Below, one piece after another: positions 1 through 64,000 of a stretch of 64,000 bases of DNA. The notes under the pieces are model-generated. The model was not told the DNA's origin. It was given only the letters and a program-made list of their open reading frames with translations, and made no database searches. The DNA is from Gammaproteobacteria bacterium. GTDB taxonomy: Bacteria; Pseudomonadota; Gammaproteobacteria; Steroidobacterales; JBCCMA01. Location of the stretch: contig JBGCEL010000004.1 of the NCBI GenBank assembly GCA_045106455.1, forward strand, positions 6,434 through 70,433. The letters are read 5' to 3'. Within the stretch, counting starts at the first letter, position 1; each line of letters opens with the position of its first letter. The translations under genes and the position numbers were made by a program.

Positions 1-788
1 CTTGCCACTTTCGCCTTACTGCAGTCGCCGGATGGCAGCAGCTCAATGAGCTTCGCATGCGCTTGCGCCACAACATTGGCGCGATCAAGGCGCGCCAAGA
101 AATTCAGCACGGCCTCATCATTTTGTCGCGCCAGCTCCGCATTGGCCGCCGGCAATCTGGCATCCAGATCGTCTTGATCAAAGTAAATACAATTGCGTTG
201 CTGTGCAAAGTGCACATTGGGACCGAAGTATTGTTTATAAATTTCTTCGGTGCCCGGAATACTGGCGCAAATCAAATCCACGCGTGCCGGACAATAATCC
301 GGCCGGTACATAAATCGAATCAGCTTCACGACCGTCGCAATCTGGCCGTCAATCAATACTCTGGGCACCTCCGAATCCGATTTTTGCTGTTGCGCCGGAA
401 ACACCAATGCCGGTGTCATCCCCGTCTCGTCAATCGCCACCTCACCGGTGGTGGTAATGAATGAGTGATAGCGCACCCAGCGTTGGCAAAATGCTCGCAA
501 CGTGCTGCTCGACAAAAGAGCAAAGCCGAGTGCGTGAAATGTGGTCGGATGCACGAAATCGGAAAACCGCAAACCGAAGCCCGGATCTTCGGTCAACTTG
601 ATCGCATCAGCGACAATTTTCCAATGCACCGCCGGATCCAGCCGTGCCGTGGGGTCCTTCAGATACGTTAAGTCGACGCCCGCATCGCGCATCAACTTGG
701 CCGCATCGACGTTGTAAGACTCTAACGTCTGATAGATAGCCACGGCGATCGGGCCATAGGATGAGCTTTGATTCGTTGGACTTTCCAC
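1..788 (-). CDS. AraC-family transcriptional regulator, N-terminal ligand-binding half (3' end / HTH domain lies beyond the left window edge)
   Basis: Absent from the ORF track because it runs off the edge. The minus-strand frame is open from 788 to 1. Translation (V/M)ESPTNQSSSYGPIAVAIYQTLESYNVDAAKLMRDAGVDLTYLKDPTARLDPAVHWKIVADAIKLTEDPGFGLRFSDFVHPTTFHALGFALLSSSTLRAFCQRWVRYHSF... resembles the arabinose-binding-like N-domain of OruR/ArgR-type AraC regulators. GTG at 788-786 is the most N-terminal start candidate after the upstream in-frame stop. Confidence 0.7.
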   Translation of the reverse strand, partial: MESPTNQSSSYGPIAVAIYQTLESYNVDAAKLMRDAGVDLTYLKDPTARLDPAVHWKIVADAIKLTEDPGFGLRFSDFVHPTTFHALGFALLSSSTLRAFCQRWVRYHSFITTTGEVAIDETGMTPALVFPAQQQKSDSEVPRVLIDGQIATVVKLIRFMYRPDYCPARVDLICASIPGTEEIYKQYFGPNVHFAQQRNCIYFDQDDLDARLPAANAELARQNDEAVLNFLARLDRANVVAQAHAKLIELLPSGDCSKAKVA

Positions 789-1251
789 TGCGTGAGCATC
801 CTCATTGAGGTTCAGTCGAGTATATATCGATTCTATGGTTCTGCCGGTTTAGCTAACATAAGAATCTCACGAAGTGCGATCGCGCAATGGGATTCACCGG
901 GCAACGGTCGAAAACTCGCCAATATCAGACGCTGGAGCCGAGCTTTGGCCAGTAAAGCTGCAACAATCCGGACGGTGCGAGTCGCAGCAGCGTTCAGACA
1001 ATCGCTCCGCCCAATGCACTTCGGTCCAAACGTCAGAGTGCGCTGCGAGGAAATCTCTGCAGGTTCGCATCTGAACGCCATCAGGCCCGGCCGTCATTAA
1101 GAGCAAAACGTTTGCAAGTATGGAAATTTAGTAGTTCTATTTACGGGTTAGACAGCAATGGACGCGATACCTTTGATCTTCAGAACTCGCGTCGCGTTAG
1201 CTGTATTGATATTCTCAAACCAATGACTAAGTCAAACTGAAGTACAAAAAC

Positions 1252-2058
1252 ATGAATTTTAAATTACCCAACATCCACCAGGCCGGTATTGGCGTCGCTT
1301 CGTTGCTTTTAAGCATAAACGCCGCCGCCGAGATCGTCGAAATCGATTTTGATTCGCTGCCGACCGGGGCTTATTTTGCCGGCCAAACCGTTGCCGCCAA
1401 CAATTTCACCTCAATCTCGACCACCGCTACGTTTTTAATCGGGCCCTCCGGTTTTGGCGACGGTGCGGGGCTAATTACCATTTCAAGCTTTGGTGCCGGC
1501 GATACGATATTTACATTTGACACGCAACTGGTGACGATCAATTCGGTCACCTTCACCGGTCGCAGCAACAACGCACCGGTGAGCTTCACCGTGCGCAGTC
1601 CCCTTGGCGTGATCATCGGCTCAGAAGACACGGATGCAAACTGGACGCAATCGACCAATCTGTCGTTTGGCCAACCTATTGGCGAAATTTCGGTGGCCAT
1701 GCTCGAATCGGAAATTCGCTCCCTGACCATTGACGTTGAATCCAACACGATTGATACCGACGGCGACGGCATGCCCGACGACACCGACAACTGCGTGCTC
1801 GTGGAAAACCCCATGCAAGAAGATGGTGACGGGGACAGCTATGGCAACAGCTGCGACACCGATTTGAACAACGATTGCGCCGTCAACTTCACCGATTTGG
1901 GCGATCTGCGTACGGAGTTCTTTACCGCCGACCCTGTGGCCGATTTTAACAGTGACGGTGCCGTCAACTTCGCGGACCTGGGAATTATGCGCGATCAGTT
2001 CTTCGGCACGCCGGGACCGAGCGGCCTGACGGATGATTGTGACGCCCCGGGTCGATAA
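1252..2058 (+). CDS. secreted Ca-binding repeat protein (thrombospondin type-3-like repeats + dockerin/EF-hand-like pair)
   Basis: N-terminal signal peptide (GVASLLLSINAAAE). The C-terminal part has DTDGDGMPDDTDNCVLVENPMQEDGDGDSYGNSCDTD (TSP3-like) followed by NNDCAVNFTDLGDLR...NSDGAVNFADLGIMR (dockerin-like duplicated loop). Confidence 0.7.
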   Translation: MNFKLPNIHQAGIGVASLLLSINAAAEIVEIDFDSLPTGAYFAGQTVAANNFTSISTTATFLIGPSGFGDGAGLITISSFGAGDTIFTFDTQLVTINSVTFTGRSNNAPVSFTVRSPLGVIIGSEDTDANWTQSTNLSFGQPIGEISVAMLESEIRSLTIDVESNTIDTDGDGMPDDTDNCVLVENPMQEDGDGDSYGNSCDTDLNNDCAVNFTDLGDLRTEFFTADPVADFNSDGAVNFADLGIMRDQFFGTPGPSGLTDDCDAPGR

Positions 2059-2068
2059 ACGCGGTCTG

Positions 2069-2635
2069 TCACAGACTAATCGACGCATCCACAACGTAAC
2101 GCCACGGTCCGCCTGGCGCCACGGCATCAAATGGATAGCAGGTAATCAAGGTTAAGCGTGGCAGATCGGGCTGTAGTTCGAGCGGGTCTTCGTTGATATT
2201 GACCACGCGAATGTCCTCCACTTGGTAGGTGCGTGATACGCCGTTGAGGCCTTCCAGCTCAAACCGATCACCGCGCGCCACGCTTTGCAGAAAACCGAAA
2301 TGCGTATCGCGGTGGCCGCCGATGATGGTGTGACCCGCACTACCCGGCGTGGCACTCGCCAGCATGTGTCCAGGACCAAACGCCAACGCTTCACCCGACA
2401 CACCGGCAAGGACAACGTAGTCCTTGCCGTGATCCGGTGCCCGCAAACGCCCTACCGGCGCCGTATCGGCCCAGGACCATGGCACCACGCGTTCACCGTC
2501 GACCTGTGCAGCCTGCCAGGCGCGTTGAATTAGCCATTGGGCAAGATGCGCCTTGGCCGGAATGTACAAACCTGACGCCAGCAGACCGAGCCCTGCCAAC
2601 ATCAAAACGCCCATCACGCCACGCGAGAATTTCAC
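2069..2635 (-). CDS. class GN ('marine proteobacterial') sortase
   Basis: N-terminal TM segment (MGVLMLAGLGLLASGLYI). Sortase signature LTLITCYPFD (TLxTC) and a conserved HxxxGGHRDTHF region. Lies directly downstream of its typical VIT-vWA substrate. The track start 2710 overlaps the upstream gene by 79 nt. GTG at 2635 gives a GTGA stop/start overlap; ATG at 2614 is the alternative. Confidence 0.8.
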   Translation of the reverse strand: MKFSRGVMGVLMLAGLGLLASGLYIPAKAHLAQWLIQRAWQAAQVDGERVVPWSWADTAPVGRLRAPDHGKDYVVLAGVSGEALAFGPGHMLASATPGSAGHTIIGGHRDTHFGFLQSVARGDRFELEGLNGVSRTYQVEDIRVVNINEDPLELQPDLPRLTLITCYPFDAVAPGGPWRYVVDASISL

Positions 2636-4740
2636 GCCGCGCCTTTGCGCAGGCGTAACCCCAAAGCCATACACAACATTAAAACTCCCACCATGCTTTG
2701 CAGCCACCAACTTGTCGCAGTCCGCGGATACGGCACCTGACCACCGGCCGGGGCCACATTCGCAATTCGTTGTGTCCTTAGGCTCGCCTGCAGCGGCCGC
2801 ACCGGACGCTCATCGACCGCTACGAGACTCGTGTAGCGTGTGACTAACCCGTGCGCCAATGCCAGCGGCAACACGCGACCGCGCACGTCTGCAGTCGACT
2901 CGCCACGCGACAAACCGTCCATCAATGAGGCCACCTTGCTGCGCGCCCACAGTGTGGACACACCGCGGAAATTCTCCGCTCGGGTAAGCGGTAACACACG
3001 CTCCCACGGCTCGCCGGCCTGGCGTCCGGCAATCGTCAGAGTGTCCGGAAGATCCGCGAGACGCGCCGTCAACATGAGCGGCTCACTTTGATAGAGATCC
3101 GGCGTACGCTGTGGCCACACCTCAGGCCGCTCGCCGGGCCAGCGAATGTTTACATCCTTAAGGACGGGCGACTCGAGCTTTTGAAACAGCGCGGTCATCC
3201 TCTCGCTCACCTCGTGCACCGCCCCGATGTAACTGTACGTGCCGCGACCGCTCGCCGCGGCGTTACGCATGAAAAAGCTGTTGGGCGCCGAACCGATGCC
3301 CACAGTGAAAAGTCGGCTCTCACCTAATTTTTGCTCAATCAAGCCGAACAATTCGCGTTCATTGTCCACGGCACCGTCGGTAATAAACACCACTTGACGC
3401 AACCGTCCGGTGCTTGCCTGAGCATCGAGGGCGCGGCCCAACGCCGGCGCCATGTTGGTGCCGCCATCAGCCCGCATACGCGACAAGTAGCGCCGGGCGT
3501 CCGCGAGATTCGCAGGCGTAGCTGGACGCGCCGTGGCAAACAAACTGCCTAGATTGCTGTTGAATTCGATCAGATTGAAATAGTCGACATCGCCGAGCAG
3601 ATTCAGTGCCAGCCCCACGGCCTCGCGCGCCTGCTCAAAGCTGGCGCCAGCCATCGAGCCGGATGTGTCGATCACGATGATGGTCTCGCGCGCCAGTCGC
3701 GTCGCCTCGGCAGCACTTTGCGGCGGCATGAACATGACCAGCGCGTAGGTTTCGCCATCGCGCTCCTCGGTAAACACGGCCGCTCCGGGCTCGGCGCCAA
3801 CAGTCGGCACCCACTCAAGCAAAAAATCTCGCTCCATAGGAACCGCTACATCACGTAACACAACGTGCTGACGTCGACCGCTACGGTCCACATCAATATC
3901 ATGGGAAGTGCTGGTGACCGTGCTGAGCGGAAAACCGGCATTCAGTACAACACTGATCTGCGCGAGGCTCGGCGCGTCCATCGGGCTCGAGGGTCGGTCG
4001 CCATGGCCGGCCAACGCAGCATTGACGGTTAACGGACTGTTCGAGGGCAACATCCCGGCGCTCAGTTGATCGGGACTAAAGCGTGGCGTAATCGTTAATG
4101 GGAAACGCAGAGAAATGCGTCCGGAGTCGTAACGCAGTGTTTCAAGGTAGCTGATTTCCACCTGCACGGTATCGCGTGGTGCGATGTTCGCAACGGCGGT
4201 GCGAAACAAATTCGGTCGATCCTGTTCAATCAGACTCGCGCGATTGCCCTCGCGCCTGGCCCGCTCGTAAGTCTTCTTTGCCGCCCTTTTTTCCATGATC
4301 TGTCCGTCGATCACGCGCTCGCCCACTTTCATGCGCAGCGCATCCACAGCGGCATCTTCCGGCAACGGAAACGCAAACAGTCCTTCCACCCATTCGTCCG
4401 AGGGGTTCGCAAAGGACTGTGTGACCACTACGCGGGCCAGCAGACCGGTCACATCAATATCTACATTGGTGTCGAGACGCGCCGCTTCGATGTAGGTGCC
4501 CGACGCACCCGAACTCAGGAGCAAACTGCCCGTCTGTACGTCCGCAAGCCCCATGGTGCGGTGTTCGGTCGTCACCGTGGAATGGCGCCAAAAACCGCCC
4601 ATCAAGCTGCGCTTGGTCTCTGTACGAGATTGCACCAACTCGGGCTGAGGCGCCGCGATCACCTGGCCGGCGAGCGAGAATCCCGACGTAAAAAACAGCA
4701 ACTTGAGAAAGACCGCTCTGGCCCACACAGAACTTTGCAT
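2632..4740 (-). CDS. VIT + von Willebrand A domain protein, dedicated proteobacterial sortase target
   Basis: Signal peptide from M at 4740 (MQSSVWARAVFLKLLFFTSGFSLAGQVIAA; GGAG about 11 nt upstream). VIT-like N-region. vWA MIDAS motif VIDTSGSM. C-terminal sorting signal YPRTAT + hydrophobic helix + RLRKGAA. The track start 4824 is probably over-extended. Confidence 0.85.
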   Translation of the reverse strand: MQSSVWARAVFLKLLFFTSGFSLAGQVIAAPQPELVQSRTETKRSLMGGFWRHSTVTTEHRTMGLADVQTGSLLLSSGASGTYIEAARLDTNVDIDVTGLLARVVVTQSFANPSDEWVEGLFAFPLPEDAAVDALRMKVGERVIDGQIMEKRAAKKTYERARREGNRASLIEQDRPNLFRTAVANIAPRDTVQVEISYLETLRYDSGRISLRFPLTITPRFSPDQLSAGMLPSNSPLTVNAALAGHGDRPSSPMDAPSLAQISVVLNAGFPLSTVTSTSHDIDVDRSGRRQHVVLRDVAVPMERDFLLEWVPTVGAEPGAAVFTEERDGETYALVMFMPPQSAAEATRLARETIIVIDTSGSMAGASFEQAREAVGLALNLLGDVDYFNLIEFNSNLGSLFATARPATPANLADARRYLSRMRADGGTNMAPALGRALDAQASTGRLRQVVFITDGAVDNERELFGLIEQKLGESRLFTVGIGSAPNSFFMRNAAASGRGTYSYIGAVHEVSERMTALFQKLESPVLKDVNIRWPGERPEVWPQRTPDLYQSEPLMLTARLADLPDTLTIAGRQAGEPWERVLPLTRAENFRGVSTLWARSKVASLMDGLSRGESTADVRGRVLPLALAHGLVTRYTSLVAVDERPVRPLQASLRTQRIANVAPAGGQVPYPRTATSWWLQSMVGVLMLCMALGLRLRKGAA

Positions 4741-4844
4741 TGGGAATGACTCCACAGTTTCGGCAGTGGTGTTCATTTGGCGGGATAAAATGGCGTCCGA
4801 CGTGTCGCCATTGCGGCGATTCAAGGATCAAATGTGGCAGAAGT

Positions 4845-5426
4845 ATGGCCATCTCTTTTTTTGGTAAGGTGGAGCGCACGCACCTCTTTTTATTGGATCA
4901 GTACTCCGTGAAACAGCGACTTATCTTTGCAGTGCGAACGACGTTGACCACAACGATGCTCGGTCTTTTGCTTTTGAGTTCTGCTCAAACAACGGCTGAC
5001 AATGCAGCGACGGACGACAATCTGCACGCACTGGTCTCCTGGACAAAGACCCTCGCCAGCGCCAAACAAAGCCAGGCACCAATCGTCGTTTTATTGGAAC
5101 AGCGTCACTGTGCTTTTTGTCAGCGTCTGAAACGAGATCTGATTCGCCCGCTTGCCAACGACCCGACGTATCGCGACCGCGCAATTTTTGTATCGGTTCT
5201 TACGGACATCGATGCCGGACTGATTGAAAAAGACGGCACCGAAGTCTCGGGCTTTGAATTCTCCGATCAGCTTAGGTCAAGCACCACTCCAACCGTCCTG
5301 TTTTTGGATAGTGCAGGCAATGAACTGCAAAAGCGCATCGTTGGGTACAAGGCAAGTGCCAGCTATACCGAATCTCTCAAAAAGAAAATTGAAGAGTCCA
5401 TCGCGGCGGTGCAGTCACAACACTGA
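4845..5426 (+). CDS. thioredoxin-fold protein (CxxC), exported
   Basis: HCAFCQRL CxxC motif in a thioredoxin-like context (VVLLEQRHCAFC...TPTVLFLDSAGNE). Hydrophobic signal MLGLLLLSSAQTTA. The start is uncertain (ATG 4845 or the downstream GTG/ATG). The track start 4740 would overlap the divergent gene. Confidence 0.6.
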   Translation: MAISFFGKVERTHLFLLDQYSVKQRLIFAVRTTLTTTMLGLLLLSSAQTTADNAATDDNLHALVSWTKTLASAKQSQAPIVVLLEQRHCAFCQRLKRDLIRPLANDPTYRDRAIFVSVLTDIDAGLIEKDGTEVSGFEFSDQLRSSTTPTVLFLDSAGNELQKRIVGYKASASYTESLKKKIEESIAAVQSQH

Positions 5427-5430
5427 CGTT

Positions 5431-6288
5431 TTAGGACGGTGTTTCGTCCGGTTCAATATGCACCGAAACATCGGTCACGCTGAAGCGCTCTTCCAATCGT
5501 GCTTCGATCGCATCTGCAATCGCGTGTGCTTCGCGGGTGGCGAGCATCGGCGCTACGGCAACAATCAGATCGACGCTGCGCCGATCCCCTTGCCATCGGG
5601 AGCGCACCCGCCGCACCTCGCGCACACCCTCCACCGAGCCCACACTTTCTTCCAGCAACTGTGTGTCCACCGATCGTTCATCCACCAGCACCGGCACCAC
5701 ACGCCGGAACAGTTGAACGGCGAGGTACAACACCACGCCACCAACGAAAACGGCGCATAGTGAATCCAGCCATGGCCAACCTCGCGCCGAGAGTTGCCAG
5801 CCGATAATCACGCCCACGGTTGTCAGTACATCGGTGAAGGTGTGACTGGCATCGGCATGCAAAATACTCGAATCAAGTCGGCGCGCCCACAGACGTTGCC
5901 AGCTTGCCAGGCCAATGTTGATGGCGAGCACACCGAGCATGAACAAAAGCCCCAGCGGTGAAGCATCGATGTCCGGCGCCTCACGACGAAACGCGTGCAA
6001 CACCAACTCGATCGCCAGCACGGTGAGAAGCGTGGCCAGAAAAAATACCGCCAGCGTTTCAAACTTTCGATGGCCGTAGGGATGTTCAGCGTCCGGCGGT
6101 GCAGCGCTCGCCCGCACCACGACCCAGGCGATGATGTTGTTGACAACATCCATTAGGGAATGCATCGCATCGGCCATGATGGCCAGCGAGCCGGTAAACA
6201 AGCCAACCAAAACTTTGACCAACAGAATAACCACGTTGGCGGCGCCCTCCACCACCAGTACGCGCTTTACCTGTTGATCGCGCTGCAC
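5431..6288 (-). CDS. cation diffusion facilitator (CDF) family metal efflux transporter
   Basis: Typical CDF N-terminus (GAANVVILLVKVLVGLFTGSLAIMADAMHSLMDVV), six predicted TM helices, HADASHTFTD motif, and a C-terminal cytoplasmic domain ending HIEPDE. Confidence 0.85.
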   Translation of the reverse strand: MQRDQQVKRVLVVEGAANVVILLVKVLVGLFTGSLAIMADAMHSLMDVVNNIIAWVVVRASAAPPDAEHPYGHRKFETLAVFFLATLLTVLAIELVLHAFRREAPDIDASPLGLLFMLGVLAINIGLASWQRLWARRLDSSILHADASHTFTDVLTTVGVIIGWQLSARGWPWLDSLCAVFVGGVVLYLAVQLFRRVVPVLVDERSVDTQLLEESVGSVEGVREVRRVRSRWQGDRRSVDLIVAVAPMLATREAHAIADAIEARLEERFSVTDVSVHIEPDETPS

Positions 6289-6348
6289 ACTATCGATCTT
6301 CTCTCACTCCCTGCGCTTCACCCCGCGCTATACACGCATTGAACGACG

Positions 6349-7632
6349 CTACATCAATCGACCCAGAGGCTCGTCGAGCGATACCGGCGGTTCAGTAAAC
6401 CACTGCGGCCCCTTCTCGGTCATGTACAGACAGTCTTCAAGGCGCACGCCAAACTCGCCAAAGATATAGATTCCCGGCTCATTGGAAAAACACATACCCG
6501 GTGCCAACGGTGTCTTCTCGCCGTGCACAAAATTGACGCGCTCGTGACCATCCATACCAATGCCGTGTCCGGTGCGATGACTTAAGCCCGGCGTCTTGTA
6601 ACCCGGTCCATAGCCCTTTGCTTCGTAGTATTTGCGCACCGCGTCGTCCACTTTCCCGGCCTCGGTCCCAAGCGTCGCCGTTTCAAACGCAATTTCCTGG
6701 CCGTTGCGCACCGTGTTCCACACATCGCGCTGCCTTTTGCTCGGCTCGCCGTAAACGAACGTGCGTGAGATATCCGACTGATAGCCCTCCACCGAGCAGC
6801 CGCAGTCCATCAGCACAATGCCGCCCTCGGTAATTTGCTGGGTTTGACCGGTGCCGTGCGGGTACGCACTGGCAGGACCAAATAACGCCAAACCCCAGAC
6901 ACCACTGCCACCGAGCTGAGTCTGCGCGGTGTTCATTAGGGCCTTGACGTCCTCGTGGGTCATGCCCTTGTCGAGCTTTTTGTATACGTACTCATACGCC
7001 CGCATCGTGACATCACTGGCGATTTTCATAAGCTCAATTTCAGCGGCCGATTTGTACATTCGACAGCCCTGCGTAACCGGCGTAGCCGACGCGACCTTAA
7101 ACGACGACGCGGCACGGCCCAGTCCGTCCGCCACGAAATAGCGCACCGTCTCCTCCAGCCCAATGGTGCCGCTGCGAATACCTCGGTCGTGCAAAATACC
7201 CCGTACGCGTTCGAACGGGTCATCGTGTTCATTCCAGGTACGAATGTCTTCACCGAAGGTCATGGACTCACGCACGCTGGGCTCTTCGAAATACGGCGTC
7301 ACGATGCCAATGTCCCCGCTGCGCGGTATCACCACGGCGGTGAGCCGCTCGCTGCGCCACCAGCTGATGCCGGTGAAATAGAGCATCGCCGAACCCGGCT
7401 CCAGTACGATGGCCGCCAAATCGTGTTCAGCCATCAGCGCCTGGGCTCGCTTTACACGCGTCAGTCGCTCTGCCACAGAGATGGGTTTAGCGCTGCCGAT
7501 AACAGACTCCAGCGCTTCTTTGGGCGGTTTCCGATGACCTGAATGGGCGCCTGCACCAACCGTTGAGAGTGTTGCCGCGCCCGCCATACCCGTACCGACC
7601 GCTTTTAGAAAATTGCGTTTGTTCAAGGCCAT
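6349..7632 (-). CDS. M24-family metallopeptidase (Xaa-Pro dipeptidase/creatinase-like), Tat-exported
   Basis: Start re-picked at ATG 7632 (GAGGAA SD just upstream). It gives MALNKRNFLKAVGTGMAGAATLSTVGAGA, a twin-arginine-type (KR variant) signal. Pita-bread fold motifs: VLMDCG, HRTGHGIGMDGHE, SNEPGIY, RLED. Confidence 0.85.
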   Translation of the reverse strand: MALNKRNFLKAVGTGMAGAATLSTVGAGAHSGHRKPPKEALESVIGSAKPISVAERLTRVKRAQALMAEHDLAAIVLEPGSAMLYFTGISWWRSERLTAVVIPRSGDIGIVTPYFEEPSVRESMTFGEDIRTWNEHDDPFERVRGILHDRGIRSGTIGLEETVRYFVADGLGRAASSFKVASATPVTQGCRMYKSAAEIELMKIASDVTMRAYEYVYKKLDKGMTHEDVKALMNTAQTQLGGSGVWGLALFGPASAYPHGTGQTQQITEGGIVLMDCGCSVEGYQSDISRTFVYGEPSKRQRDVWNTVRNGQEIAFETATLGTEAGKVDDAVRKYYEAKGYGPGYKTPGLSHRTGHGIGMDGHERVNFVHGEKTPLAPGMCFSNEPGIYIFGEFGVRLEDCLYMTEKGPQWFTEPPVSLDEPLGRLM

Positions 7633-7872
7633 TTCCTCATTTTTTCTTGATGCTGAGCATCCCACACATCCCGGCCCTTGGCCATTGGCGACGCACAGCT
7701 CCAACCAGAACACGGTGGCTCACCAACGCCAAACACCGCGCCTCATTGCAATGCAAAGTGCCATGGGCGATGCACTAAATCTGATCGCTCAAAGCGTCGA
7801 ATTATCTTCCCTTCCACGTCAGAATCAAACGTCACTTTACAACCGCCACTGCGGGCTACGGATGGACACGTC

Positions 7873-8775
7873 ATGGCAACACGCATACAGCGTAAACACC
7901 TGTCGCTGCGCGGCTTGCGAACGTTCACAAGGGCGGCGCACCATTTGAGTTTCCGCACAACAGCGGACGAGCTGTTCATTACGGCGTCGGCGGTCAGCCA
8001 CCAAATCAAGTCGCTCGAACAGGAAGTTGGCGCGCCGTTGTTTCACCGCGACCACCGCGCGATCGCACTCACCGATGCTGGCAGCGCACTTTATGATGAC
8101 GTGCGCGATCTAGTCGAGCAGCTCGACAGTATTACATCGGCGTATCGAGACGGTGGATTTCGGCGCGCCCTGCGTCTCTCGGTACAGCCCTATTTCGCAA
8201 GCGAAGTGTTGTTGCCGAATCTGGCGTCTTTTACTGACGATCACCCGGCGATCGATCTGCATTTGGATACCAACGACGAACAACCCCATCGGCACCCGGG
8301 CGGTGCGGACGCCTCCGTACGCATCTTTGATCGTGCGCCCGAGGGGCTTGTCTCCGATGCGTTTTACCCACTGCGACTGGTTCCGGCCTGTACACCGGCT
8401 GTGCTCCGCCGTCTCTCGTCGGTTGCCAAACCGCTAACCGCTGCGTTCCCGATGATCGTGCACAGTCAGCGACGTCAGGACTGGGATCAGTGGGCTGCTA
8501 CAGCCGGCATAGCCTTGCACACGCCTACCAGACTGATCGAGCTCAACTCCATGGTCACAGTCGTCAATGCCGCCTGCCAGGGTATCGGCGTTGCACTAAT
8601 ACCCATGCCACTAAGCGAAAGACTCTTCGCCGACGGTACGTTGGTGCGAGCCCACGCGAACGAGTACGCCACGCCTGATCGCTACTACTTCGTGAGCAGC
8701 GAGGCCGCCTCGCGCACCAAAGCCGTGCGTGCGCTGCGGACATGGGTATTAAAAACGTTCGCGCGCGTCGCCTGA
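7873..8775 (+). CDS. LysR-family transcriptional regulator (GcvA/AmpR-like)
   Basis: Start re-picked at ATG 7873. The N-terminal HTH is LSLRGLRTFTRAAHHLSFRTTADELFITASAVSHQIKSLE. LysR substrate-binding domain follows. Divergent from the M24 peptidase gene. Confidence 0.85.
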   Translation: MATRIQRKHLSLRGLRTFTRAAHHLSFRTTADELFITASAVSHQIKSLEQEVGAPLFHRDHRAIALTDAGSALYDDVRDLVEQLDSITSAYRDGGFRRALRLSVQPYFASEVLLPNLASFTDDHPAIDLHLDTNDEQPHRHPGGADASVRIFDRAPEGLVSDAFYPLRLVPACTPAVLRRLSSVAKPLTAAFPMIVHSQRRQDWDQWAATAGIALHTPTRLIELNSMVTVVNAACQGIGVALIPMPLSERLFADGTLVRAHANEYATPDRYYFVSSEAASRTKAVRALRTWVLKTFARVA

Positions 8776-8871
8776 ATTTTTTTCACCTTAAGCGTTATTT
8801 ATTCCCGGTTGTTGACAGCGTCCGCTCTGAATAGATTTGGGGCGTGACCACATAAATCGGGAGATCGCATC

Positions 8872-9393
8872 ATGAATCACAAATTTAATACGTTCCTTTC
8901 ACTGTTCGCCCTCGCTGCCGCCTCCAACAGCGCGCTTGCTCAAGAAGACCTCTATCAAACTTTGGTGTTCGAAGGCGGCGCTCAGAGCGCCGAATTGATA
9001 CGAGGTGATGCTGAGGAAGCCGTCGCGCAGTTGACGGGAAAATTCCCTGAGGGGCGTTCCATATTCTCGGTCCAGAACAACTTGTGCGTTGCTTACATCG
9101 CGTTGAAAGACGTCGAGGCCGCAACCAAGTCATGCGACACCGCGGTGCGGGCCAGCCGGCGCCAACTCTCTGTTACAGAGGTGTTTGTTAGCCATTCATG
9201 GCACACCCGCCGCGCTATCGCGCTGACGAACCGCGGGGTACTTGCCGCGCTAAGAGGCCAGACCGAAGCGGCTACCGCCGACTTCCAAAAAGCGGGTCGG
9301 CTTGATAGTTCGCTGAGTGGGCCGCGCGCCAATCTGCAACGCCTGCTGGCCAAAACAGAACTCGCACAGACGGTCGCCCGGCATACCGAGTAG
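8872..9393 (+). CDS. small secreted helical-repeat (TPR-like) protein, function unknown
   Basis: Clear signal peptide MNHKFNTFLSLFALAAASNSALAQ. Alanine-rich helical repeats (NNLCVAYIALKDVEAATKSCDTAV..., NRGVLAALRGQTEAATADFQKAG). Confidence 0.5.
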   Translation: MNHKFNTFLSLFALAAASNSALAQEDLYQTLVFEGGAQSAELIRGDAEEAVAQLTGKFPEGRSIFSVQNNLCVAYIALKDVEAATKSCDTAVRASRRQLSVTEVFVSHSWHTRRAIALTNRGVLAALRGQTEAATADFQKAGRLDSSLSGPRANLQRLLAKTELAQTVARHTE

Positions 9394-9444
9394 ACGTTAC
9401 TCGTTAATCAGGTAACACGCCCACACCGGGTATTTACACCGCTC

Positions 9445-9479
9445 GCGTCACCCGCGCCCTGCGCGGCGACGGGTGACGC
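9445..9479. terminator. GC-rich hairpin between convergent genes (possible bidirectional terminator)
   Basis: Perfect 10-bp inverted repeat gcgtcacccg (9445-9454) / cgggtgacgc (9470-9479) with a 15-nt GC-rich loop. No clear U-tract on either side. Confidence 0.4.
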
Positions 9480-9492
9480 TTGCGGCCACGGA

Positions 9493-12291
9493 TTAGAGGC
9501 AGCGCAAGTCGAATTTCCCATCTGCCTTGTGCTGATTGTTAAGATACGGTGCACCGGCAAGTGGTCGTGTGCTTTGCAACTTCACAATAAGCGTACCGCT
9601 TGCCGCATCCTGGTAGAACACGCCGCTCTTACTCGAGTCGTTGAACGTACGTAATTCGTCAAGGGTCAGCGCTTGATGCACAGGCTTGATGTTGGATCCC
9701 GGCCAATTGGTTAGCACATAGTCGGAGGGCTTGCTGCAGTTCGGCGCGAAGTGCGCGGCCGACGGTCCATCGATGATCATCGCTGACGTCCAATCGCCTA
9801 GATCGAGGGTTTCGATCCAGATCAGGTTCTTGTCCGGGGTCGTGCGAAAATCAAGATTGGTGATCCGATAGTTGATCGGTTGCGGTGTGTCCGCATACAT
9901 CTGAAACTTGGAAAACAACAACGCCGGGTCGCTGTTGCCAACCGTCGCATTGGTGTCCAGACGCGTCACGTCAAAAACCTGCTTATCGGACGCCGCGCCC
10001 GTATTTTCGCCCATCTGGAACTTGATCGACTGCGTCGGCGTCTGGCAACGCAAGATCGTCGACGCCGGAGTCGCCGGGTCGGCATCGGCGTTATTGGACT
10101 CGCGCACGCAATCCCCGGCAAGTTGGTTAAACGGATCGTCCGGACGTAAATACCCGGCAGCGCCGAACAACGATCCGTCAATGTCGTAGTTGGTCTCGCT
10201 GGCGTGAACGTCTCTCCAATTGAGCCCGAAGTGGCGCGTGTCGTAACTGATTCTGCGATACGGATCGTTCACAAAGTGAATTTGCTCCATCAAGTGATTG
10301 GCAAAATGCGCACGGCCAAATCGCGTAATGGGGGTCGGCGTGATTTCTTTGTTGTTCAGATACATCGGCGCCAGCGGTGCCGCAGGATAATCGAACGTTA
10401 CGTTTCGAAAGTGGTTGGGACCGTCGTACAAACCCCACCCTTTAAACAGGTTGTTTATGTTGCCGCGATCAACGCCCGGTATGCTCAGATCGGCGTGATA
10501 GTAGAGATCCTTATCCGCCGGCGTCAGGCCCTGATAATTCTCGCTGATACCGATGAAGACCGAATCGAAAAACTCCTGATTGCCAGTACCAAACCAACCA
10601 ATCGGCGCTTCTGCGACCACGGCGTTTTTGATGTGCGCCGTTTTTGCCAGACCCCGATAGTAAATGGCCGTTTTGCCCTGCTTGTAGGCATGCATTCCAT
10701 CAAACACCTGCGACGAGCCCGGTGCATAGCCGGTGACGGCTGGCTCACGATCAAACTCGTTGTCGGGATCGACCTGAGCCCCATCGGGCGCGCCGTCCCA
10801 GGTATGTCCGATACGTGTTGAGTAGGCGACATTGTCTTTGTAGTGCAATGTCTGGGAATTAATCGGCCGCACGTTTACCGGGCCCGCCAGACCGGCATAG
10901 TCGCAAAACTCGCCGTAGTTCGCCTGCGGTGCACCCTGGCTGTCGTAGCAATAGAGCTTGCGGATATAGGCATGCCAATAACCGCTACCGGAGTTGACCA
11001 CCACGTTGTCCTGAATCGTGTTGTTGCCGTTGGTGATCCAGAATCCGGCCGGTCCACGCCAGCGGGACAAGCCCACATCAATATCGGTCTGCAGCAGGTT
11101 TTCGCCGACGGCCGGTTCGATAACATCGACCACCAGATTGCCGATCAACGTATTCTCAATTTCGTTGCCGTTCTCAAGGAAGATCGCGTGACCCACCACG
11201 TTGTAGCAAAGGTTGTTACGAATATCGGCTTGATGCGTGTTGTGCAGGGCGACGCAGCGACTGGCGGAATCATGAATCGACGAATTGCGCAGGTACTGTC
11301 CTGTGACCAGTCCGGCATGATGCCAATGCACGGGATACCGACCAAGAATCTTCTGCTGACCCATGCGCTGGAATTCCACCGCGTCAATGCGCGCGGTCGC
11401 ACCGGGCATGATCATCAGGTGACCGCCTTTGGGTCGTGGGGCGTTCCAGTAGCTGTCATTGGCACCGCGAATCGTAATGTTGCGTTCAAGATTGGCCAGA
11501 TAGGCGCGCATATCGGCCACCAGGTCCTGCCCATTTTCGCCTGCAGCCGGATAGACCTTTGGCGCACCGCCGTAGTGGAAATGCTCCAGCGCACTGTCGA
11601 TCGCACACGTCCCCGCAGGGCAGTTATCGTCGAGCGTCAGTAATTCGGTTTGATCGAAATAAGTGCTGGTGGTGGTGAGGATAATCTGATCGCCCTTCTC
11701 CCAGCCGCCCGCACCCGCGGTAAGCAAGGAGGACTGATCGGCCTTGGCGTCCTGATTCAGACGCGAGAAACGCACCTTGGTCAGCTGACCGTGCAAATCC
11801 AGCGTGCCGCCGTTCATGACCACAAACGCACGCTCGCCGTGAGTGGATGGTGCAGGAAACGAGCGGTTATTTCGCAAGGTGAAGGTCACGTTGCCATCGA
11901 ACCGATTGCTGGCAGTGCCGCATTCGAGCTTGGCGTTCGGCCCCGCCACAATAATGCCGTCCGCCTTCACTACCGCATTGACGCCCGCCGCGCAGCGCAG
12001 CGTGCCGTTCACCGTAATCAGCCCGCAGTTGGTGTTGCCGGTAATTTGATACACCACGCCATTATCTGGAATCACGATATCCGGCGGGCCGCCACCCACC
12101 GGTTGCAAGCCGCACAAATTAGTGAGTTGCGCGGACGGCGCCGGCGTCACAATCGTTGGTGCCACCAGCGCCGATGTCACGGGCGGCAATGGCACGGCGG
12201 TCGGTGTCGTGACCGCAGGCGTTACCTGAGCGGCGCTGGCCAGTGAAAGCAACCCGGCGATTAGCCCGGTGGTTAATTGCGTATGTTTCAT
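9493..12291 (-). CDS. secreted G8-domain / right-handed beta-helix protein (CEMIP/TMEM2-like architecture)
   Basis: Signal peptide MKHTQLTTGLIAGLLSLASAAQ. G8-like glycine-rich region (ITVNGTLRCAAG...IIVAGPNAKLECGT). GRYPVHWHHAG motif and PbH1-like repeats (NSSIHDSASRCVALHNTHQADIRNNLCYNVVGHAIFLENGN). AAGGA SD before ATG 12291. Confidence 0.7.
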   Translation of the reverse strand: MKHTQLTTGLIAGLLSLASAAQVTPAVTTPTAVPLPPVTSALVAPTIVTPAPSAQLTNLCGLQPVGGGPPDIVIPDNGVVYQITGNTNCGLITVNGTLRCAAGVNAVVKADGIIVAGPNAKLECGTASNRFDGNVTFTLRNNRSFPAPSTHGERAFVVMNGGTLDLHGQLTKVRFSRLNQDAKADQSSLLTAGAGGWEKGDQIILTTTSTYFDQTELLTLDDNCPAGTCAIDSALEHFHYGGAPKVYPAAGENGQDLVADMRAYLANLERNITIRGANDSYWNAPRPKGGHLMIMPGATARIDAVEFQRMGQQKILGRYPVHWHHAGLVTGQYLRNSSIHDSASRCVALHNTHQADIRNNLCYNVVGHAIFLENGNEIENTLIGNLVVDVIEPAVGENLLQTDIDVGLSRWRGPAGFWITNGNNTIQDNVVVNSGSGYWHAYIRKLYCYDSQGAPQANYGEFCDYAGLAGPVNVRPINSQTLHYKDNVAYSTRIGHTWDGAPDGAQVDPDNEFDREPAVTGYAPGSSQVFDGMHAYKQGKTAIYYRGLAKTAHIKNAVVAEAPIGWFGTGNQEFFDSVFIGISENYQGLTPADKDLYYHADLSIPGVDRGNINNLFKGWGLYDGPNHFRNVTFDYPAAPLAPMYLNNKEITPTPITRFGRAHFANHLMEQIHFVNDPYRRISYDTRHFGLNWRDVHASETNYDIDGSLFGAAGYLRPDDPFNQLAGDCVRESNNADADPATPASTILRCQTPTQSIKFQMGENTGAASDKQVFDVTRLDTNATVGNSDPALLFSKFQMYADTPQPINYRITNLDFRTTPDKNLIWIETLDLGDWTSAMIIDGPSAAHFAPNCSKPSDYVLTNWPGSNIKPVHQALTLDELRTFNDSSKSGVFYQDAASGTLIVKLQSTRPLAGAPYLNNQHKADGKFDLRCL

Positions 12292-12323
12292 ATCGATCCT
12301 TTTTTATTCAAGATTTGCGGCGA

Positions 12324-15300
12324 CTATTGACCGAGGGTCAGGCGCTGCCAGCCGCCCTCACCCGTCGAGCCGTCGGCGTTTTCAATCTGCACAAACAAGA
12401 AATTCCAGCGCAGCGGTGAGAACAATCCATGCGGTGGTTCGTCGAGCGATGCGTTTACCATCGGAAACGTAAATGGCACGTTATCGGCGAGCGCCGCGGC
12501 TACGCCAGGCGCACGCGGGCCACCCAGCATGAGTTGGTAGTAGGCATGGGGCTCTAGCTCCACGGCCGTTTGCCAGATCGGCGCGCCGGTCACAGGGTCC
12601 GATGCATCCGTTGGGTAAAGTGGCAAACTCAGAACGCCGGTCTTGAGTTGATCCAGCGGACCACCCGGGTCCGGTGCCGCGGCCGCATCGTCGTTGTGGT
12701 AGTGCAAATGCAAACGCGCGCCGTGACGAATGTGATTGCCAGCCACTTGAAAACGGCGCGGCGCGTCATCGCGAATGTCGGCGCCTAGACCAAAACCGTT
12801 CGCGTCGGCGCCGTCTTTAATCAGGCCCCACTGCAGCAAACGCACTTGATGCAGAAACACACTTTCCAGGTCTTCGTTGTCCCGTACCCGCCAGACGCCC
12901 TCAATGTTGGTCACGTTTTCATAAAACGAATTGGCGACCATGGGCAGCAAGGCGATATTGTCTGGCGCGGGGCCGTCCACGGCTGCTGGCGCGACGCCAT
13001 CGGGTGCGGCCACCCGGCGCTCGCTGCCAAGCGGTACGGATTGAAACACCAATCGATCACCGACTTGCAGTGCATCAAGAAGCTCCGTCCGTTTCAAAGA
13101 CGACGCCGCCGCGTTTAGCGGCTGATACCGCTGCGTCACCGGATCAAACCAGAAGCCCCGTGCGCTGCCCGCAAGCGAGGCCTGCACCGCCACCCCGGCA
13201 TTGGCTGAACCTGCCTGTTGCTCCATACACATCAGCGTGGCGCCAACATTGTCCGCGCACGCGGCCGCGCAGGCCGTGGTGCCAACGGGCAGCGGCTCGA
13301 TGGCATCCACCTGACTCATGGTCACCGTCACCGCACACCCGATCATCGGCGCGGCACCCCAATCCACCTCGTGCACAAATTGATTGAGTGCCTGCAGGTT
13401 GACGCAGTGATCGTCGCCCGTCGGGCACAGCGATGAAGAAAAAAACGTGCGATTAAATTCGTTGATCGACGCCACCGTATTGACCAGTAACGGCGCGCCC
13501 GTCGCACGGGTTCCAAGATGGAACAAACCCTCGAAGCCGGTATACGGCGCCTGATCCGGATGCTCGAGACCGTCGATACTGCGCCGCGCTTCTTTCTGAA
13601 ACAGCCCGCGAATGGCCGCCGTTTCGGTGGGCTGGTTGGTCAAATCCGTAATCAAATTGTTGCTGCCCTCCGGCAGTGAATGGCACATCGCGCAGGAACG
13701 GGCCGACGCGGTGGTCGGAAACACGTGATACACCTTCAGACCACGCTGGCCCAGCGTGCTGGTATCCATATTCACGTCGGTCGTCGGATCAAAAAAACCG
13801 CTGGGCTGGCGCGCGCGAAGCTGCTTCGGATTCGGCGGATAGGAAATGGAATTGATGAACGCCTCGAAGCGCGCCATCTCCACCTCATCGAGCATGGCGC
13901 CGCCGAGCAAGGAACGGAACGAGCCGTTGAACGCTTTGAAATCTTCACGATCTGCGCGCCAGTGATACGGCGCATTGGTCACCCAGCCCGCATCTGCTGG
14001 CTCTACTTCGAAATTGAGCAACCCCTGAAGCGACTGAGTGACCATGAGGTCTTTGTCCGCCGGCAACTTCATCGGCGGCAACGCATCCACCAGCGCAGGC
14101 GGCACTTCTTCGTTTTGTGCTTCGGGTGTGCCCAGGTCCCACGCCAAACCATCGGTGCGACCCCACATGTGACAGCTCGCGCAGGACACAAACCCGTTGG
14201 CGGATAAACGCGCGTCATAGAGAAACGGCTGGCCCAGTCGGATGTAGTCGGGTCGTGGATCGTGGGACAGACTTAAACTTGCGTTGTCGACTAGCAATTC
14301 ACTGATCGGATCAAGCACGACAATCGAGTTATCCAGGTGGTTGAGCACGTACACCCGCGGCCCCGGATCATTTAGCTGCTGCGGATTGCCATACTTAATG
14401 GCAAGCGCGTTAGGGCCCGCCATGGGATTGGCATTGAACGTTGGGATATCGACCACATTCAGCGGCCACGCGCCCGCATCCAGCAACGTGGCGGCGGGTT
14501 GCAAGACGCCCACCCGGTCGTTGCTAAACGCTGTGAAAAACACTTTGGTCGCCGACTCATCGGCGTACACCGCGAGACTGGTCAACGTGGACAGCGCCCG
14601 ACTGCGCGGCACTGGCGAGGGCAGCGGGCCCGATGGCTGCCACAGATTAACGTCGCGCGTTTGCACGATGCTATCCGTCGCACACGGCGCAGCAACACGG
14701 TGAATTTGACTACGTACAAATCCGGTAGGCGCATCTCGCACCGCGTGCTCATCCGTCAGTTGACGATTTAGTGCGGTGCCGCTGGCTACGAAGAGCGAGC
14801 CATCAGGCGCGAACGCCATATTAAAACCGGTGGTACCAATTCCGCCACGCCCCACGGCCATGTCAAACGGTGTGGCCGCATCGGCGCAGTACAAATCCAG
14901 ATCAAACCCAAACGCATCGTGCTCATCGCTGCCGCCCTTTGCTGCAAGCACCAGCAGCTTGTCGTCACGCACCAAAACCGTCCGCGGTTCTTTGAGTGCA
15001 CGCGCGATCGTTTCATCCACGTTGCCATCCAGATCATCATCGATTGGCGCGTTCACGATGGCCGCCCGCAGCGCCGTATCCGCCTGGACGGGTGCAAGCG
15101 TCAGCGCATCACGCCATCCCACACCGTCGAGCGCCATGTGCGTGACAAACAAGCGCTCACGCACCTCACCATTTACCATTTGCGTGTGAAACGCGATATC
15201 CAGTGGCTCGTCCCCGACCGGCGTCGTCTCGATCAGTCCGACGCGCAACGACGCGGGGCCCTTTGGCGCTGACAGTCCAATCACCGACAGCGAGTCGCCC

Positions 15301-15620
15301 AGAAAGTTAGCCACGTACAGACGCGACAGTCGCGCGTTATAGCGCACCGACACTGGCTCAAGGCCCACGCGCACACGCGCCAATCGGCGATCGTCCGCGG
15401 ATTCATTCGTATCGTAAATTTCGAGCGTACCGTTGCGCGTATTCAATGCGGCGAGATAGTCATGTCCGCCCAAGCGCACCACCTCCAGCGCGTGCACTTG
15501 CGGGCTCTCGACGTTGAAATAGTCGCTGCGGCCTTGCGCCGTAGCGCTCACATGCCCGGCGCACAAGGCCATCACAACCCACACCCGGCTATGCCAGCTG
15601 CACAATTTTCGTGTCGACAT
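12324..15620 (-). CDS. exported beta-propeller protein fused to a dihaem cytochrome c peroxidase (CCP/MauG)-like domain
   Basis: Start re-picked at ATG 15620 (GGAGGGGAAGGTG directly upstream), giving signal MSTRKLCSWHSRVWVVMALCAGHVSATAQG. Two haem-binding CxxCH motifs: FLYDARLSANGFVSCASCHMWGRTDGLAWDLG (classic CCP context) and SCAMCHSLPEG. The N-terminal half has repeat character (YVANFLGDSLSVI, YVLNHLDNSIVVLD). It lies 32 nt upstream of the G8 gene, so an operon is likely. Confidence 0.7.
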   Translation of the reverse strand: MSTRKLCSWHSRVWVVMALCAGHVSATAQGRSDYFNVESPQVHALEVVRLGGHDYLAALNTRNGTLEIYDTNESADDRRLARVRVGLEPVSVRYNARLSRLYVANFLGDSLSVIGLSAPKGPASLRVGLIETTPVGDEPLDIAFHTQMVNGEVRERLFVTHMALDGVGWRDALTLAPVQADTALRAAIVNAPIDDDLDGNVDETIARALKEPRTVLVRDDKLLVLAAKGGSDEHDAFGFDLDLYCADAATPFDMAVGRGGIGTTGFNMAFAPDGSLFVASGTALNRQLTDEHAVRDAPTGFVRSQIHRVAAPCATDSIVQTRDVNLWQPSGPLPSPVPRSRALSTLTSLAVYADESATKVFFTAFSNDRVGVLQPAATLLDAGAWPLNVVDIPTFNANPMAGPNALAIKYGNPQQLNDPGPRVYVLNHLDNSIVVLDPISELLVDNASLSLSHDPRPDYIRLGQPFLYDARLSANGFVSCASCHMWGRTDGLAWDLGTPEAQNEEVPPALVDALPPMKLPADKDLMVTQSLQGLLNFEVEPADAGWVTNAPYHWRADREDFKAFNGSFRSLLGGAMLDEVEMARFEAFINSISYPPNPKQLRARQPSGFFDPTTDVNMDTSTLGQRGLKVYHVFPTTASARSCAMCHSLPEGSNNLITDLTNQPTETAAIRGLFQKEARRSIDGLEHPDQAPYTGFEGLFHLGTRATGAPLLVNTVASINEFNRTFFSSSLCPTGDDHCVNLQALNQFVHEVDWGAAPMIGCAVTVTMSQVDAIEPLPVGTTACAAACADNVGATLMCMEQQAGSANAGVAVQASLAGSARGFWFDPVTQRYQPLNAAASSLKRTELLDALQVGDRLVFQSVPLGSERRVAAPDGVAPAAVDGPAPDNIALLPMVANSFYENVTNIEGVWRVRDNEDLESVFLHQVRLLQWGLIKDGADANGFGLGADIRDDAPRRFQVAGNHIRHGARLHLHYHNDDAAAAPDPGGPLDQLKTGVLSLPLYPTDASDPVTGAPIWQTAVELEPHAYYQLMLGGPRAPGVAAALADNVPFTFPMVNASLDEPPHGLFSPLRWNFLFVQIENADGSTGEGGWQRLTLGQ

Positions 15621-15722
15621 CACCTTCCCCTCCAGACGTTGCCATATGGGGTTGGAGTCAATGCCCGATTGCTTTGCCCCCCCGGGCAACGGTAAGGTCG
15701 AAAAAAAGTCATCGGCAGCGCA

Positions 15723-16307
15723 ATGGGCGTATCGCTCCACGAAGAACTCCGCAAGATTGCTGGCGGCGACCGCAAGGCCACCGCATGGCTTTACGACACG
15801 TTCGCACCGCGTTTGTATCGTCGACTGCAGGCGCGTTACGGCCCGCTGGGACTCGACGCCGAAGAGCTATTGCACGATGCCTACGTGTTTTATCTGCAGC
15901 ACGATGGTCGGGTATTGCTGGCACTCGCCGAGCGTTGCAAGGACGAGACACTCGATGAATTTAGAGTGCATACCGCACTGTGGGATTTGGCCTGCGGCGT
16001 CGCCAGCAACAAGCGTCGCTCACAGCGTCGGTCAAATCTCGTGCCGCTCAATGACAGTGCGCTAGCCAGCGACGACGGTACCACTCGTCAAACGCTGACC
16101 CGTGACCTGCTCGAAAGACTGGACCTGTGCCTGAGCCACAAAAACCCGCGCGTCTATTTGTACTTCAAACTGCGCTTCGTCGATGGATTGGCACCCGACG
16201 ACATCAGCAAAACCACCGGCTGGTCGAAGAAGGCGACATACAAACTGCGTCAATCGTTCAATGCGGCGCTAAGCGACTGTGCCGATCGACTGGAAATCAC
16301 GCCGTGA
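15723..16307 (+). CDS. ECF-type (sigma-70 family) RNA polymerase sigma factor
   Basis: About 190 aa. Region-2-like DAEELLHDAYVFYLQ. Region-4 HTH LYFKLRFVDGLAPDDISKTTGWSKKATYKLRQSF. Confidence 0.75.
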   Translation: MGVSLHEELRKIAGGDRKATAWLYDTFAPRLYRRLQARYGPLGLDAEELLHDAYVFYLQHDGRVLLALAERCKDETLDEFRVHTALWDLACGVASNKRRSQRRSNLVPLNDSALASDDGTTRQTLTRDLLERLDLCLSHKNPRVYLYFKLRFVDGLAPDDISKTTGWSKKATYKLRQSFNAALSDCADRLEITP

Positions 16308-19027
16308 GATGGTCACTCATCGCATCGCTGTCTGTGACTTGCATTCTCACGGCGTGCGCGCCCGATGAGCCCACCACGGATGATCTGACCAGATCCGTGA
16401 CGATTTCCGTGCGCGGCCACCAGGAAGTGCGTCTGCAAACCGGGCAGCCAACACTGCCGTGGTTTATCGGCGCGCCATTCGTTGCCGGCGTGTGTCTATC
16501 CCCGCCGCTTGATGCTGATACAACGCAATGGCGGCTGGCCATAGATCTGGACCAGCACGACCCCAATCCGACGTTTAAAATGCCTACGGCTCGACGCGGC
16601 GAAATGTTGTGTGTTGATACGCAGCACACCGCCACGGACAACGGCCTTCATGCTTTGTGCGCCACCGTCGTCGATGATTTCGATGGCGCAATACGAACGC
16701 TGCCATGCGAGCCGGTGCATGTGAGCACGCACGATAGCGCGTACGCCGAAGCGAGTGATGCGCTCCAGCGTCTGCTACGCGAAACCCAACGCACTGGAAT
16801 TGCCGCTGAATTTCTAACTCTCGCGGCACAAGCACACGCCCAGCAACGCCCGGCAACGGCACTACGTGCGCTATTGATTGCAGCGCATTTCGAGCGCCGG
16901 GACGGGGGGCACGCTGCCGCAAACCAGCTAGACACCACGCCGTCGTGGCTTGACGACAATGCCGCGCACGCCATCGCCGCCCAGTTCTTTTACGAGCGCT
17001 CGATGATTGCTTTGCTTCAGGGCAATTTGCGTGCCGCCTGGCAAGATGCCGTTACGGCCGAAAGACGGTTTCGCGCCGTGGCGCATCCTAAAACGATTGT
17101 CGCGGCCACGCGGCGAGCACAAGTGCTGCAAGTGGCCGGCGCCGCCGATGAGGCACGCCGTGACCTCACGCGTGCCATTGCTCAGTGTGGAGGTAGCGAA
17201 TGCGAGCTGGCGCTGTTGCGCAATGCCCGCAGCACGCTTGCGTGGTGGCTCATGCGGGACGGTGCGACGCCGGCGGATCTGGAGCAAGCGCGCACACTTT
17301 TGACCAACGCCCTCGACGCAACGAAAGGCCTTGAACGCGCCAATGCGCTACTCAATCAGGCCTGGATGGATGCCCGCTCTGCACACGTTTCCAGCGCGTT
17401 AGACGAGGCCGGCCACTTGCTGCGTGATGCTAAGGGTCAACGCGGCGAGCAGCTACGTCACTGGCATACATTCTTGCTGGCCCGCAACGCGAGCCACGAC
17501 GGCGACCCGGTCCGCGCATTGCAGTTGCTCGATCAAATTCGAGACACCACGCCGGAACTTGCGACACGCACCCACAGTATGCGCGGTCACCTGTTACGTG
17601 CTTCAGGCCGACGCCAAGAGGCGGCACAGGAATTCTCACGGGCCGTCGCCCTGCACAGACGGGGCCTTAACCATGATATGCGGATACCGCTGTCGCCCGG
17701 ACAACGGGCTTCGGACCATTACGCACTGGCACTGAATGCGATTGATCTCGACGCGCCGGAGGCCGCCTGGACCGCACTGTCTTTGCTCGGCGACACACCC
17801 CGCGATTCAAGCTGCGACCGTGATCGGAACCACTCGACCGAGCAACGTCTCGATACGCTGTACCAAGAACTCAACACTCTGCAAGGATCGGTTTCCACAC
17901 AGCGTGCACGCCAGCGCGCACAAATACGCACACAACTTATGCTCGAGCAACGGGCGCTGCTGCGCAGCCACACTCTCTGCCATTCTGATCGAGCGCTGGC
18001 AGCTGAACCCGATCTGCGCGCGTTTTTCTACGACAATACGATTGTCGTACTGGCCCGCGATGATGCCGGCCGGATCGCGGTCGCCAAACGCACCCCCATA
18101 AAACACGCCTCTATGCACAGCACTATTGACTGGATGCGGCACGCGCAAAACGACGCGTCCATCGACGATATACAATGGCGGATGGCCACACGCGATTTGG
18201 CACTGGCGCTCTTGCCGCCGCCGGCCCGCTTTGAAGCGCCGTTAACACGCATGGCATTGCACGGCGCACTGCAAAATATACCGGTGGGGGCATTACCTTA
18301 TGGTGACGGCTGGCTCGCCGATCTCACCACGCTCGTCCAAACGCCGGCCGGCCAAGGGCAGCCCTTCCAACGCGATCTGCAGCGCACCCGTGGCGCAGTG
18401 GTGATCGACCCCAGTGAAAACTTCGCCAGCGCACAGGACAGCCACGACTTTTTTAGCCGTGAGTTGCCCTCGGCAAGCATCATTCGCGGTAGCACAGCAA
18501 ACGTTGCGCGCGTTCTGCGCGCCGCACGCGAAGCACGCTGGCTGCACATCGACGCCCACGGTGCCGCGGATCAACAGTTCGCTGATTTGTACGCGCTGCA
18601 CATGGCCGACGGCCTGTTGTTTTCCGCTGCCCTGACGCGACAGGCCGGCGGTCTTGAGTTTGCCAATCTCAGTAGCTGTCGCAGTGCTGCGTTTCCATTA
18701 ACCGCCGATGGTGGCCAGTGGGGGCTTGCCGGTGCGCTGGCGCAGGCCGGTGTTCCCTGGGTCATTGCGGCACGCCATGATCTGGACGACGAGGCAGCCG
18801 CCCGCTTTAACCAGAATTTCTACGCACACTACAACGTGAAGCCCTCGGTTCCCGCCGCCTATCGCCACGCCCACGCTGCACTGCGAGAGGCCTTCCCCGC
18901 ACGTATCTGGTCAGCATTGATACTTGTAGGGGGGCAAACTGACGCCACCCGGACTCCTCCCCTAATAGCGCAGCCTGTATCACCCGCTCGCCGCGCGCCC
19001 GCAACCACGGCACAACGCGATGAATGA
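16304..19027 (+). CDS. helical-repeat (TPR-like) + CHAT (caspase-like protease) domain lipoprotein
   Basis: GTG 16304 overlaps the sigma-gene stop (GTGA) and gives MRWSLIASLSVTCILTAC, a lipobox. A long alanine-rich helical-repeat region follows. The C-terminal CHAT domain keeps the His (WLHIDAHGA) and Cys (FANLSSCRSAAF) dyad. The track start 16127 is an over-extension into the sigma gene. Confidence 0.75.
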   Translation: MRWSLIASLSVTCILTACAPDEPTTDDLTRSVTISVRGHQEVRLQTGQPTLPWFIGAPFVAGVCLSPPLDADTTQWRLAIDLDQHDPNPTFKMPTARRGEMLCVDTQHTATDNGLHALCATVVDDFDGAIRTLPCEPVHVSTHDSAYAEASDALQRLLRETQRTGIAAEFLTLAAQAHAQQRPATALRALLIAAHFERRDGGHAAANQLDTTPSWLDDNAAHAIAAQFFYERSMIALLQGNLRAAWQDAVTAERRFRAVAHPKTIVAATRRAQVLQVAGAADEARRDLTRAIAQCGGSECELALLRNARSTLAWWLMRDGATPADLEQARTLLTNALDATKGLERANALLNQAWMDARSAHVSSALDEAGHLLRDAKGQRGEQLRHWHTFLLARNASHDGDPVRALQLLDQIRDTTPELATRTHSMRGHLLRASGRRQEAAQEFSRAVALHRRGLNHDMRIPLSPGQRASDHYALALNAIDLDAPEAAWTALSLLGDTPRDSSCDRDRNHSTEQRLDTLYQELNTLQGSVSTQRARQRAQIRTQLMLEQRALLRSHTLCHSDRALAAEPDLRAFFYDNTIVVLARDDAGRIAVAKRTPIKHASMHSTIDWMRHAQNDASIDDIQWRMATRDLALALLPPPARFEAPLTRMALHGALQNIPVGALPYGDGWLADLTTLVQTPAGQGQPFQRDLQRTRGAVVIDPSENFASAQDSHDFFSRELPSASIIRGSTANVARVLRAAREARWLHIDAHGAADQQFADLYALHMADGLLFSAALTRQAGGLEFANLSSCRSAAFPLTADGGQWGLAGALAQAGVPWVIAARHDLDDEAAARFNQNFYAHYNVKPSVPAAYRHAHAALREAFPARIWSALILVGGQTDATRTPPLIAQPVSPARRAPATTAQRDE

Positions 19028-19760
19028 CGATAAAAACCTCGATGAACTGGCTCACGAGATGGCACGTGGCCTGCAACCTGCGAACACGCCATCGCAGCTC
19101 ACCGACGCTGAGCTCCAGGCCTATCTTGATGGTCCCGGTGGTGCCGATATCGAAACTCGATTGGCGCGGGACGATGCCGCTCGCCAACGTCTTGCAACGC
19201 TCGCCGGTGTCGCGCCAGTCGTGGCGCCGACCGCCGTGCGAGAACGCATTCTGGGCCCGGAACCAGCACCGGTTCAACCTAATTGGCTCACCCGCATCGC
19301 CGCCGTCGTGGCGATGCTTGCCGTTGGGCTGGCGGTCTGGATGAGCGGTCCGACCGGTCCGACGGCTGAGCAGCGCCGCGCCTTCGCCGCACTCGACTAC
19401 TCGACCTCATTGCAAGGGCTGGCGCGAGTACGCGGCGTCAATGATGCGCGACCTGCCAGCGCCTATCCCGACAGTTTGGTCAGCATTGAGATTACACCCA
19501 CGGTGAGCACTTCTCTGCCGCTGCACTACGCGCTGTTCGCAGGCCGTCCGCCGCACCAACAACGACTGCAGCCCGTAAGCATACAGTCCAACCGCGGCGC
19601 CGTGACGCTGAAATTTCATCCCGAGCAGTACGCCGCGTTGCAACCCGGTCCGCTGCGCTTGCAAGTGGTTGTAAGTTTGCACGAGCTGCCAACAGACGCC
19701 TCACTTTTTGATAAGCGCGATAAAATTTTCGATTACGACCTGCTGATTCTGGCTCGCTAA
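19020..19760 (+). CDS. single-pass membrane protein with anti-sigma-factor-like N-terminus
   Basis: LTDAELQAYLDGPGGADIETRLARDDAARQRLATL resembles the anti-sigma (ZAS/RskA-type) N-domain but lacks the H/C zinc ligands. One TM helix (WLTRIAAVVAMLAVGLAVWM). Periplasmic C-domain of about 130 aa. ATGAATGA overlap with the CHAT gene stop. Confidence 0.5.
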   Translation: MNDDKNLDELAHEMARGLQPANTPSQLTDAELQAYLDGPGGADIETRLARDDAARQRLATLAGVAPVVAPTAVRERILGPEPAPVQPNWLTRIAAVVAMLAVGLAVWMSGPTGPTAEQRRAFAALDYSTSLQGLARVRGVNDARPASAYPDSLVSIEITPTVSTSLPLHYALFAGRPPHQQRLQPVSIQSNRGAVTLKFHPEQYAALQPGPLRLQVVVSLHELPTDASLFDKRDKIFDYDLLILAR

Positions 19761-19772
19761 AATCAGCACACG

Positions 19773-21413
19773 ATGGCGCACGACGCCACCACGGAGACCA
19801 CGACCATGACTCACTTCACACCAAAACTAACCCCTCTACGCGGCGCCGCGGCCGCCCTGTGCGTCACGTTGTGCGCCGGTGCTCAAGGAGACGTCACGTG
19901 GCAGCTCTACGATCGACAGTGCGCTCTCGACAACGTCGAGGAGCAATTCGCATGCGGTAACTACGGTCGGTTTTATCTAAACGGTGCGAGCCCGACAGAA
20001 TCTTGCGACGTGATTGCCGAGGGCAGCGACAATTCACTCCCGTATTTTGCGGTCCGAAACGTAGAACCGTTCCCCTCCGTTCCGGTTGTGCCAGCGGGAC
20101 AGCGTGCCGCCACGGCCTCAGCGACCGCCTTAACACAACATCCATTGCAACTTATCGACCAGACACCGTTTCCTAGCGCCATACCGTGGCTGGCCATGAT
20201 CGATTTCGCTGGCGCTCACGGCAACAGCGTGCATTGGCTGGCGCAGGCGGTCGCGGGTAGTGGCATCGCAAGCCGCACCATTTTGTTGGATGATCCGGAT
20301 CAAAATCCCGACGGCAACGTGACCGATCTCGACGTCTTGCGTTCTTTGTGTCAGGTGGCCAATGTGGCACAGCGCGCTCCGCATTTGCGACCCGTCGTCA
20401 ATATGAGCTTCGGTCGCCCCATTGCCGATACAGACCCTGTGAACACCATGACGTGCAGTGGGCCGCAGTTCAGCTGTCAAATTCTGCGCGTGACGCAACA
20501 CCTTGCGCAGCGCGATGCGCTGCTCGTCGCAGCCGGTGGCAAGCAACGCGAAACCCTGTTCCCTGCCGCACTCGAAACGGTCATCGCCGCCGGGCAGCTG
20601 GATCCTTCGGAGTTTGTGCTCACCAAGAACGCGCAGGCAACGTGGGAGATGCCCGCAGGCACCAATGCGTTGATGCCCGGGAACGGCTTGTGTATTCGCG
20701 GCGGCTGGTCTGCACCTTCCGGCGCGTCGTACGCCAGCGCTTTCCTTGCCGGCTGGCTGGCATTTGCCGCAAGCGACAACCCCGGTTTCGATCTGCATAC
20801 CGGTGTGCTGCAGCCGATTCATTCTCCCGCGCGTAATTGCCACGTGCTCGGCACGGACAGTGGCGGCGAACTGAGCGCGTGCAACGCCTACGTCGAGGAG
20901 GTGTTTCAGGGCATCGGCGGTCAGTATCAATCCGGCTGCTGGAGCAACCCGATTGATTTGTCAGCGCACGTTGCGCTCGGCACGCCGACCGTCGAGCAGC
21001 CCGAAGCCGTGGGCGCCGTCACCTGGAACGCACAAGTGCGACCGGCACCCGAGGGCGACCCCTGTGTCCCCTGCACGGGCTCAAATTTCGCGCGCAACGC
21101 ACCGGACACCGGCGACCTGACAATCAATCTGGCCAGCACGCTGCCCATGCGCCCCAATCTTGCAATTGAAAGCGTGCATGTCCGGGTGGACGCGCTGTTT
21201 TACCCACTGCTCGCCAGCGCCGATGTACTAAGCGCACTGCATGCCGGCCAGGTAGATGAGCTGGTTTTAAAAAACGCCGCGCCTCTGGTGACACAGGCAG
21301 GCTCGGCATCCCTGTTTTTTCAACTGCGTGATACCAGCGCGGCCAGTTGCTCGGATTTGGTTGATGGCGAAGCGGGGTGCGCCTGGATGGCGACGCACAT
21401 TCATACGTTCTAG
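19773..21413 (+). CDS. secreted subtilase (S8)-like protein, divergent
   Basis: Signal-like region (AAAALCVTLCAGAQG). S8-like blocks: LAMIDFAGAHGNSVHWLAQAVAG, VVNMSFG, LVAAGGKQ, SGASYASAFLAGWLA (Ser block). The Asp-His spacing is atypically short, so activity is uncertain. Confidence 0.5.
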   Translation: MAHDATTETTTMTHFTPKLTPLRGAAAALCVTLCAGAQGDVTWQLYDRQCALDNVEEQFACGNYGRFYLNGASPTESCDVIAEGSDNSLPYFAVRNVEPFPSVPVVPAGQRAATASATALTQHPLQLIDQTPFPSAIPWLAMIDFAGAHGNSVHWLAQAVAGSGIASRTILLDDPDQNPDGNVTDLDVLRSLCQVANVAQRAPHLRPVVNMSFGRPIADTDPVNTMTCSGPQFSCQILRVTQHLAQRDALLVAAGGKQRETLFPAALETVIAAGQLDPSEFVLTKNAQATWEMPAGTNALMPGNGLCIRGGWSAPSGASYASAFLAGWLAFAASDNPGFDLHTGVLQPIHSPARNCHVLGTDSGGELSACNAYVEEVFQGIGGQYQSGCWSNPIDLSAHVALGTPTVEQPEAVGAVTWNAQVRPAPEGDPCVPCTGSNFARNAPDTGDLTINLASTLPMRPNLAIESVHVRVDALFYPLLASADVLSALHAGQVDELVLKNAAPLVTQAGSASLFFQLRDTSAASCSDLVDGEAGCAWMATHIHTF

Positions 21414-21482
21414 GGCGACAGCGTCAGCGTCGCACCCACGATCACGCACGTCCTGTAACCGTGCTTCTGGCACAATGCATGC

Positions 21483-22460
21483 ATGAACGCACACCTCGAG
21501 CAGCTCGTCTTGACGGCCACTGGCGCCTCGACGTTAGTCAACTGTGAAACGATTCAGAGGCTATGGAGTGGCTACGGCCAGATCTTGCGTTGCACGCTGC
21601 GCGAAGCGAACCCGGGCAATCATGTAAGCGTGATCGTCAAACATGTTCGTTGGCCCACTTCAAATAGTCACCCGCGTGGCTGGAATACCGATCATTCGCA
21701 TACGCGCAAGGTTCGCTCCTATCAAGTAGAGAGCGTCTGGTACGAACGCTGGGCAGAGCAATGCGATGAATCATGCCGCGTACCAAGATGTCTGGCGCTC
21801 GAAGCACAAGGCGACGAGACTTTCATCGTGCTCGAAGATCTGGACGCTGCCGGTTTCGATCAGCGGCGCGACCACGCCACCGAGGCTGATGTGCAGGCCG
21901 GCCTGCACTGGCTCGCGAATTTTCACGCCACGTATATGCACGAAGTACCGACAGGGCTGTGGCAAACCGGCACCTACTGGCATCTGGGCACACGTCCCGA
22001 TGAACTCGACAAGCTCGAGGACCTGAAGCTCAAAACCGCAGCACCGCTGATCGACGCCAAACTGTCCGCCAGCCCGTTTCAGACCTTCGTCCACGGTGAC
22101 GCCAAACTGGCCAATTTTTGCTTCGCCGACGACAGCCGCGTCGCCGCCGTCGATTTTCAATACGTCGGTGGCGGCTGTGGCATGAAAGACGTTGCCTACT
22201 TCATTAGCAGCTGCCTGAGTGAAGTACAGTGCGAACGCGGCGAAGAGGCGCTACTGAACACCTACTTTGGCGCTCTGGAACACGCCCTGGCCGTGCGACG
22301 CTCGAGCGTCCCTTTTAAGGATCTCGAAGCGGACTGGCGTGCACTCTATCCGATCGCCTGGACCGATTTTTTTCGCTTCCTGCGCGGCTGGAGCCCCGGA
22401 CACTGGAAAATTCATCGATACAGCCAACGACTTGCGAGCGAAGTATTGGCGCAATTATGA
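21483..22460 (+). CDS. protein-kinase-like phosphotransferase (APH/choline-kinase/EcKL-like)
   Basis: Catalytic-loop motif [13 protein letters not shown] followed by [20 protein letters not shown]. Size and layout are typical of APH-fold small-molecule kinases. Confidence 0.7.
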
Positions 22461-23305
22461 CGCTCACGCCCGATCACTTGGAAAAACTGTGCGCGGTGGC
22501 CATTGACGCTGCCACCAGAACGGGCAAATACGTATTTAAAACGCGCCCCGAAAACGTTGAACACAAACACAACGGCGGATCACTGGCAACGCAAGTGGTG
22601 ACCGAAGTGGATCGCGAGAGTCAGCGCCAAATCGTGCAAATGCTCGCCCCTTCGATGGCGCAATATGATCTGGCACTGTTAGCCGAGGAGAGTCCTGATG
22701 ACGGCAGTCGCCTGATCAAGGATTTTTTCTGGTGTATTGATCCGATTGACGGCACGCTGTGCTTTATCGAAGGCGCAGCCGGTTACGCCGTTTCCATCGC
22801 GCTGGTCGCACGCGACGGCGTGCCGTACATCGGCGTTGTCTATGACCCGGTGGCGCGCGTGCTGTATCACGCCATTCGTGGCGCCGGCGCTTTTCGCAAC
22901 GGCGTTGCCTGGCAACCCGACTTAAAGCGCACGACGGCCCCACTGCAAGTTTTTACGGATCGAAGCGAAGCCAACGGTGAACGCTTCCTACCCACCATAA
23001 AGGCGCTGGATGCAACGGTCACGGCGTATGGCGGTGGCGTGCTCAATGCACTGTGGTGCCTGGACAATGCGCCAGCCTGCTACTTTAAATTTCCCAAGCC
23101 CAACGCGGGAGGCGGCTGCTTTTGGGATTTCGCAGCCACCGCGTGTATTTATTCGGAAGTCGGCGCCTGGGCATCCGATGCCCACGGCCAAGCGCTCGAA
23201 CTCAATCGCAAACGCTCAGTGCATCTGAACCACTGCGGCATTCTCTACGCCAGCGATGTTCAGATTGCTGAACGTTTTTTTAGCCTGGTACGCACCGCCA
23301 CGTAG
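22457..23305 (+). CDS. inositol monophosphatase / CysQ-family phosphatase
   Basis: Family motifs [18 protein letters not shown] and a C-terminal WDFAA region. ATGA overlap with the upstream kinase-like gene. Confidence 0.8.
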
Positions 23306-23313
23306 TGTCGCTG

Positions 23314-25227
23314 CTAGCGCGGAATCACCGTGCCGGCATAGATACGCACATAGTCCACCAGCATCTCCACCGGCTCATCGCCATCAAAAATGCTGTCATC
23401 CAAGCCCTGTTGGCCGCCCCAGCCGCCGCCCCAGGCCAGATTCAGAATGAGCTTGAACTCGTTGCCCGCCTCTTTTGCCCACGGCCAACCCAAATGGTCA
23501 TCCAGCGGCGTGTGATCGTGACCGTAGCCATTCATGTCGGGTGCATCGCGAAAGAACCCCTCGCGATCGCCGACCACGCCGTCACCGAGGTCCATCTTCG
23601 TCACCCGAACGTCATCGACGAACATCTCAATGGAACCGGGCTTCCAGACCAAGCGATAAACATGAAAATTTTCGGACACCGGCTCGGCATGGGCGAAGGT
23701 CATGCCCTGCCCCGTTTTGCCGGGGCGTCGATGCGGCCATAAAAAGCCGTTCGACTTATTTCTGTGCAAAGTGTGGTGCGTGCGATGCAGGCCTTGCGCC
23801 TCCTCGAACCCGACCGCTTCCATCAAATCGATCTCACCGGCATCCGGCCAACCAATCGTAAAGGGGCTTTCGGGTGTATGGTCTTTTTTACCCAGCAGCC
23901 AGATGGCAGGCCACGTGCCCCGCCCCGCCGGGACTTTTGCTCGCACCTCATAAATACCGTGCGGCATATCCACCAAATACGGCGTGCCGAAGCCATCTTT
24001 GCGCGTCGAGACCGCGCCGCTGGTGTACTGAAACGTTTGTCCGTTGGCTTGCAAGCAAGACACGTTTTCTTTTTTAAGCTCCAGCACCAGATAGCCGTTG
24101 GACTGGCCTTCCTGCGTGCGCGTCTCAACCCGCACGTTGGAAATGCCGGCATCCTGATACGCGGGGTCATCGCTTGTGTAGCACTGACGTTCGTTGTTAA
24201 TCACGCTACCGGTATTGTAGTCCCAGTAAGCGGGATTAATACGTCCGCCGTGCGTGTCATTAAATTCCTCGTCAAAATGCAGCACATAGTCCGGCGAGAC
24301 CACGGCAAGCGCACTAAAGAAACTTATATTTGGACTGCCTTCGCTCGCCACGGTCGATGCATTGGTGCGTACTTCAATATTGTGGTGCACCGTTGCCGTC
24401 GCCGTTTCGTATGCACACCGGTAGAGCGGGCGTGCTTCGCGCACGTCACAGATTTTTACGCCGTCCACAAAAAGACGAAACCACTGCGTGTCAGGCACCG
24501 AAGCCGCAAACGTGATCGGCGTATTGGTCGCCACACTGTGGGTGGAATCCGGGAACAGCACGATATCGCCCGCCTCCCCGCCAACGGTCAGCGCGCTAAA
24601 AAACTGCTGATTGGGGTTATCTGGTGTCACCACAAGTTCGGTGTTGGTGCGCACCTCGACTTCGTAGCGTCCTGTGGCCACCGGCACGGTATACGCGCAT
24701 TGATATACAGGACGGGGTTCGCGCAGGTCGCAAATCTTGACGCCGTTCACAAACATTCTGAACCACGCCGTGCCGGGCACTTGCGCCTGCAACACCACCT
24801 GCGAACCCGCCTGCACATCGTGCTCTGAATCGGGCGTCAGACTGATCGCGGAGCTACCGGTTTCACTAACCAGCGTGCTGAAGAAGCTCGCATTGGGGCT
24901 GTCCGGCGTAACTTGCGTGGAGCGATTGGTACGCACCTCTACCTGCACGCTCCCGGCCACCGCCGAGGTGGTATAGCGACAGACGTAGAACGGTCGCGGC
25001 TGGCGCACATCACAAATCTTGACGCCGTCCACGAACAGTCGAAACCACGCCGTGTTGGCCACCTGAGCGACAAGCGTTACTTCCGTGTTCGCCGTCACGA
25101 AATGCGAAGACCCTGAGGTCAACACGAAATTTGAAGCGCTTTGGGCCGAAAAAGACGGCGCGGCGGTTTCGCCTGCACAGGCGGTGAGAGAAAGAGCGAT
25201 CAAAACAATCGAGAAAACATACTTCAT
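23314..25227 (-). CDS. GH16 beta-glucanase (laminarinase-type) lipoprotein with three N-terminal tandem modules
   Basis: Start re-picked at ATG 25227, giving MKYVFSIVLIALSLTAC (lipobox). C-terminal GH16 domain with FDEEFND..., catalytic GEIDLMEAVG (ExDxxE) and ...VDYVRIY. Confidence 0.85.
   Translation of the reverse strand: MKYVFSIVLIALSLTACAGETAAPSFSAQSASNFVLTSGSSHFVTANTEVTLVAQVANTAWFRLFVDGVKICDVRQPRPFYVCRYTTSAVAGSVQVEVRTNRSTQVTPDSPNASFFSTLVSETGSSAISLTPDSEHDVQAGSQVVLQAQVPGTAWFRMFVNGVKICDLREPRPVYQCAYTVPVATGRYEVEVRTNTELVVTPDNPNQQFFSALTVGGEAGDIVLFPDSTHSVATNTPITFAASVPDTQWFRLFVDGVKICDVREARPLYRCAYETATATVHHNIEVRTNASTVASEGSPNISFFSALAVVSPDYVLHFDEEFNDTHGGRINPAYWDYNTGSVINNERQCYTSDDPAYQDAGISNVRVETRTQEGQSNGYLVLELKKENVSCLQANGQTFQYTSGAVSTRKDGFGTPYLVDMPHGIYEVRAKVPAGRGTWPAIWLLGKKDHTPESPFTIGWPDAGEIDLMEAVGFEEAQGLHRTHHTLHRNKSNGFLWPHRRPGKTGQGMTFAHAEPVSENFHVYRLVWKPGSIEMFVDDVRVTKMDLGDGVVGDREGFFRDAPDMNGYGHDHTPLDDHLGWPWAKEAGNEFKLILNLAWGGGWGGQQGLDDSIFDGDEPVEMLVDYVRIYAGTVIPR
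24295..25131 (-). repeat. three tandem 94-aa protein modules (unknown fold, possible carbohydrate-binding/Ig-like) inside the GH16 gene
   Basis: Period is about 94 aa (modules of 94, 94 and 91 aa as I delimit them). The shared core is (A/T)WFR(L/M)FV(D/N)GVKICD(V/L)R(Q/E)(P/A)RP(F/V/L)Y(V/Q/R)C(R/A)Y...EVEVRTN...(T/G)(P/S)(D/P)(S/N)PN...FFS(T/A)L. Each copy has a conserved Cys pair. Confidence 0.7.
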
Positions 25228-25469
25228 GAAAAAAAAATCCTGAGGCCTGAGCACGGCAGTCTTAACGTAATTCGGCCGAAGTATAACGCAACCCACGCGG
25301 TAACAATTTTCCATATTGTGCAAATTCTTGTGGCAAAGCCCGCGGCCATTGACGCCAATTTGACCTGTGTCCCAATTCCCCCACGACATTATTCCCATCC
25401 GGCCACGCACGCTTTAGATTGATGGAGATCCACCGCTAACGGCCTAACGACGTTCAAACCGACCCCTCT

Positions 25470-27227
25470 ATGACGAAAGACTGTGCAACTCGGTGGCTCT
25501 CTTTGCTTTGCAGTATGATCCCCGGCGTTCGCACCGCGTATTATGTCAATGCGGCAACACCTACTTGTGAGCAGCACATTGTCGCCAGCTACCCAGATGG
25601 CGCCACACCAAACGACGCTATTGAAGCGCTTGTACGCGACACACTGGTTGCGCAAGAGGAAATTGCTCGGCCCGTGCCGGGCGTGGCTATCCCGTCCAAA
25701 AGCTGGGCACTGGCACGACTCGTCGCGGTCGCCAACAGCGTGGGCGTCGTTGCACTTGAATTCGATGACACGACACAAGAGCAGCTAGCCGCTATCGGCC
25801 AACTCGTCGCGTGGGCTGGCCAATGGGCCACACTCGCACAGCCCGCTGCCATGGCGGTCAACCGCCACGAGCCAGACCTGAACCTGGCAAACGTGCTGCT
25901 GGAAGCCGCCACACTTGATCAAGCGCTCGCTAAGGCCTGTCGACACTTGTCCGGGAAGTTTGGCGGCACTCGTGTTGCCATCGGGCTGCACGCGGCGGAC
26001 GCCGTTTCTCTTGCCGCCGTCTCGGATCGCGCAGCATTCGACCGCCGCACGCAAAGCGCCGACCTGTATACGGTCGCGATGAATGAAGCGTTTGATCAAA
26101 GCCGTATTGTCGCCCACCCGCACACGGACACTACCGTTGCCGCCGTTAGCGTCGGCCACCGCAAGCTCGCCGATGCCGAGCGCTCCTGCGCGTGCAGCGT
26201 GCCACTTGGCACGAGCGGCGATCCGGCAGGCATCGTCACGCTGCTGCGCGCTGAATCCAAACCATTCACCGATGACGACATGGCGATGTTGCAACCGTAC
26301 GCCGCTTTGCTCGGGCACATCATCCACGTTCGCCGTCGGGCTGAGCAGGGACCTTGGCGTCGCCTGCGTCAGTCCATGCAGAGTTGGCGCAAACATTGGC
26401 TCATGGCCAATGCCCCGCGTCGCCGGATGGCGGTGGTCGGTGCCGCGGCCGTCATTGCGTTTCTGGCTCTGGGCTCTGCCCCGTATCAGGTGGGCGCACC
26501 GGCGGTTCTGGCCGGCACTTCGGAGCGCACCCTCGCCGCTCCGGTGGACGGTTACTTAAGCGAGGTGCACGTGCGCCCCGGCGCACGCGTTGCGAGTGGT
26601 CAAATTTTAGCCACGCTCGACCCGGCGCCACTGGAACGCCAACGCCGACAGTTGCAGGGCCAGCGTAGCCAACTCAACGGCGAGTACAACGTCGCGCTGG
26701 GCAAATTAGACGGTGCCGCGGCCCGCATTTTGCAGTCTCAACTCGCCCAAACTCATGTCCAGATCGAACATCTGGATGCGCAGCTCTCAAGACTCAATAT
26801 CACGGCGCCATTCGACGGCCTGGTTCTTGATGGCGATCTGATGCACGCCGCGGGCGGCCCCGTCGCACTCGGCGACACCCTTTTCCGACTGACCCCGAAC
26901 GGGGGCTATCTGGTGCGCTTGCACGTCTCGGCGAGCGACGTCGAAGCGATTGGCATTGGCGCACGCGGCCGCCTAAAACTAGCGGCACTGCCCAATGCGC
27001 AGCTGGACATTGAAGTGGTGCGAATTAACGGCATCGCACAAACCGTTGACGGCCGCAGCGTGCTGGAGATGGAAGCCACCGTACACGGCAATCAGGACTA
27101 TCTGCGCCCCGGCATGAAAGGCGTTGCACGGCTCGATGCGGGGCACGCCCGAGTTCTGTGGATCTGGACGCATTCAATTTGGCAACGCATGAAGCTCTGG
27201 TTGTGGCGCTTCAGCCCGGTGGCATAA
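25470..27227 (+). CDS. GAF-domain / TM / HlyD-type periplasmic adaptor fusion protein
   Basis: The cytoplasmic N-half ends in a typical GAF C-terminus (SVPLGTSGDPAGIVTLLRAESKPFTDDDMAMLQPYAALLGHII). One TM helix (MAVVGAAAVIAFLALGSAPY). Adaptor motifs: PVDGYLSEVHVRPGARVASGQILATLD, a coiled-coil hairpin, and ITAPFDGLVLDGDL. Confidence 0.7.
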   Translation: MTKDCATRWLSLLCSMIPGVRTAYYVNAATPTCEQHIVASYPDGATPNDAIEALVRDTLVAQEEIARPVPGVAIPSKSWALARLVAVANSVGVVALEFDDTTQEQLAAIGQLVAWAGQWATLAQPAAMAVNRHEPDLNLANVLLEAATLDQALAKACRHLSGKFGGTRVAIGLHAADAVSLAAVSDRAAFDRRTQSADLYTVAMNEAFDQSRIVAHPHTDTTVAAVSVGHRKLADAERSCACSVPLGTSGDPAGIVTLLRAESKPFTDDDMAMLQPYAALLGHIIHVRRRAEQGPWRRLRQSMQSWRKHWLMANAPRRRMAVVGAAAVIAFLALGSAPYQVGAPAVLAGTSERTLAAPVDGYLSEVHVRPGARVASGQILATLDPAPLERQRRQLQGQRSQLNGEYNVALGKLDGAAARILQSQLAQTHVQIEHLDAQLSRLNITAPFDGLVLDGDLMHAAGGPVALGDTLFRLTPNGGYLVRLHVSASDVEAIGIGARGRLKLAALPNAQLDIEVVRINGIAQTVDGRSVLEMEATVHGNQDYLRPGMKGVARLDAGHARVLWIWTHSIWQRMKLWLWRFSPVA

Positions 27228-29351
27228 ATGCACGCAACCCACACACCCACGCCAACTACCTTTACGCCGTGCCTGACACGCGATGCCAGCGTGCATCGTC
27301 ACAGTTATCGCGGTACGCCGTGGTACATCGTGCACGACGGCATGACCGGACGTAGCCTTCATTTGGCCGCCGGTGCGTGGCGCGTTATCGACGCGATGGA
27401 CGGGCGCCGTTCGCCAGAGGAAATACTCGCGTACTTGCAACGCAACGGTGCACCGGTGCAGGCGAACGATGTGCACAGCGTCTGCGCCGAGTTACTGCGC
27501 GCCGGTCTCCTGCAAGGGACGACTTGTGAACAGGCGGATTCGCTGCAACTGGCAAGCCAGCCGCCCCCCCGCTGGAAACAGTGGCTAACCTCCCCACTTT
27601 CTATTCGCCTGCCGCTGCTTAACCCGCAAGTCTGGCTCGACAAACGTATTGCCAACGTAAGGCCCCTGTTCACGTCCACCACGCTGTGGCTGTGGCTGTC
27701 CGTCGTGATCACGGCCTGCTTTATGGCCGTCAGTCACCAAAACGAGCTGACCGAACGCGTCGCCTCGACCGTGATCAGCCCGTACGGCGTCATCCTGTTT
27801 TTGAGCGTTTACGCAGTAATGAAGTCACTGCACGAACTCGCCCATGCGTTTAGCATCCGGGCCTTCGGTGGCGCCGTCAACGAAATGGGCCTGGTGTTTC
27901 TGGTGTTCATGCCGGTGCCCTACGTCGATGCGGCCGCTGCCACCACGTTTGTCAACAAACGCCAGCGTATGCTCGTGAGCGCGTCGGGCATCATGGTAGA
28001 GGCATTTATTGGCGCGATCGCGCTGATACTCTGGACCAAAATCGAGCCCGGCGTGGTACGCGAAATCTGTTTCGCGGCGCTCATTATCGGTGGCGTCTCG
28101 ACGCTTTTGTTCAACGGCAATCCGTTGCTGCGCTTTGACGGCTACTACGTCTTAAGCGACGCTCTGGAAATACCAAATCTCGCCACCCGCTCGCGCCGCT
28201 ATTTGCACTATGCGATACAGCGGTACATGTTGCGCATGAAAGACGCTATTACTCCGGTTGTCACGCCCTCCGAACGCCTTTGGTTTGTGCTGTACGGCGT
28301 GCTGTCATCCATTTACCGTCTGATCATCCTTGCATTCATTGTCTGGTTTGTATCGCGCCAGGTGCCGTTGGTCGGCTACGCACTGGGCGCCTGGGTGTTT
28401 GTGTCGCAGTTGTTGCTACCAGCATTGCGTGGGTTTACCAGCGTCGTGACGCGGGCGCGCAACGCCACCAACTCGCGGCAAGTGTTATCCCGACTTAGCG
28501 CTACAACGCTCGCCTGCGGTGTCGTGACATTCGGCTTGCCAATGCCGGCGTGGAGCAGCGCTGAGGGCGTGATCTGGATGCCGCCAGAGGCGCAGGTTCG
28601 GGCACCCGTTGACGGCACGGTGGCCACAACACTGCTGGGCGACGGGACCAGCATCGTGCCCGAACAAGCCATTGTGCAGCTCGAAAGCCCGTCGCTTGTG
28701 AATGACGCGCGCGTGATAGCCGAACAGCTCAATGAAGTCCGCGCCCGCCAAAACCTTGCTCTGTTTCGCGATCGCAGCGCACTACGCAGCGTGGCTGAAA
28801 ACCTGCACCAGACCGAAATGCGTCTGACAGAAGCCCAACAGAAAGTACGTTCACTAACGCTAAAGAGTCCGGTCGCCGGTGCGCTGCATTTTTTCGATGA
28901 GAACACGCTCGCCGGGCGCTACGTGCGCAAGGGCGAGGTTCTCGCGTACGTGCGCGATGATCAGGCGCCTATTGTGCGCGTGGTCGTGAAACAAACGCAG
29001 ATCGAAAAACTACGCGACCCGAATACGAATGTTCGCGTGCTCATACCCGGTTATTTGGATCGGCAGTTCGCCGCCACTTTGGTGCAAGAGGTTGGGGCCA
29101 CGACTAACACGCTACCCAGCGCCGCATTGGGTAGCGCGGGCGGCGGCCGCATCGCCACAAATCTGACCGATGAACACCGTCGCACAGCGGCCGAGGACGT
29201 ATTTATCCTCGATGTCCAGCTGGCACCGAACGCACCCGACGTGGCGATCGGCACGCGCGTCTACCTACGCTTCGACTACGCCCCGGCTCCGTTGGCTCAG
29301 CAAATGCTGCGCAGCCTGCGCCAGCTCACGCTCGGTGGCAGCCGTGCGTAA
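27228..29351 (+). CDS. PqqD-like domain / site-2-protease (M50) membrane domain / HlyD-type adaptor tri-fusion
   Basis: TAAATG junction with the upstream gene. N-terminal WYIVHDGMTGRSLHLAAGAWRVIDAMDGRRSPEEILAYL...LLRAGLL is PqqD/RRE-like. Polytopic region carries HELAH (HExxH, 27831-27845) and NGNPLLRFDG (S2P NxxPxxxxDG, about 28113-28142). C-terminal adaptor region (VRAPVDGTV..., coiled coil, LKSPVAGAL). Confidence 0.75.
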   Translation: MHATHTPTPTTFTPCLTRDASVHRHSYRGTPWYIVHDGMTGRSLHLAAGAWRVIDAMDGRRSPEEILAYLQRNGAPVQANDVHSVCAELLRAGLLQGTTCEQADSLQLASQPPPRWKQWLTSPLSIRLPLLNPQVWLDKRIANVRPLFTSTTLWLWLSVVITACFMAVSHQNELTERVASTVISPYGVILFLSVYAVMKSLHELAHAFSIRAFGGAVNEMGLVFLVFMPVPYVDAAAATTFVNKRQRMLVSASGIMVEAFIGAIALILWTKIEPGVVREICFAALIIGGVSTLLFNGNPLLRFDGYYVLSDALEIPNLATRSRRYLHYAIQRYMLRMKDAITPVVTPSERLWFVLYGVLSSIYRLIILAFIVWFVSRQVPLVGYALGAWVFVSQLLLPALRGFTSVVTRARNATNSRQVLSRLSATTLACGVVTFGLPMPAWSSAEGVIWMPPEAQVRAPVDGTVATTLLGDGTSIVPEQAIVQLESPSLVNDARVIAEQLNEVRARQNLALFRDRSALRSVAENLHQTEMRLTEAQQKVRSLTLKSPVAGALHFFDENTLAGRYVRKGEVLAYVRDDQAPIVRVVVKQTQIEKLRDPNTNVRVLIPGYLDRQFAATLVQEVGATTNTLPSAALGSAGGGRIATNLTDEHRRTAAEDVFILDVQLAPNAPDVAIGTRVYLRFDYAPAPLAQQMLRSLRQLTLGGSRA

Positions 29352-29400
29352 GACCTTCACACACATAACGCTCCGCCAGAACACTCTGAGAAACACCACG

Positions 29401-30807
29401 ATGCATCAGTCATTTTTCGCCCCACTCGTTTGCGCCATCATGACCGTTGCTGTGGGCAGCACAACGCTTGCCGACGAGTTCGATGCGCACACCCTGAACT
29501 GCGTGATCCTGCCGGACGAGGTCGTCGACATCAGCAGCTCGGTGCCCGGTGTGCTCGAGCAAGTATTGGTGGAGCGCAGCGATAAGATTCAAAAGGGCCA
29601 GGTGCTGGCACGGTTGGAGGCAAGCGTAGAACAGGCGGTCACAGCGTTGGCGGAAGCACGTGCCACGGCCATCTCTGAACTGCGACTACGCCAGACCGAG
29701 CTCGGCTACGATGTTCAGCATCGTGATCGACTGTCTGAATTACAGCAACGCCATGTCGCATCATCGCAATCTTACGAAGACGCGCAGCGCACGGCAGAAG
29801 CCGCGCGCTGGCGACTCAAACTTGCCGAGGAGCGGCGCGAAGAGGCGCAGCTGGATCAACGCCGTGTCGCCGCCCTGCTCGCACAAAAGACCATTCGCAG
29901 TCCCATCGACGGCGTCGTTATCGCGCGGCATCACTCGGTGGGTGAACATGTTAATAGCGAGGCCGTGGTAACGGTCGCCAGGCTCGACCCGCTGCGGGTA
30001 GAGGTGCTTACGCCGATTGACATGTTCGGCAAAATTCAGCCGGGCATGCTGATGGACGTGCGTGCTGAGATCGACCCACAGACGCGGCACACGGCCGAAG
30101 TCGTGGCCGTGGACCCGGTAGCCGATGCCGGCAGCGGCATGTTTGCCGTTGAGCTCACGTTGCCCAACCCGAATAACGCGCTGCCTGCCGGCATCAAGTG
30201 TTACAGCGAACTGAGCCCAGGCGAGCAACCCTCGCCGACCGCCGCGCCCGCATCCACGGTGGCAGATGCACCCAACCCTGTGACGCCCTCGCCCACCCCC
30301 GTGATCACGGCAAACTTTGATGCCAGCGAACTGTGCCGTGTCTTTCCGGCTGTGACCGAACCCGAATCCATCTCGCGCTTGATGCGCACTGCGGTTGTGC
30401 TGGGTGGACGCGCGCAGAAAATACGCGCCGATGTTGCGGTAGCGAACGGCTACATTGTTGCCTCGCCCCGAGCCGACGCAGCGCAGCTTGAGCAGTGGCA
30501 AGAAACCTTAGGCGCGGCGGGCGAAAACGACACCGCCGTAATGCAACGCGGCGATTTTCGTCAGCGACTGACGATGGGCACCTACAACGGACCGCGCTCG
30601 GCAGAGCGCCGTCGCGATCAAATTGCCGCGCTTGGCGTAAGCGCAGAGGTGCTGCCACGCATGCGCAGCGCCACGGCCTGGAAGATTGAGGTGCAGCTTC
30701 CACAGCCGCTGCCAGCGCCAACCGGCACCCCGCCGCTGGCCGCCTTCATGGAACGCTTTAACAGCGAAGCCGTGCCGTGTGCATCCATTCGCGCGGCGAG
30801 CCTCTAA
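29401..30807 (+). CDS. membrane-fusion (RND/HlyD-type) periplasmic adaptor with Pro-rich linker and C-terminal SPOR-like domain
   Basis: Start at ATG 29401 (signal/anchor MHQSFFAPLVCAIMTVAVGSTTLA). Adaptor motifs VVDISSSVPGVLEQVLVERSDKIQKGQVLARLE and IRSPIDGVVIARH. PSPTAAPASTVADAPNPVTPSPTP linker. The C-terminal RLTMGTYNGPRSAERRRDQIAALGVSAEV is SPOR-like. The track start 29170 is an over-extension. Confidence 0.7.
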   Translation: MHQSFFAPLVCAIMTVAVGSTTLADEFDAHTLNCVILPDEVVDISSSVPGVLEQVLVERSDKIQKGQVLARLEASVEQAVTALAEARATAISELRLRQTELGYDVQHRDRLSELQQRHVASSQSYEDAQRTAEAARWRLKLAEERREEAQLDQRRVAALLAQKTIRSPIDGVVIARHHSVGEHVNSEAVVTVARLDPLRVEVLTPIDMFGKIQPGMLMDVRAEIDPQTRHTAEVVAVDPVADAGSGMFAVELTLPNPNNALPAGIKCYSELSPGEQPSPTAAPASTVADAPNPVTPSPTPVITANFDASELCRVFPAVTEPESISRLMRTAVVLGGRAQKIRADVAVANGYIVASPRADAAQLEQWQETLGAAGENDTAVMQRGDFRQRLTMGTYNGPRSAERRRDQIAALGVSAEVLPRMRSATAWKIEVQLPQPLPAPTGTPPLAAFMERFNSEAVPCASIRAASL

Positions 30808-30814
30808 CGTACTC

Positions 30815-33800
30815 ATGACACGCAAACGATCATCCAGACGGCCCGCAAACGCACTGTCGTTTGCGGTCGAGGCGCTTGAGCCGCGGCTGTTGCTGTCGGC
30901 GGACTGGGCGCTGGGCCTGGCGCCGGATGATGTGCGCGATGATCCGTTCGATCTGGATGCCGCCGCGGCCCATCGAGTGTTACGTGCACTCGGTTCTGAA
31001 GCCCCGTTGCCCGCCTCGATGGATCTGGAACATTTTATGGCACTGCAGCCGGCGACGCCGGAATTTGCCAATGATCAGTCCTTGGCAGAGAAGCCGTCGC
31101 GCACCGATTTTAGACTGCTATCCGGCGATGCCCCGCAAAGTGTTGACGACGGCTATTCGGTAAACGAAGACGAATCGATCACGTTCAACGCCGTGTGGTT
31201 CGACCCGGATTGGATCGCACGCCGTGAACTCACCATCGACAACAGCGCCAGCGCCACTGATCTCAACGACTTTCCGGTATTGATCACGCTCGACGCATCG
31301 CGTATCGACTACAGCCTTACCGAGGATGACGGCGACGATCTGCGCTTCACGGATGACGCCGGCAATCTGCTGGATTACGAGATCGAGCTGTGGGACGAAA
31401 GCGGCACGTCTTACGTATGGGTTCGAGTGGACAGCATTACGGCCGGCTCGACGACCGAGAGTATTTACATGTATTACGGCAATTCCAGCGCCGGCGAAGG
31501 GCAATCGCCCCGGGACGTCTGGGATGCCAACTATCAGCAAGTCCAGCATTTGGAGGAAACAAGCGGCAACTACGATGATTCCACCGCCAATGGTGTTGAC
31601 ATCAGTCTTAGCGGCGGCGACCCCCACGGCGACGACATGTTCATCGGTCCCGCCCATGCTTTTGACGGCACCAACGAACTCGACAGCCAACCTGAAGCAC
31701 TCGATGACAGTCGCGCTGCCGGCACAATTTCCATGTGGGTGGAATTTGATGAGCGCTCCGGCGTGATCAACCTGCTGACCTCGGACGTCGCGCGCGATCA
31801 AGCGATTTGGACTGACGACGGTACGTTTCACGTAGCAATGGCCACGAACTTGTTTACCTTTAGTAACCTGTCCGGAGGGTCGATCGAAAACGGCTGGAAT
31901 CAGGTCGTATTCACTTGGGACAGCGTCACCGGCGAACAGGCGCTTTACGCCAACGGCCTATTGGTCGATCAGGTATCGGTGGGCGCATGGGACCCGGATG
32001 GCGTGGACGGCAACACCATCAACATCGGTGGCGCCGCCGACGCCTTTCTGGGCTTTTTTCCCGAGCGCGACGGCCTCCAGGGCGGCATCGATGAAATACG
32101 CGTGTCCGACGTGGCGCGCTCGGCCGATTGGGTGGCCGCACAGTTCGCCACCATCAACGACAATTTTATTAGCTATGGTGCCGAAGAAGGGGCTGCCCGC
32201 GGCGTGCTGGAAAACGACACCGATGCCGAGAACGATGTGCTGGCCGCGGTCCTTGAAACCGGTCCGAGCAATGCCGCATCGTTTACGCTGTTTGCCGACG
32301 GCAGTTTCGAATACACGCCGCAGGCCAATTTCGTCGGCACCGACTCGTTTACCTACCGCGCCGATGACGGCAGCAGTCTCTCGGCGGCCGCGGCGACGGT
32401 CACCATCACCGTCAACGCGGTGAACGACGCCCCGACGTTCACGCTTGGCGGCGCACAGAACGTGAACGAAGATGGCGGTGGACAGAGTGTGGCGAATTTC
32501 TCCGTCGCCTCTGCGGGAGGCGGCGCTGATGAGTCGGGCCAAACGTTTACGTACATCGTCACCGGCGACAACCCGGGCCTGTTTTCGGTAGCACCGAGTA
32601 TTGATGCGGACGGCACACTTACCTACACGCTGGCACCTAACGCCGTTGGCAGCGCCAACCTGACCGTGCAGATGTCCGATTCCGGTGGCACGGCCAATGG
32701 CGGTAGTGACGCCGCTGTCGCGGAAAACTTTGTGATCAACGTTGCTCCCGTAAACGACGCACCTTCGGCCACGTTACTTGGCAACCAAACGGTCGTCGAG
32801 AATGCCGGCCCGCAGGCAGTGGCAAACTTTGCCGCCGGTTTTACGGGTGGTGGCGCGGATGAGAGCGGGCAAAACTTGTCTTATACGGTCATAACCGGTT
32901 TTCCCGCGCTGTTCAGCGCTGCTCCGGCCATCTCTCCCGACGGCACGCTGACGTTCACATTTGCCGACGGGATGTCTGGCTCCACCACGGTGGACGTGAT
33001 TGTCAGGGACGATGGGGGCACTGCGAATGGCGGTCAAGACACCTCTACCACCTACACCTTCACTCTGACCGCGACGCCGGCGTCGGTACCGCCGACGGCG
33101 CTGAACATGGATCAGACACTCAGCTACATTGAAGACAACACGCTCGACCTCGCGAACATCATTGTCAGCGACGGCGATGCCGGCGATGTGATTACCGCAA
33201 CGCTCACGCTGGCCGATCCATTGGCAGGTAGTTTGAGCACGCTCAGCGGCGCAGGCGAAACGTACGTAGCGGCCACGGGACGCTGGCGCATCGTGGGCAC
33301 GCAAGCCGAAGTGAACACCGCACTCGCCAACGTCACGTTCGTCCCGGCTGCCAACTACGCGCTGGATACGAGCATTGCAGTGAATATTCAAGATGCGGAC
33401 GGAACCGGCCCTGCGGATGGGCTGATCGAGCTTAACGCCCTGGCCGTTAACGATGCGCCCTCCGCAACGCTCGCAGGCGACGTCAACGTTTTGGAGAACT
33501 CAGGACCACAAACCATCGCCGGATTTGCGGTTGGATTTGTCGGTGGCGGTACTGATGAGGCCGGTCAAGCACTCACTTATATAGTGAGCGCTGATCAGGT
33601 CAACATGTTTAGCAGCGGCCCGGTGATTTCCTCGGACGGCACCCTGAGCTTCACCACCGCGGACAACGTTACCGGCAGTGCAACCGTTCGCGTGCGCGTG
33701 ATCGACGATGGCAACACCGCCAATGGCGGGCAAAATCAGTCGGTCGACTACACGTTCAATATCATCATCAATGATCGGCCCGATGCACCGACGACCACCA

Positions 33801-36550
33801 ACATGAACCAAGTCGTGCTGTATACCGAAGACGGCGGCCCGGTCGACTTTGCGGACATGGTGGTGAGCGACGACGATCCGGGCGAGACGATTACCGCAAC
33901 GCTAACACTCGCTGATCCCACAGCCGGCGTGTTGACCACGCTCAGCGGTTCGGGCGAGACCTACAATGCCGTTGCCGGTCAGTGGCAAATCACCGGCAAC
34001 GCAGCCACCGTGAATGCGGCGCTTGCCAATCTATCGTTCGCGCCCGGTGCAAACTACGCGCTCGATACGAGCATCAACGTGCGTATTGTCGACGCCGCCG
34101 GCACTGGCCCGTCCGACGGAACGATCGCGCTGCAGGCGATCGCCATCAACGATACACCCCAGGCCATCTTTGCCGGCGATATTGCCGTGGACCAGAACGC
34201 CGGAGCTCAAACTTTTGCAGGCTTCGCGACACCGTCCCCCGGTGGTGGCACAGATGAACTCGCACAAACATTTACCTATACCGTCACCGTGGATAACGGC
34301 GCTTTATTTAGCGTTGCGCCCGCCATCACGCCCGACGGTACGCTCACGTTTACGGCCGCGGACAACACTTCCGGCAGCACCACGGTACGCGTGCGCGTCA
34401 CCGATAGCGGCGACACCGTCAATGGCGGTCAAGACCAGTCGATCGAATATGTGTTCCAAATTGACATCGGCGCACCCACTGCGACCAACTTGAATCAGGT
34501 CGTCAACTACATTGAAGACGGCGACCCGGTTGGGTTTGATGCCATTGTCGTAAGCAATGCTGCCCCGGATGAAACCATTACAGCGACACTCAGCCTGAGC
34601 GATCCGGCCGCCGGATCGCTGTCCACTGCAAGCGGTTTGGGCGAGACATTGACCACCTCAGGACAGTGGCGAATCACCGGCACCGTCGCACAGGTCAACG
34701 CCGCACTTGCCGACGTCACGTTTACGGCTGCGAACAATTACGCACAAGACTTGAGCATTGTCGTGCGCATCACCGATGCGGCCGGAAACGGGCCTGCTGA
34801 TGGTTTGCTGGCCCTCCAGGCAACCGCCGTCAATGATGCACCACTGGCAAGCCAGCTCAATCAAATCCAGAATTTTCTGGAAGACACCATTGACGTGGCG
34901 CTCAACGACATTGTGGTCAGTGATGTTGACGCCGGCGACGTTGTTTCTGCCACGTTAACCCTGGACAACCCGGCGGCAGGACAGCTGTCGAGCTCGAGTG
35001 GCAACGGCGAATCCTATGACGCACGCAGCGGCACCTGGCGCGTCAGTGGTAGCACGGCGCAAGTGAGTGCCGCCCTGGCCGCTGTCGTGTTCGAACCGCT
35101 GAATGATTTTGCCGGCAGTGTCAGCGTACGCACACAGATTGTGGATCAAGACGGTGCCGGGCCCGATGCCGGCGTCATTACTCTGCAGGCCACGGCCGTA
35201 AACGATGCACCAACCGTCGCCGTTTCCGGCGATTTGGTGGTTGACGAAGACGCCCCGGCCCAACGCATAGCCGGCTTTGCAAACGTGCTAGACAACGGCG
35301 GCGCGGACGAGAGCGGTCAAACCATCGTCTACAGTCTCAGCACCGACAATGAAGATTTATTCCGGGTCGCACCCTCCATCAGCGAGACGGGCGAACTCCA
35401 TTACGAGCTTGCCGCCAACGCCAACGGCACCGCCAACATCACCGTCGTGGCGCGCGATGATGGCGGTCGCGACAACGGCGGCGTCGACACGGCTCCTACA
35501 CAGCAGTTCGTGATTCAGGTCAATCCTGTCAACGACGCGCCGGAAGCAACCAGCCAGTTTGTGGTCGCGCCGCCCTCTGGCATTGTGGTGCTGTCAGCGG
35601 CTTCGTTCGGATTTACCGATCCCGCCGATGGCGATACCTTCGAAGGCGTATTTATTACAAGTTTGCCAGCGCAAGGCGAACTGTTGCTCGACGGTCAACC
35701 CGTGGCCGCCGGCGCGTTCGTTTCGGCCGCCGATCTTGTCGCAAATCGGCTGTCGCTGTCGTCGTTTGCCATACCCGGCGATAGCCTGCTACTGAGTTTC
35801 GATTTTCTAGTCCGTGACTCGGGTGGTACCGCCGATGGCGGCACCGACGTGGCGGTCAAGACCAGCACGATTACGATATCTGTCGACGTACCCAAGACGG
35901 ACGGCACCACGAACACAACACCAGCCGTGATCTCAGAAGCCGACGCCTCGGCCGACACGACCACCGCAACGGTCGTCAGCGACGCGGATCAGTCGACCGA
36001 TGAACAGCGGTCTGCTCCCGCGATCGACCTGAGCACGCCGGCAAGCCCTGCAACCCTTGCGCCCACGGTCGCCGTCACAACGCCGGTGACGAGCCTGCTC
36101 GAGATTCCCCAAGCCGCCGATGCAACCCAAGCGGCGAAGACTTTCAGTCCGGCGGTATCGCGTGTGCTGGTTTCACTGCTCGAAAATGTCCGCTCCGGCA
36201 TTGGCGATGCCACTGTCATCCAGACCACGGCCACCACGACGCTTGCGGCCGTCACCGAGATACTCGTGGAGCAACTTAGCGACCTGCGCGACGAAACCGG
36301 CGCCGAGCAGGCCTCGGAGGAACTGGTCATCATGCAGTCCAGCGCGGTGGCCTTCGGCTTGTCGGTAGGCTACGTCTCCTGGTTGCTGCGTGGCGGTGTG
36401 TTGGTCAGCAGCATGCTTACCTCCCTGCCGGCCTGGCGCTTTATTGATCCATTGCCGATTTTCTCGGGCGTACGACAAGGTGACGAGGACGAAGAGTCGT
36501 TGCAGGATATCGTCAGCGCCGACGAGCACGACACAGGACCACAAGCGTGA
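30815..36550 (+). CDS. 1911-aa repeat adhesin-like protein: LEPR-XLL N-terminus, DUF2341 + LamG-like, about 100-aa VNDAP-delimited repeats, C-terminal membrane anchor
   Basis: ATG 30815 lies 8 nt after the upstream stop. N-terminus MTRKRSSRRPANALSFAVEALEPRLLLSAD. DUF2341-like block (RRELTIDNSASATDLNDFPVLITLD...YVWVRVDSI...IYMYYGN). LamG-like block (...IDEIRVSDVARSADWVAAQF). Ten repeat modules follow. C-terminal hydrophobic segment AVAFGLSVGYVSWLLRGGVLVSSMLTSLPAW, then an acidic tail. Confidence 0.8.
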   Translation: MTRKRSSRRPANALSFAVEALEPRLLLSADWALGLAPDDVRDDPFDLDAAAAHRVLRALGSEAPLPASMDLEHFMALQPATPEFANDQSLAEKPSRTDFRLLSGDAPQSVDDGYSVNEDESITFNAVWFDPDWIARRELTIDNSASATDLNDFPVLITLDASRIDYSLTEDDGDDLRFTDDAGNLLDYEIELWDESGTSYVWVRVDSITAGSTTESIYMYYGNSSAGEGQSPRDVWDANYQQVQHLEETSGNYDDSTANGVDISLSGGDPHGDDMFIGPAHAFDGTNELDSQPEALDDSRAAGTISMWVEFDERSGVINLLTSDVARDQAIWTDDGTFHVAMATNLFTFSNLSGGSIENGWNQVVFTWDSVTGEQALYANGLLVDQVSVGAWDPDGVDGNTINIGGAADAFLGFFPERDGLQGGIDEIRVSDVARSADWVAAQFATINDNFISYGAEEGAARGVLENDTDAENDVLAAVLETGPSNAASFTLFADGSFEYTPQANFVGTDSFTYRADDGSSLSAAAATVTITVNAVNDAPTFTLGGAQNVNEDGGGQSVANFSVASAGGGADESGQTFTYIVTGDNPGLFSVAPSIDADGTLTYTLAPNAVGSANLTVQMSDSGGTANGGSDAAVAENFVINVAPVNDAPSATLLGNQTVVENAGPQAVANFAAGFTGGGADESGQNLSYTVITGFPALFSAAPAISPDGTLTFTFADGMSGSTTVDVIVRDDGGTANGGQDTSTTYTFTLTATPASVPPTALNMDQTLSYIEDNTLDLANIIVSDGDAGDVITATLTLADPLAGSLSTLSGAGETYVAATGRWRIVGTQAEVNTALANVTFVPAANYALDTSIAVNIQDADGTGPADGLIELNALAVNDAPSATLAGDVNVLENSGPQTIAGFAVGFVGGGTDEAGQALTYIVSADQVNMFSSGPVISSDGTLSFTTADNVTGSATVRVRVIDDGNTANGGQNQSVDYTFNIIINDRPDAPTTTNMNQVVLYTEDGGPVDFADMVVSDDDPGETITATLTLADPTAGVLTTLSGSGETYNAVAGQWQITGNAATVNAALANLSFAPGANYALDTSINVRIVDAAGTGPSDGTIALQAIAINDTPQAIFAGDIAVDQNAGAQTFAGFATPSPGGGTDELAQTFTYTVTVDNGALFSVAPAITPDGTLTFTAADNTSGSTTVRVRVTDSGDTVNGGQDQSIEYVFQIDIGAPTATNLNQVVNYIEDGDPVGFDAIVVSNAAPDETITATLSLSDPAAGSLSTASGLGETLTTSGQWRITGTVAQVNAALADVTFTAANNYAQDLSIVVRITDAAGNGPADGLLALQATAVNDAPLASQLNQIQNFLEDTIDVALNDIVVSDVDAGDVVSATLTLDNPAAGQLSSSSGNGESYDARSGTWRVSGSTAQVSAALAAVVFEPLNDFAGSVSVRTQIVDQDGAGPDAGVITLQATAVNDAPTVAVSGDLVVDEDAPAQRIAGFANVLDNGGADESGQTIVYSLSTDNEDLFRVAPSISETGELHYELAANANGTANITVVARDDGGRDNGGVDTAPTQQFVIQVNPVNDAPEATSQFVVAPPSGIVVLSAASFGFTDPADGDTFEGVFITSLPAQGELLLDGQPVAAGAFVSAADLVANRLSLSSFAIPGDSLLLSFDFLVRDSGGTADGGTDVAVKTSTITISVDVPKTDGTTNTTPAVISEADASADTTTATVVSDADQSTDEQRSAPAIDLSTPASPATLAPTVAVTTPVTSLLEIPQAADATQAAKTFSPAVSRVLVSLLENVRSGIGDATVIQTTATTTLAAVTEILVEQLSDLRDETGAEQASEELVIMQSSAVAFGLSVGYVSWLLRGGVLVSSMLTSLPAWRFIDPLPIFSGVRQGDEDEESLQDIVSADEHDTGPQA
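32420..35890 (+). repeat. ten tandem ~110-120-aa modules of three types (order A-A-B-A-B-A-B-B-A-C) within the adhesin gene
   Basis: Most junctions carry VNDAP. Type A consensus: ...ENxGxQxxxxFAxxxxGGGxDExGQxxTYxV...LFSxxPxIxxDGTLTFT...GSxxVxVxVxDxGxTANGGxD. Type B consensus: ...NxxQxxxYxEDxxxxxxxIVVSDxDxGxxITATLTLxDPxAGxLxTxSGxGETY...WxIxGxxAxVNxALAxxxF...DAxGxGPxDGxIxLxAxA. Boundaries are approximate. Confidence 0.7.
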
Positions 36551-39051
36551 AACGACCGTCAGCACGCACAATGGTAACCATCGCCATTACTTTGGTGATG
36601 CTCAGCCTGTTTTTATTCAGCACCGTGCTTGGCATGTTCCCCGACATCGAAAAGACCCGCCGTGAAGGGCGTGTGACCGTCGCTGAGCTCATGGCACTTG
36701 GCCTGATTAATGACATCGGTAACGAACGAGAAGATCGCATCGGACAAACGCTGCGTTTTGCCGTAGAGCGAAATTCTGACATCGAATCAGCCGCCGTGCG
36801 CGACGCCAGCGGCCTTGCCATTGGCACCGCCGGTGACCACGCGGGCTACTGGACCCCCATCCAAAGCGGGCAATCGAGCGTGGCGCAGATCACTGTGCCA
36901 ATCATGCGCGGGAACACACAATGGGGTTCACTCGAACTGCGTTTCCGTGAGCACCAGCGACCGGGCGTGGTGGGTATGCTTGATCGGCCTATCGTGCGCT
37001 TTGCACTGTATCTGCTCGTTGGCGGGTTCTTTGCCACCTATTTTATTTTGGGTCGCATGCTGCGCGCTTTAGATCCCACGCAGGCCGTGCCCTCGCGCGT
37101 ACGCTCAGCGCTGGACACCATAAGCGAAGGCCTCATCGCCATCGACACCAAAGGTCAGGTGATGCTTGCCAACGCCGCCTTCGCGACCCTCTGCGGGCGC
37201 GATGCCGATGCACTTGTGGGCATAAGCGTCGCAGATCTTGCGTGGGTTGGCGATGAAGACGGTCAGGTTAAGCATCCGTGGGAGCGCACGCTGCAAGACA
37301 GTCAGGCCGTTATTAACGAATCGATGACGCTCAAAGATAAAGACGGGAAGCAGCGCACGTTCCTCGTTAACTGCTCACCGGTGCTCGGCGGCAACGGCAA
37401 AGCACTTGGTGCACTGATTGGTCTTGGCGACGTTACCGAACTCGAGGAAAAAGAAATTCAGTTACGGCGCTCCAAAGAAGAGGCCGAAGCCGCCAACCGC
37501 AGCAAAAGCGAATTTTTGGCCAACATGAGTCATGAAATTCGAACGCCCATGAACGCTATTCTGGGCTTTACGAACCTGCTCAAGCGCGGCTACGCCAAGA
37601 ACGCACAGCAGCGTCAGGAATATCTGCAGACCATTGAGTCCAGTGGTTCGTTCTTGCTCGAACTTATTAACGATTTGCTGGATCTGTCCAAAATCGAGGC
37701 CGGCTCGCTGACCATGGAGACCCTCGAGTGTGAGGCGCATTTGGTCGTTCGCGACGTCTGCACGACGCTGCAGCTGCGTGCGCAGGAAAACAACGTTGAC
37801 CTCTCATTTGCCGTCACCACAGAAATACCCCAGCACATTCAGACCGACCCGACGCGTTTGCGGCAGATCGTGACAAACCTTCTGGGTAACGCCATCAAAT
37901 TCACCTCGGACGGCACCGTGGATGTCACCGTGGCACTCGATGCCGACGACCCTACCCTGCTCGCCGTGGCCGTCACCGACTCGGGCGTGGGCATGACAGA
38001 GGACCAAACGAAGGCGATTTTCGAGCCCTTCGTGCAGGCTGATTCATCCATTACGCGACGCTTTGGCGGCACGGGTCTCGGCCTGTCCATTAGCCGACGC
38101 TTCGCACGTGCACTGGGTGGCGACATTTATGTCGACAGCACGGCCGGCGTTGGCAGCACCTTCACAGCGCGGATTGCCACCGGCAATACCGAAGGTGTGC
38201 CTCGCATCTCGCCCGAAGCAGCCTCCCAGGCCGTGCACATCGAAGAGGCGGTTTCCACGTCAAGCCTGCATCTGCCCAATGCGCATGTGCTGGTGGCAGA
38301 CGACAACAAACAGAATCGCGATCTGCTGCGTCTGGTGCTGGAGGAGCACGGTTTGCGTGTGACAACCGCCGTTAATGGCGAGGAGGCCGTTGCGGCTGTG
38401 TCCGAAAGCATGTTCGACATTATATTGATGGACGTGCAAATGCCGGTAATGGACGGCTACGAGGCCACACGCGCCATACGATCCAGCGGTATCGAAGTGC
38501 CCATTATTGCCCTTACGGCTCTGCTCATTGGCGAGGCTCGAGACGCACTGCTTGAAGCAGGCTTCGACGCCTTCTTCGCCAAACCCATCGATGTAGACGG
38601 CCTGCTTGAACTTATCGCCGAGAAGCTCGGCAGCCTGCCCGCGTGCACGCTGCAGCAGACCCCGCGCGACGGGCCGACCCCGGATACCGAATCGACCGCG
38701 CCCATTGCGTCGCGTTTGCCAGTACACGACCCGCGCTACCGGGACATTGTGCAAGAATTTGTCGACCAGCTTGATGACACGATCAAACAGCTGCGCGATG
38801 CGTTTGATGTGGGCGATCACAAACGTCTGGCTGAGGTAGCGCACTATCTCAAGGGCGTTGCTGGCAGCATGGGCTATCCCGACTTCACCGCGCCTTGCAG
38901 AGATTTAGAGCACGCGGTCACCTCACGACACGATGCCAATATTCGCGCCAGCCTGAGCGTCATCGACGCACTCGCCGCGCGCGTCGTTTTGAGCGACGTC
39001 TCGGTTGCGGTGACGGACAGCCGCACAGCTTCAGTCGCAGCAGCACAATAA
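36547..39051 (+). CDS. hybrid sensor histidine kinase (2 TM, PAS, HisKA, HATPase_c, REC, HPt)
   Basis: GTG 36547 overlaps the adhesin stop (GTGA). H-box SEFLANMSHEIRTPMNAILGF. G-boxes DSGVGM and GGTGLGLSISRRFA. Receiver VLVADDNKQNRDLL...DIILMDVQMPVMDG. HPt-like AHYLKGVAGSMGY. Confidence 0.9.
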   Translation: MKRPSARTMVTIAITLVMLSLFLFSTVLGMFPDIEKTRREGRVTVAELMALGLINDIGNEREDRIGQTLRFAVERNSDIESAAVRDASGLAIGTAGDHAGYWTPIQSGQSSVAQITVPIMRGNTQWGSLELRFREHQRPGVVGMLDRPIVRFALYLLVGGFFATYFILGRMLRALDPTQAVPSRVRSALDTISEGLIAIDTKGQVMLANAAFATLCGRDADALVGISVADLAWVGDEDGQVKHPWERTLQDSQAVINESMTLKDKDGKQRTFLVNCSPVLGGNGKALGALIGLGDVTELEEKEIQLRRSKEEAEAANRSKSEFLANMSHEIRTPMNAILGFTNLLKRGYAKNAQQRQEYLQTIESSGSFLLELINDLLDLSKIEAGSLTMETLECEAHLVVRDVCTTLQLRAQENNVDLSFAVTTEIPQHIQTDPTRLRQIVTNLLGNAIKFTSDGTVDVTVALDADDPTLLAVAVTDSGVGMTEDQTKAIFEPFVQADSSITRRFGGTGLGLSISRRFARALGGDIYVDSTAGVGSTFTARIATGNTEGVPRISPEAASQAVHIEEAVSTSSLHLPNAHVLVADDNKQNRDLLRLVLEEHGLRVTTAVNGEEAVAAVSESMFDIILMDVQMPVMDGYEATRAIRSSGIEVPIIALTALLIGEARDALLEAGFDAFFAKPIDVDGLLELIAEKLGSLPACTLQQTPRDGPTPDTESTAPIASRLPVHDPRYRDIVQEFVDQLDDTIKQLRDAFDVGDHKRLAEVAHYLKGVAGSMGYPDFTAPCRDLEHAVTSRHDANIRASLSVIDALAARVVLSDVSVAVTDSRTASVAAAQ

Positions 39052-39095
39052 ATGCTGCACGCCTTATACACGGAACCGCAGGCGGAGAACTTCCA

Positions 39096-40904
39096 ATGAC
39101 AACGCGCCCAACAACGGATGGAACACTGGAGGTCGCCGCCGCGAGCAAAAGCGCCGGCGCCGACCCTAAGATTATGATCGTGGACGACGCTTCCATGACC
39201 ATCCGAATTCTGCAAACGTTTTTGGAAGATGCCGGCTATCGTCGCTTCGTGACCACCAGCGATTCGACCCAAGCCATTGAGCTGGTCGAGTCCGAGCGAC
39301 CTGATGCGTTGCTGCTGGACCTGCATATGCCAAGTGTTAGCGGCTTTGATATTTTGGAGCAAATTCGCGCGAGCTTCGACATTCGCCACACTCCCGTTAT
39401 TATTCTCACCGCCTCCGATGACGGCAACAGCAAACTAAAAGCACTGGAGCTTGGTGCTACGGACTTTTTGGCCAAGCCGGTCGATACCAGCGAACTGGCA
39501 CTGCGCCTGCGCAATACTCTGGCCACCAAAACCTATCAGGATCGACTGACGTACTACGATCCGCTCACCGATTTACCCAATCGAAAACTGCATAGCGAGC
39601 GACTCTCGCGCAGTCTCGTCCGCGCATTTCGAAGTAGACAACGCGGCGCCATGCTGCACATCAATCTCGACCGCTTTCGCCGCGTAAACTCCTCGCTCGG
39701 CCACGCTGCCGGCGACCATCTGCTGCGGCACACGGCGCAGCGACTCGATCGAATTGTGCGCCAACTCGACAACTCCGTGTCGTTGTCCATGGAACCCGGT
39801 ACACCCACGGCCGCTCGTTTGGGTGGCGACGAATTCGGAGTTCTACTGCCCACCGTCGAAAGCAACGATGCCGCCCGCGCCATTGCAGAGCAGATCCTCG
39901 GTGCCATCACCAAGCCGGTGGAATGGAAAGGCAGCGAAGTGGTGGTTACCGCCAGCATTGGCGTCGAGACGTTTCCAGACTCCGCCACCACCACGCAGCA
40001 GATTATTCGCAACGTCACGCTGGCGGCCGCTCGCGCCCGGTCGCTGGGTCGCAACCGGCATGAAGTATATTCGCCGCTGTCCGAGGCCAGCGTGTCGCAG
40101 GAAGTGCATCTTGAAAGCGATCTGCATCGCGCCCTGTCGCGCAACGAGCTGCGCTTGCACTATCAACCCAAAGTGGACCTGGCGACGGGCAATATCGGCA
40201 GCGCCGAGGCACTATTGCGCTGGGAGCACAAAACCCGCGGTCTGGTGAGTCCCAGCGAATTTATCCCGCTAGCCGAACAAACCGGTCTCATCGTGCCGTT
40301 TGGCACCTGGGTCATCCAAACCGCCTGCGCGCAAATCCGGCAGTGGTGCGATGACGGCCTGCCGCCGCTGCCGGTGGCGGTAAACGTCTCCAGCCTGCAG
40401 TTTGCCAACGGTGACCTGTTATCCATCGTGGCCGACGCCATTACCACCGCCGGTATCGCGCCTGCGCTGCTCATTTTGGAGCTCACCGAAACCGCCGTTC
40501 TAAAAAACACCGAAGAGACGATTAGCACTCTGCACGCGATTCGCTCGCTCGGGGTCAAACTGTCGCTGGATGATTTCGGAACCGGTTACTCGTCACTGTC
40601 GTATCTTGAGCGACTGCCAATCGACCAACTAAAAATCGATCGGTCGTTTGTCGAGAAAATTGAAGACGGCAACACCGCGCCCATCGTAGACGCCGTGATC
40701 GCCATGGCCAAGAGTCTCGGCATGCACACCGTGGCGGAGGGTGTCGAAGAACCCTGTCAGGTGGACTACCTCAAGGCCCGCCACTGCGATCAATATCAAG
40801 GCTTTTACTTTTCGCGCGCCGTAGACCCCGTGTCGTTCGGCAACCTGGTGGCCGAACAAATGAAGCGCGAGCGGCCGCAAGTCAGCACGGCGCAAGCACG
40901 CTAA
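39096..40904 (+). CDS. response regulator with REC-GGDEF-EAL domains (c-di-GMP turnover)
   Basis: Start re-picked at ATG 39096. REC IMIVDDASMTIRIL...LLLDLHMPSVSGFD. Intact RLGGDEFGVLL. EAL-domain motifs SAEALLRWEH and SLDDFGTGYSSLSYL. Confidence 0.9.
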   Translation: MTTRPTTDGTLEVAAASKSAGADPKIMIVDDASMTIRILQTFLEDAGYRRFVTTSDSTQAIELVESERPDALLLDLHMPSVSGFDILEQIRASFDIRHTPVIILTASDDGNSKLKALELGATDFLAKPVDTSELALRLRNTLATKTYQDRLTYYDPLTDLPNRKLHSERLSRSLVRAFRSRQRGAMLHINLDRFRRVNSSLGHAAGDHLLRHTAQRLDRIVRQLDNSVSLSMEPGTPTAARLGGDEFGVLLPTVESNDAARAIAEQILGAITKPVEWKGSEVVVTASIGVETFPDSATTTQQIIRNVTLAAARARSLGRNRHEVYSPLSEASVSQEVHLESDLHRALSRNELRLHYQPKVDLATGNIGSAEALLRWEHKTRGLVSPSEFIPLAEQTGLIVPFGTWVIQTACAQIRQWCDDGLPPLPVAVNVSSLQFANGDLLSIVADAITTAGIAPALLILELTETAVLKNTEETISTLHAIRSLGVKLSLDDFGTGYSSLSYLERLPIDQLKIDRSFVEKIEDGNTAPIVDAVIAMAKSLGMHTVAEGVEEPCQVDYLKARHCDQYQGFYFSRAVDPVSFGNLVAEQMKRERPQVSTAQAR

Positions 40905-42559
40905 TTCGCGGGCGCGCGCCACACAATTTTCGCCGCACCGAGGTTTGAGAGCTGGGCCGCGTAACGCTCTTCCAGCTGATCGCGTTTAATTTTCATCGTG
41001 GGCGTCAATAGTTTGTTTTCGATGGTCCACTCGTCGGCCGCCACCACCAGATGCGACAGGCGCTCGTGTGATTCGAGTGTGCCGTTTACAATCTCCAGAA
41101 GCTCCAGCAGGTGCTCGTCCATGGCCTCTCTTGGACGCTCATGCGCGGTCGCTGAGAGCACCAGCACAGCGACGGCTGCGGGCAGCCCGGCGCCCATCAC
41201 ACAGACCTGCTCCACCAACGGATCCCCGGCCAGCTTGCCTTCAATCGGCACCGGCGCGACGTATTTGCCTTTCGCCGACTTGAACTGATCCTTCACCCGT
41301 CCAGTGATACGAAACGCCTCCACGGATTCATCCCACTCGCCCTTGTCGCCGGTGCGAAAAAAGCCATCGTCGGTAAAGACCTCTGCCGTGAGTTCCGGCA
41401 AGTTGTAATACTCAGTCATAACGGCCGGCGAGCGAATCAGAATTTCACCGTTGTCGGAGACCTTCATTTCGGTACCCGACAGCGGCTGACCGATCGTGCC
41501 GAGTCGCTTTTCCTCAAACGGTAAGTTGGTGCAGGAAAGTCCACAGGTCTCACTCATGCCCCAGCCTTCACTGATCGCAATGCCAAGGCGCAAATACCAG
41601 CGCAGAGTGCGTGGCGAGACCGGCGCACTGCCACACCCAAAACGGCGGCAGTCGGCGAAACCCAGCTTGTCGCGCACGCGGCGCGCCACCATCGGTCCGA
41701 TGACGGGCAGGGAAAGCAAAAACTTGAGTTTCTTCGGCGCCATCGACTGATGCACACCCGACTGAAACTTCACCCACAATCGCGGCACGGAGATAAACAT
41801 CGTAACGCGGCCGCGCTTCAGGTCCTCAACAAACGTCTCGAGGCGATCGAGAAAATAGATGGGCGTGCCGGCAAAAAGACACGGTCCAACGGATGCCGTG
41901 CGTTCGGTCACGTGAGCCAACGGAAGATAAGACATGATGCGATCGTCCGCGCTCAAGCCATAGCGAGTGACGCAGGCCGTGCATGCATATTCATAGGCGC
42001 GGTAGCTCAAGACGACGCCTTTGGGCTGACCGGTGCTGCCGGACGTGTACAGGATGGTCATCACATCGTCTGCAGCCGGCGACTTTACTGGCGCATGGGG
42101 CTCGCTCGCATCAATGAGTGCCTGCATCGTGTCCGTGCAACGCACCCCCGGATAACGCATTCCGATCACACGAACGCCGTCCGGCACGCAAGATTCGATA
42201 ATGGCAGGTTTATCCAGCCGCCCAACGATCACCGCCAGCGCGCCACTGTGGGTCAATACATAACCGATGGTATCTGGTCCGGCCGTTGGATAAATCGGCA
42301 CAGAGATAAGACCGGCCATGGCAATCGCGGCATCGGCGATTACCCACTCGGCACAGTTTTTCGACAAGATCGCCACGCGGTCGCCGGCAACCAGTCCACT
42401 GTCCAGCAAACCCTGTGCAAAACGCGCGGTATCGTCAAAGGCCTGCGCAAATGTCCATTCCCGCACGTCGCCATCCAGCGGCTGGGTTAGAAAAACACGC
42501 TCGGGCGTGTCGCTGGCCCACTGCGCCAACTGCTCATAAGAGGTCTTTACTTGGGCCAC
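40901..42559 (-). CDS. AMP-dependent acyl-CoA synthetase (long-chain fatty acid-CoA ligase-like)
   Basis: AMP-binding motif ILYTSGSTGQPKGV, plus GWGMSET, FRTGDKGEWD and the C-terminal lid PTMKIKR. Confidence 0.85.
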   Translation of the reverse strand: MAQVKTSYEQLAQWASDTPERVFLTQPLDGDVREWTFAQAFDDTARFAQGLLDSGLVAGDRVAILSKNCAEWVIADAAIAMAGLISVPIYPTAGPDTIGYVLTHSGALAVIVGRLDKPAIIESCVPDGVRVIGMRYPGVRCTDTMQALIDASEPHAPVKSPAADDVMTILYTSGSTGQPKGVVLSYRAYEYACTACVTRYGLSADDRIMSYLPLAHVTERTASVGPCLFAGTPIYFLDRLETFVEDLKRGRVTMFISVPRLWVKFQSGVHQSMAPKKLKFLLSLPVIGPMVARRVRDKLGFADCRRFGCGSAPVSPRTLRWYLRLGIAISEGWGMSETCGLSCTNLPFEEKRLGTIGQPLSGTEMKVSDNGEILIRSPAVMTEYYNLPELTAEVFTDDGFFRTGDKGEWDESVEAFRITGRVKDQFKSAKGKYVAPVPIEGKLAGDPLVEQVCVMGAGLPAAVAVLVLSATAHERPREAMDEHLLELLEIVNGTLESHERLSHLVVAADEWTIENKLLTPTMKIKRDQLEERYAAQLSNLGAAKIVWRAPAN

Positions 42560-42633
42560 GGCGTTTTCCTTAGGTTGTCGACGTCACGACTATAGCCAAG
42601 CCGTCGCATGGCCGCACACTTGCACTGCACCAT

Positions 42634-42663
42634 AAAAAAACCCCGCCTCAGGGGCGGGGTTTG
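42634..42663 (-). terminator. rho-independent terminator of aceA
   Basis: On the minus strand: aaccccgcc-cctga-ggcggggtt followed by TTTTTTT (stem 42641-42647 / 42653-42659; A-run 42634-42640 on the plus strand). It sits about 30 nt after the aceA stop. Confidence 0.8.
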
Positions 42664-42691
42664 CCTTTCGCCTGAAAGCGCCCGCGAGCGA

Positions 42692-44287
42692 CTAGCCGAA
42701 CTGATTCATCGTGTTTGCTTCTCCGGAGGCTTTGAGCGCCGCGTCGCCTGAGAAGTATTCCTTGTGGTCATCGCCGATGTCAGAGCCCGACATGTTTTGA
42801 TGTTTCACACACGCGATGCCCTCGCGGATTTCTTTGCGTTGCACGCCGGCCACGTAACCCAGCATGCCCTGCTCGCCAAAGTACTCGCGCGCCAGCTCGT
42901 CGGTGGACAGTGCCGCCGTGTGGTAGGTGGGCAGCGTGATGAGATGATGGAAAATACCGGCCTCACGCGCGGCGTCGGCCTGGAACGTGCGAATTTTTTC
43001 ATCCGCTTCCACGGCCAATTCGCTGGTGTCGTAATCGGCACTCATCAGCTGCGCCCGATCGTAGGCTGAGGTGTCTTTGCCCTGCTCGGCCCAGGCATCA
43101 AACACCTGCTGGCGGAAGTTGAGCGTCCAGTTGAACGACGGGCTGTTGTTGTACACAAGCTTCGCGCTCGGCACCACAGCGCGAATCCGGCTAAGCATGC
43201 CGCCGATCTGACCGATGTGAGGCTTCTCGGTTTCGATCCACAGCAAATCGGCGCCATTTTGCAATGACGTGATGCAATCGAGAATGACACGATCTTCACC
43301 GGTGCCGCTGCGGAACTGAAATAAATTACTTGGCAAGCGCTTTGGTCGCACGATTTTGCCGTCCTGCTTAATCAGCACATCGCCGTTGTTGAGTTGGTCC
43401 AGCGACAGCTCTTCCACGTCGAGAAACGCATTGTACTGATCGCCCAAATCGCCGGGCTTCTCGCTGACCGCAATTTGTTTGGTAAGTCCGGCACCCAGCG
43501 AGTCTGTACGTGCGACGATGACGCCGTCATCCACGCCGAGCTCAAGAAACGCGTAGCGCACGGCGCGAATTTTGGCCAGAAAATCCTCGTGCGGTACCGT
43601 GACCTTGCCATCTTGATGGCCACACTGCTTTTCATCCGACACCTGATTCTCAATTTGAATGCAGCATGCACCCGCCTCGATCATTTTCTTGGCCAGCAGA
43701 TACGTGGCCTCCGCGTTGCCGAATCCCGCATCGATATCGGCGATAATCGGCACGATGTGCGTCTGATGGCCGTCAATCTCTTTCTTGATGGCCTGCGTCG
43801 CCACGTCATCGCCGCCACCGCGCGCCTCATCGAGACGTCGAAACAAGCCGCCAAGTTCACGCGCGTCGGCCTGTCGCAAGAACGTGTAGAGCTCCTCAAT
43901 CAACGCGGGCACGGACGTTTTCTCGTGCATTGACTGATCCGGGAGCGGTCCGAACTCGGAACGCAGAGCTGCGATCATCCAGCCTGACAGATACAGGTAG
44001 CGACCTTTGGTTTCACCGAAGTGCTTCTTGATCGAGATCATCTTTTGCTGCCCGATAAACCCGTGCCAGCAGCCGAGCGACTGCGTGTAGGCGGACGTAT
44101 CGGCGTCGTAGCGCGCCATGTCGTCTCGCATAATCGTTGCCGTGTACTTGGCAATGTCCAGACCGGTTTGAAAGCGATTCTGCGCTTTCATACGCGCGAC
44201 GTTTTCCGGATCAATGGCATCCCAGGCGGTGCCATGGCTGGTGACAGTTTTCGCCGCTGCGTCAATATCGCTGTGGTACTTTGACAC
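42692..44287 (-). CDS. aceA: isocitrate lyase (long, Pseudomonas-type, 531 aa)
   Basis: Strong family match: QNRFQTGLDIAKYTATIMRDDMARYDADTSAYTQSLGCWHGFIGQQKMISIKKHF and active-site region QVSDEKQCGHQDGKVTVPHEDF. The start is most likely GTG 44287 (GGAGAA 6 nt upstream), giving MSKYHSDID.... The track's TTG 44299 adds 4 residues. Confidence 0.93.
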   Translation of the reverse strand: MSKYHSDIDAAAKTVTSHGTAWDAIDPENVARMKAQNRFQTGLDIAKYTATIMRDDMARYDADTSAYTQSLGCWHGFIGQQKMISIKKHFGETKGRYLYLSGWMIAALRSEFGPLPDQSMHEKTSVPALIEELYTFLRQADARELGGLFRRLDEARGGGDDVATQAIKKEIDGHQTHIVPIIADIDAGFGNAEATYLLAKKMIEAGACCIQIENQVSDEKQCGHQDGKVTVPHEDFLAKIRAVRYAFLELGVDDGVIVARTDSLGAGLTKQIAVSEKPGDLGDQYNAFLDVEELSLDQLNNGDVLIKQDGKIVRPKRLPSNLFQFRSGTGEDRVILDCITSLQNGADLLWIETEKPHIGQIGGMLSRIRAVVPSAKLVYNNSPSFNWTLNFRQQVFDAWAEQGKDTSAYDRAQLMSADYDTSELAVEADEKIRTFQADAAREAGIFHHLITLPTYHTAALSTDELAREYFGEQGMLGYVAGVQRKEIREGIACVKHQNMSGSDIGDDHKEYFSGDAALKASGEANTMNQFG

Positions 44288-44352
44288 GGTCTTCTCCAAG
44301 TAAGTGGTACAACGCCCATACTAAAGAGTATTGCCGCAGTGCATTCAAATAA

Positions 44353-44577
44353 AAATTTCACAACGTGAACTTTACAGTGAAATTTCACAATCAATGTAAA
44401 AAGAGAGATAAATCTGTTTTATATCAAGGCTTTCCCGTTGCTTTCTTGAGAAGAAAAATTTAGTCCGTCGTCTTCAGTATCGCTATTTCGTGACCAAAAA
44501 TCCTTTTAAGCCGTGCATCCATGGCCTATTGTCAAAATGAATTTTTACATTAATATTTACACAACGTAAATTTCACA
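44353..44577. promoter_or_regulatory. aceA / regulator divergent control region with repeated AAATTTCACA motifs and palindromes
   Basis: AT-rich 300-bp intergenic region. The 10-mer AAATTTCACA occurs three times (44353-44362, 44380-44389, 44568-44577). TTCAC-N3-GTGAA lies at 44357-44369. A perfect 12-bp palindrome GTGAAATTTCAC lies at 44377-44388. CACAACGT is repeated at 44359 and 44560. Confidence 0.45.
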
Positions 44578-44589
44578 GGCAGTACTCGC

Positions 44590-46161
44590 ATGGACCGATC
44601 GTCCGGGCTAAAACGCAAGGCTCACTTCCTGGGCACCAAAATCCGTTCTCTGCGCAAGCGCAATCAGCTTACGCTCGACGATCTGTCGGTTCGCTGCATT
44701 CAGATTGATTCCCAAGCCGCCCCGTCGGTCTCGTATTTGTCCATGATTGAAAATGGCAAACGCGTGCCCTCTGAACGCCTGCTGCAAATCATCGCCGACA
44801 TATTCCAAAAGGAAGTGAGCTGGTTTTACGACGAGACGCTTGATGATGACGCGATCGATCCTGTGCCCCGGCGCTCGGCCGTTGCCGGCCTCGCGCTCGA
44901 GCCGGGCTTTCTCTTCCAGGAGCAGCTTTTGCAATTGGCGATTCCTGAACTGCTGGCCCAAACCGGCACTACCGGTCGACAGTTTGCCCATCTCCTCATC
45001 CGCGCTCATCAGGAGTCGTCGCAAAACCGTTTTCCAGATATCGAGCGCGCCGCGGAACGCGTGGGCAAAAAGCGCTTCCCAATCCATTTCGAAGATGTGG
45101 AAAAAATCGCAACCGATCTGGGACTCACCCTTCGCTGGTTCGACAAGCCGCCGTTTCGCGACCGCGAGAACGACCAGGAACCGTTCAAGATGGTCGTACG
45201 CTCGTTTTATGACGCACCCAACACGGTCTATTTAAACAACGCCCTGCGCGATCAGCCCGAGCGCTTGAAATTTGATCTGGCCAATCACATCGCGCACAAA
45301 GTGCTACACGGTGGCGACGGCGCTCGCACACCTCAGGTTTCGGGCAGCGGTGCGGCGGATCGACGTCATGACGGCGACAGCGGCAACATCGATGCGCAAG
45401 ATATCTTGTACGCGTGGCGTGATTTCGAGTGCAGCTATTTTGCCGCTGCGCTGCTCGCGCCGAAGACCCCATTTCGCCAGTATCTGGCCAAACACGCCTA
45501 CGCCATCGACTGCGGCGAACGCGTCGGTTTGACCAAGGCCCTGGTCATGCGTCGCATGCCGAGCGTGAGCCCCTATCCCCACTGGCATTTTTTCGATGCC
45601 TACCCGCCCGGAGACCTGCGTGCGGTCTATCGTGGCAACGGCATCCCACTGCCATGGGGAAACATGACCATGGTCACAGACCCCTGTCAGCATTGGGCCG
45701 TGTTTCGCATGTTCGACACGCGCTCACGTAAGCCCACAGCTCAGATTTCCGTGCTGCGCAGCGGCGATGACAAACGCCTTTACACCTGCCAGTCCGTGCG
45801 CAGCAAAGACGCCGCCGGCAACACACACGTCCTATGTGCGGGCGTAGATTTGGCACCGGCATTGCGCGCTCAGAACATCGAGCCTCGCGACATTATTGAT
45901 GCGATCGAAACCAGCTGTAACGCGGGCGGTGGCAGCGGTGACATTCCCGCTGCCGTGCGCACGCAACTGCAGAGTGTGGGCCGAATATTGAACATTGGCT
46001 GGATCGCAGAAGGCTGTCGCAAGCCCGCCACCATTATTTGCCCGCGCAGCTCATCGTGCCCGCGTGAAAAAAACTGTTTGGGGAAACGTCAGCCTAAACA
46101 GCCATCACCGATCGATCAGCTGCGGGAGGAACTCACTGGCGGTCCGGCACAATGTGACTGA
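44590..46161 (+). CDS. XRE-HTH / ImmA-IrrE-like / DUF2083 regulator (ScfR/RamB/PrpR-type short-chain acyl-CoA responsive regulator)
   Basis: N-terminal HTH (LGTKIRSLRKRNQLTLDDLSVRC...SYLSMIENGKRVPS). Large C-terminal domain with conserved Cys residues. Divergently paired with aceA, as for RamB-icl pairs. Confidence 0.75.
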   Translation: MDRSSGLKRKAHFLGTKIRSLRKRNQLTLDDLSVRCIQIDSQAAPSVSYLSMIENGKRVPSERLLQIIADIFQKEVSWFYDETLDDDAIDPVPRRSAVAGLALEPGFLFQEQLLQLAIPELLAQTGTTGRQFAHLLIRAHQESSQNRFPDIERAAERVGKKRFPIHFEDVEKIATDLGLTLRWFDKPPFRDRENDQEPFKMVVRSFYDAPNTVYLNNALRDQPERLKFDLANHIAHKVLHGGDGARTPQVSGSGAADRRHDGDSGNIDAQDILYAWRDFECSYFAAALLAPKTPFRQYLAKHAYAIDCGERVGLTKALVMRRMPSVSPYPHWHFFDAYPPGDLRAVYRGNGIPLPWGNMTMVTDPCQHWAVFRMFDTRSRKPTAQISVLRSGDDKRLYTCQSVRSKDAAGNTHVLCAGVDLAPALRAQNIEPRDIIDAIETSCNAGGGSGDIPAAVRTQLQSVGRILNIGWIAEGCRKPATIICPRSSSCPREKNCLGKRQPKQPSPIDQLREELTGGPAQCD

Positions 46162-46194
46162 AACCGCCTGAGCGCTTAAGGACATAACCCGCGC

Positions 46195-46638
46195 TTAGTG
46201 ACTACTGCGTAGTTTCTGCACCGCGGATTCAACTTTGGCTCGAATCTCATCCGGCGCGGTTTTGCCTTTCACAATGAAATCTTTCACGAACTGCTTGTCG
46301 AACGCGCGAATCTGATCTTCACGCCGTTGCGACGAACTAAACATCATAATGACGCAAGTAAGATAGGCCGCTTGGGACGCGCGCATGTCTTCGAACGAAT
46401 CGAGGAACTCGAAACCGTTCACGAGCGGCATGTTAATGTCGAGAAAAATGATGAGCGGCGGAATTTTCTCGCCGTGGTCGTGACTGTTCTGTTCGTAGTT
46501 GCCAAGAAAATCCAGCGCCTCCTGTCCGTCGCTGGCCTCAAACGCCTCGAAGGACAATCCGGCAGAGCGAAGCTTCCGGATCAAGATATACCGATCGGCT
46601 TCCTCATCGTCCACAACCATGATCGAGAACTCATTCAC
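46195..46638 (-). CDS. single-domain CheY-like response regulator
   Basis: IMVVDDEEADRYIL...IIFLDINMPLVNGFEFL receiver motifs. GTGA overlap with the upstream kinase gene. Confidence 0.85.
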   Translation of the reverse strand: MNEFSIMVVDDEEADRYILIRKLRSAGLSFEAFEASDGQEALDFLGNYEQNSHDHGEKIPPLIIFLDINMPLVNGFEFLDSFEDMRASQAAYLTCVIMMFSSSQRREDQIRAFDKQFVKDFIVKGKTAPDEIRAKVESAVQKLRSSH

Positions 46639-47771
46639 GACACATTCTCCTGCGAAGTTAGCGTAACGGTCATGGTGGTGCCTTCATTCGACGTCTGCAT
46701 CGCGACCTCACCACCCATCGCCATCGCGTTTTGTCTCACCATGTAGAGCCCAATGCCGGAACCTGACAGGTCGCGTCCGTGATAGCGACTAAAAAGATCG
46801 AACACGGCGTCGCCGCCATTGCCTGGAATACCCAGACCGTTATCCGACACGACAATCATTACTCCGTCGTCGTCGTCCGTCACTCGAATTTCTGCATTGC
46901 ACCGGGGTTTCGCCGCGTTAAAAAACTTCACGGCGTTAGACAAAAGATTGGTCAGTATCTGCTGAACCAAAACTCGCGGGAGTTTGTGCGGGCGAGTTTG
47001 ACGCACGTCTTTGGCGATGAAGACATTGTTTTGCGTAATCAAAAAATCGTGGCTGGACACCACCTCATCCACCATTTTTTCCAAATCGATCGACTCGGGT
47101 GGGTGTTCCTCGATACCACTCCTGGCAATGTCTAATAGATCAAGAACAAATTGCTCCAGTGACGAAGTTTGTTCGATGATGATCTTCGCGTTGCGCTTAG
47201 CCTCCAACAAATTACCGCTATTGATATCCTCAAGCATAAATTCCGCCAACCCGCGGATGGTGGTCAGCGGCGACTTGAGATCGTGGGACGTACGATAGGA
47301 AAACTGCAGCAATTCGTCATTGCTCCGCTCCAGGTTTCTAGTGCTGGTGCGCAAACGTTCGCGGTCTTGCCACTCACGCGTAATATCCTGCGTCGCACCA
47401 AGCACTTTAACGACGTTGCCGGCTGCGTCCGTGTGTACGCGTCCGAGCGCACGCACATGGCGCACGTCGCCGTCACACTCACGCACGATGCGATGTTCAA
47501 TGTCGTAGGAGACGTGGGTTTCAAGGGTATTCGCGAGCGCCGCATTGATCATCTGGGCATCATCAGGGTGAGCCAGTGGCATGAGTTCGGCCATCGTCAG
47601 GGCGCGTCCGTCCGTGCCATGAATAACGTGCCAATGGTCGGAAAATGACCAACGGTCACGCGCTACGTCCCACGCCCAGGAACCCACGTTGGACAGCGTC
47701 TCCGCCTCACTGAGCAGCGCATGGGCCTCACGCGCGTCGCGCAGATCCAGTGTTGGGTTCTTGGTGCTCAA
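46635..47771 (-). CDS. cytoplasmic PAS sensor histidine kinase
   Basis: PAS region (SNVGSWAWDVARDRWSFSDHWHVIHG). H-box FSYRTSHDLKSPLTTIRG. N/G boxes LLSNAVKF, DNGLGI and GSGIGL. Confidence 0.85.
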   Translation of the reverse strand: MSTKNPTLDLRDAREAHALLSEAETLSNVGSWAWDVARDRWSFSDHWHVIHGTDGRALTMAELMPLAHPDDAQMINAALANTLETHVSYDIEHRIVRECDGDVRHVRALGRVHTDAAGNVVKVLGATQDITREWQDRERLRTSTRNLERSNDELLQFSYRTSHDLKSPLTTIRGLAEFMLEDINSGNLLEAKRNAKIIIEQTSSLEQFVLDLLDIARSGIEEHPPESIDLEKMVDEVVSSHDFLITQNNVFIAKDVRQTRPHKLPRVLVQQILTNLLSNAVKFFNAAKPRCNAEIRVTDDDDGVMIVVSDNGLGIPGNGGDAVFDLFSRYHGRDLSGSGIGLYMVRQNAMAMGGEVAMQTSNEGTTMTVTLTSQENVS

Positions 47772-47949
47772 TGGCTAAACAAATCGTCCCTGCGTTGTCA
47801 GCAGACGGCATTCTAACGCCCGCGGTCGTGCATTGGAAATCAGAGAACTGCCTACGCGACCGGGATTATTCACCGCCACCATCTCATGCGACTATGTAAA
47901 GACTGTGCTGCTTGGAGATGCGACTATTTCGCGTACACGAAAAAACACC

Positions 47950-48882
47950 GTGCGATTCGCGCTCGCACTTGTTGCGGTCACGCTGGTCGGCTGCGCAACG
48001 TCATTGCATCCGCAACAGGCGCTGGTCACCGATACGTTCACGCGCGATCAGTACGGTCGTTTTTTGCTAAACGTCTCGGTCAATGGTCGCACCGCGCGAC
48101 CGTTTGTGGTGGATTCCGCCGCCAGCATCTCGGCGGTGTTTGAATCGGCACGCGATTCGCTGAAACTAAAACCCATGGGATTGACCACCATCGTGCATGG
48201 CATCGCGGCCAGCCGCGAGCGTGGCATTTACGCGGTGCGTAAGGCCGAGTTTGCCGGCCACGCGCTCGACCTGCAGCGCGTGGTCGTACTACCTGATCCC
48301 GGCTCGCATGCAAATCTGCCCGTGCGACCCGCCGGCATTCTCGGTCAGGATGTACTCACGCGCTATCGCATTTTGTTTCAGCGCGATGGATCGGTCGTCG
48401 CCTTCTTTCCAGCCGCTGATGCACCCGCCCAAATTGTGGGCTGGGACGCACTGCCACTGATTCGCGGCACCACCAACAGAGCATCGCGTGCCGTATTTTT
48501 CCTACCCGTCGACATCGAAGGGCATAAGGCCAACGCCATTTTTGATCTTGGCTCGGGCAACAACGTGGTGAATTGGCAGGTGGCGCGCAGCGCGGGCTTG
48601 TCGGTGGGTGACTTCCCACGGCAACGTCAGAACGCGCTTGAGGGCATCCACGACAATACCGATGCGTTGCCGCGTTTTGTTGCGGGCGATATCCGAACGC
48701 AGGATACGGTGTGGTACGAGGAAGTGTTTGTTATTGCAGACCTGCCAATTTTTGCCACGCTGGGCCTTTCCGGGCAACCCGCCGCACTGCTCGGGGCCCG
48801 CCTGTTTTCACAGCGCGATTTCGTGCTCGATCTGCAGCGCGAGCGCATATTGCTTAAATCGCATGAGGAAGACCGCCGCTAG
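47950..48882 (+). CDS. retropepsin-like (clan AA) aspartic protease lipoprotein, two-lobed
   Basis: GTG 47950 gives MRFALALVAVTLVGC (lipobox); the start is uncertain (track TTG 47833; GTG 47905 also in frame). There are two pepsin-lobe-like halves, with VVDSAASISAV and IFDLGSGNNVV (D-[ST]-[AG]-type motifs). Confidence 0.55.
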   Translation: MRFALALVAVTLVGCATSLHPQQALVTDTFTRDQYGRFLLNVSVNGRTARPFVVDSAASISAVFESARDSLKLKPMGLTTIVHGIAASRERGIYAVRKAEFAGHALDLQRVVVLPDPGSHANLPVRPAGILGQDVLTRYRILFQRDGSVVAFFPAADAPAQIVGWDALPLIRGTTNRASRAVFFLPVDIEGHKANAIFDLGSGNNVVNWQVARSAGLSVGDFPRQRQNALEGIHDNTDALPRFVAGDIRTQDTVWYEEVFVIADLPIFATLGLSGQPAALLGARLFSQRDFVLDLQRERILLKSHEEDRR

Positions 48883-49094
48883 ACCCAGCCCTGACGCCAC
48901 AGCGTCGCATCTTTGAGCTCGCGCCACGGCAGTGTTCGTTCCTTACCGCTGTGCACAGCTTCGAGACAGCAGCTAACGGGCTGTCCCGATTCATCATCCA
49001 GAATAGCCGTCACCATAAAATGTTTTTCCCGACGGACGGGCGTCACGGCCGTCCATTTGCTGTGCAGCAGTTTTTTGGGGCTCACCTGATTCAT
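48879..49094 (-). CDS. small Trp-rich conserved protein (TIGR02450-like)
   Basis: 71 aa. LLHSKWTAVTPVRREKHFMVT...LPWRELKDATLWRQGW matches my recollection of the Trp-rich family. It overlaps the convergent protease gene end by 4 nt. Confidence 0.6.
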   Translation of the reverse strand: MNQVSPKKLLHSKWTAVTPVRREKHFMVTAILDDESGQPVSCCLEAVHSGKERTLPWRELKDATLWRQGWV

Positions 49095-49157
49095 AACTGT
49101 TGGAAAACCTCGAAGCCGAAAACCGCAGCTTGTGCATGATCAGCAATTGTATACACT

Positions 49158-50582
49158 ATGTCTCGTATGAACACGTTAGTTATGCCAATCCGGGTCTTGT
49201 TCCTGTTTGCCACCGTGCTGATCTTAAGCGCCTGCGGCGGATCAGGCTCTGACGCGGGCACCACCAACCCGCCGGTCACACCGCCGCCAGCGACCGGAGG
49301 ACTTCCGACCGATGCGAGCCTGATGACGTCGGCGGACCCCAACGCCGGTCGCACCAATGATGACGCCACTCGCTGGTTTGATCAAAACGCCAAAGTGGTG
49401 CGCTCGCTGACCGCTGACCCCAATTTTACGGACCTCGACTTCCTCGCTTCTCTACTGCAAGACAAACGTCTGGTGATGCTTGGCGAAAGCAGTCACGGAG
49501 TGCGCGAATACTCTCAGGCCAAAGTCCGGCTAATTAAGTACCTGCATAAAGAACTTGGCTACAACGTACTGGCGTTTGAAGGCGGTATGTTCGACTGCGA
49601 GTTTGCGCAGGGCCTGATACAGCTCAATGCGGTTGAGCCGGCCATGGACAGCTGCCTGTTCGGTGTGTGGCAAACCGAAACCCTGCGCGAGCTATTCGCC
49701 TATGTTGCCTCAACGCGCAACTCGTCAACACCGCTGCGACTCACCGGGTTTGATGTGCAGGCCAGTGGCAATACGATTGCGCAGCGTCCCAACGCGCTGG
49801 GCGATCTCGTGGCACGGGTTTCGTTCAACTTTGCCGAGCAGGTGCGCCAGCAGGATGACAACTTCGTCAACCTCACACGCAACGCGCTCGCGGCCGCAAG
49901 CGCATCCGATCCGGCCATGGTGGCGCTGTCCAACGCGCTCACGCAAATTAGCAATGACTACGCGGCGCTCGCCGACTATCTCGATGCCAACATGAGTCTG
50001 ATTAGCGCCAACGACGCGGTGACAGAAACCGACGTGCGCATTGCGATCGCGTACGCCCGCAGCAGTCCCGACTACGCGACGCAAATCGCACGGCGCTTTA
50101 CCAGCGGACAGGGTAATGCAAGTCGCGACCGCGGCATGGCGGCCAACCTGATTGCGCTCGTTACACAAATTTATCCCGACGACAAAATCATTGGCTGGGC
50201 GCACAACGCGCACTTGCGCCACCAAGGTACGGGGTTTGTGCCCGACGGCAATATGGGCGCACTGACGCACAATGAACTCGCCGCACAGATGTACACAATA
50301 GGGCTGTACATGTACCGCGGTCAGCACACCTTTAATGACCGCACCGTGCAGGATGTTAGTGCCCCGCTCGACTTCAGCCTTGAAGCGATTTTCCACAGCA
50401 AGCGTCAGTCGTATTTGTTTTTGGATTTTGAGAATGCGTCCACCACCGACAGTGGCGCCGCGTGGCTTGATCAGGTGACACCCACCTGGGCCTGGGGCAG
50501 CTTTCAGGTGTCTATGCGCTTACGCGATGAGTATGACGGTGTGCTGATCATCGACAGTGTGAACCCGCCAATCTATCGATAA
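49158..50582 (+). CDS. erythromycin-esterase-family (Ere/ChaN-like) lipoprotein
   Basis: Lipobox LILSAC. Family motif VMLGESSHGVREYSQAKVRLIKYLHKELGYNVLAFEG and a later GWAHNAH. Confidence 0.7.
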   Translation: MSRMNTLVMPIRVLFLFATVLILSACGGSGSDAGTTNPPVTPPPATGGLPTDASLMTSADPNAGRTNDDATRWFDQNAKVVRSLTADPNFTDLDFLASLLQDKRLVMLGESSHGVREYSQAKVRLIKYLHKELGYNVLAFEGGMFDCEFAQGLIQLNAVEPAMDSCLFGVWQTETLRELFAYVASTRNSSTPLRLTGFDVQASGNTIAQRPNALGDLVARVSFNFAEQVRQQDDNFVNLTRNALAAASASDPAMVALSNALTQISNDYAALADYLDANMSLISANDAVTETDVRIAIAYARSSPDYATQIARRFTSGQGNASRDRGMAANLIALVTQIYPDDKIIGWAHNAHLRHQGTGFVPDGNMGALTHNELAAQMYTIGLYMYRGQHTFNDRTVQDVSAPLDFSLEAIFHSKRQSYLFLDFENASTTDSGAAWLDQVTPTWAWGSFQVSMRLRDEYDGVLIIDSVNPPIYR

Positions 50583-50601
50583 GCATCGAGCGCTCGCGCC
50601 G

Positions 50602-51051
50602 TCAGGGCATCGCGGCTATGCACTCAATCTCAACGCGAGCGTTCATCGCCAAACCGTTCACGCCCATGGCCGAACGCGCGGGCGGGTTTTTAAAGAACGT
50701 TTTATACACTTCGTTCATAGCACCCCACTCGTCCATGTCGGCCAGAAAGACGGTGCATTTCACCACGCGATCCATGCTGCTGCCCCAAGCCTCAACGCTC
50801 GCCTGAATGCTCTGCAGCGTGCGTCGCGTCTGCCCCTGAATGCCGCCTGGAGCGAGCTCGCGAGTACCCGGCAAATTGCCAATTTTTCCGGAGAGAAACA
50901 GCAGATCGCCCACGCGCACGGCATCCGAGAACGGCAGGTTCAGCGCTTTGGCCTCAGACGTACTTAAGTACTCCGGGTCCGCCGAAGGCACCGTCGTGGC
51001 GCAACCAGTGGCCATTGCGGCCAGCACAATCCAAACGATGCGGTGCTTCAT
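50602..51051 (-). CDS. RidA/YjgF (L-PSP) family protein with lipoprotein signal
   Basis: MKHRIVWIVLAAMATGC lipobox. The family core is LFLSGKIG...KCTVFLADMDEWGAMNEVY...PARSAMGVNGL...RVEIECIA. Confidence 0.8.
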   Translation of the reverse strand: MKHRIVWIVLAAMATGCATTVPSADPEYLSTSEAKALNLPFSDAVRVGDLLFLSGKIGNLPGTRELAPGGIQGQTRRTLQSIQASVEAWGSSMDRVVKCTVFLADMDEWGAMNEVYKTFFKNPPARSAMGVNGLAMNARVEIECIAAMP

Positions 51052-51062
51052 GAGCGATGTCC

Positions 51063-54000
51063 TTAGTCGAGAATATCCTCTGATCTTAACGTAACCACCA
51101 CCGAACGCACCTTGCCCTCACGCAGAAACAAATGATTGGACACATCCGCCGGTAGCTCAAGCGCGGTAAAATGTTGGCTTTTCCCGTCGGCCTCGAACAC
51201 CTCGACCCCAGCCGGCCCCGACGCATCAAGACGATAAATGATCAACACCTGACACCATGTGAAGGCCAGCGCCTGCGCCGGTACGCTGGCGGTTTTCCAG
51301 TCTTGGTCCACATTTAGATAGCGCAGCGAGCCGGCTTGCGTCGCAAACTCGCGGCGCCGCAAAAGACTCGGCTCGAATTTCACCTGTCCATTGGTCACCC
51401 GAATACCCAGCTCGGCAAACCGCGTCAGCACTTCTTCTTTGACCTGACCGGTCATACCCGGCTGCTGCGCGCCGGCGTGTTTTGGTGTGTGGGAATAGGG
51501 ATCGGTGGGAAACGCACCGTACTCGGCCGGCGTCTTGTTAAACCCGATGCCCTCACGCACGCGATAATAATGTTCTGCCAACTGCACACAAACGGCGTTG
51601 TCGCTACCCTGCTCGCGGGCCGCGAAATAATTTTCCTGAATCGCCAGCAACAGCTTTGACACCATGTGCCAGTAGATGCTGCCCAATCCCTCAAAACCAA
51701 ACATGCCACCCGAACGACCGGTAAACGCTTTGTGATTGAACACCTGTTCATACAAAGCCAACAATGGCTCGCGCGACGCAGACATCTGCGCCGCGTAGTG
51801 ATCACCAAGATCGGCCAGAGCCGCCTCCAGGGCATCGGCATTGGTCAGCGCGGCCGCAAAGCGCCAGGTGCCAACCGCATCGCGTTCAATGAGTCGGCGA
51901 TCATCATTCTCGATCATCGCGTTAAGCAGAGGATTAGCCAGCACGTCTTTCTCAGGCACGCGATTTTTCTGCAGCCAGTTCGGTAAATCTCGATCCGGGT
52001 ACAGCAAAAACGAACGCTGATCTGCGCGATAGAGCGCGCTGCCAAACAAGGTATTCAAAAGCGCCACCGCCTCGGCGGGCGCCACCGCCCCCGAACTCAG
52101 CGCGGCCACCTGACCTTCCAGCATCGGATACAAGGTATCCACCTCAGCCGTACCGTCGTTAAGCTCCAAAAGGTTGTAGGCCTGATACAAACCGTCTTCG
52201 CGTTTGCCGCTTACGATGCTGTGATCGATGACCATCAGAGCGTCATCGAGCAACGATCGCACGTCGCTCATCGCAATGTTGCGCGAGCCACTGAAACGTT
52301 CATTGGCGTACAGCGTGAGTCGATAGGCGCTCGCCGCACCGCCAAGTGCCTGCAACAGGGCCAGACGTCGCGTTGCGTCCAATGGCCCCTGGCCGAGATC
52401 GTCACGGACCGCGGCAAGCGCCGTCGCCGTACTCTCCAGCCATTCCACCACCTCTGCAGACAGCTCGACACTCTGTGTATCGCCGTCGATCAAGCTTGCC
52501 ATCCAGCGCACGTAGCGGCGCATGTAATAGAGCGTGACCATCGAAAGTCCCTGACCCACGAGCGCATTGTTCGCATCGTTCCATTCAGGTCGTTGTGTAT
52601 TGAGCCAAATGCCGCCGTCTACCACCAGGTTGCTGAGCTTGGCCAGCAGTGGCACCACGAGTTTTTCCAGCAGGTTGACCTGATACACGGCGCCGGCGCC
52701 GTCCTGGAGCAACTTGCCGTCGGCGCCCATGGCGGCCACACGTGCCTCGATGCGATCGGCTAAATCGTGGTCGTACTCGACCGTGCTTGCCGCGTCGTGC
52801 ACCAGATCGTCGAATGGCTTAATGCGATACGGCACGTTCGCGTAGCTGTACACGCGGTCTCTAAGACCGTGGGCGATGCGTCCCGGAAAAAATTGCTCGG
52901 ACAGTTCCAGCAGCTTGAGCAGATAAATAATTTGGTGATCGCCCCAGTAGCCAATGTAGCTCCACGGATCGTCGGGCTCTTCCACCTCCCAGTCGATTCC
53001 GTCGCTGGTAATGCGATAGGGGTTGTAACCATCCACCGTGGAGGCGTTCACAAATTTGGCGATGATGTTGTCAACAAAATCCGGGAACGAATACAGCAAT
53101 GCTTCCCAATTTTGAAAGATGTCGCGCCAGTTGCCCTGATAGGCCAAAAGACGACGCCCCTGATCATCGTTGAGTCGAATCGCAAACTGGTTCCACGGAC
53201 GACTGGGATCACCGTGCCGACGGCCAAAACGCAGCGGCAAGAATTCATGGCCAAGACGCGTAAGACCGGCATCGCCGATCTTTTCAATTCGCGTGCGCAT
53301 ATCGCTAACGCTCAACGACTCGGGCCACTGCGCAATAGCCGCACTGCAGCGGGCAGCCAGCGGCGCATTGAAACGCTGCAGGTGGCGCTCGAAGTGCTTT
53401 CGCGGCACGCGATAGTTTTCATCGAAAATACCACCACGCATCACGTTAAACAGCACGTTGGCATAGTGATGCGTTGAGACATTTTCTTCGGCCGTCCACT
53501 GCATGCCATCGCTCGCGCCCATAATCCGGGCCAGACCATCGCTGCCACGTTCTACAGAGGCCTGTAGCAACGCATCGATGTTCTCGCTGGTGTGCAGCTG
53601 CTCGCGCAATCTCACCACATCGGACTGGGTTTGCTCTGTGTTGGCGACCAGCGACCAGCGTTTGGGCTGGTTGGGTTCCAGAGTAAGCGTGGCAACCTGC
53701 AGATAGGACCCACGCACACCACGATTGTGTATCTCATCGATCAGCGTCTCGCCACGGCGAAAGGACGCGATTGGGTGGCTACTAAGAAGCGTGCGGGGGT
53801 TTGGCAGGCCCGTGCCAAACACTGTGGTCGCACGCAACGACTCGCACGGCTCCGCACGATCCGTAATCCCTGAGAACAGCGTGAACAATGCCAGCTGCGA
53901 GTCCGTCTCAAACTCGTTCCACTTATACGCATCCACCAGATTACTGGCCATCGCCTGCGTGCCGCGCGGCGTTCCCGCCGGGAGAATATTCTGGATGCCG

Positions 54001-54494
54001 TCGAGCACCTCTACGCGGCGCGCCGCCGAGCTCGTGCTGACCAGCTCTGCGCGACGCACAAAGCCGTACTCCTCGCAGGTACTCCATAAATAGCGAAACG
54101 TCAGCCCGAGAGTCTGATTAGTTTCCTCAAACAGCAGCTTATCGCCAAGGGTGTTTTTGTACAGGTTCCGCTGCACCTCGAAACGCCCGTCGTGTTCGCG
54201 ATTAAACGGCTCCCAAATAACCTCACCGTTTGCGCCCGCAACACGCAGCAGCGTTTTGCACCCGGTATGTAATGCACTGTCGTAAATCTGGTCGACCGCG
54301 GAGTACGGAAACAACGCCGTCTCGGGCGAGACGCGGCCCGCCGTAATGCCACCGTTGGAGGCGACAAACAGCCAGTGGTCGCTGTCCGACACCACGCTAA
54401 TAAAAAACGGCGCCATCTGATCGACGTTTTCAATCGCGTAGAAACGCTCGTCGCCAAGCGAAACGAAATGTCCCGTTACGCCGTGTTGATTCAT
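51063..54494 (-). CDS. large cytoplasmic conserved protein, possibly (alpha/alpha)6 glycoside phosphorylase/hydrolase-like
   Basis: Uninterrupted coding frame of 1143 aa from ATG 54494 (track start 54548). No signal peptide. RPEWNDANNALVG resembles the (D/E)WND catalytic-acid motif of GH94-clan phosphorylases. It sits among beta-glucanase genes. The functional call is low-confidence. Confidence 0.45.
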   Translation of the reverse strand: MNQHGVTGHFVSLGDERFYAIENVDQMAPFFISVVSDSDHWLFVASNGGITAGRVSPETALFPYSAVDQIYDSALHTGCKTLLRVAGANGEVIWEPFNREHDGRFEVQRNLYKNTLGDKLLFEETNQTLGLTFRYLWSTCEEYGFVRRAELVSTSSAARRVEVLDGIQNILPAGTPRGTQAMASNLVDAYKWNEFETDSQLALFTLFSGITDRAEPCESLRATTVFGTGLPNPRTLLSSHPIASFRRGETLIDEIHNRGVRGSYLQVATLTLEPNQPKRWSLVANTEQTQSDVVRLREQLHTSENIDALLQASVERGSDGLARIMGASDGMQWTAEENVSTHHYANVLFNVMRGGIFDENYRVPRKHFERHLQRFNAPLAARCSAAIAQWPESLSVSDMRTRIEKIGDAGLTRLGHEFLPLRFGRRHGDPSRPWNQFAIRLNDDQGRRLLAYQGNWRDIFQNWEALLYSFPDFVDNIIAKFVNASTVDGYNPYRITSDGIDWEVEEPDDPWSYIGYWGDHQIIYLLKLLELSEQFFPGRIAHGLRDRVYSYANVPYRIKPFDDLVHDAASTVEYDHDLADRIEARVAAMGADGKLLQDGAGAVYQVNLLEKLVVPLLAKLSNLVVDGGIWLNTQRPEWNDANNALVGQGLSMVTLYYMRRYVRWMASLIDGDTQSVELSAEVVEWLESTATALAAVRDDLGQGPLDATRRLALLQALGGAASAYRLTLYANERFSGSRNIAMSDVRSLLDDALMVIDHSIVSGKREDGLYQAYNLLELNDGTAEVDTLYPMLEGQVAALSSGAVAPAEAVALLNTLFGSALYRADQRSFLLYPDRDLPNWLQKNRVPEKDVLANPLLNAMIENDDRRLIERDAVGTWRFAAALTNADALEAALADLGDHYAAQMSASREPLLALYEQVFNHKAFTGRSGGMFGFEGLGSIYWHMVSKLLLAIQENYFAAREQGSDNAVCVQLAEHYYRVREGIGFNKTPAEYGAFPTDPYSHTPKHAGAQQPGMTGQVKEEVLTRFAELGIRVTNGQVKFEPSLLRRREFATQAGSLRYLNVDQDWKTASVPAQALAFTWCQVLIIYRLDASGPAGVEVFEADGKSQHFTALELPADVSNHLFLREGKVRSVVVTLRSEDILD

Positions 54495-55134
54495 GTTCGT
54501 GCTCAATGTACTGCTCCAGTCGCGGCGCCACCTAAGTTGCCACGACACGCTTCAAGTTGTGCCCGCACTGCGTGTGCGCGCTGGTCATTACTGGGAATTT
54601 ATCTGCGACATAAAAATGCGTTCACGATGATACTGACAAGCGTAAAAACGTGCTGACATTTCGCCAGGTTGAGGGCGGCCCTGTCGGCATTGTGATAAAT
54701 CTTGCAGAAGATCCGATGACAATTTTCTCACTGTGGCCTGCCCCCACTAAAACAATCACACTGTGCCCCGGGGGCGCCTATCGAAAACCATGGCGGCCAT
54801 CGCGCCGAAGCACCTTAATTAGACGTCTACGGCCGCGTGGCGAACGTGTATGGTTGGCGCTGACGCCGAACATGGGTTCGATCAGCGCATCCATACCGTG
54901 CAACAGCGCGGCGTCCCGACCAGCGCAACCATCAGGCTGGCACTCGGATTTAACACAATCAGCCTGCGGCCCGATGCGTGGGCCCGGAGACGACCCGCGA
55001 ATGCCTACTGGCGATCAATTATCATATGTTTCAATGACATCCAATTCATGGATGCACGAACAAGGCAGGCTTCCACGCACATTTTCATATGCCCTGTATC
55101 CCAATGGCTACAAAATTGATGCCCTATCGTCCGC

Positions 55135-55167
55135 ACAATTGACAGCGTTGTCAATTGTCGCTAAAAC
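55135..55167 (+). promoter_or_regulatory. candidate sigma-70 promoter overlapped by a 10-bp inverted repeat upstream of the giant GH16 gene
   Basis: ACAATTGACA-gcgt-TGTCAATTGT (55135-55158). The left arm contains a perfect -35 TTGACA (55139-55144). TAAAAC at 55162-55167 follows after a 17-nt spacer. It lies about 55-85 nt upstream of ATG 55221. Confidence 0.35.
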
Positions 55168-55220
55168 GTCAAAGTATTGACGCCGTCTGCCCATCATGAA
55201 AATTACTCGAGAGCTCAATC

Positions 55221-58200
55221 ATGTCCTCACAACCGATTCCTCGTTTAGCTCGCTTTGCCGCGCTCGCGCTCATTCTGACCGGCTTGGCCGGCTGTTTTGG
55301 CGACGGCGACGGACCCGAGCGCATCCCGGGCACCCCGCAGCCCATGGTCACCGGCCTGCTTATTGATGCGCCCATTAGTGGCGTGGCCTACCGCACCTCT
55401 GGCGGTGACGAAGGTACGACGAGCGCAGCCGGTGAGTTTCTGTACATCGAGGGCGAGTCGATTGCCTTTACGATCGGCGGCATCGAATTGGGTTCGGTGC
55501 CCGGCGCACCGATCATCACGCCGGTTGGCCTGACGCGCAGCAGCGACCCCAATGACACCTCGGCGGTTAATCAGTTGGTGTTCTTGCAAAGCCTGGACTC
55601 GGACGGGGACCCGAGCAACGGCATCACCATCGCCACCAGCGTAGCCAGCAGTGCCGACGGTCGTTCGCTTGATTTTGCCTCACCCACCTTCCGCGATGAC
55701 GCGATGGCGCTGCTTGGACAAATCGCGCCCGGCGCGATGTTGATCAGCAATGACGAAGCACTCAGCAACTTCTACGCAACGTATGCCGAAATGGGCGGCA
55801 TCGATACGTTTGGTTTTGCGTTTGCGGGCTTCCCGCCGGTTGGTGGCGATACCGGATTCGAACTTATTTTCTCGGACGAATTCAACACCGATGGGGCACC
55901 CGACGCGTCGAAATGGAACTTCGAGACCGGCTATGGCAGCAACAACAGCGGCTGGGGCAACAACGAGTGGCAGCTCTACACAACCGCCACCGACAACGTC
56001 CGCGTGGAAGACGGCAATCTGGTGATTCAGGCTCGTTGCGACACGCCGCCCTGCGGCGTCCGTGATGGCACCGTCACCTCGGCGCGACTCAATACCAAAG
56101 ACAAATTCGAATTCAAATTCGGCAAAGTGATCGCACGCATCAAACCACCCGTGGGTGAGGGATCGTGGCCGGCCTTCTGGTCTTTGGGCGCCAACTTCCC
56201 CGAAACGCCGTGGCCACGTGCCGGCGAGATCGATTTCATGGAAATGTTCCCGACCGTTTCCAACGATCGCACCACACACTTTACGATGCACTGGTGCGAC
56301 CAGACTATTCAGGCACCAGAAACCTGCAGTTTTCCGGAAGGCCGCGTGTTCGATTCACAAAGCCGCGAATTCCCACAAGCGCTGGGCGACGACTTCCACA
56401 TTTTTGAAGCCGACTGGAACGGTACTCAGATCACCGGAAAAATGGACGGCGTTGACGTGTTCTCGCGCAACATTGAAGCCGCCACCATGGAAGAATTTCT
56501 GCGTGAGTTCTTCCTGATCCTGAACGTCGCCATGGGCGGCACGCTCGGCAGCGACAACCAGCCACCGAGCGGCGACGAAGTGTGGCCGCAAACCATGCTG
56601 GTCGACTATGTGCGCGTGTTCCAACGCACCGGTGACGGTGTGATTGACGACACCACCATCGACTTTGAAGACGCGCCCGAAAGCTACGATTTTGGTATGG
56701 ACGGCGGCTTTGGCGGCGGTGCTGCACAGGTACTGGCCAACCCGGTCAGCGAAGGCATCAACACCAGCGCACAAGTGGGCCGCATGCTTAAATTCGCCGG
56801 CGAACCGTTTGCCGGTTCGAGCCTGACGCTGCCCACGCCATTGGAAATTCCAGGCGGCGGCACGTTCACCATGAAGGTGTGGTCGCCACGCGCTGTCAAC
56901 GTGCTATTGAAACTCGAAGGCGGCACCACCGAGCCCGAGATCAACATTCCCCACGGCGGTACGGGCTGGGAAGAACTCAGTTTTAGTTTCGACAACTTTA
57001 GCGGCTCGTTTAGCGCGCTGACGTTTATTTTCGATCTGGGTATTGTTGGCGATGCGACCAATGATCCGGACAACTGGACGTTCTACTTTGATGACATCGT
57101 CGTGCCCACCGGCAACGGCGGTGGCCCTGATCCCGATCCAGAAGAACCCGAAGCGTTCTTCTCCGACTTTGAAGATGCACCGGAATCTTACGACTTCGGT
57201 TTGGACGGTGGCTTCGGCGGCGGTGCCGCCCAGGTACTGGCCAACCCGGTACCCGGTGGCATCAACACCAGCGCGCAGGTCGGTCGCATGCTCAAATTTG
57301 CCGGCGAACCGTTTGCAGGCTCACTGCTGACGTTGCCCGCCCCGATTGATGTTGTGGCAGGCAGCTCGTTCAACATGAAAGTCTGGTCGCCGCGACCCGT
57401 ACGTGTGCTGTTCAAACTCGAAGGCGACACCGACGCCGAGGTGGAGGTGAACCACGGCGGTACCGGCTGGGAGCTGTTGAACTTCTCGTTCCCCAATTAC
57501 GCCAGCACGGTGCAGGGAATAACGCTGATTTTTGATCTGGGTACCATTGGTGACGCCACCGGCGATCCGGACAACTGGACGTTCTACTTCGACGACATCG
57601 AGCAGGTACCACCACAGCCGGTGATGCCGCCAAGCCTTGCGCAGATCGATCTGCCGATTACGTTTGACGATCCGATGGTCGACTACACGGTGGTGGACTT
57701 CGGTGGCGCGGTCACCACATTGGTCGTTGATCCGGAAGATGGCGACAACATGGTTGCCTCCACGCTCAAGCCTGCTGGCGCCGAAACGTTTGCGGGTACA
57801 ACGGCCAGCACCGTGGATGGTTTGGCCACGGCCATCCCCTTCTCGCCGACGCAAACGACCATCGGCATTCGCGTCTACTCACCCGACGCTGGCATTCCCG
57901 TGCGCATGAAAGTAGAAGACGCCGACGATGGTGACATCGCGGTGGAAGCCGAACTCTTGACCACCGTCGCCAACGAATGGGAAACGCTGGTGTTCGATTT
58001 CACCAACGTCGTCACGGGCCCCGCACTGGATCTGTCGCAGAGCTATCGCAAGATCAACGTGTTTTTCAACTTCAACACTGACGGCGATACGGCGGGTGCT
58101 AAAACCTACCTGTGGGACGACGTGGAGTTTGGCGTACCGGCACCGGTGGTCGATGACACGCCACCTACGCTGACCGCGGTAAGCATCGTCTCTGACAATG

Positions 58201-61200
58201 CCAACCCGCTGCTTGCTACGACCGGCAACACGCTCACGCTGTCGTTCACGGCGGACGAGCCAATCGAGACTCCCACCGTCATGATCGGCGGTATGGCCGC
58301 CGCCGTCAGCGGCGCGGCCACCACGTGGGAGGCCACTCGCGTGATTGACAGCGGCGACGCCGACGGTGCCGTCGCTGTGTCCATTGCGTTCGCCGATCTG
58401 GCCGACAACGTTGGCACAACGGTCACCGCCACCACCGACAACAGCAGTGTGACGGTGGACGCCACCGCGCCCACCGCGACCTTGAGCGGTGCGCCGGTCG
58501 ACTTCACCTCACTGGACGCCATTGCCCTGACGCTGACCTTCAGCGAAGCGGTTAGCGGCCTCGAGCTCGCTGACATCGTGGTCACCAACGGTGCGGCGAG
58601 TGCGCTGATGGCCGTTGATGCAACGACCTACACCGTCAACGTCACGCCCAGCGGCGCCGGCGACCTGATGGTGGCCGTGGCCGACGGCGCGGCCGTTGAT
58701 GCGGCCGGCAACGTCAGTAGCGCGGCCACGATGATCTCGGTCACGAACAATCTGGACGCGGATGCACCGCTGCTGACGGCCATTGCCATTGCCTCGAACA
58801 ACGCCAACCCGGCACTCGCGGTCACCGGCGACGTGGTCACGCTCACGATGACGGCCAACGAAGACATCGTCGCGCCCACCGTCGTGATTGGTGGCGCACC
58901 GGCCGATTTGATTACCGGCGCGGGCGCTACTTGGACGGCCACGCGGACCCTGCTGGCCACCGATACCGAAGGCCCGGTTGCGTTCCTGATCACGTTTGAA
59001 GATTTGGGCGGTAACATCGGTCAGGCGGCGAGTGTCACCACCGATGGCTCTGCCGTCGAATTCGACATTTCGGCACCGGCCGCGCAAATCACCGGCCTGC
59101 CCGCCACGATTCAGACGCTGGATGCGATTGCCGTCACCGTCACGTTTGATGAAGACGTGACCGGCTTTGAGGCCGGCGATCTTGCCGTGACCAACGGCGT
59201 GGCCGCTGACTTCACGGCGGTGGATGCCACCACCTACACCGCCAACGTGACACCGGATGGCATTGGTGCGCTAAGTATCACGGTGGCTGCGGATGTCGCC
59301 TTTGATGCGGCCGGCAACGGCAACAGCGCCGCCGCGGTCTCGGCTGATCTGGATCTGCAGCCGCTGTGGACACTCACCTGGTCCGACGACTTCGACGGCA
59401 GTGCGCTCAACGACGCCAACTGGACCGCGCGTACCGATGCGGATTGTCCGGCACCGTGCGCAGGCGTGCAGAGCTACACCGCGGATAACATTATCGTAGC
59501 GGCTGGTGCACTCACGATTGAAGGCCGCGAAGAAGCCGGATCGACCTACTCGTCAGCGCTGATCGACACGCGGGGCAAGCTCGAGCTCACCCACGGTCGT
59601 ATCGAGATCGACGCACGCATGCCGGGCACGCTCGGCACCCTGCCCTCGCTGTTCCTGCTGCCGGTCGACGATGCCTATGGACCGTGGCCGCAGTCGGGTG
59701 AAATCGATCTGGCCAACGCGCCGGACCTGGGCATTGGCAGCAACGCCACGCTTGAGCACACGCTGCAGTACGGCCTGCCGGTACCGGAAAACACCGTCAC
59801 GACGGGCACGTCCGAACCGGCCAACCCGGCATTGAGCAACACACTGACCTATGCCCTGGAGTGGGAAGCCGGCGAGATTCGCTGGTTTGTTGACGGCGTT
59901 CACGTGGCCACGCAAACCCAGGACAACTGGTATTCGTATGGTGAGGACGCCGACGGCGTGTACACGCTCGGCACCGATGCCGCACCGTTTGATCAAAACT
60001 TCTATCTGGCCATCGGCCTTGGCATTGCCGACACGGCTGGTGCCGGTTCAACCTTCCCGCAATCGCTGCAGATTGATGCGGTACGCGTATACGAATGCGC
60101 CAACGCCATCGATCCTGTCGCGGGCACGGGTTGCAGCACGGGCGATGCCGGCGTCATGCCGATCACCGCCCCAAGCGAACCCTACACCGAGTCGCTGGAT
60201 GTCTACGTGGATGCCCCGGCAACGTTGAGCTTTGTTGACGAAGCCGATCCGGGCACGCCGGTGATGCAAGCGCTGGCGGTCGCACCGGTCGAAACCGGTG
60301 GCGCCACGGTCAACACTAACAACACCGGTGCCATCGATGGTACGGATGTGGTGTGGAGCCTCGACATCAATGCCGCCGCGGGCAGCGCCGGGGTCACGGT
60401 CAGTGCTATGGACAACGGTCCAACCACCGGCTTTTTCGATCTGACCGGCGGTGAAACGGCCGGCGAGATTCTGTTCCGCATGCGCGTCGAGTCGGCCACC
60501 GCCGGCACGGACATCAGCGTGGGCTTCGATGGCGCCGCGGGCGCTGCGGGCCGTGATGCCCTCACCTTTACCGCCGACGGACAGTGGCAACAGTACTCGG
60601 TGAAAATTGCCGATGTGGTCACCGCCTCGGTGGGCGCCGGCACCACGCTCGATATGGCGAACCTCACGGCGTTGTTTGCGCTCAACGTCACGGGCGGCTC
60701 GGCGGTCTTTAGTTTGGACGACATCGAAGTGGTCGTCGCCTGCCGTGAGACCGGCACCTGCCAAGCTACGCCGCGGATTCCCAATGTGGTGGTGACCACG
60801 GTCTATGGTCCGCAGGACTTCGAATCGCTGGACATTATGGGCGCGGACATCGGCGACGGCTGGCGCTACTTCATTAATGTGTTTGAAGGCCCCAGCTACC
60901 TGTTTGGCTACGGCAATCCGGCTCCGAACGGACCGCAAATCTCGGCCATCGCGACCGGCGAAGGCGGCGCTGAACAAGGTCTGCAACAGTTCTCGGTCTA
61001 CAGCGACTATGAGTGCTGTCCGGGCGGCGGGCCTGGCGGCACGCCATCTGGCCATCAAAGCGCCAACGGCTTGGTGGAAACCAACGTCTTCATCGAAGCG
61101 CGCGGCGTCGGTGGATCATCGATTTCGGCGGACGACGTGGGTGACACGTGGACGTTTACGTTCGATGCGAAACGCGGCAATCTGGGCGGCGCATCGCGCG

Positions 61201-61433
61201 CCTTCGCGTTCATCAAGGTGCTCAATCCAACCGCCGGGTTCTCCACCACGGACGTCACTCAGGTGGAACTGACCGCCTCGGCCGCCGACTGGGACACCTA
61301 CACGCTGGAATTGACCATTGGTGAATGGATTGGTCAGGTTCTACAGTTCGGCTTCCAGACCACGGCCGCAGGTTTTGAACCGTCCGGCGTGTTCTACGAT
61401 AACGTCGAAGTTACGAGTATCGATGGTCCATAG
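55221..61433 (+). CDS. 2070-aa multidomain beta-glucanase lipoprotein with two GH16 modules, CBM-like and Ig-like repeats
   Basis: Lipobox LILTGLAGC. GH16 module 1 at about 55860-56630 (FSDEFNTDG..., GEIDFMEMF, VDYVRVF). GH16-like module 2 at about 59360-60100 (WSDDFDGS..., GEIDLANAP, IDAVRVYE). Repeated CBM-like and Ig-like modules lie between and after them. Confidence 0.85.
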   Translation: MSSQPIPRLARFAALALILTGLAGCFGDGDGPERIPGTPQPMVTGLLIDAPISGVAYRTSGGDEGTTSAAGEFLYIEGESIAFTIGGIELGSVPGAPIITPVGLTRSSDPNDTSAVNQLVFLQSLDSDGDPSNGITIATSVASSADGRSLDFASPTFRDDAMALLGQIAPGAMLISNDEALSNFYATYAEMGGIDTFGFAFAGFPPVGGDTGFELIFSDEFNTDGAPDASKWNFETGYGSNNSGWGNNEWQLYTTATDNVRVEDGNLVIQARCDTPPCGVRDGTVTSARLNTKDKFEFKFGKVIARIKPPVGEGSWPAFWSLGANFPETPWPRAGEIDFMEMFPTVSNDRTTHFTMHWCDQTIQAPETCSFPEGRVFDSQSREFPQALGDDFHIFEADWNGTQITGKMDGVDVFSRNIEAATMEEFLREFFLILNVAMGGTLGSDNQPPSGDEVWPQTMLVDYVRVFQRTGDGVIDDTTIDFEDAPESYDFGMDGGFGGGAAQVLANPVSEGINTSAQVGRMLKFAGEPFAGSSLTLPTPLEIPGGGTFTMKVWSPRAVNVLLKLEGGTTEPEINIPHGGTGWEELSFSFDNFSGSFSALTFIFDLGIVGDATNDPDNWTFYFDDIVVPTGNGGGPDPDPEEPEAFFSDFEDAPESYDFGLDGGFGGGAAQVLANPVPGGINTSAQVGRMLKFAGEPFAGSLLTLPAPIDVVAGSSFNMKVWSPRPVRVLFKLEGDTDAEVEVNHGGTGWELLNFSFPNYASTVQGITLIFDLGTIGDATGDPDNWTFYFDDIEQVPPQPVMPPSLAQIDLPITFDDPMVDYTVVDFGGAVTTLVVDPEDGDNMVASTLKPAGAETFAGTTASTVDGLATAIPFSPTQTTIGIRVYSPDAGIPVRMKVEDADDGDIAVEAELLTTVANEWETLVFDFTNVVTGPALDLSQSYRKINVFFNFNTDGDTAGAKTYLWDDVEFGVPAPVVDDTPPTLTAVSIVSDNANPLLATTGNTLTLSFTADEPIETPTVMIGGMAAAVSGAATTWEATRVIDSGDADGAVAVSIAFADLADNVGTTVTATTDNSSVTVDATAPTATLSGAPVDFTSLDAIALTLTFSEAVSGLELADIVVTNGAASALMAVDATTYTVNVTPSGAGDLMVAVADGAAVDAAGNVSSAATMISVTNNLDADAPLLTAIAIASNNANPALAVTGDVVTLTMTANEDIVAPTVVIGGAPADLITGAGATWTATRTLLATDTEGPVAFLITFEDLGGNIGQAASVTTDGSAVEFDISAPAAQITGLPATIQTLDAIAVTVTFDEDVTGFEAGDLAVTNGVAADFTAVDATTYTANVTPDGIGALSITVAADVAFDAAGNGNSAAAVSADLDLQPLWTLTWSDDFDGSALNDANWTARTDADCPAPCAGVQSYTADNIIVAAGALTIEGREEAGSTYSSALIDTRGKLELTHGRIEIDARMPGTLGTLPSLFLLPVDDAYGPWPQSGEIDLANAPDLGIGSNATLEHTLQYGLPVPENTVTTGTSEPANPALSNTLTYALEWEAGEIRWFVDGVHVATQTQDNWYSYGEDADGVYTLGTDAAPFDQNFYLAIGLGIADTAGAGSTFPQSLQIDAVRVYECANAIDPVAGTGCSTGDAGVMPITAPSEPYTESLDVYVDAPATLSFVDEADPGTPVMQALAVAPVETGGATVNTNNTGAIDGTDVVWSLDINAAAGSAGVTVSAMDNGPTTGFFDLTGGETAGEILFRMRVESATAGTDISVGFDGAAGAAGRDALTFTADGQWQQYSVKIADVVTASVGAGTTLDMANLTALFALNVTGGSAVFSLDDIEVVVACRETGTCQATPRIPNVVVTTVYGPQDFESLDIMGADIGDGWRYFINVFEGPSYLFGYGNPAPNGPQISAIATGEGGAEQGLQQFSVYSDYECCPGGGPGGTPSGHQSANGLVETNVFIEARGVGGSSISADDVGDTWTFTFDAKRGNLGGASRAFAFIKVLNPTAGFSTTDVTQVELTASAADWDTYTLELTIGEWIGQVLQFGFQTTAAGFEPSGVFYDNVEVTSIDGP
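56661..57600 (+). repeat. two tandem ~150-aa CBM-like modules
   Basis: Copies at about 56661-57100 and 57165-57600 share DFEDAPESYDFG(M/L)DGGFGGGAAQVLANPV..GINTSAQVGRMLKFAGEPFAGS.LTLP...MKVWSPR.V.VL.KLEG...HGGTGWE.L.FSF...DPDNWTFYFDDI. A third, more divergent module follows (about 57640-58130). Confidence 0.7.
58150..59360 (+). repeat. duplicated pair of Ig-like modules ([X-Y]x2)
   Basis: X: TPPTLTAVSIVSDNANPLLATTGNTLTLSFTADEPIETPTVMIGG vs DAPLLTAIAIASNNANPALAVTGDVVTLTMTANEDIVAPTVVIGG. Y: DATAPTATLSGAPVDFTSLDAIALTLTFSEAVSGLELADIVVTNG vs DISAPAAQITGLPATIQTLDAIAVTVTFDEDVTGFEAGDLAVTNG. Confidence 0.7.
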
Positions 61434-61447
61434 TTCGGACCATCGAT
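61419..61447 (+). other. 11-bp perfect inverted repeat spanning the stop codon of the giant GH16 gene
   Basis: atcgatggtcc (61419-61429) / ggaccatcgat (61437-61447), with a 7-nt loop containing TAG 61431-61433. No U-tract follows. Confidence 0.4.
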
Positions 61448-61492
61448 TCACAACCCCAACAAACTTGAGTCAAAAAACAAAGAGTAGTCACA

Positions 61493-64000
61493 ATGACGAA
61501 TGTAGGTTTTTCCACACGCAGCACTTCGCTCGTCGCGAGGCTGACCCTCGCCCTGCTGATGTGCATGGCCATCAGTGGGCAGGCACACGCCGCCGATAAG
61601 GTCACAACGTTCAAGGACGACAACGGCTGGAAGCTGCTCGTCAACGGCGAGGACTACTACATCAAGGGGATCGTGTGGAGTTACAGTCCGCGCGGGCAAA
61701 ACTACTCGTACAATCTGTGGGGCGAATCGGACGAGAAAATCCGCGCCATACTGGACTACGACTTTGCATTGATGCAGGCGGCCGGTGTCAACACCATCCG
61801 CAGCTTTATGATGCTGCCGCCCAAGTGGGTCACATACGTGTACGAGACCTACGGCATCCGTACGGTCATCAACCCGCTCATGGGCCGTTACGGCTATCTC
61901 GTGGGGGGGCGCTGGATTCCAAACACCGACTACTCCGACCCGCTCACTCGCGCCACGCTCAAAAAAGACATGCTCGACATCGTCAACACGTACAAAGACG
62001 TGCCCGGCGTGTTGATGTTCGCGTTTGGTAACGAGAGCAACTACGGCCTGTCCTGGTCCAGTTTTGAGATTGAAAATCTGCCCGAGGGCGAGCGCAACAC
62101 GGAGAAGGCGCGCTACCTGTACAGCCTGTTCAACGAGGTGATGAAGGCCGGTAAGTCAATTGCCCCCAATCACCCGTTCACCATCGTCAACGGCGACATT
62201 CAGTACATCGATCTGATTGCAGAATACTGCACCGACATGGATCTTTTGGGCAGCAACGTCTACCGCGGCAAAAGCTTCACCAGCCTGTGGGAAGAAGTGG
62301 ACAAGAAACTCGACATGCCGGTGGTGTTTTTCGAGTTTGGCAGTGATGCGTTCAACGCGCGCGAAGGCCGCGAAGACGGACCGGCTCAGGCAGGGCTCCT
62401 GCGTGACCAGTGGCAGGAGATGTACAACAAATCCTACGGCAACGGCGAGGAAGGCAACTCCAGCGGCGGTTTCGTTTTTGAATGGCGTGACGAATGGTGG
62501 AAGTACCTGCAGGAAGAAAATCTGGAAGTGCACGACGACAATGCCTCGTGGTCCAACCAAGGCTATCCGTTTGACTGGGCGCCGGGCCAGAACAACATGA
62601 ACGAAGAGTGGTTCGGCATCGTCGCATTGGGTTTGCCCAACGCAGACGGCGTATATGAAGCCCGCCCGCGCATGGCCTATGACGTGCTCTCCGAGATCTT
62701 TCATATGGACCCATATGAAATGAAAAAAGACGCGTTCAACCAAAAAATCGCCACCATAAACATGGATTATCTGGAGCTCAAAAGCGATGTTCGTGAGATC
62801 AAGAGCAAACAGGTCGAAGACGATCAGGTGCTCAAATTCGCCGGCGGCAGCCTGCTGACGCGCTTTGTGCTCAAGGGCACGGAAAACGCCATTTCCGAGA
62901 GCGGCGAAAACGGCGTTGAATTTTCTGACGGTCAGCTGTTGTTCATGGATTTTGAATTCAAACCCACCGAAAAAATTGACGGCCAGTTCACGGTCAACGT
63001 TCTGGGCGATGTCGCGGACCTCGAACCGCTGGAAATCGTTTACGGACGGCGTGGTTTGCCCGTGCAGGTGGTGGGCTTCGGCACCACCGATCAGGGTGTG
63101 GAAGTACAGACAGTACAAACTTTCACGGATCGCGAGCGCGTCGAGATTTACGATTTCGAAGCCAAGTACGTGGGCGAAGATTTCGACGTCACCGCGTTTT
63201 ATCACACGCCGCGTTATCACTGGAAATACAAAGGCGATTTCTTTGGACTGGTGCGTGAAGCCACCGACATCTACGGCGCCGATATCTGGAACGCGAAAGC
63301 GCCCGAAGGTGTGGAGTTCGTCGGCAAGGGTCGTTACGAAGGCCTGACCATTTTGGGCGGACCGGAAGTGTACTGGGGCGCCAACCCGAAAGTCGTGGGC
63401 AAATACAGCTCCAAATTCCGCAACACGGACTGGACCTTTATTCACTCCGAAGACGTGTCGCGTCTGGCCGCCGGCGTCGCCGCAACGCTTGCCACCGTGC
63501 GTCAATCGCGTCAGACCACGCTGTACACCAAGACGCCCATCGGTCCGGCCAAACTTGAGCTGGGCGCCATGCTCGCCAGTGGCGAGCGCGTCGGCGATCA
63601 ATACGATCGCGTGGTACGCGGCAACATCTTGCTCGATGAAATCGACTTTGAAGACACGATTGCCTTGCGCACGCGTTTCACGTTCCCGTTTTTGGGCACT
63701 CAAACCTACATTGCGACCAACCACGCCGGCCTTGTCGCCGAGGGCGGTGACGTCCTGCGCGAATTCGGCACGCGTCTGCCCTACTCCAATCTCGGTAACA
63801 CCGAAGAATACGAGATGGGCATGATGATGAACTTTGGCAATCTGATGATCTTCCCGCGCTTGCTGTATCGCCAGAACCTCGTGGATGCCAACCCCAATCT
63901 GCCCTCGTCCATTGAAAACGGCGTGTTGATGCCCGGCATCGCCATTCGGGATCGCGACGCCGATCCGTTCGCGGTGCTTGGTAACCGCGAAGCCCGCGCC
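61493..64000 (+). CDS. secreted TIM-barrel (clan GH-A-like) glycoside hydrolase, 3' end beyond the window
   Basis: Absent from the track because it runs off the right edge; the frame is open from ATG 61493 to 64000. Signal MTNVGFSTRSTSLVARLTLALLMCMAISGQAHA. GH-A-like hallmarks: VNTIRSF and VLMFAFGNESNYG (NE acid/base motif). The 522-aa track ORF 62156-63724 (-) is its antisense shadow. Confidence 0.7.
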   Translation, partial: MTNVGFSTRSTSLVARLTLALLMCMAISGQAHAADKVTTFKDDNGWKLLVNGEDYYIKGIVWSYSPRGQNYSYNLWGESDEKIRAILDYDFALMQAAGVNTIRSFMMLPPKWVTYVYETYGIRTVINPLMGRYGYLVGGRWIPNTDYSDPLTRATLKKDMLDIVNTYKDVPGVLMFAFGNESNYGLSWSSFEIENLPEGERNTEKARYLYSLFNEVMKAGKSIAPNHPFTIVNGDIQYIDLIAEYCTDMDLLGSNVYRGKSFTSLWEEVDKKLDMPVVFFEFGSDAFNAREGREDGPAQAGLLRDQWQEMYNKSYGNGEEGNSSGGFVFEWRDEWWKYLQEENLEVHDDNASWSNQGYPFDWAPGQNNMNEEWFGIVALGLPNADGVYEARPRMAYDVLSEIFHMDPYEMKKDAFNQKIATINMDYLELKSDVREIKSKQVEDDQVLKFAGGSLLTRFVLKGTENAISESGENGVEFSDGQLLFMDFEFKPTEKIDGQFTVNVLGDVADLEPLEIVYGRRGLPVQVVGFGTTDQGVEVQTVQTFTDRERVEIYDFEAKYVGEDFDVTAFYHTPRYHWKYKGDFFGLVREATDIYGADIWNAKAPEGVEFVGKGRYEGLTILGGPEVYWGANPKVVGKYSSKFRNTDWTFIHSEDVSRLAAGVAATLATVRQSRQTTLYTKTPIGPAKLELGAMLASGERVGDQYDRVVRGNILLDEIDFEDTIALRTRFTFPFLGTQTYIATNHAGLVAEGGDVLREFGTRLPYSNLGNTEEYEMGMMMNFGNLMIFPRLLYRQNLVDANPNLPSSIENGVLMPGIAIRDRDADPFAVLGNREARA

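Follow-up and report, generated by a model that had tools for sequence, protein, structure and literature searches.

Conserved coupling of a hybrid histidine kinase and a REC-GGDEF-EAL protein to a giant surface-protein gene in Gamma- and Betaproteobacteria

Gene organization of the operon

The 64,000-nucleotide stretch of gammaproteobacterial DNA that we analyzed (the window) carries six tightly packed genes on its forward (+) strand. In order, they encode a GAF-HlyD protein, an M50-HlyD fusion, a further HlyD protein, a LEPR-XLL giant protein, a hybrid histidine kinase (HK) and a REC-GGDEF-EAL protein (RGE). The first gene (25470..27227) encodes a HlyD-family periplasmic adaptor with Pfam matches to GAF_2/GAF and HlyD_3/HlyD_D23. 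Its cytoplasmic N-terminal region contains the GAF domain (residues 147-286) and is followed by one predicted transmembrane segment (residues 320-338); the GAF domain is variably present among orthologous cassettes. The second gene (27228..29351) encodes a fusion between an M50/site-2-protease-like polytopic HExxH metalloprotease of the membrane and a HlyD adaptor (Pfam HlyD_3 and NCBIfam matches), with seven predicted transmembrane segments. This fusion scores 161 bits against the NCBIfam daptide_HExxH model, which is under the cutoff, and has a weak RiPP-binding match; its family comprises 4941 matches, some of which bear Peptidase_M50 or PqqD Pfam marks. The third gene (29335..30807) encodes another HlyD-family adaptor (Pfam HlyD_3/HlyD_D23, NCBIfam RND_mfp). 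The junction sequence leaves its start ambiguous among GTG 29335, GTG 29344 and ATG 29401, and tblastn alignments with orthologs begin at residues 43-109 of the open reading frame.

The giant repeat protein (30815..36550, 1911 amino acids), whose ATG at 30815 lies 7 nt past the stop codon of the third HlyD gene, was delineated from its translation and from Pfam and NCBIfam matches. It has an N-terminal LEPR-XLL motif, a DUF2341 domain, Big_9/cadherin-like/tandem-95 repeats and a conserved C-terminal anchor. The core of this anchor, defined from two alignments, is GLSVGYVSWLLRGGVLVSSMLTSLPAWRFIDPLPI (36356..36460, + strand), and an acidic tail follows it up to 36547. No Pfam or NCBIfam model covers the anchor core, and its sequence is shared by loci that contain an HK gene and those that lack one.

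The HK gene (36547-39051, + strand) starts at GTG 36547 and ends with TAA 39049-39051. Since the giant reading frame ends with TGA 36548-36550, the two genes share a 4-nt GTGA stop/start overlap (36547..36550), a translational-coupling junction that is preceded at 8 nt by an AGGA motif. After a gap of 44 nt (39052-39095), the RGE gene (39096-40904, + strand) starts at ATG 39096, with a GGAG motif 8 nt before it. Both junctions are thus as the original prediction had described them. In the two nearest relatives of this locus (L008 and L003), an ATG occupies the position homologous to the HK GTG and produces an ATGA overlap; the N-terminus MKRPSAR is common to all three kinases, so homology confirms the HK start. 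Because the giant-gene stop and the HK start overlap or adjoin, synthesis of HK is probably tied to ribosomes that complete the giant reading frame. In a scan of 25470-40904, terminator-like sites did not rise above chance level, and long intergenic gaps were absent. The last 4 nt of the RGE gene are shared with the 3' end of a convergent AMP-binding gene.

HK is predicted to be an unorthodox kinase with a PDC-like sensor

Pfam assigns to HK a PAS domain (residues 184-295), HisKA (319-386, 1.8e-23), HATPase_c (433-543, 1.5e-27), an internal REC domain (581-690, 3.2e-25) and a C-terminal Hpt domain (733-809, 1.8e-12). The HisKA phosphorylation site, H329 in the motif SHEIRTPMN, is invariant in 50 of 50 orthologs, as are the G1 and G2 boxes of HATPase_c (DxGxG, GGTGLGL) and the REC acceptor D629 across the ortholog set; H766 of the Hpt domain is kept in 98% of them. 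By domain content and motifs, HK is therefore classed as an unorthodox hybrid histidine kinase, and the REC and HPt domains that had been attributed to it are indeed its own. Members of its family have their own REC domain and one to three HPt domains.

The best NCBIfam matches of HK are to BarA, TorS and ArcB. HK resembles these kinases, including BarA/GacS, in its cytoplasmic architecture and phosphorelay chemistry. However, it scores far under the respective cutoffs (393.5 versus 890 bits for BarA, 373.6 versus 676.5 for TorS and 305.7 versus 838 for ArcB), lacks a HAMP domain and has an N-terminal sensor of its own uncurated family, so we do not regard it as an ortholog of any of the three.

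HK is predicted to be an inner-membrane protein in which two transmembrane helices (TM1, residues 10-28; TM2, residues 149-167) flank a periplasmic segment of approximately 120 residues (29-148). No Pfam or NCBIfam model matches this sensor, which belongs to a separate family with at least 665 cluster representatives (50% identity, E ≤ 1e-10) in which the domain is always N-terminal. An AlphaFold2 model of the sensor (pLDDT 85.7) contains only four strands. Foldseek matches it with a probability of approximately 1.0 to WalK (4ywz), a histidine kinase sensor (4onx), 3cwf and CitA (8biy), but with E values of 1e-3 to 5e-2 and target-normalized TM-scores of 0.5-0.7; a Clostridium perfringens histidine kinase sensor and a LapD-ortholog periplasmic domain are among the structures matched. 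The modeled fold suggests a periplasmic PDC-like domain between the two helices.

Selective constraint on RGE falls on its REC and EAL domains

RGE consists of REC (residues 26-138), GGDEF (153-321) and EAL (342-574, Pfam 1.7e-76) domains. It is the sole response regulator of the unit, lacks a DNA-binding domain and has no convincingly predicted transmembrane segment. The REC domain has the expected D30/D31, acceptor D75, T105 and K127. The GGDEF motif RLGGDEF (241-247, nt 39816-39836) is accompanied by D192, N198 and D207, which together complete the diguanylate cyclase residues (equivalents of PleD D327, N335 and D344 plus GGDEF). There is no RxxD I-site upstream of the motif, a site that does not define the diguanylate cyclase family. 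The EAL domain contains EALLR (371-375, nt 40206-40220), N430, ELTE (462-465), DDFGTGYSSL (492-501), K513, EGVE (548-551) and QG (568-569). The closest solved structures, MorA (4rnh) and MucR (5m3c), are GGDEF-EAL tandems, and the RocR structure 3sy8 matches over the EAL domain (E 5e-34). RGE cannot be assigned to DibA, its best NCBIfam match, which it reaches with 444.4 of the required 980 bits and only across GGDEF-EAL (residues 148-576).

Across orthologs, the three domains differ markedly in conservation. The catalytic and metal-binding residues of EAL are invariant in all 49 orthologs that cover them (the fiftieth is truncated), and the REC phospho-acceptor residues are invariant across all 50. 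Mean pairwise identity is 60% for REC, 50% for EAL and 35% for GGDEF, and near-invariant alignment columns number 34 of 113, 35 of 234 and 8 of 169, respectively. The GGDEF and EAL motifs had both been called intact; this stands for the window copy but not for the ortholog family, in which a canonical GG[DE]EF is found in only 13 of 50 members. A looser [GSA]G[DE]EF is present in approximately 30 of the 50, roughly 14 have clearly dead motifs (GGADF, GTSEF, GRNEF, AEGEF and others), and the complete cyclase residue set is confined to 10. L008, the closest relative of the window copy, has RLGGDEF together with D192, N198 and D207, as the window copy does. That strong constraint acts on REC and EAL while GGDEF decays suggests that the conserved output is a REC-controlled c-di-GMP phosphodiesterase. 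The RGE of the window is thus a probable phosphodiesterase of this kind that may keep cyclase activity as well.

The giant gene, HK and RGE are inherited together

A genome scan with the C-terminal anchor motif of the giant protein recovered 76 loci. In 59 of the 63 proteobacterial-type loci, an orthologous HK gene lies directly downstream of the anchor gene, and RGE comes next after HK in 45 of the 45 loci with enough downstream DNA. With HK start codons picked by a heuristic, the distance from giant-gene stop to HK start is at most 6 nt in 41 of 59 loci and an overlap in 20 (16 of 4 nt and 4 of 1 nt); a further 4 loci have a zero gap. HK homologs that were looked up independently show the same order of giant gene, HK and RGE in 7 of 7 cases. 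The trio occurs in approximately 60 species of Gamma- and Betaproteobacteria, with HK identities of 40-46%. Such order and tight junctions in 59 of 63 loci are more than would be expected by chance. The trio also stays intact where no HlyD/M50 genes lie nearby (L084) or where these are divergent (L085), and the genes that flank the unit on its outside are not conserved. A functional tie of the kinase and RGE to the giant gene, as originally proposed, is borne out by this adjacency and by the conserved stop/start coupling.

The HK-RGE pair is absent from 4 proteobacterial anchored giants and from all 10 of those in Planctomycetota, which indicates that the signaling module is accessory to the anchor system. 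The distance matrices of anchor, HK and RGE co-vary (r 0.5-0.8), giving no sign of module swapping. Mirror-tree analysis yielded no anchor-sensor-specific signal; together with an anchor that is unchanged where HK is missing, this leaves a direct link from adhesin to HK without sequence support. We found no publication that describes the giant gene-HK-RGE unit. Judged from sequence and synteny, it is a conserved control module built on the precedented logic of a histidine kinase and a REC-GGDEF-EAL regulator.

Discussion

What is understood of how c-di-GMP controls giant adhesins comes chiefly from the Lap paradigm of Pseudomonas fluorescens and P. putida, in which the LapA adhesin is secreted by the type I system LapBCE and the c-di-GMP receptor LapD acts with the protease LapG. 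The locus described here resembles Lap in its giant repeat adhesin, in a protease encoded alongside it, in its HlyD-family adaptors and in the putative PDC-like fold of the HK periplasmic domain, whose model matches the LapD-ortholog output domain (4u64, Foldseek E 4e-3). A link of adhesin fate to c-di-GMP, which holds in Lap, is proposed here from the genes. The differences are substantial. The c-di-GMP protein is soluble, catalytically intact and REC-controlled, whereas LapD is a receptor that spans the membrane and has degenerate GGDEF-EAL domains; the protease is of the intramembrane HExxH type and forms one polypeptide with HlyD; and the adhesin is anchored in the membrane at its C-terminus and bears LEPR-XLL at its N-terminus. 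A scan of the window ORFs that covered part of those under approximately 250 amino acids yielded neither a LapG/C93 protease nor an ABC transporter or TolC, so the locus is not assigned to the Lap-type retention systems, in which the periplasmic protease LapG (C93) and LapBCE (an ABC transporter plus a TolC-like protein) are encoded with the adhesin. The original prediction that LapD and LapG homologs are lacking holds for every large ORF scanned; RGE itself, with its N-terminal REC and catalytically intact EAL motifs, reaches 119.9 bits against a LapD cutoff of 1020.

Other parallels lie among two-component systems. In Pseudomonas aeruginosa, the unorthodox kinase RocS1 (PAS-HisKA-HATPase-REC-HPt) signals to the REC-EAL phosphodiesterase RocR in a system that controls cup fimbriae. 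As is proposed for HK and RGE, this is an unorthodox kinase signaling to an EAL phosphodiesterase in a surface-adhesin context. However, RocR has no GGDEF domain, Roc includes RocA1 as a further, DNA-binding regulator and lacks a fusion to an adhesin gene, and sequence similarity to HK and RGE is confined to generic domains. In Legionella pneumophila (Lpl0330/Lpl0329, or Lpg0278/Lpg0277) and in Xanthomonas RavR, a histidine kinase phosphorylates a REC-GGDEF-EAL regulator, which shifts the balance between cyclase and phosphodiesterase (bioRxiv 10.1101/604611). The Legionella pair shares its transcript with lpg0279, a third gene to which it is linked in function (bioRxiv 10.1101/604611), and the pair in our window is likewise joined to a third gene. 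These systems differ from ours in that no translational coupling to a giant surface-protein gene has been reported for them and in that HK is unorthodox, with its own REC and HPt domains. Moreover, the GGDEF activity of Lpg0277 is the important one in vivo (bioRxiv 10.1101/604611), while the RGE family conserves EAL. ArrS/ArrR of Aeromonas veronii, whose regulator is a phosphorylation-regulated c-di-GMP phosphodiesterase, is transcribed under ArgR control (PMC11841396); it shares the general layout of a kinase and a phosphodiesterase response regulator but has no link to an adhesin operon.

We favor, with a probability of roughly 0.6, the reading that HK and RGE are the dedicated signaling arm of the giant-surface-protein operon. 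The relay residues His329, Asp629 and His766 are complete in HK and the acceptor Asp75 is present in RGE, and the 45 of 45 co-occurrence and invariant phospho-acceptors support the earlier proposal that the two are a cognate phosphorelay pair. Phosphate would pass from His329 through Asp629 and His766 to Asp75 of RGE, a specificity assigned from synteny only, and phosphorylation of Asp75 would switch the EAL phosphodiesterase. Such a relay would translate a cue from the periplasm or envelope into an altered level of c-di-GMP, most likely a lower one, and this cue probably relates to the state of the giant protein or of its HlyD/M50 machine. In the window copy, the canonical GGDEF may contribute cyclase activity or sense GTP and so create a phosphorylation-set bifunctional switch. 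A search of the cassette for a c-di-GMP effector found no PilZ-like motif, LapD-like receptor or c-di-GMP riboswitch.

The direction of the output might instead be reversed, with RGE of the window mainly making c-di-GMP and phosphorylation toggling synthesis and hydrolysis; adhesin production would then raise c-di-GMP. The complete cyclase residues of the window copy and L008, the looser motif held by many orthologs, the tandem architecture of MorA and MucR and the bifunctional precedents of Lpl0329/Lpg0277 and RavR (bioRxiv 10.1101/604611) all speak for this possibility. We nevertheless consider it on the unlikely side, given that GGDEF is the least constrained domain, that the I-site is absent and that dead GGDEF motifs occur among orthologs in which EAL is never degenerate. 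A different question is whether c-di-GMP acts back on the cassette by Lap-like inside-out control, with the GAF domain of the first HlyD protein or another cassette protein reading c-di-GMP and gating the M50 protease, which would determine whether the giant protein is retained or released. The GAF domain is suitably cytoplasmic and N-terminal to the membrane segment and periplasmic HlyD part, all six genes share one tight operon, an intramembrane-type protease lies beside a conserved membrane anchor as a possible substrate, and the Lap logic is already established. However, HK-RGE occurs without a detectable GAF in Amphritea and strain AS21, which have a short first HlyD, GAF-HlyD/M50-HlyD cassettes occur without HK-RGE (L086, L087), the trio is found without adjacent HlyD/M50 genes, and neither LapD nor LapG was found in the window ORFs scanned. 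We know of no established precedent for a c-di-GMP-binding GAF domain. The suggestion that the GAF adaptor is the point of c-di-GMP feedback is therefore unsupported, as each of GAF and HK-RGE occurs without the other, and we regard inside-out control as improbable.

Hybrid kinases and GGDEF-EAL proteins are abundant paralog families, and the best NCBIfam matches here (BarA, TorS, DibA) are generic and under cutoff, as would suit an ordinary two-component/c-di-GMP pair that serves an unrelated global function and neighbors the giant gene incidentally. Synteny essentially refutes this reading, which we hold to be very improbable: HK and RGE keep their places (59 of 63 and 45 of 45) at HK identities of only 40-46% in Gamma- and Betaproteobacteria, and the stop/start overlap is conserved while the outer flanking genes vary. 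A single recent horizontal transfer block is contradicted by those identities and by co-divergence (r ~0.7).

A bolder extension of the dedicated-arm reading, which we consider rather doubtful, is that giant protein and HK form a single sensory device for integrin-like "outside-in" surface sensing. The giant protein, anchored in the inner membrane, would serve as the antenna outside the cell, the co-translated kinase with its PDC-like domain would read at the membrane whether the antenna is engaged, under tension, cleaved or exported, and the signal would pass through the phosphorelay and phosphodiesterase into c-di-GMP. The pathway would be embedded in a so far undescribed HlyD/M50 export and anchoring system, with or without a SecA-like ATPase. 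The stop/start coupling, the co-inheritance and a conserved sensor with a putative PDC fold, as in the protein-binding sensors WalK and LapD, are compatible with such a device; its appeal is limited by the absence of specific co-variation and by an anchor that is unchanged where the kinase is absent.

If the pair only tunes global c-di-GMP, the locus would be a well-documented but ordinary case of operon-linked signaling. In its wiring, it is other than Lap and widespread, joining a complete phosphorelay and a predicted phosphodiesterase to an adhesin gene. Should the kinase read the state of the adhesin or of its export machine, it would offer a compact, genetically tractable model for the coupling of surface-protein display to a second messenger. 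The trio also gives a handle on the uncharacterized HlyD/M50 cassette family with its thousands of members, and its culturable carriers include Neptuniibacter, Neptunomonas, Amphritea, Saccharophagus, Dasania and Maricurvus.

Organization of the cassette and its gene junctions

Six tightly packed genes occupy the forward strand between positions 25470 and 40904 and encode, in order, a GAF-HlyD adaptor, a HlyD fusion of a polytopic, M50-like HExxH protease, a third HlyD protein, a LEPR-XLL giant repeat protein, a hybrid histidine kinase (HK), and a REC-GGDEF-EAL protein (RGE). Adjacent genes abut (0 nt), overlap, lie 7 nt apart, overlap by 4 nt, and lie 44 nt apart, in that order. The giant gene runs from an ATG at 30815 to a TGA at 36548-36550, and its product begins MTRKRSS...LEPRLLLS, with a LEPR-XLL motif that scores 27.7 bits against an NCBIfam cutoff of 17. 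The HK gene, an 834-aa ORF, extends from a GTG at 36547 to 39051, and the RGE gene, a 602-aa ORF, extends from an ATG at 39096 to 40904. Re-reading the window sequence bears out the coordinates and features that the original prediction assigned to this pair, including the overlap of the HK start with the adhesin stop, in which GTGA is common to both genes, and the 44-nt spacing between HK and RGE.

An AGGA motif lies 8 nt upstream of the HK GTG. In the two nearest relatives, L008 and L003, the homologous start codon is an ATG within an ATGA overlap, and the N-terminus, MKRPSAR, is identical; therefore, we place the HK start at GTG 36547. An ATG at 36571 was considered as an alternative start and ruled out, given that the relatives align from residue 1 and have their ATG at the homologous overlap position. 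The GTGA overlap would make HK synthesis contingent on completion of the 5.7-kb giant ORF. A promoter and terminator scan of 24800-42800 gave no signal above shuffled expectation and no internal terminator, and an Rfam search of the entire window returned zero family matches, c-di-GMP riboswitches included.

Conservation of the giant-HK-RGE unit

The last ~60 residues of the giant protein are strongly conserved (GLSVGYV[SA]WLLRGGVLLSS.LTSLPAWRFIDPLPI, followed by an acidic tail). We scanned 185,579 species-representative genomes for this anchor motif and compared the resulting 76 loci, which as a set seeded by anchor similarity sample anchors resembling that of the window, with the window proteins by tblastn. 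Locus flanks were 10 kb, such that upstream genes beside very long giant genes fall outside. Sixty-three proteobacterial-type loci extend at least 700 nt downstream of the anchor, and in 59 of them a full-length HK orthologue immediately follows it. These orthologues are 40-46% identical to the window HK, N-terminal sensor included, and 78% identical in the closest relative, L008. Among these loci, the RGE gene is also present in every one with at least 5.5 kb of downstream sequence (45/45). With start codons picked heuristically, giant stop and HK start overlap by 4 nt in 16 of the 59 junctions and by 1 nt in 4; they abut in 4, and in 41 overall the distance is at most 6 nt.

Could the HK-RGE pair simply be an incidental neighbor that stands beside the giant gene by chance? 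The recurring gene order and tight junctions contradict this explanation, as does a reverse check in which seven of seven HK homologues from a protein search were found, on their own contigs, between a giant gene upstream and an RGE gene downstream. Neighbors outside the unit vary between loci. The trio is whole where no HlyD/M50 genes are adjacent (L084, Methylococcaceae), where these genes are divergently transcribed (L085), and where the cassette holds a SecA-like ATPase (L089). The distance matrices of the anchor, the HK domains, and the RGE domains also co-vary (r 0.5-0.8), which is consistent with co-inheritance of the three genes. Conserved order, coupling, and co-occurrence therefore exclude chance adjacency for practical purposes, and we consider it highly improbable.

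The pair is absent from four proteobacterial loci (L055, L059, L065, and L081), one of them in a genome that has the pair beside its other giant gene, and from all 10 Planctomycetota loci, where the downstream genes are unrelated. Downstream of the anchor in the pair-less loci, we found unrelated housekeeping or other genes and no alternative signaling module. Judged from sequence, the pair is accessory to the anchor system.

Several additional observations concern the giant genes themselves. The anchor motif S.GYV.W.LRGG...SLPAWRFIDP with its acidic tail (36356-36547) is common to giant proteins of Gammaproteobacteria, Betaproteobacteria, and Planctomycetota (Rhodopirellula, Stieleria) and has the look of a so far undescribed signal for sorting or anchoring. 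When the anchor, the HK sensor, the GAF-HlyD N-terminus, and the C-terminus of the third HlyD protein were searched against Pfam and NCBIfam at E <= 1, LEPR-XLL was the only meaningful match. In its N-terminal DUF2341 region, the window giant protein shows 50% identity to one from Stieleria, and in several genomes at least two giant genes with a common anchor or a common DUF4347 N-terminus stand in tandem (L076/L083 of Stieleria mannarensis; L089, 15644-23435). Three loci labeled as Sphingobacterium, Streptomycetaceae, and Rhodothermales MAGs (L017, L063, and L068) hold a typical gammaproteobacterial giant-HK-RGE unit at 43-46% identity and are probably mis-binned contigs.

Architecture of the kinase and its sensor domain

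HK has Pfam PAS, HisKA, HATPase_c, REC, and Hpt domains, and its phospho-acceptors (H329, D629, and H766) are all in place. Among 50 HK orthologues, the H-box, the G1 and G2 boxes, the REC aspartate, and the HPt histidine are invariant or nearly so, and the number of tandem HPt domains ranges from one to three. The window HK has one; the HKs of L011, L013, L015, L016, and L021 (950-1100 aa) have two or three. In some loci, a separate REC-HPt gene is inserted before the RGE gene (L085, 12774-13562; L029, about 13297-14085).

The periplasmic segment of HK (residues 29-148) is flanked by two predicted transmembrane helices. It is 35% identical among orthologues and has motifs of its own (LAE, V.RN..LSA, H...W, and VP..G..WG..ELRF.P). 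Its structure is confidently predicted (pLDDT 86) as a small PDC/extracytoplasmic-PAS fold. Foldseek matched it best, with modest scores throughout, to the extracellular domain of WalK, an HK sensor from Clostridium perfringens, CitA, and a LapD orthologue's periplasmic domain. By fold assignment, the sensor thus appears PDC-like. Its family comprises 1173 cluster representatives at 50% identity, 665 of them at E <= 1e-10. The domain is N-terminal in every family member; the longest proteins listed are of kinase length (~800-1250 aa), and many listed entries are shorter.

It is possible that HK directly senses the giant protein. Anchor comparison and partial correlations gave no sequence support specific to such sensing. 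In a mirror-tree analysis, the partial correlation of the anchor with the sensor is 0.17-0.32, no higher than with PAS or REC (0.38). Every part of the trio co-varies with the others, and the analysis, run as a test of anchor-specific co-evolution with the HK sensor or transmembrane segments, does not inform on direct contact. The anchor has no HK-specific positions, and its core is shared by loci that have HK and loci that lack it; therefore, HK does not explain anchor conservation.

RGE as a predicted phosphodiesterase

RGE has Pfam REC, GGDEF, and EAL domains, with D75, RLGGDEF, EALLR, N430, ELTE, DDFGTGYSSL, K513, EGVE, and QG in place. No RxxD I-site was found upstream of GGDEF. The expectation that GGDEF and EAL are both intact holds for the window copy (RLGGDEF; EALLR and DDFGTGYSSL) but not across the family. 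Among 50 orthologues, the REC residues (DD, D75, T, and K) and all EAL catalytic elements are invariant, while the canonical GGDEF signature occurs in only 13, 10 of which retain the D/N/D ligands for substrate and metal as well. In many of the others the motif reads [SA]GDEF, and in about 14 it is clearly degenerate (GGADF, GTSEF, GRNEF, AEGEF, and others). Mean pairwise identity is 60% for REC, 50% for EAL, and 35% for GGDEF, with near-invariant columns numbering 34/113, 35/234, and 8/169, respectively. Invariance of EAL and REC alongside decay of GGDEF argues that the conserved output of the family is a predicted REC-regulated c-di-GMP phosphodiesterase. A canonical cyclase site persists in only a minority, to which the window RGE and its nearest relative belong, and RGE may be bifunctional, with cyclase and phosphodiesterase activities, in the source organism.

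Among solved structures, RGE comes closest to the MorA and MucR GGDEF-EAL tandems. Assignments of RGE as LapD (120 bits against a cutoff of 1020) and as a DibA equivalog (444 bits against 980) were rejected. Neptuniibacter-type loci have two tandem REC-GGDEF-EAL paralogues.

Proposed signaling and its precedents

The original prediction regarded phosphorelay from HK to RGE as plausible. A relay from H329 to D629 to H766 and on to D75 of RGE would set phosphodiesterase activity, and the periplasmic cue plausibly has to do with the giant protein or with its HlyD/M50 apparatus. At the sequence level, the mechanism is founded on the domain layout, a full set of relay residues, a coupling and co-occurrence that recur across loci, and an EAL domain under constraint; what we say of the pair's function beyond such features, we infer.

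Signaling from an unorthodox kinase to a REC-linked c-di-GMP enzyme is known chemistry, shared by the HK-RGE pair with RocS1/RocR, and c-di-GMP control of giant adhesins is a known theme, shared by the present unit with Lap. The same chemistry is found in Lpl0330/Lpl0329 and RavR (bioRxiv 10.1101/604611) and in ArrS/ArrR (PMC11841396). Such precedents point both ways as to the direction of the effect of phosphorylation on RGE: phosphorylation inhibits the phosphodiesterase activity of ArrR (PMC11841396), lowers the cyclase activity of Lpl0329, and shifts RavR towards phosphodiesterase activity (bioRxiv 10.1101/604611). A search of the literature returned no published description of the giant-HK-RGE unit. 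Not described in the searchable literature are the conserved, translationally coupled joining of an HK-RGE pair to a giant gene for a membrane-anchored LEPR-XLL/DUF4347 protein at its 3' end, the pair's own uncurated sensor domain, and the embedding of the pair in a large uncharacterized HlyD/M50 cassette family.

c-di-GMP feedback through the GAF adaptor had also been proposed. The GAF domain of the first HlyD adaptor is cytoplasmic by domain and transmembrane prediction and is therefore well placed to read the nucleotide. However, GAF and HK-RGE each occur without the other. In the HK-RGE cassettes of Amphritea and strain AS21, the first adaptor (418-450 aa) has no GAF detectable at Pfam and tblastn sensitivity, and L086 and L087 are GAF-HlyD/M50-HlyD cassettes with a SecA-like ATPase and without HK-RGE. 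This two-way dissociation in the phyletic test argues against GAF as an obligate c-di-GMP receiver for RGE. A scan of the six cassette proteins found no PilZ-like RxxxR...[DN]xSxxG motif.

Possible export machinery and surrounding genes

The scanned window ORFs encode no ABC exporter, TolC, LapD, or LapG. The M50-HlyD fusion (27228-29351) belongs to a very large family (4941 homologues at E <= 1e-10), some members of which are marked by Pfam as PqqD/RRE-type at the N-terminus. In the window protein, NCBIfam finds weak similarity to the daptide intramembrane protease and, over residues 40-95, to a RiPP-binding protein. Such pairing of an RRE-like leader-binding domain with a protease suggests that M50-HlyD may recognize and cut the LEPR-XLL leader of the giant protein, or its anchor. 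In related GAF-HlyD/M50-HlyD/HlyD cassettes, a SecA-like ATPase of ~665 aa with SecA domains (SecA_DEAD, SecA_PP_bind, and P-loop_SecA) is encoded between M50-HlyD and the last HlyD (L086, 12144-14138; L087, 12141-14138; L089, 1-1015), a hint that the cassette is dedicated to export. No such gene is present in the window cassette. The C-terminal ~165 residues of the third HlyD protein (30310-30804) have only marginal SPOR/FtsN-like matches (E about 0.06) and may form a cell-wall-binding module; in L087, a separate SH3_3 protein follows the adaptor.

Upstream of the cassette and on the same strand, 16127-21413 encodes a CHAT-domain protein (966 aa), a small ORF, and a subtilase-like S8 protein. 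A GH16-domain protein (23314-25410, reverse strand) is divergent from the cassette start across a 59-nt intergenic gap. Together with a second GH16-domain protein of 2070 aa that has Big_12 (55221-61433, forward strand) and a G8/CEMIP beta-helix protein (9493-12291, reverse strand), it suggests a polysaccharide-degrading marine lifestyle.

Follow-up and report, generated by a model that had tools for sequence, protein, structure and literature searches.

The window analysed here, a stretch of 64,000 nucleotides of gammaproteobacterial DNA, contains a gene for a multi-domain protein with two GH16 modules, and a preliminary description of the second of these (module 2) noted that it reads as if the catalytic acid/base had been lost. 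This raised the question of what such a module does: does it still act as an enzyme by an altered chemistry, does it bind beta-glucan in the manner of a lectin, or is it kept for another role? The protein and its surroundings are laid out in Table 1.

Table 1. The two-module gene, its parts, the adjoining genes and a third GH16 gene, by position in the window
Feature	Position	Strand	Basis
Whole gene, 2070-aa multi-domain protein with two GH16 modules	55221..61433	+	ORF of 2070 open codons
Signal peptide with lipobox L-A-G-C (Cys25), predicted lipoprotein	55221..55295	+	read off the sequence
GH16 module 1 (aa 205-470), canonical GH16_3 laminarinase	55833..56630	+	2HYK match, E = 1.5e-41
CBM repeat 1 (aa 478-628), homologue of laminarin-binding CBM X584 (PDB 8QX6)	56652..57104	+	E = 2.2e-13; 8QX6 the best fold match
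CBM repeat 2 (aa 646-795)	57156..57605	+	71% identity to repeat 1
Third, divergent repeat (aa 809-971)	57645..58133	+	33% identity to repeat 1
Ig-like spacer region (aa ~965-1378)	58113..59354	+	Big_12 matches, PF19078 E = 3.6e-24
GH16 module 2 (aa 1380-1627), GH16_3-derived, predicted catalytically dead	59358..60101	+	Pfam and PDB matches, AF2 model, alignment
E1494-I-D1496-L-A-N1499, EXDXXE beta-bulge spacing with Asn in the acid/base place	59700..59717	+	alignment
L1474-P-S-L-F1478 in place of the W-P-A-x-W platform, -1 subsite	59640..59654	+	alignment; Trp roles from PMC4606783
Two C-terminal domains (aa 1628-2070)	60102..61430	+	without significant family match
Divergent upstream gene, homologue of beta-1,3-oligosaccharide phosphorylase (PDB 6HQ6)	51063..54548	-	E = 0, 1114 bits, aa 21-1158 aligned; synteny
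Downstream co-directional gene, at least 843 aa, running off the window	61469..64000	+	signal peptide, GNESNYG motif, weak GH158/GH2 TIM-barrel similarity
Third GH16, GEIDLME, 698-aa ORF	23314..25410	-	~30 kb from the two-module gene

Module 2 matched the Pfam family PF00722 (Glyco_hydro_16) with E = 7.9e-9 and 35.6 bits (cut-off 22), and its sequence matches in the PDB, which ranged from 1e-26 to 1e-17, included the solved GH16 laminarinases 3ILN (E = 1e-26) and 2HYK (E = 1.2e-23). An AF2 model of the module (pLDDT 82.8) superposed on the laminarinase structures 4DFS, 3ATG and 2HYK with a TM of about 0.8 in Foldseek. Having both the beta-jelly-roll and significant similarity, module 2 belongs to GH16_3 by fold and homology, an assignment taken from the nearest solved structures, all of which are GH16_3 laminarinases. 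Residue-by-residue alignments to solved laminarinases placed GEIDLAN of module 2 opposite GEIDIAE and GEIDIME, with Asn1499 at the position of the acid/base Glu; in our 180-domain GH16 alignment, that column held Glu in 168 of the 171 domains outside the clade described below. The EXDXXE motif needs both catalytic Glu, and the E-I-D-L-A-N of module 2 supplies only the first. The loss noted in the preliminary description was thus confirmed, as were its readings of GEIDFME in module 1 and GEIDLME in a separate GH16. The codons concerned (ggt gaa atc gat ctg gcc aac gcg), which it had set at 59698-59721, lie at 59697-59720, and its 'neighbouring small GH16' is the minus-strand ORF some 30 kb away.

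The remainder of the protein and the locus pointed to glucan as well. Alignment of module 1 to 2HYK showed GWGNNE, TSAR, WPAFW and GEIDFME all intact. The repeats at aa 478-795 matched CBM X584 across about 100 residues (phmmer E = 2.2e-13), and 8QX6 was their best Foldseek match with a TM of 0.54, obtained with a model of moderate quality only (pLDDT 71); they resemble CBM X584 in both similarity and fold and are predicted to bind laminarin. Together, the canonical laminarinase module 1, the CBM X584 homologues and the adjoining phosphorylase gene make the setting one of beta-1,3-glucan use. The downstream gene was syntenic in 8 orthologous loci. A 522-aa ORF on the minus strand (62156..63724) was rejected as the downstream gene, having no Pfam or PDB match and an implausible composition, and was regarded as an antisense shadow of the plus-strand gene. 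Each of the two C-terminal domains closes with a CBM-like strand ('..DDIEV' or '..DNVEV'), which is a hint only; when these domains were compared with the CBM repeats by hhalign, no significant similarity was detected. A recent duplication of module 1 as the origin of module 2 was ruled out, the two modules being only 26% identical and module 2 being closer (about 47%) to other lineages.

The substitution of the acid/base was not restricted to the window. A HMMER representative search and a scan of genome contigs, by which membership of the clade was defined, yielded 18 related sequences, all from uncultured Gammaproteobacteria, none of which had Glu at the acid/base position (N in 14, D in two, K and A in one each). 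The clade was monophyletic in an NJ tree and nested among GH16_3-like bacterial sequences. E1494 and D1496 were intact in the module 2 of the window and in most orthologues; the nucleophile was Gln in 3 of the 18 sequences (P0031, L007 and L008), and the helper Asp was lost in two, being Val in P0026 and Glu in L003. In all loci with a frame reaching module 1 (L002-L007 and L011), a module 1 with GEIDF[MLV]E was accompanied by a Glu-less module 2. The NJ sister of the clade, P0046, has lost the binding residues and kept the acid/base Glu. In a word-indexed protein search, module 2 alone returned matches of at most 36% identity, all with Glu, and no orthologues; the clade profile (A2) returned matches of at most 42% and no clade members from the same index, which does not return such long proteins. 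A literature search for bacterial inactive 'GH16-like' modules fused to an active GH16 found nothing relevant.

To follow the cleft beyond the catalytic motif we tabulated 17 key GH16 columns, each at least 82% conserved among other GH16 domains. The nearest active relatives read N-E-R-W-A-W-W-E-D-E-H-H-E-W-N-G-G at these columns, a few scattered single substitutions aside; the clade retained only W1489, E1494, D1496, E1547 and W1548. Absent were both Trp of the -1 platform, the Asn and Arg of the -2 subsite, the conserved His and the N..GG motif. In ZgLamA, the -1 platform is formed by W238 and W242, and N171 and R213 make up the -2 subsite, binding beta-1,3-glucan in the GH16_3 cleft (PMC4606783); further features of GH16_3 are a 'WPA ... 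WXX ... WPX' pattern and a strongly conserved His on the strand beside the catalytic motif (PMC6827312). Module 2 reads LPS ... FLL ... WPQ, in which the third element alone is retained. The His column, 93% His in other domains, is occupied by Gln1516 in module 2 and by Q, R, N, V or H in the clade as a whole. At the -2 subsite the loop bearing the Asn of GWGN is deleted, the Arg of YTSAR is replaced by Leu1447, and Trp1489 alone remains. In the GRxExR strand, D1464 is a clade-invariant charge reversal from Arg to Asp. At the old -1 core the most frequent residue made up fractions of 0.56, 0.31 and 0.50, where the mean over the clade was 0.72; constraint there is relaxed, and few positions in the clade vary as much as those of the former -1 subsite. 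The earlier remark that the flanking GH16 blocks are well conserved held for the fold-determining blocks and not for the cleft, where many near-invariant residues are replaced.

The module as a whole was nevertheless strongly conserved. It was 89% identical to that of the closest orthologue (L002) with a dN/dS of about 0.06, a rough value because dS was saturated (>1) in this comparison. The conservation of module 2 equalled that of module 1 and exceeded that of every other region of the protein. Across 16 clade sequences 53 columns of module 2 were invariant, and the invariant residues clustered in the loops that follow the catalytic strand (NAP and YGLPxPE[DN]T) and in the segment TQTQDNWY; as placed from literature descriptions of GH16_3, these clusters border the positive subsites. 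Judged from these comparisons, module 2 is under strong purifying selection. A GH16 fold, replaced catalytic residue(s) and purifying selection are the marks of a non-catalytic GH16 homologue, and module 2 combines all three.

Since the acid/base and most of the cleft are lost and yet the module is conserved like module 1, we regard module 2 as a retained pseudo-enzyme and not as a second enzyme. It is probably a GH16_3 laminarinase fold that was dismantled in the ancestor of the clade and kept for a non-catalytic role, and it is very unlikely to hydrolyse glycans. The catalytic machinery and the canonical -1 and -2 sugar subsites would have been dismantled in the common ancestor of this small gammaproteobacterial clade, and strong purifying selection would have acted on the module ever since. 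Module 2 would lie far from the N-terminal lipid anchor, towards the distal end of a beta-1,3-glucanase of the cell surface which, by homology, bears an intact GH16_3 module and laminarin-binding CBMs. Its role would most likely be that of an accessory non-catalytic module serving recognition or scaffolding, by way of a remodelled surface instead of the centre of the old cleft. A more specific proposal, which we hold only tentatively and think somewhat unlikely, is that the clade constitutes a new family of GH16_3-derived carbohydrate-binding modules with a site moved off the -1 and -2 subsites. The relocated site might then be built from NAP, YGLPxPE[DN]T and TQTQDNWY together with the invariant Asp1464, might work in cis with the active laminarinase and the X584 CBMs on the giant surface lipoprotein, and may capture a form or decoration of glucan that ordinary CBMs miss, e.g. 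branched or helical laminarin.

The preliminary description had proposed a lectin-like beta-glucan binder. If module 2 bound beta-1,3-glucan in the old active-site cleft, it would resemble an inactivated laminarinase mutant, and nucleophile mutants of ZgLamA do still bind laminarin (PMC4606783). Consistent with this are the preserved fold seen on superposition of the AF2 model, the residues that the clade retained (W1489 being the equivalent of ZgLamA W264 in the -2 subsite), the replacement of the nucleophile by Gln only, with hydrogen-bonding capacity kept, and a protein and locus directed at beta-1,3-glucan. However, the -1 Trp pair, the equivalents of Asn171 and Arg213, the WPA...WXX elements, the His and the N..GG motif are gone, the -1 positions are hypervariable, and the charge reversal at D1464 is invariant. 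Two or three dedicated CBM X584-like modules are, moreover, already present in the protein. Rv0315 of Mycobacterium tuberculosis, which lacks -2/-3 residues, retains more of the site than module 2 and yet binds no laminarin by ITC (PMC4606783). The sequence evidence therefore leans against canonical cleft binding and weakens this proposal, which we consider improbable. The comparison with insect proteins that came with it also falls short. Glucan binding by insect betaGRP/GNBP maps to a separate N-terminal domain and not to the GH16-like domain, and the title of Lee et al. 2009, as cited in PMC6827312, agrees with this.

The lost sugar-binding residues would suit a purely structural or protein-protein domain that has no glycan ligand and acts as a rigid spacer or a partner-docking surface. 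The Ig-like spacers and unassigned beta-rich domains on its flanks, and an overall conservation of the kind expected for a packing or interaction surface, fit such a domain. A mere spacer, however, should hardly match the catalytic module in conservation and surpass all the other regions, and the invariant Q1565, N1569, W1570, Y1571, E1523 and T1525 lie in loops that seem to resemble a ligand-recognition surface. We find a role of this kind rather unlikely.

An altered chemistry, the other earlier proposal, is far less probable. On this view the part of the lost acid/base would be taken by Glu1512 or Asp1464, by a group of the substrate or by an exogenous nucleophile, much as GH1 myrosinases make use of ascorbate. 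The intact E1494 and D1496 in most modules would allow this, and Glu1512, present in 13 of 16 clade members, would lie beside Asn1499 on the neighbouring strand according to the strand register. But some members have N, K, Q or D in place of Glu1512, and the -1 sugar platform is absent. Since N, D, K and A all occur at the acid/base position (K, D or A in 4 of the 18), and the nucleophile and helper Asp vary as described above, no function needing these residues could be conserved across the clade. As for other substitute acids, Asp1502 is D, N, G or E within the clade, and Asp1464 is invariant, but its strand probably lies on the side of the negative subsites and not near the scissile bond; of the three residues, none was convincing as a replacement. 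For the window's own member, a rescued or unusual mechanism keeps a slight residual probability. An artefact, whether an error of sequencing or assembly or a piece of a pseudogene in decay, is next to impossible: the end of one related contig (L010) does read as if frameshifted, but the 2070-codon frame is open, the low dN/dS speaks against decay, and Asn1499 is no sequencing error because AAC is two base changes away from GAA/GAG and the substitution is common to orthologues in independent MAGs.

Annotation pipelines would score two GH16 catalytic modules in this protein, and because one alone is plausibly active, CAZyme counts of this uncultured gammaproteobacterial lineage would overstate its glucanases. 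Only 0.7% of GH16_3 members miss a catalytic residue (PMC6827312). Here this rare loss marks a strongly conserved monophyletic group, always in cis with a (predicted) active GH16_3, and these properties together make the clade a clear example from nature of a glycosidase fold put to new use in a laminarin-harvesting surface protein. Should the module have been retained for glycan recognition, the clade would become a candidate for a new family of CBM type with a part in beta-glucan turnover in marine and sediment habitats.

Compared with known systems, the pseudo-enzyme shares its fold and beta-bulge spacing with the GH16_3 laminarinases (Rhodothermus marinus LamR 3ILN, Nocardiopsis BglF 2HYK and Zobellia ZgLamA 4BOW), together with the nucleophile Glu, the helper Asp, the Trp of WPx, the EW motif and probably the Ca-site Asp. 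It differs from them in lacking the acid/base Glu, the WPAxW platform, the Asn and Glu of GWGNxE, the Arg of YTSAR, the conserved His and N..GG. Rv0315 (4WZF, GH16_9, 'inactive/pseudo beta-1,3-glucanase'; rank 50 in the fold search with module 2) is likewise a bacterial GH16 fold for which no glucanase function is expected, and both proteins lack the Asn and Arg of the -2 subsite. Rv0315 is secreted as a stand-alone protein with the two catalytic Glu and the two -1 Trp in place, whereas module 2 has lost the acid/base and the -1 Trp, still has the counterpart of W264 and is joined in cis to the predicted active GH16_3 module 1. The metazoan non-catalytic GH16_4 homologues (betaGRP/GNBP/LGBP) also carry mutated catalytic residues in beta-glucan-related proteins. 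They belong to another subfamily and kingdom; about 9% of GH16_4 members are without a catalytic residue and these losses are not monophyletic (PMC6827312), whereas the loss in module 2 marks a single bacterial clade. The overall architecture resembles that of Cf-SGBP and Cf-GH16_3 of Christiangramia forsetii (bioRxiv 10.1101/2023.09.07.556657), where, as here, an elongated lipoprotein form, Ig-like spacers, repeated laminarin-binding CBMs and a GH16_3 module are found. Unlike these, the 2070-aa protein is gammaproteobacterial and much larger, and has in addition a predicted dead GH16 module and two C-terminal domains without a family match.

The 2070-codon ORF in the window contained two GH16 stretches together with Big_12 Ig-like domains in the Pfam search. 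The second GH16 module (module 2) alone matched PF00722 with E=7.9e-9, exceeding the curated cut-off, and aligned with the solved GH16 laminarinases 3ILN (E=1e-26), 2HYK (1.2e-23) and 3ATG (6.7e-23). Its AF2 model had a mean pLDDT of 82.8 and superimposed on GH16_3 laminarinase structures with a TM of about 0.8. Since GEIDLAN of module 2 lay opposite GEIDIAE or GEIDIME of the solved enzymes, Asn1499 occupies the position of the acid/base Glu, and the loss of this residue proposed in the preliminary description was thereby borne out. To turn the Asn codon AAC into either Glu codon takes two base changes. The codons read earlier (ggt gaa atc gat ctg gcc aac gcg) were present, but at 59697-59720, one base before the position first assigned. 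The first GH16 module (module 1) contained GEIDFME, as described; the other GH16 domain, said to be neighbouring, did carry GEIDLME but was located 30 kb away and is hardly a neighbour. Approximately 380 N-terminal residues of the ORF encoding this third domain had no assignment.

Features of the window with their coordinates
Feature	Position (nt)	Strand	Size or residues	Match or content
G8/CEMIP protein	9493-12291	-	932 aa	G8 and CEMIP beta-helix domains
Third GH16 ORF	23314..25410	-	698 aa; GH16 domain aa ~480-610	intact GEIDLME
HlyD-like region	25470-36550	+	last protein 1954 aa	three consecutive HlyD-like genes, then DUF2341/Big_9/cadherin-like protein
Upstream gene, divergent	51063..54548	-	1161 aa	6HQ6, beta-1,3-oligosaccharide phosphorylase, E=0, full length; no Pfam match
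Two-module GH16 ORF	55221..61433	+	2070 aa	
CBM repeats	56652-58133	+	aa 478-628 and 646-795 (near-identical), plus a divergent third	8QX6, E=2.2e-13
Module 2	59358-60101	+	aa 1380-1627	PF00722
Two C-terminal domains	60102-61430	+	aa 1628-2070	no Pfam or PDB sequence match
Downstream gene	~61469-64000, runs past window end	+	at least 843 aa	signal peptide, GNESNYG motif
Rejected ORF	62156-63724	-	522 aa	no family or structure match

A word-indexed protein search returned relatives of module 2 with at most 36% identity, every one of them with the Glu. Closer relatives (46-66% identity), located in long multi-domain proteins, were found by an exhaustive HMMER search of cluster representatives, and scanning a single genome from each species added eleven loci from MAGs of uncultured Gammaproteobacteria with 54-89% identity. 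The motif was counted in 18 distinct sequences of this clade, locus L004 being a duplicate of protein P0025 from the HMMER search and L010 being unreadable at the motif. The acid/base position was Asn in 14, Asp in two, Lys in one and Ala in one, and never Glu, while 168 of 171 non-clade GH16 domains of the same alignment had Glu in this column. The nucleophile was replaced by Gln in three sequences (P0031, L007 and L008) and was Glu in the others; the helper Asp was replaced by Val in P0026 and by Glu in L003 only. In a neighbour-joining tree the clade was monophyletic (16/16 members, no intruders), and its sister was P0046, likewise a degenerate domain. When all loci whose reading frame extends to module 1 were scored, the Glu-less second module was paired with an N-terminal GEIDF[MLV]E module in L002, L003, L004, L005, L006, L007 and L011. 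L010 (10001-10760) and L008 (8-589) are contig ends from one MAG, both broken within module 2, and the frameshifted reading of L010 after about 100 residues is probably a contig-end assembly artefact.

A column-by-column comparison of the clade with the 171 other GH16 domains demonstrated departures from many near-invariant columns. At 17 key columns the nearest active relatives, barring a few isolated single-residue exchanges, showed the full N-E-R-W-A-W-W-E-D-E-H-H-E-W-N-G-G, and the clade retained only W1489, E1494, D1496, E1547 and W1548. In ZgLamA, the Zobellia GH16_3 laminarinase, the Trp pair of W-P-A-x-W (W238/W242) provides the -1 subsite with its hydrophobic platform, and the -2 subsite consists of Asn171, Arg213 and Trp264, conserved among GH16 laminarinases (PMC4606783). 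Further features common to GH16_3 enzymes are WPA...WXX...WPX and a His located in the strand beside EXDXXE (PMC6827312). Module 2 reads LPS...FLL...WPQ, has Leu1447 for the Arg and Gln1516 for the His, and has lost the GWGNxE loop after the CPxPC that remains. The old -1 core positions were among the most variable in the clade (top-residue fractions of 0.56, 0.31 and 0.50 versus a mean of 0.72). Because of these losses, the flanking GH16 blocks can be called well conserved, as was stated earlier, only where they determine the fold.

Module 2 was nevertheless 89% identical to its closest orthologue, L002, with dN/dS of about 0.06, although dS was saturated and the ratios are rough; this conservation equalled that of module 1 and was unsurpassed by any other region of the protein. 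Among 16 non-redundant clade sequences 53 columns were invariant, several of them clade-specific: Asp1464, which is Arg in 76% of active enzymes, and Ala1500, directly after the acid/base position and followed by Pro1501 in 15/16 sequences. Clade-specific conservation was also seen in Y1517-G-L and E1523..T1525, in the loop following the His strand, and in T1564-Q..N1569-W-Y. Since the positive subsites of GH16_3 are lined by the loop that follows the catalytic strand, together with an aromatic residue facing this loop (PMC6827312), the conserved patch is probably situated on what was the aglycone side.

The 2070-aa protein begins with a lipobox (LAGC, Cys25, read from sequence), and module 1 was a textbook GH16_3 domain with every motif present (2HYK, E=1.5e-41). 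The divergent upstream gene encodes a homologue of 6HQ6, which we take to be the GH149 enzyme Pro_7066 (PMC6484121), and this phosphorylase gene was linked in four orthologous loci (L002, L007, L005 and L008). The downstream gene directly follows the GH16 gene, was syntenic in eight orthologous loci and showed weak GH158/GH2 TIM-barrel similarity; it may encode a beta-glucanase of clan GH-A, either divergent or as yet undescribed. The 522-aa ORF opposite it, of implausible composition, was rejected as an antisense shadow. The CBM repeats matched PDB entry 8QX6, titled 'Novel laminarin-binding CBM X584' in the fold search. From the lipobox, module 1, X584-like repeats and neighbouring genes, we read the locus as a beta-1,3-glucan utilisation unit with the 2070-aa protein as its predicted surface enzyme. 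The X584 family (bioRxiv 10.1101/2023.09.07.556657) is described mainly from Bacteroidota, and the homologous repeats here belong to a gammaproteobacterial lipoprotein. A Cys pair (C1626, C1640) flanks the linker after module 2, and each C-terminal domain finishes with a '..DDIEV' or '..DNVEV' strand typical of CBM-like beta-sandwiches.

Judged from these comparisons, the most fitting description of module 2 is a pseudo-GH16_3 module, presumably catalytically dead, whose canonical cleft has been dismantled. At the distal end of the surface laminarinase it would be kept for a purpose other than catalysis: either recognising some glycan via a relocated site, or serving as a scaffold or in interactions. 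The lectin-like binding of beta-glucan in the cleft, suggested in the preliminary description by analogy, was weakened, since the residues that would grip beta-1,3-glucan are gone, the protein already possesses dedicated laminarin CBMs, and glucan binding by betaGRP resides in a separate N-terminal domain. Moreover, Rv0315, the 'inactive/pseudo beta-1,3-glucanase' of Mycobacterium tuberculosis, retains more of the site and still does not bind laminarin (PMC4606783).

For altered chemistry, the other earlier suggestion, candidate substitute acids were considered. Glu1512 is on the strand that pairs with the catalytic one and, by strand register, should adjoin position 1499. Of 16 clade members, 13 had Glu at this position and the remaining ones N, K or Q; the partial L009 had Asp, and active GH16 domains had H, Y, S, T or Q. 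Position 1502 varied between D, N, G and E. This variability speaks against both Glu1512 and Asp1502 as a clade-wide replacement, and no invariant acidic residue was found near the acid/base site in the clade. Given also that some members, P0031 and L007 among them, simultaneously lack nucleophile, acid/base and Glu1512, a catalytic function conserved throughout the clade appears implausible and altered chemistry in module 2 unlikely.

Degenerate modules outside the clade, in two further proteins from the representative search, suggest that the active-plus-dead GH16 tandem arose more than once: P0023 combines an active GEIDIME module with a second module (aa 1161-1424) reading GQVVIME, and P0046 (aa 48-302) reads GEIAVAE and no longer has the Trp, Arg, Asn and His. 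We found no description in the literature of a monophyletic bacterial dead GH16_3 clade fused in cis to an active GH16_3. Inactive GH16 homologues as such are already known, among them Rv0315, binding proteins of GH16_4 from metazoans and fungi, and the 0.7% of GH16_3 members without a catalytic residue (PMC6827312).
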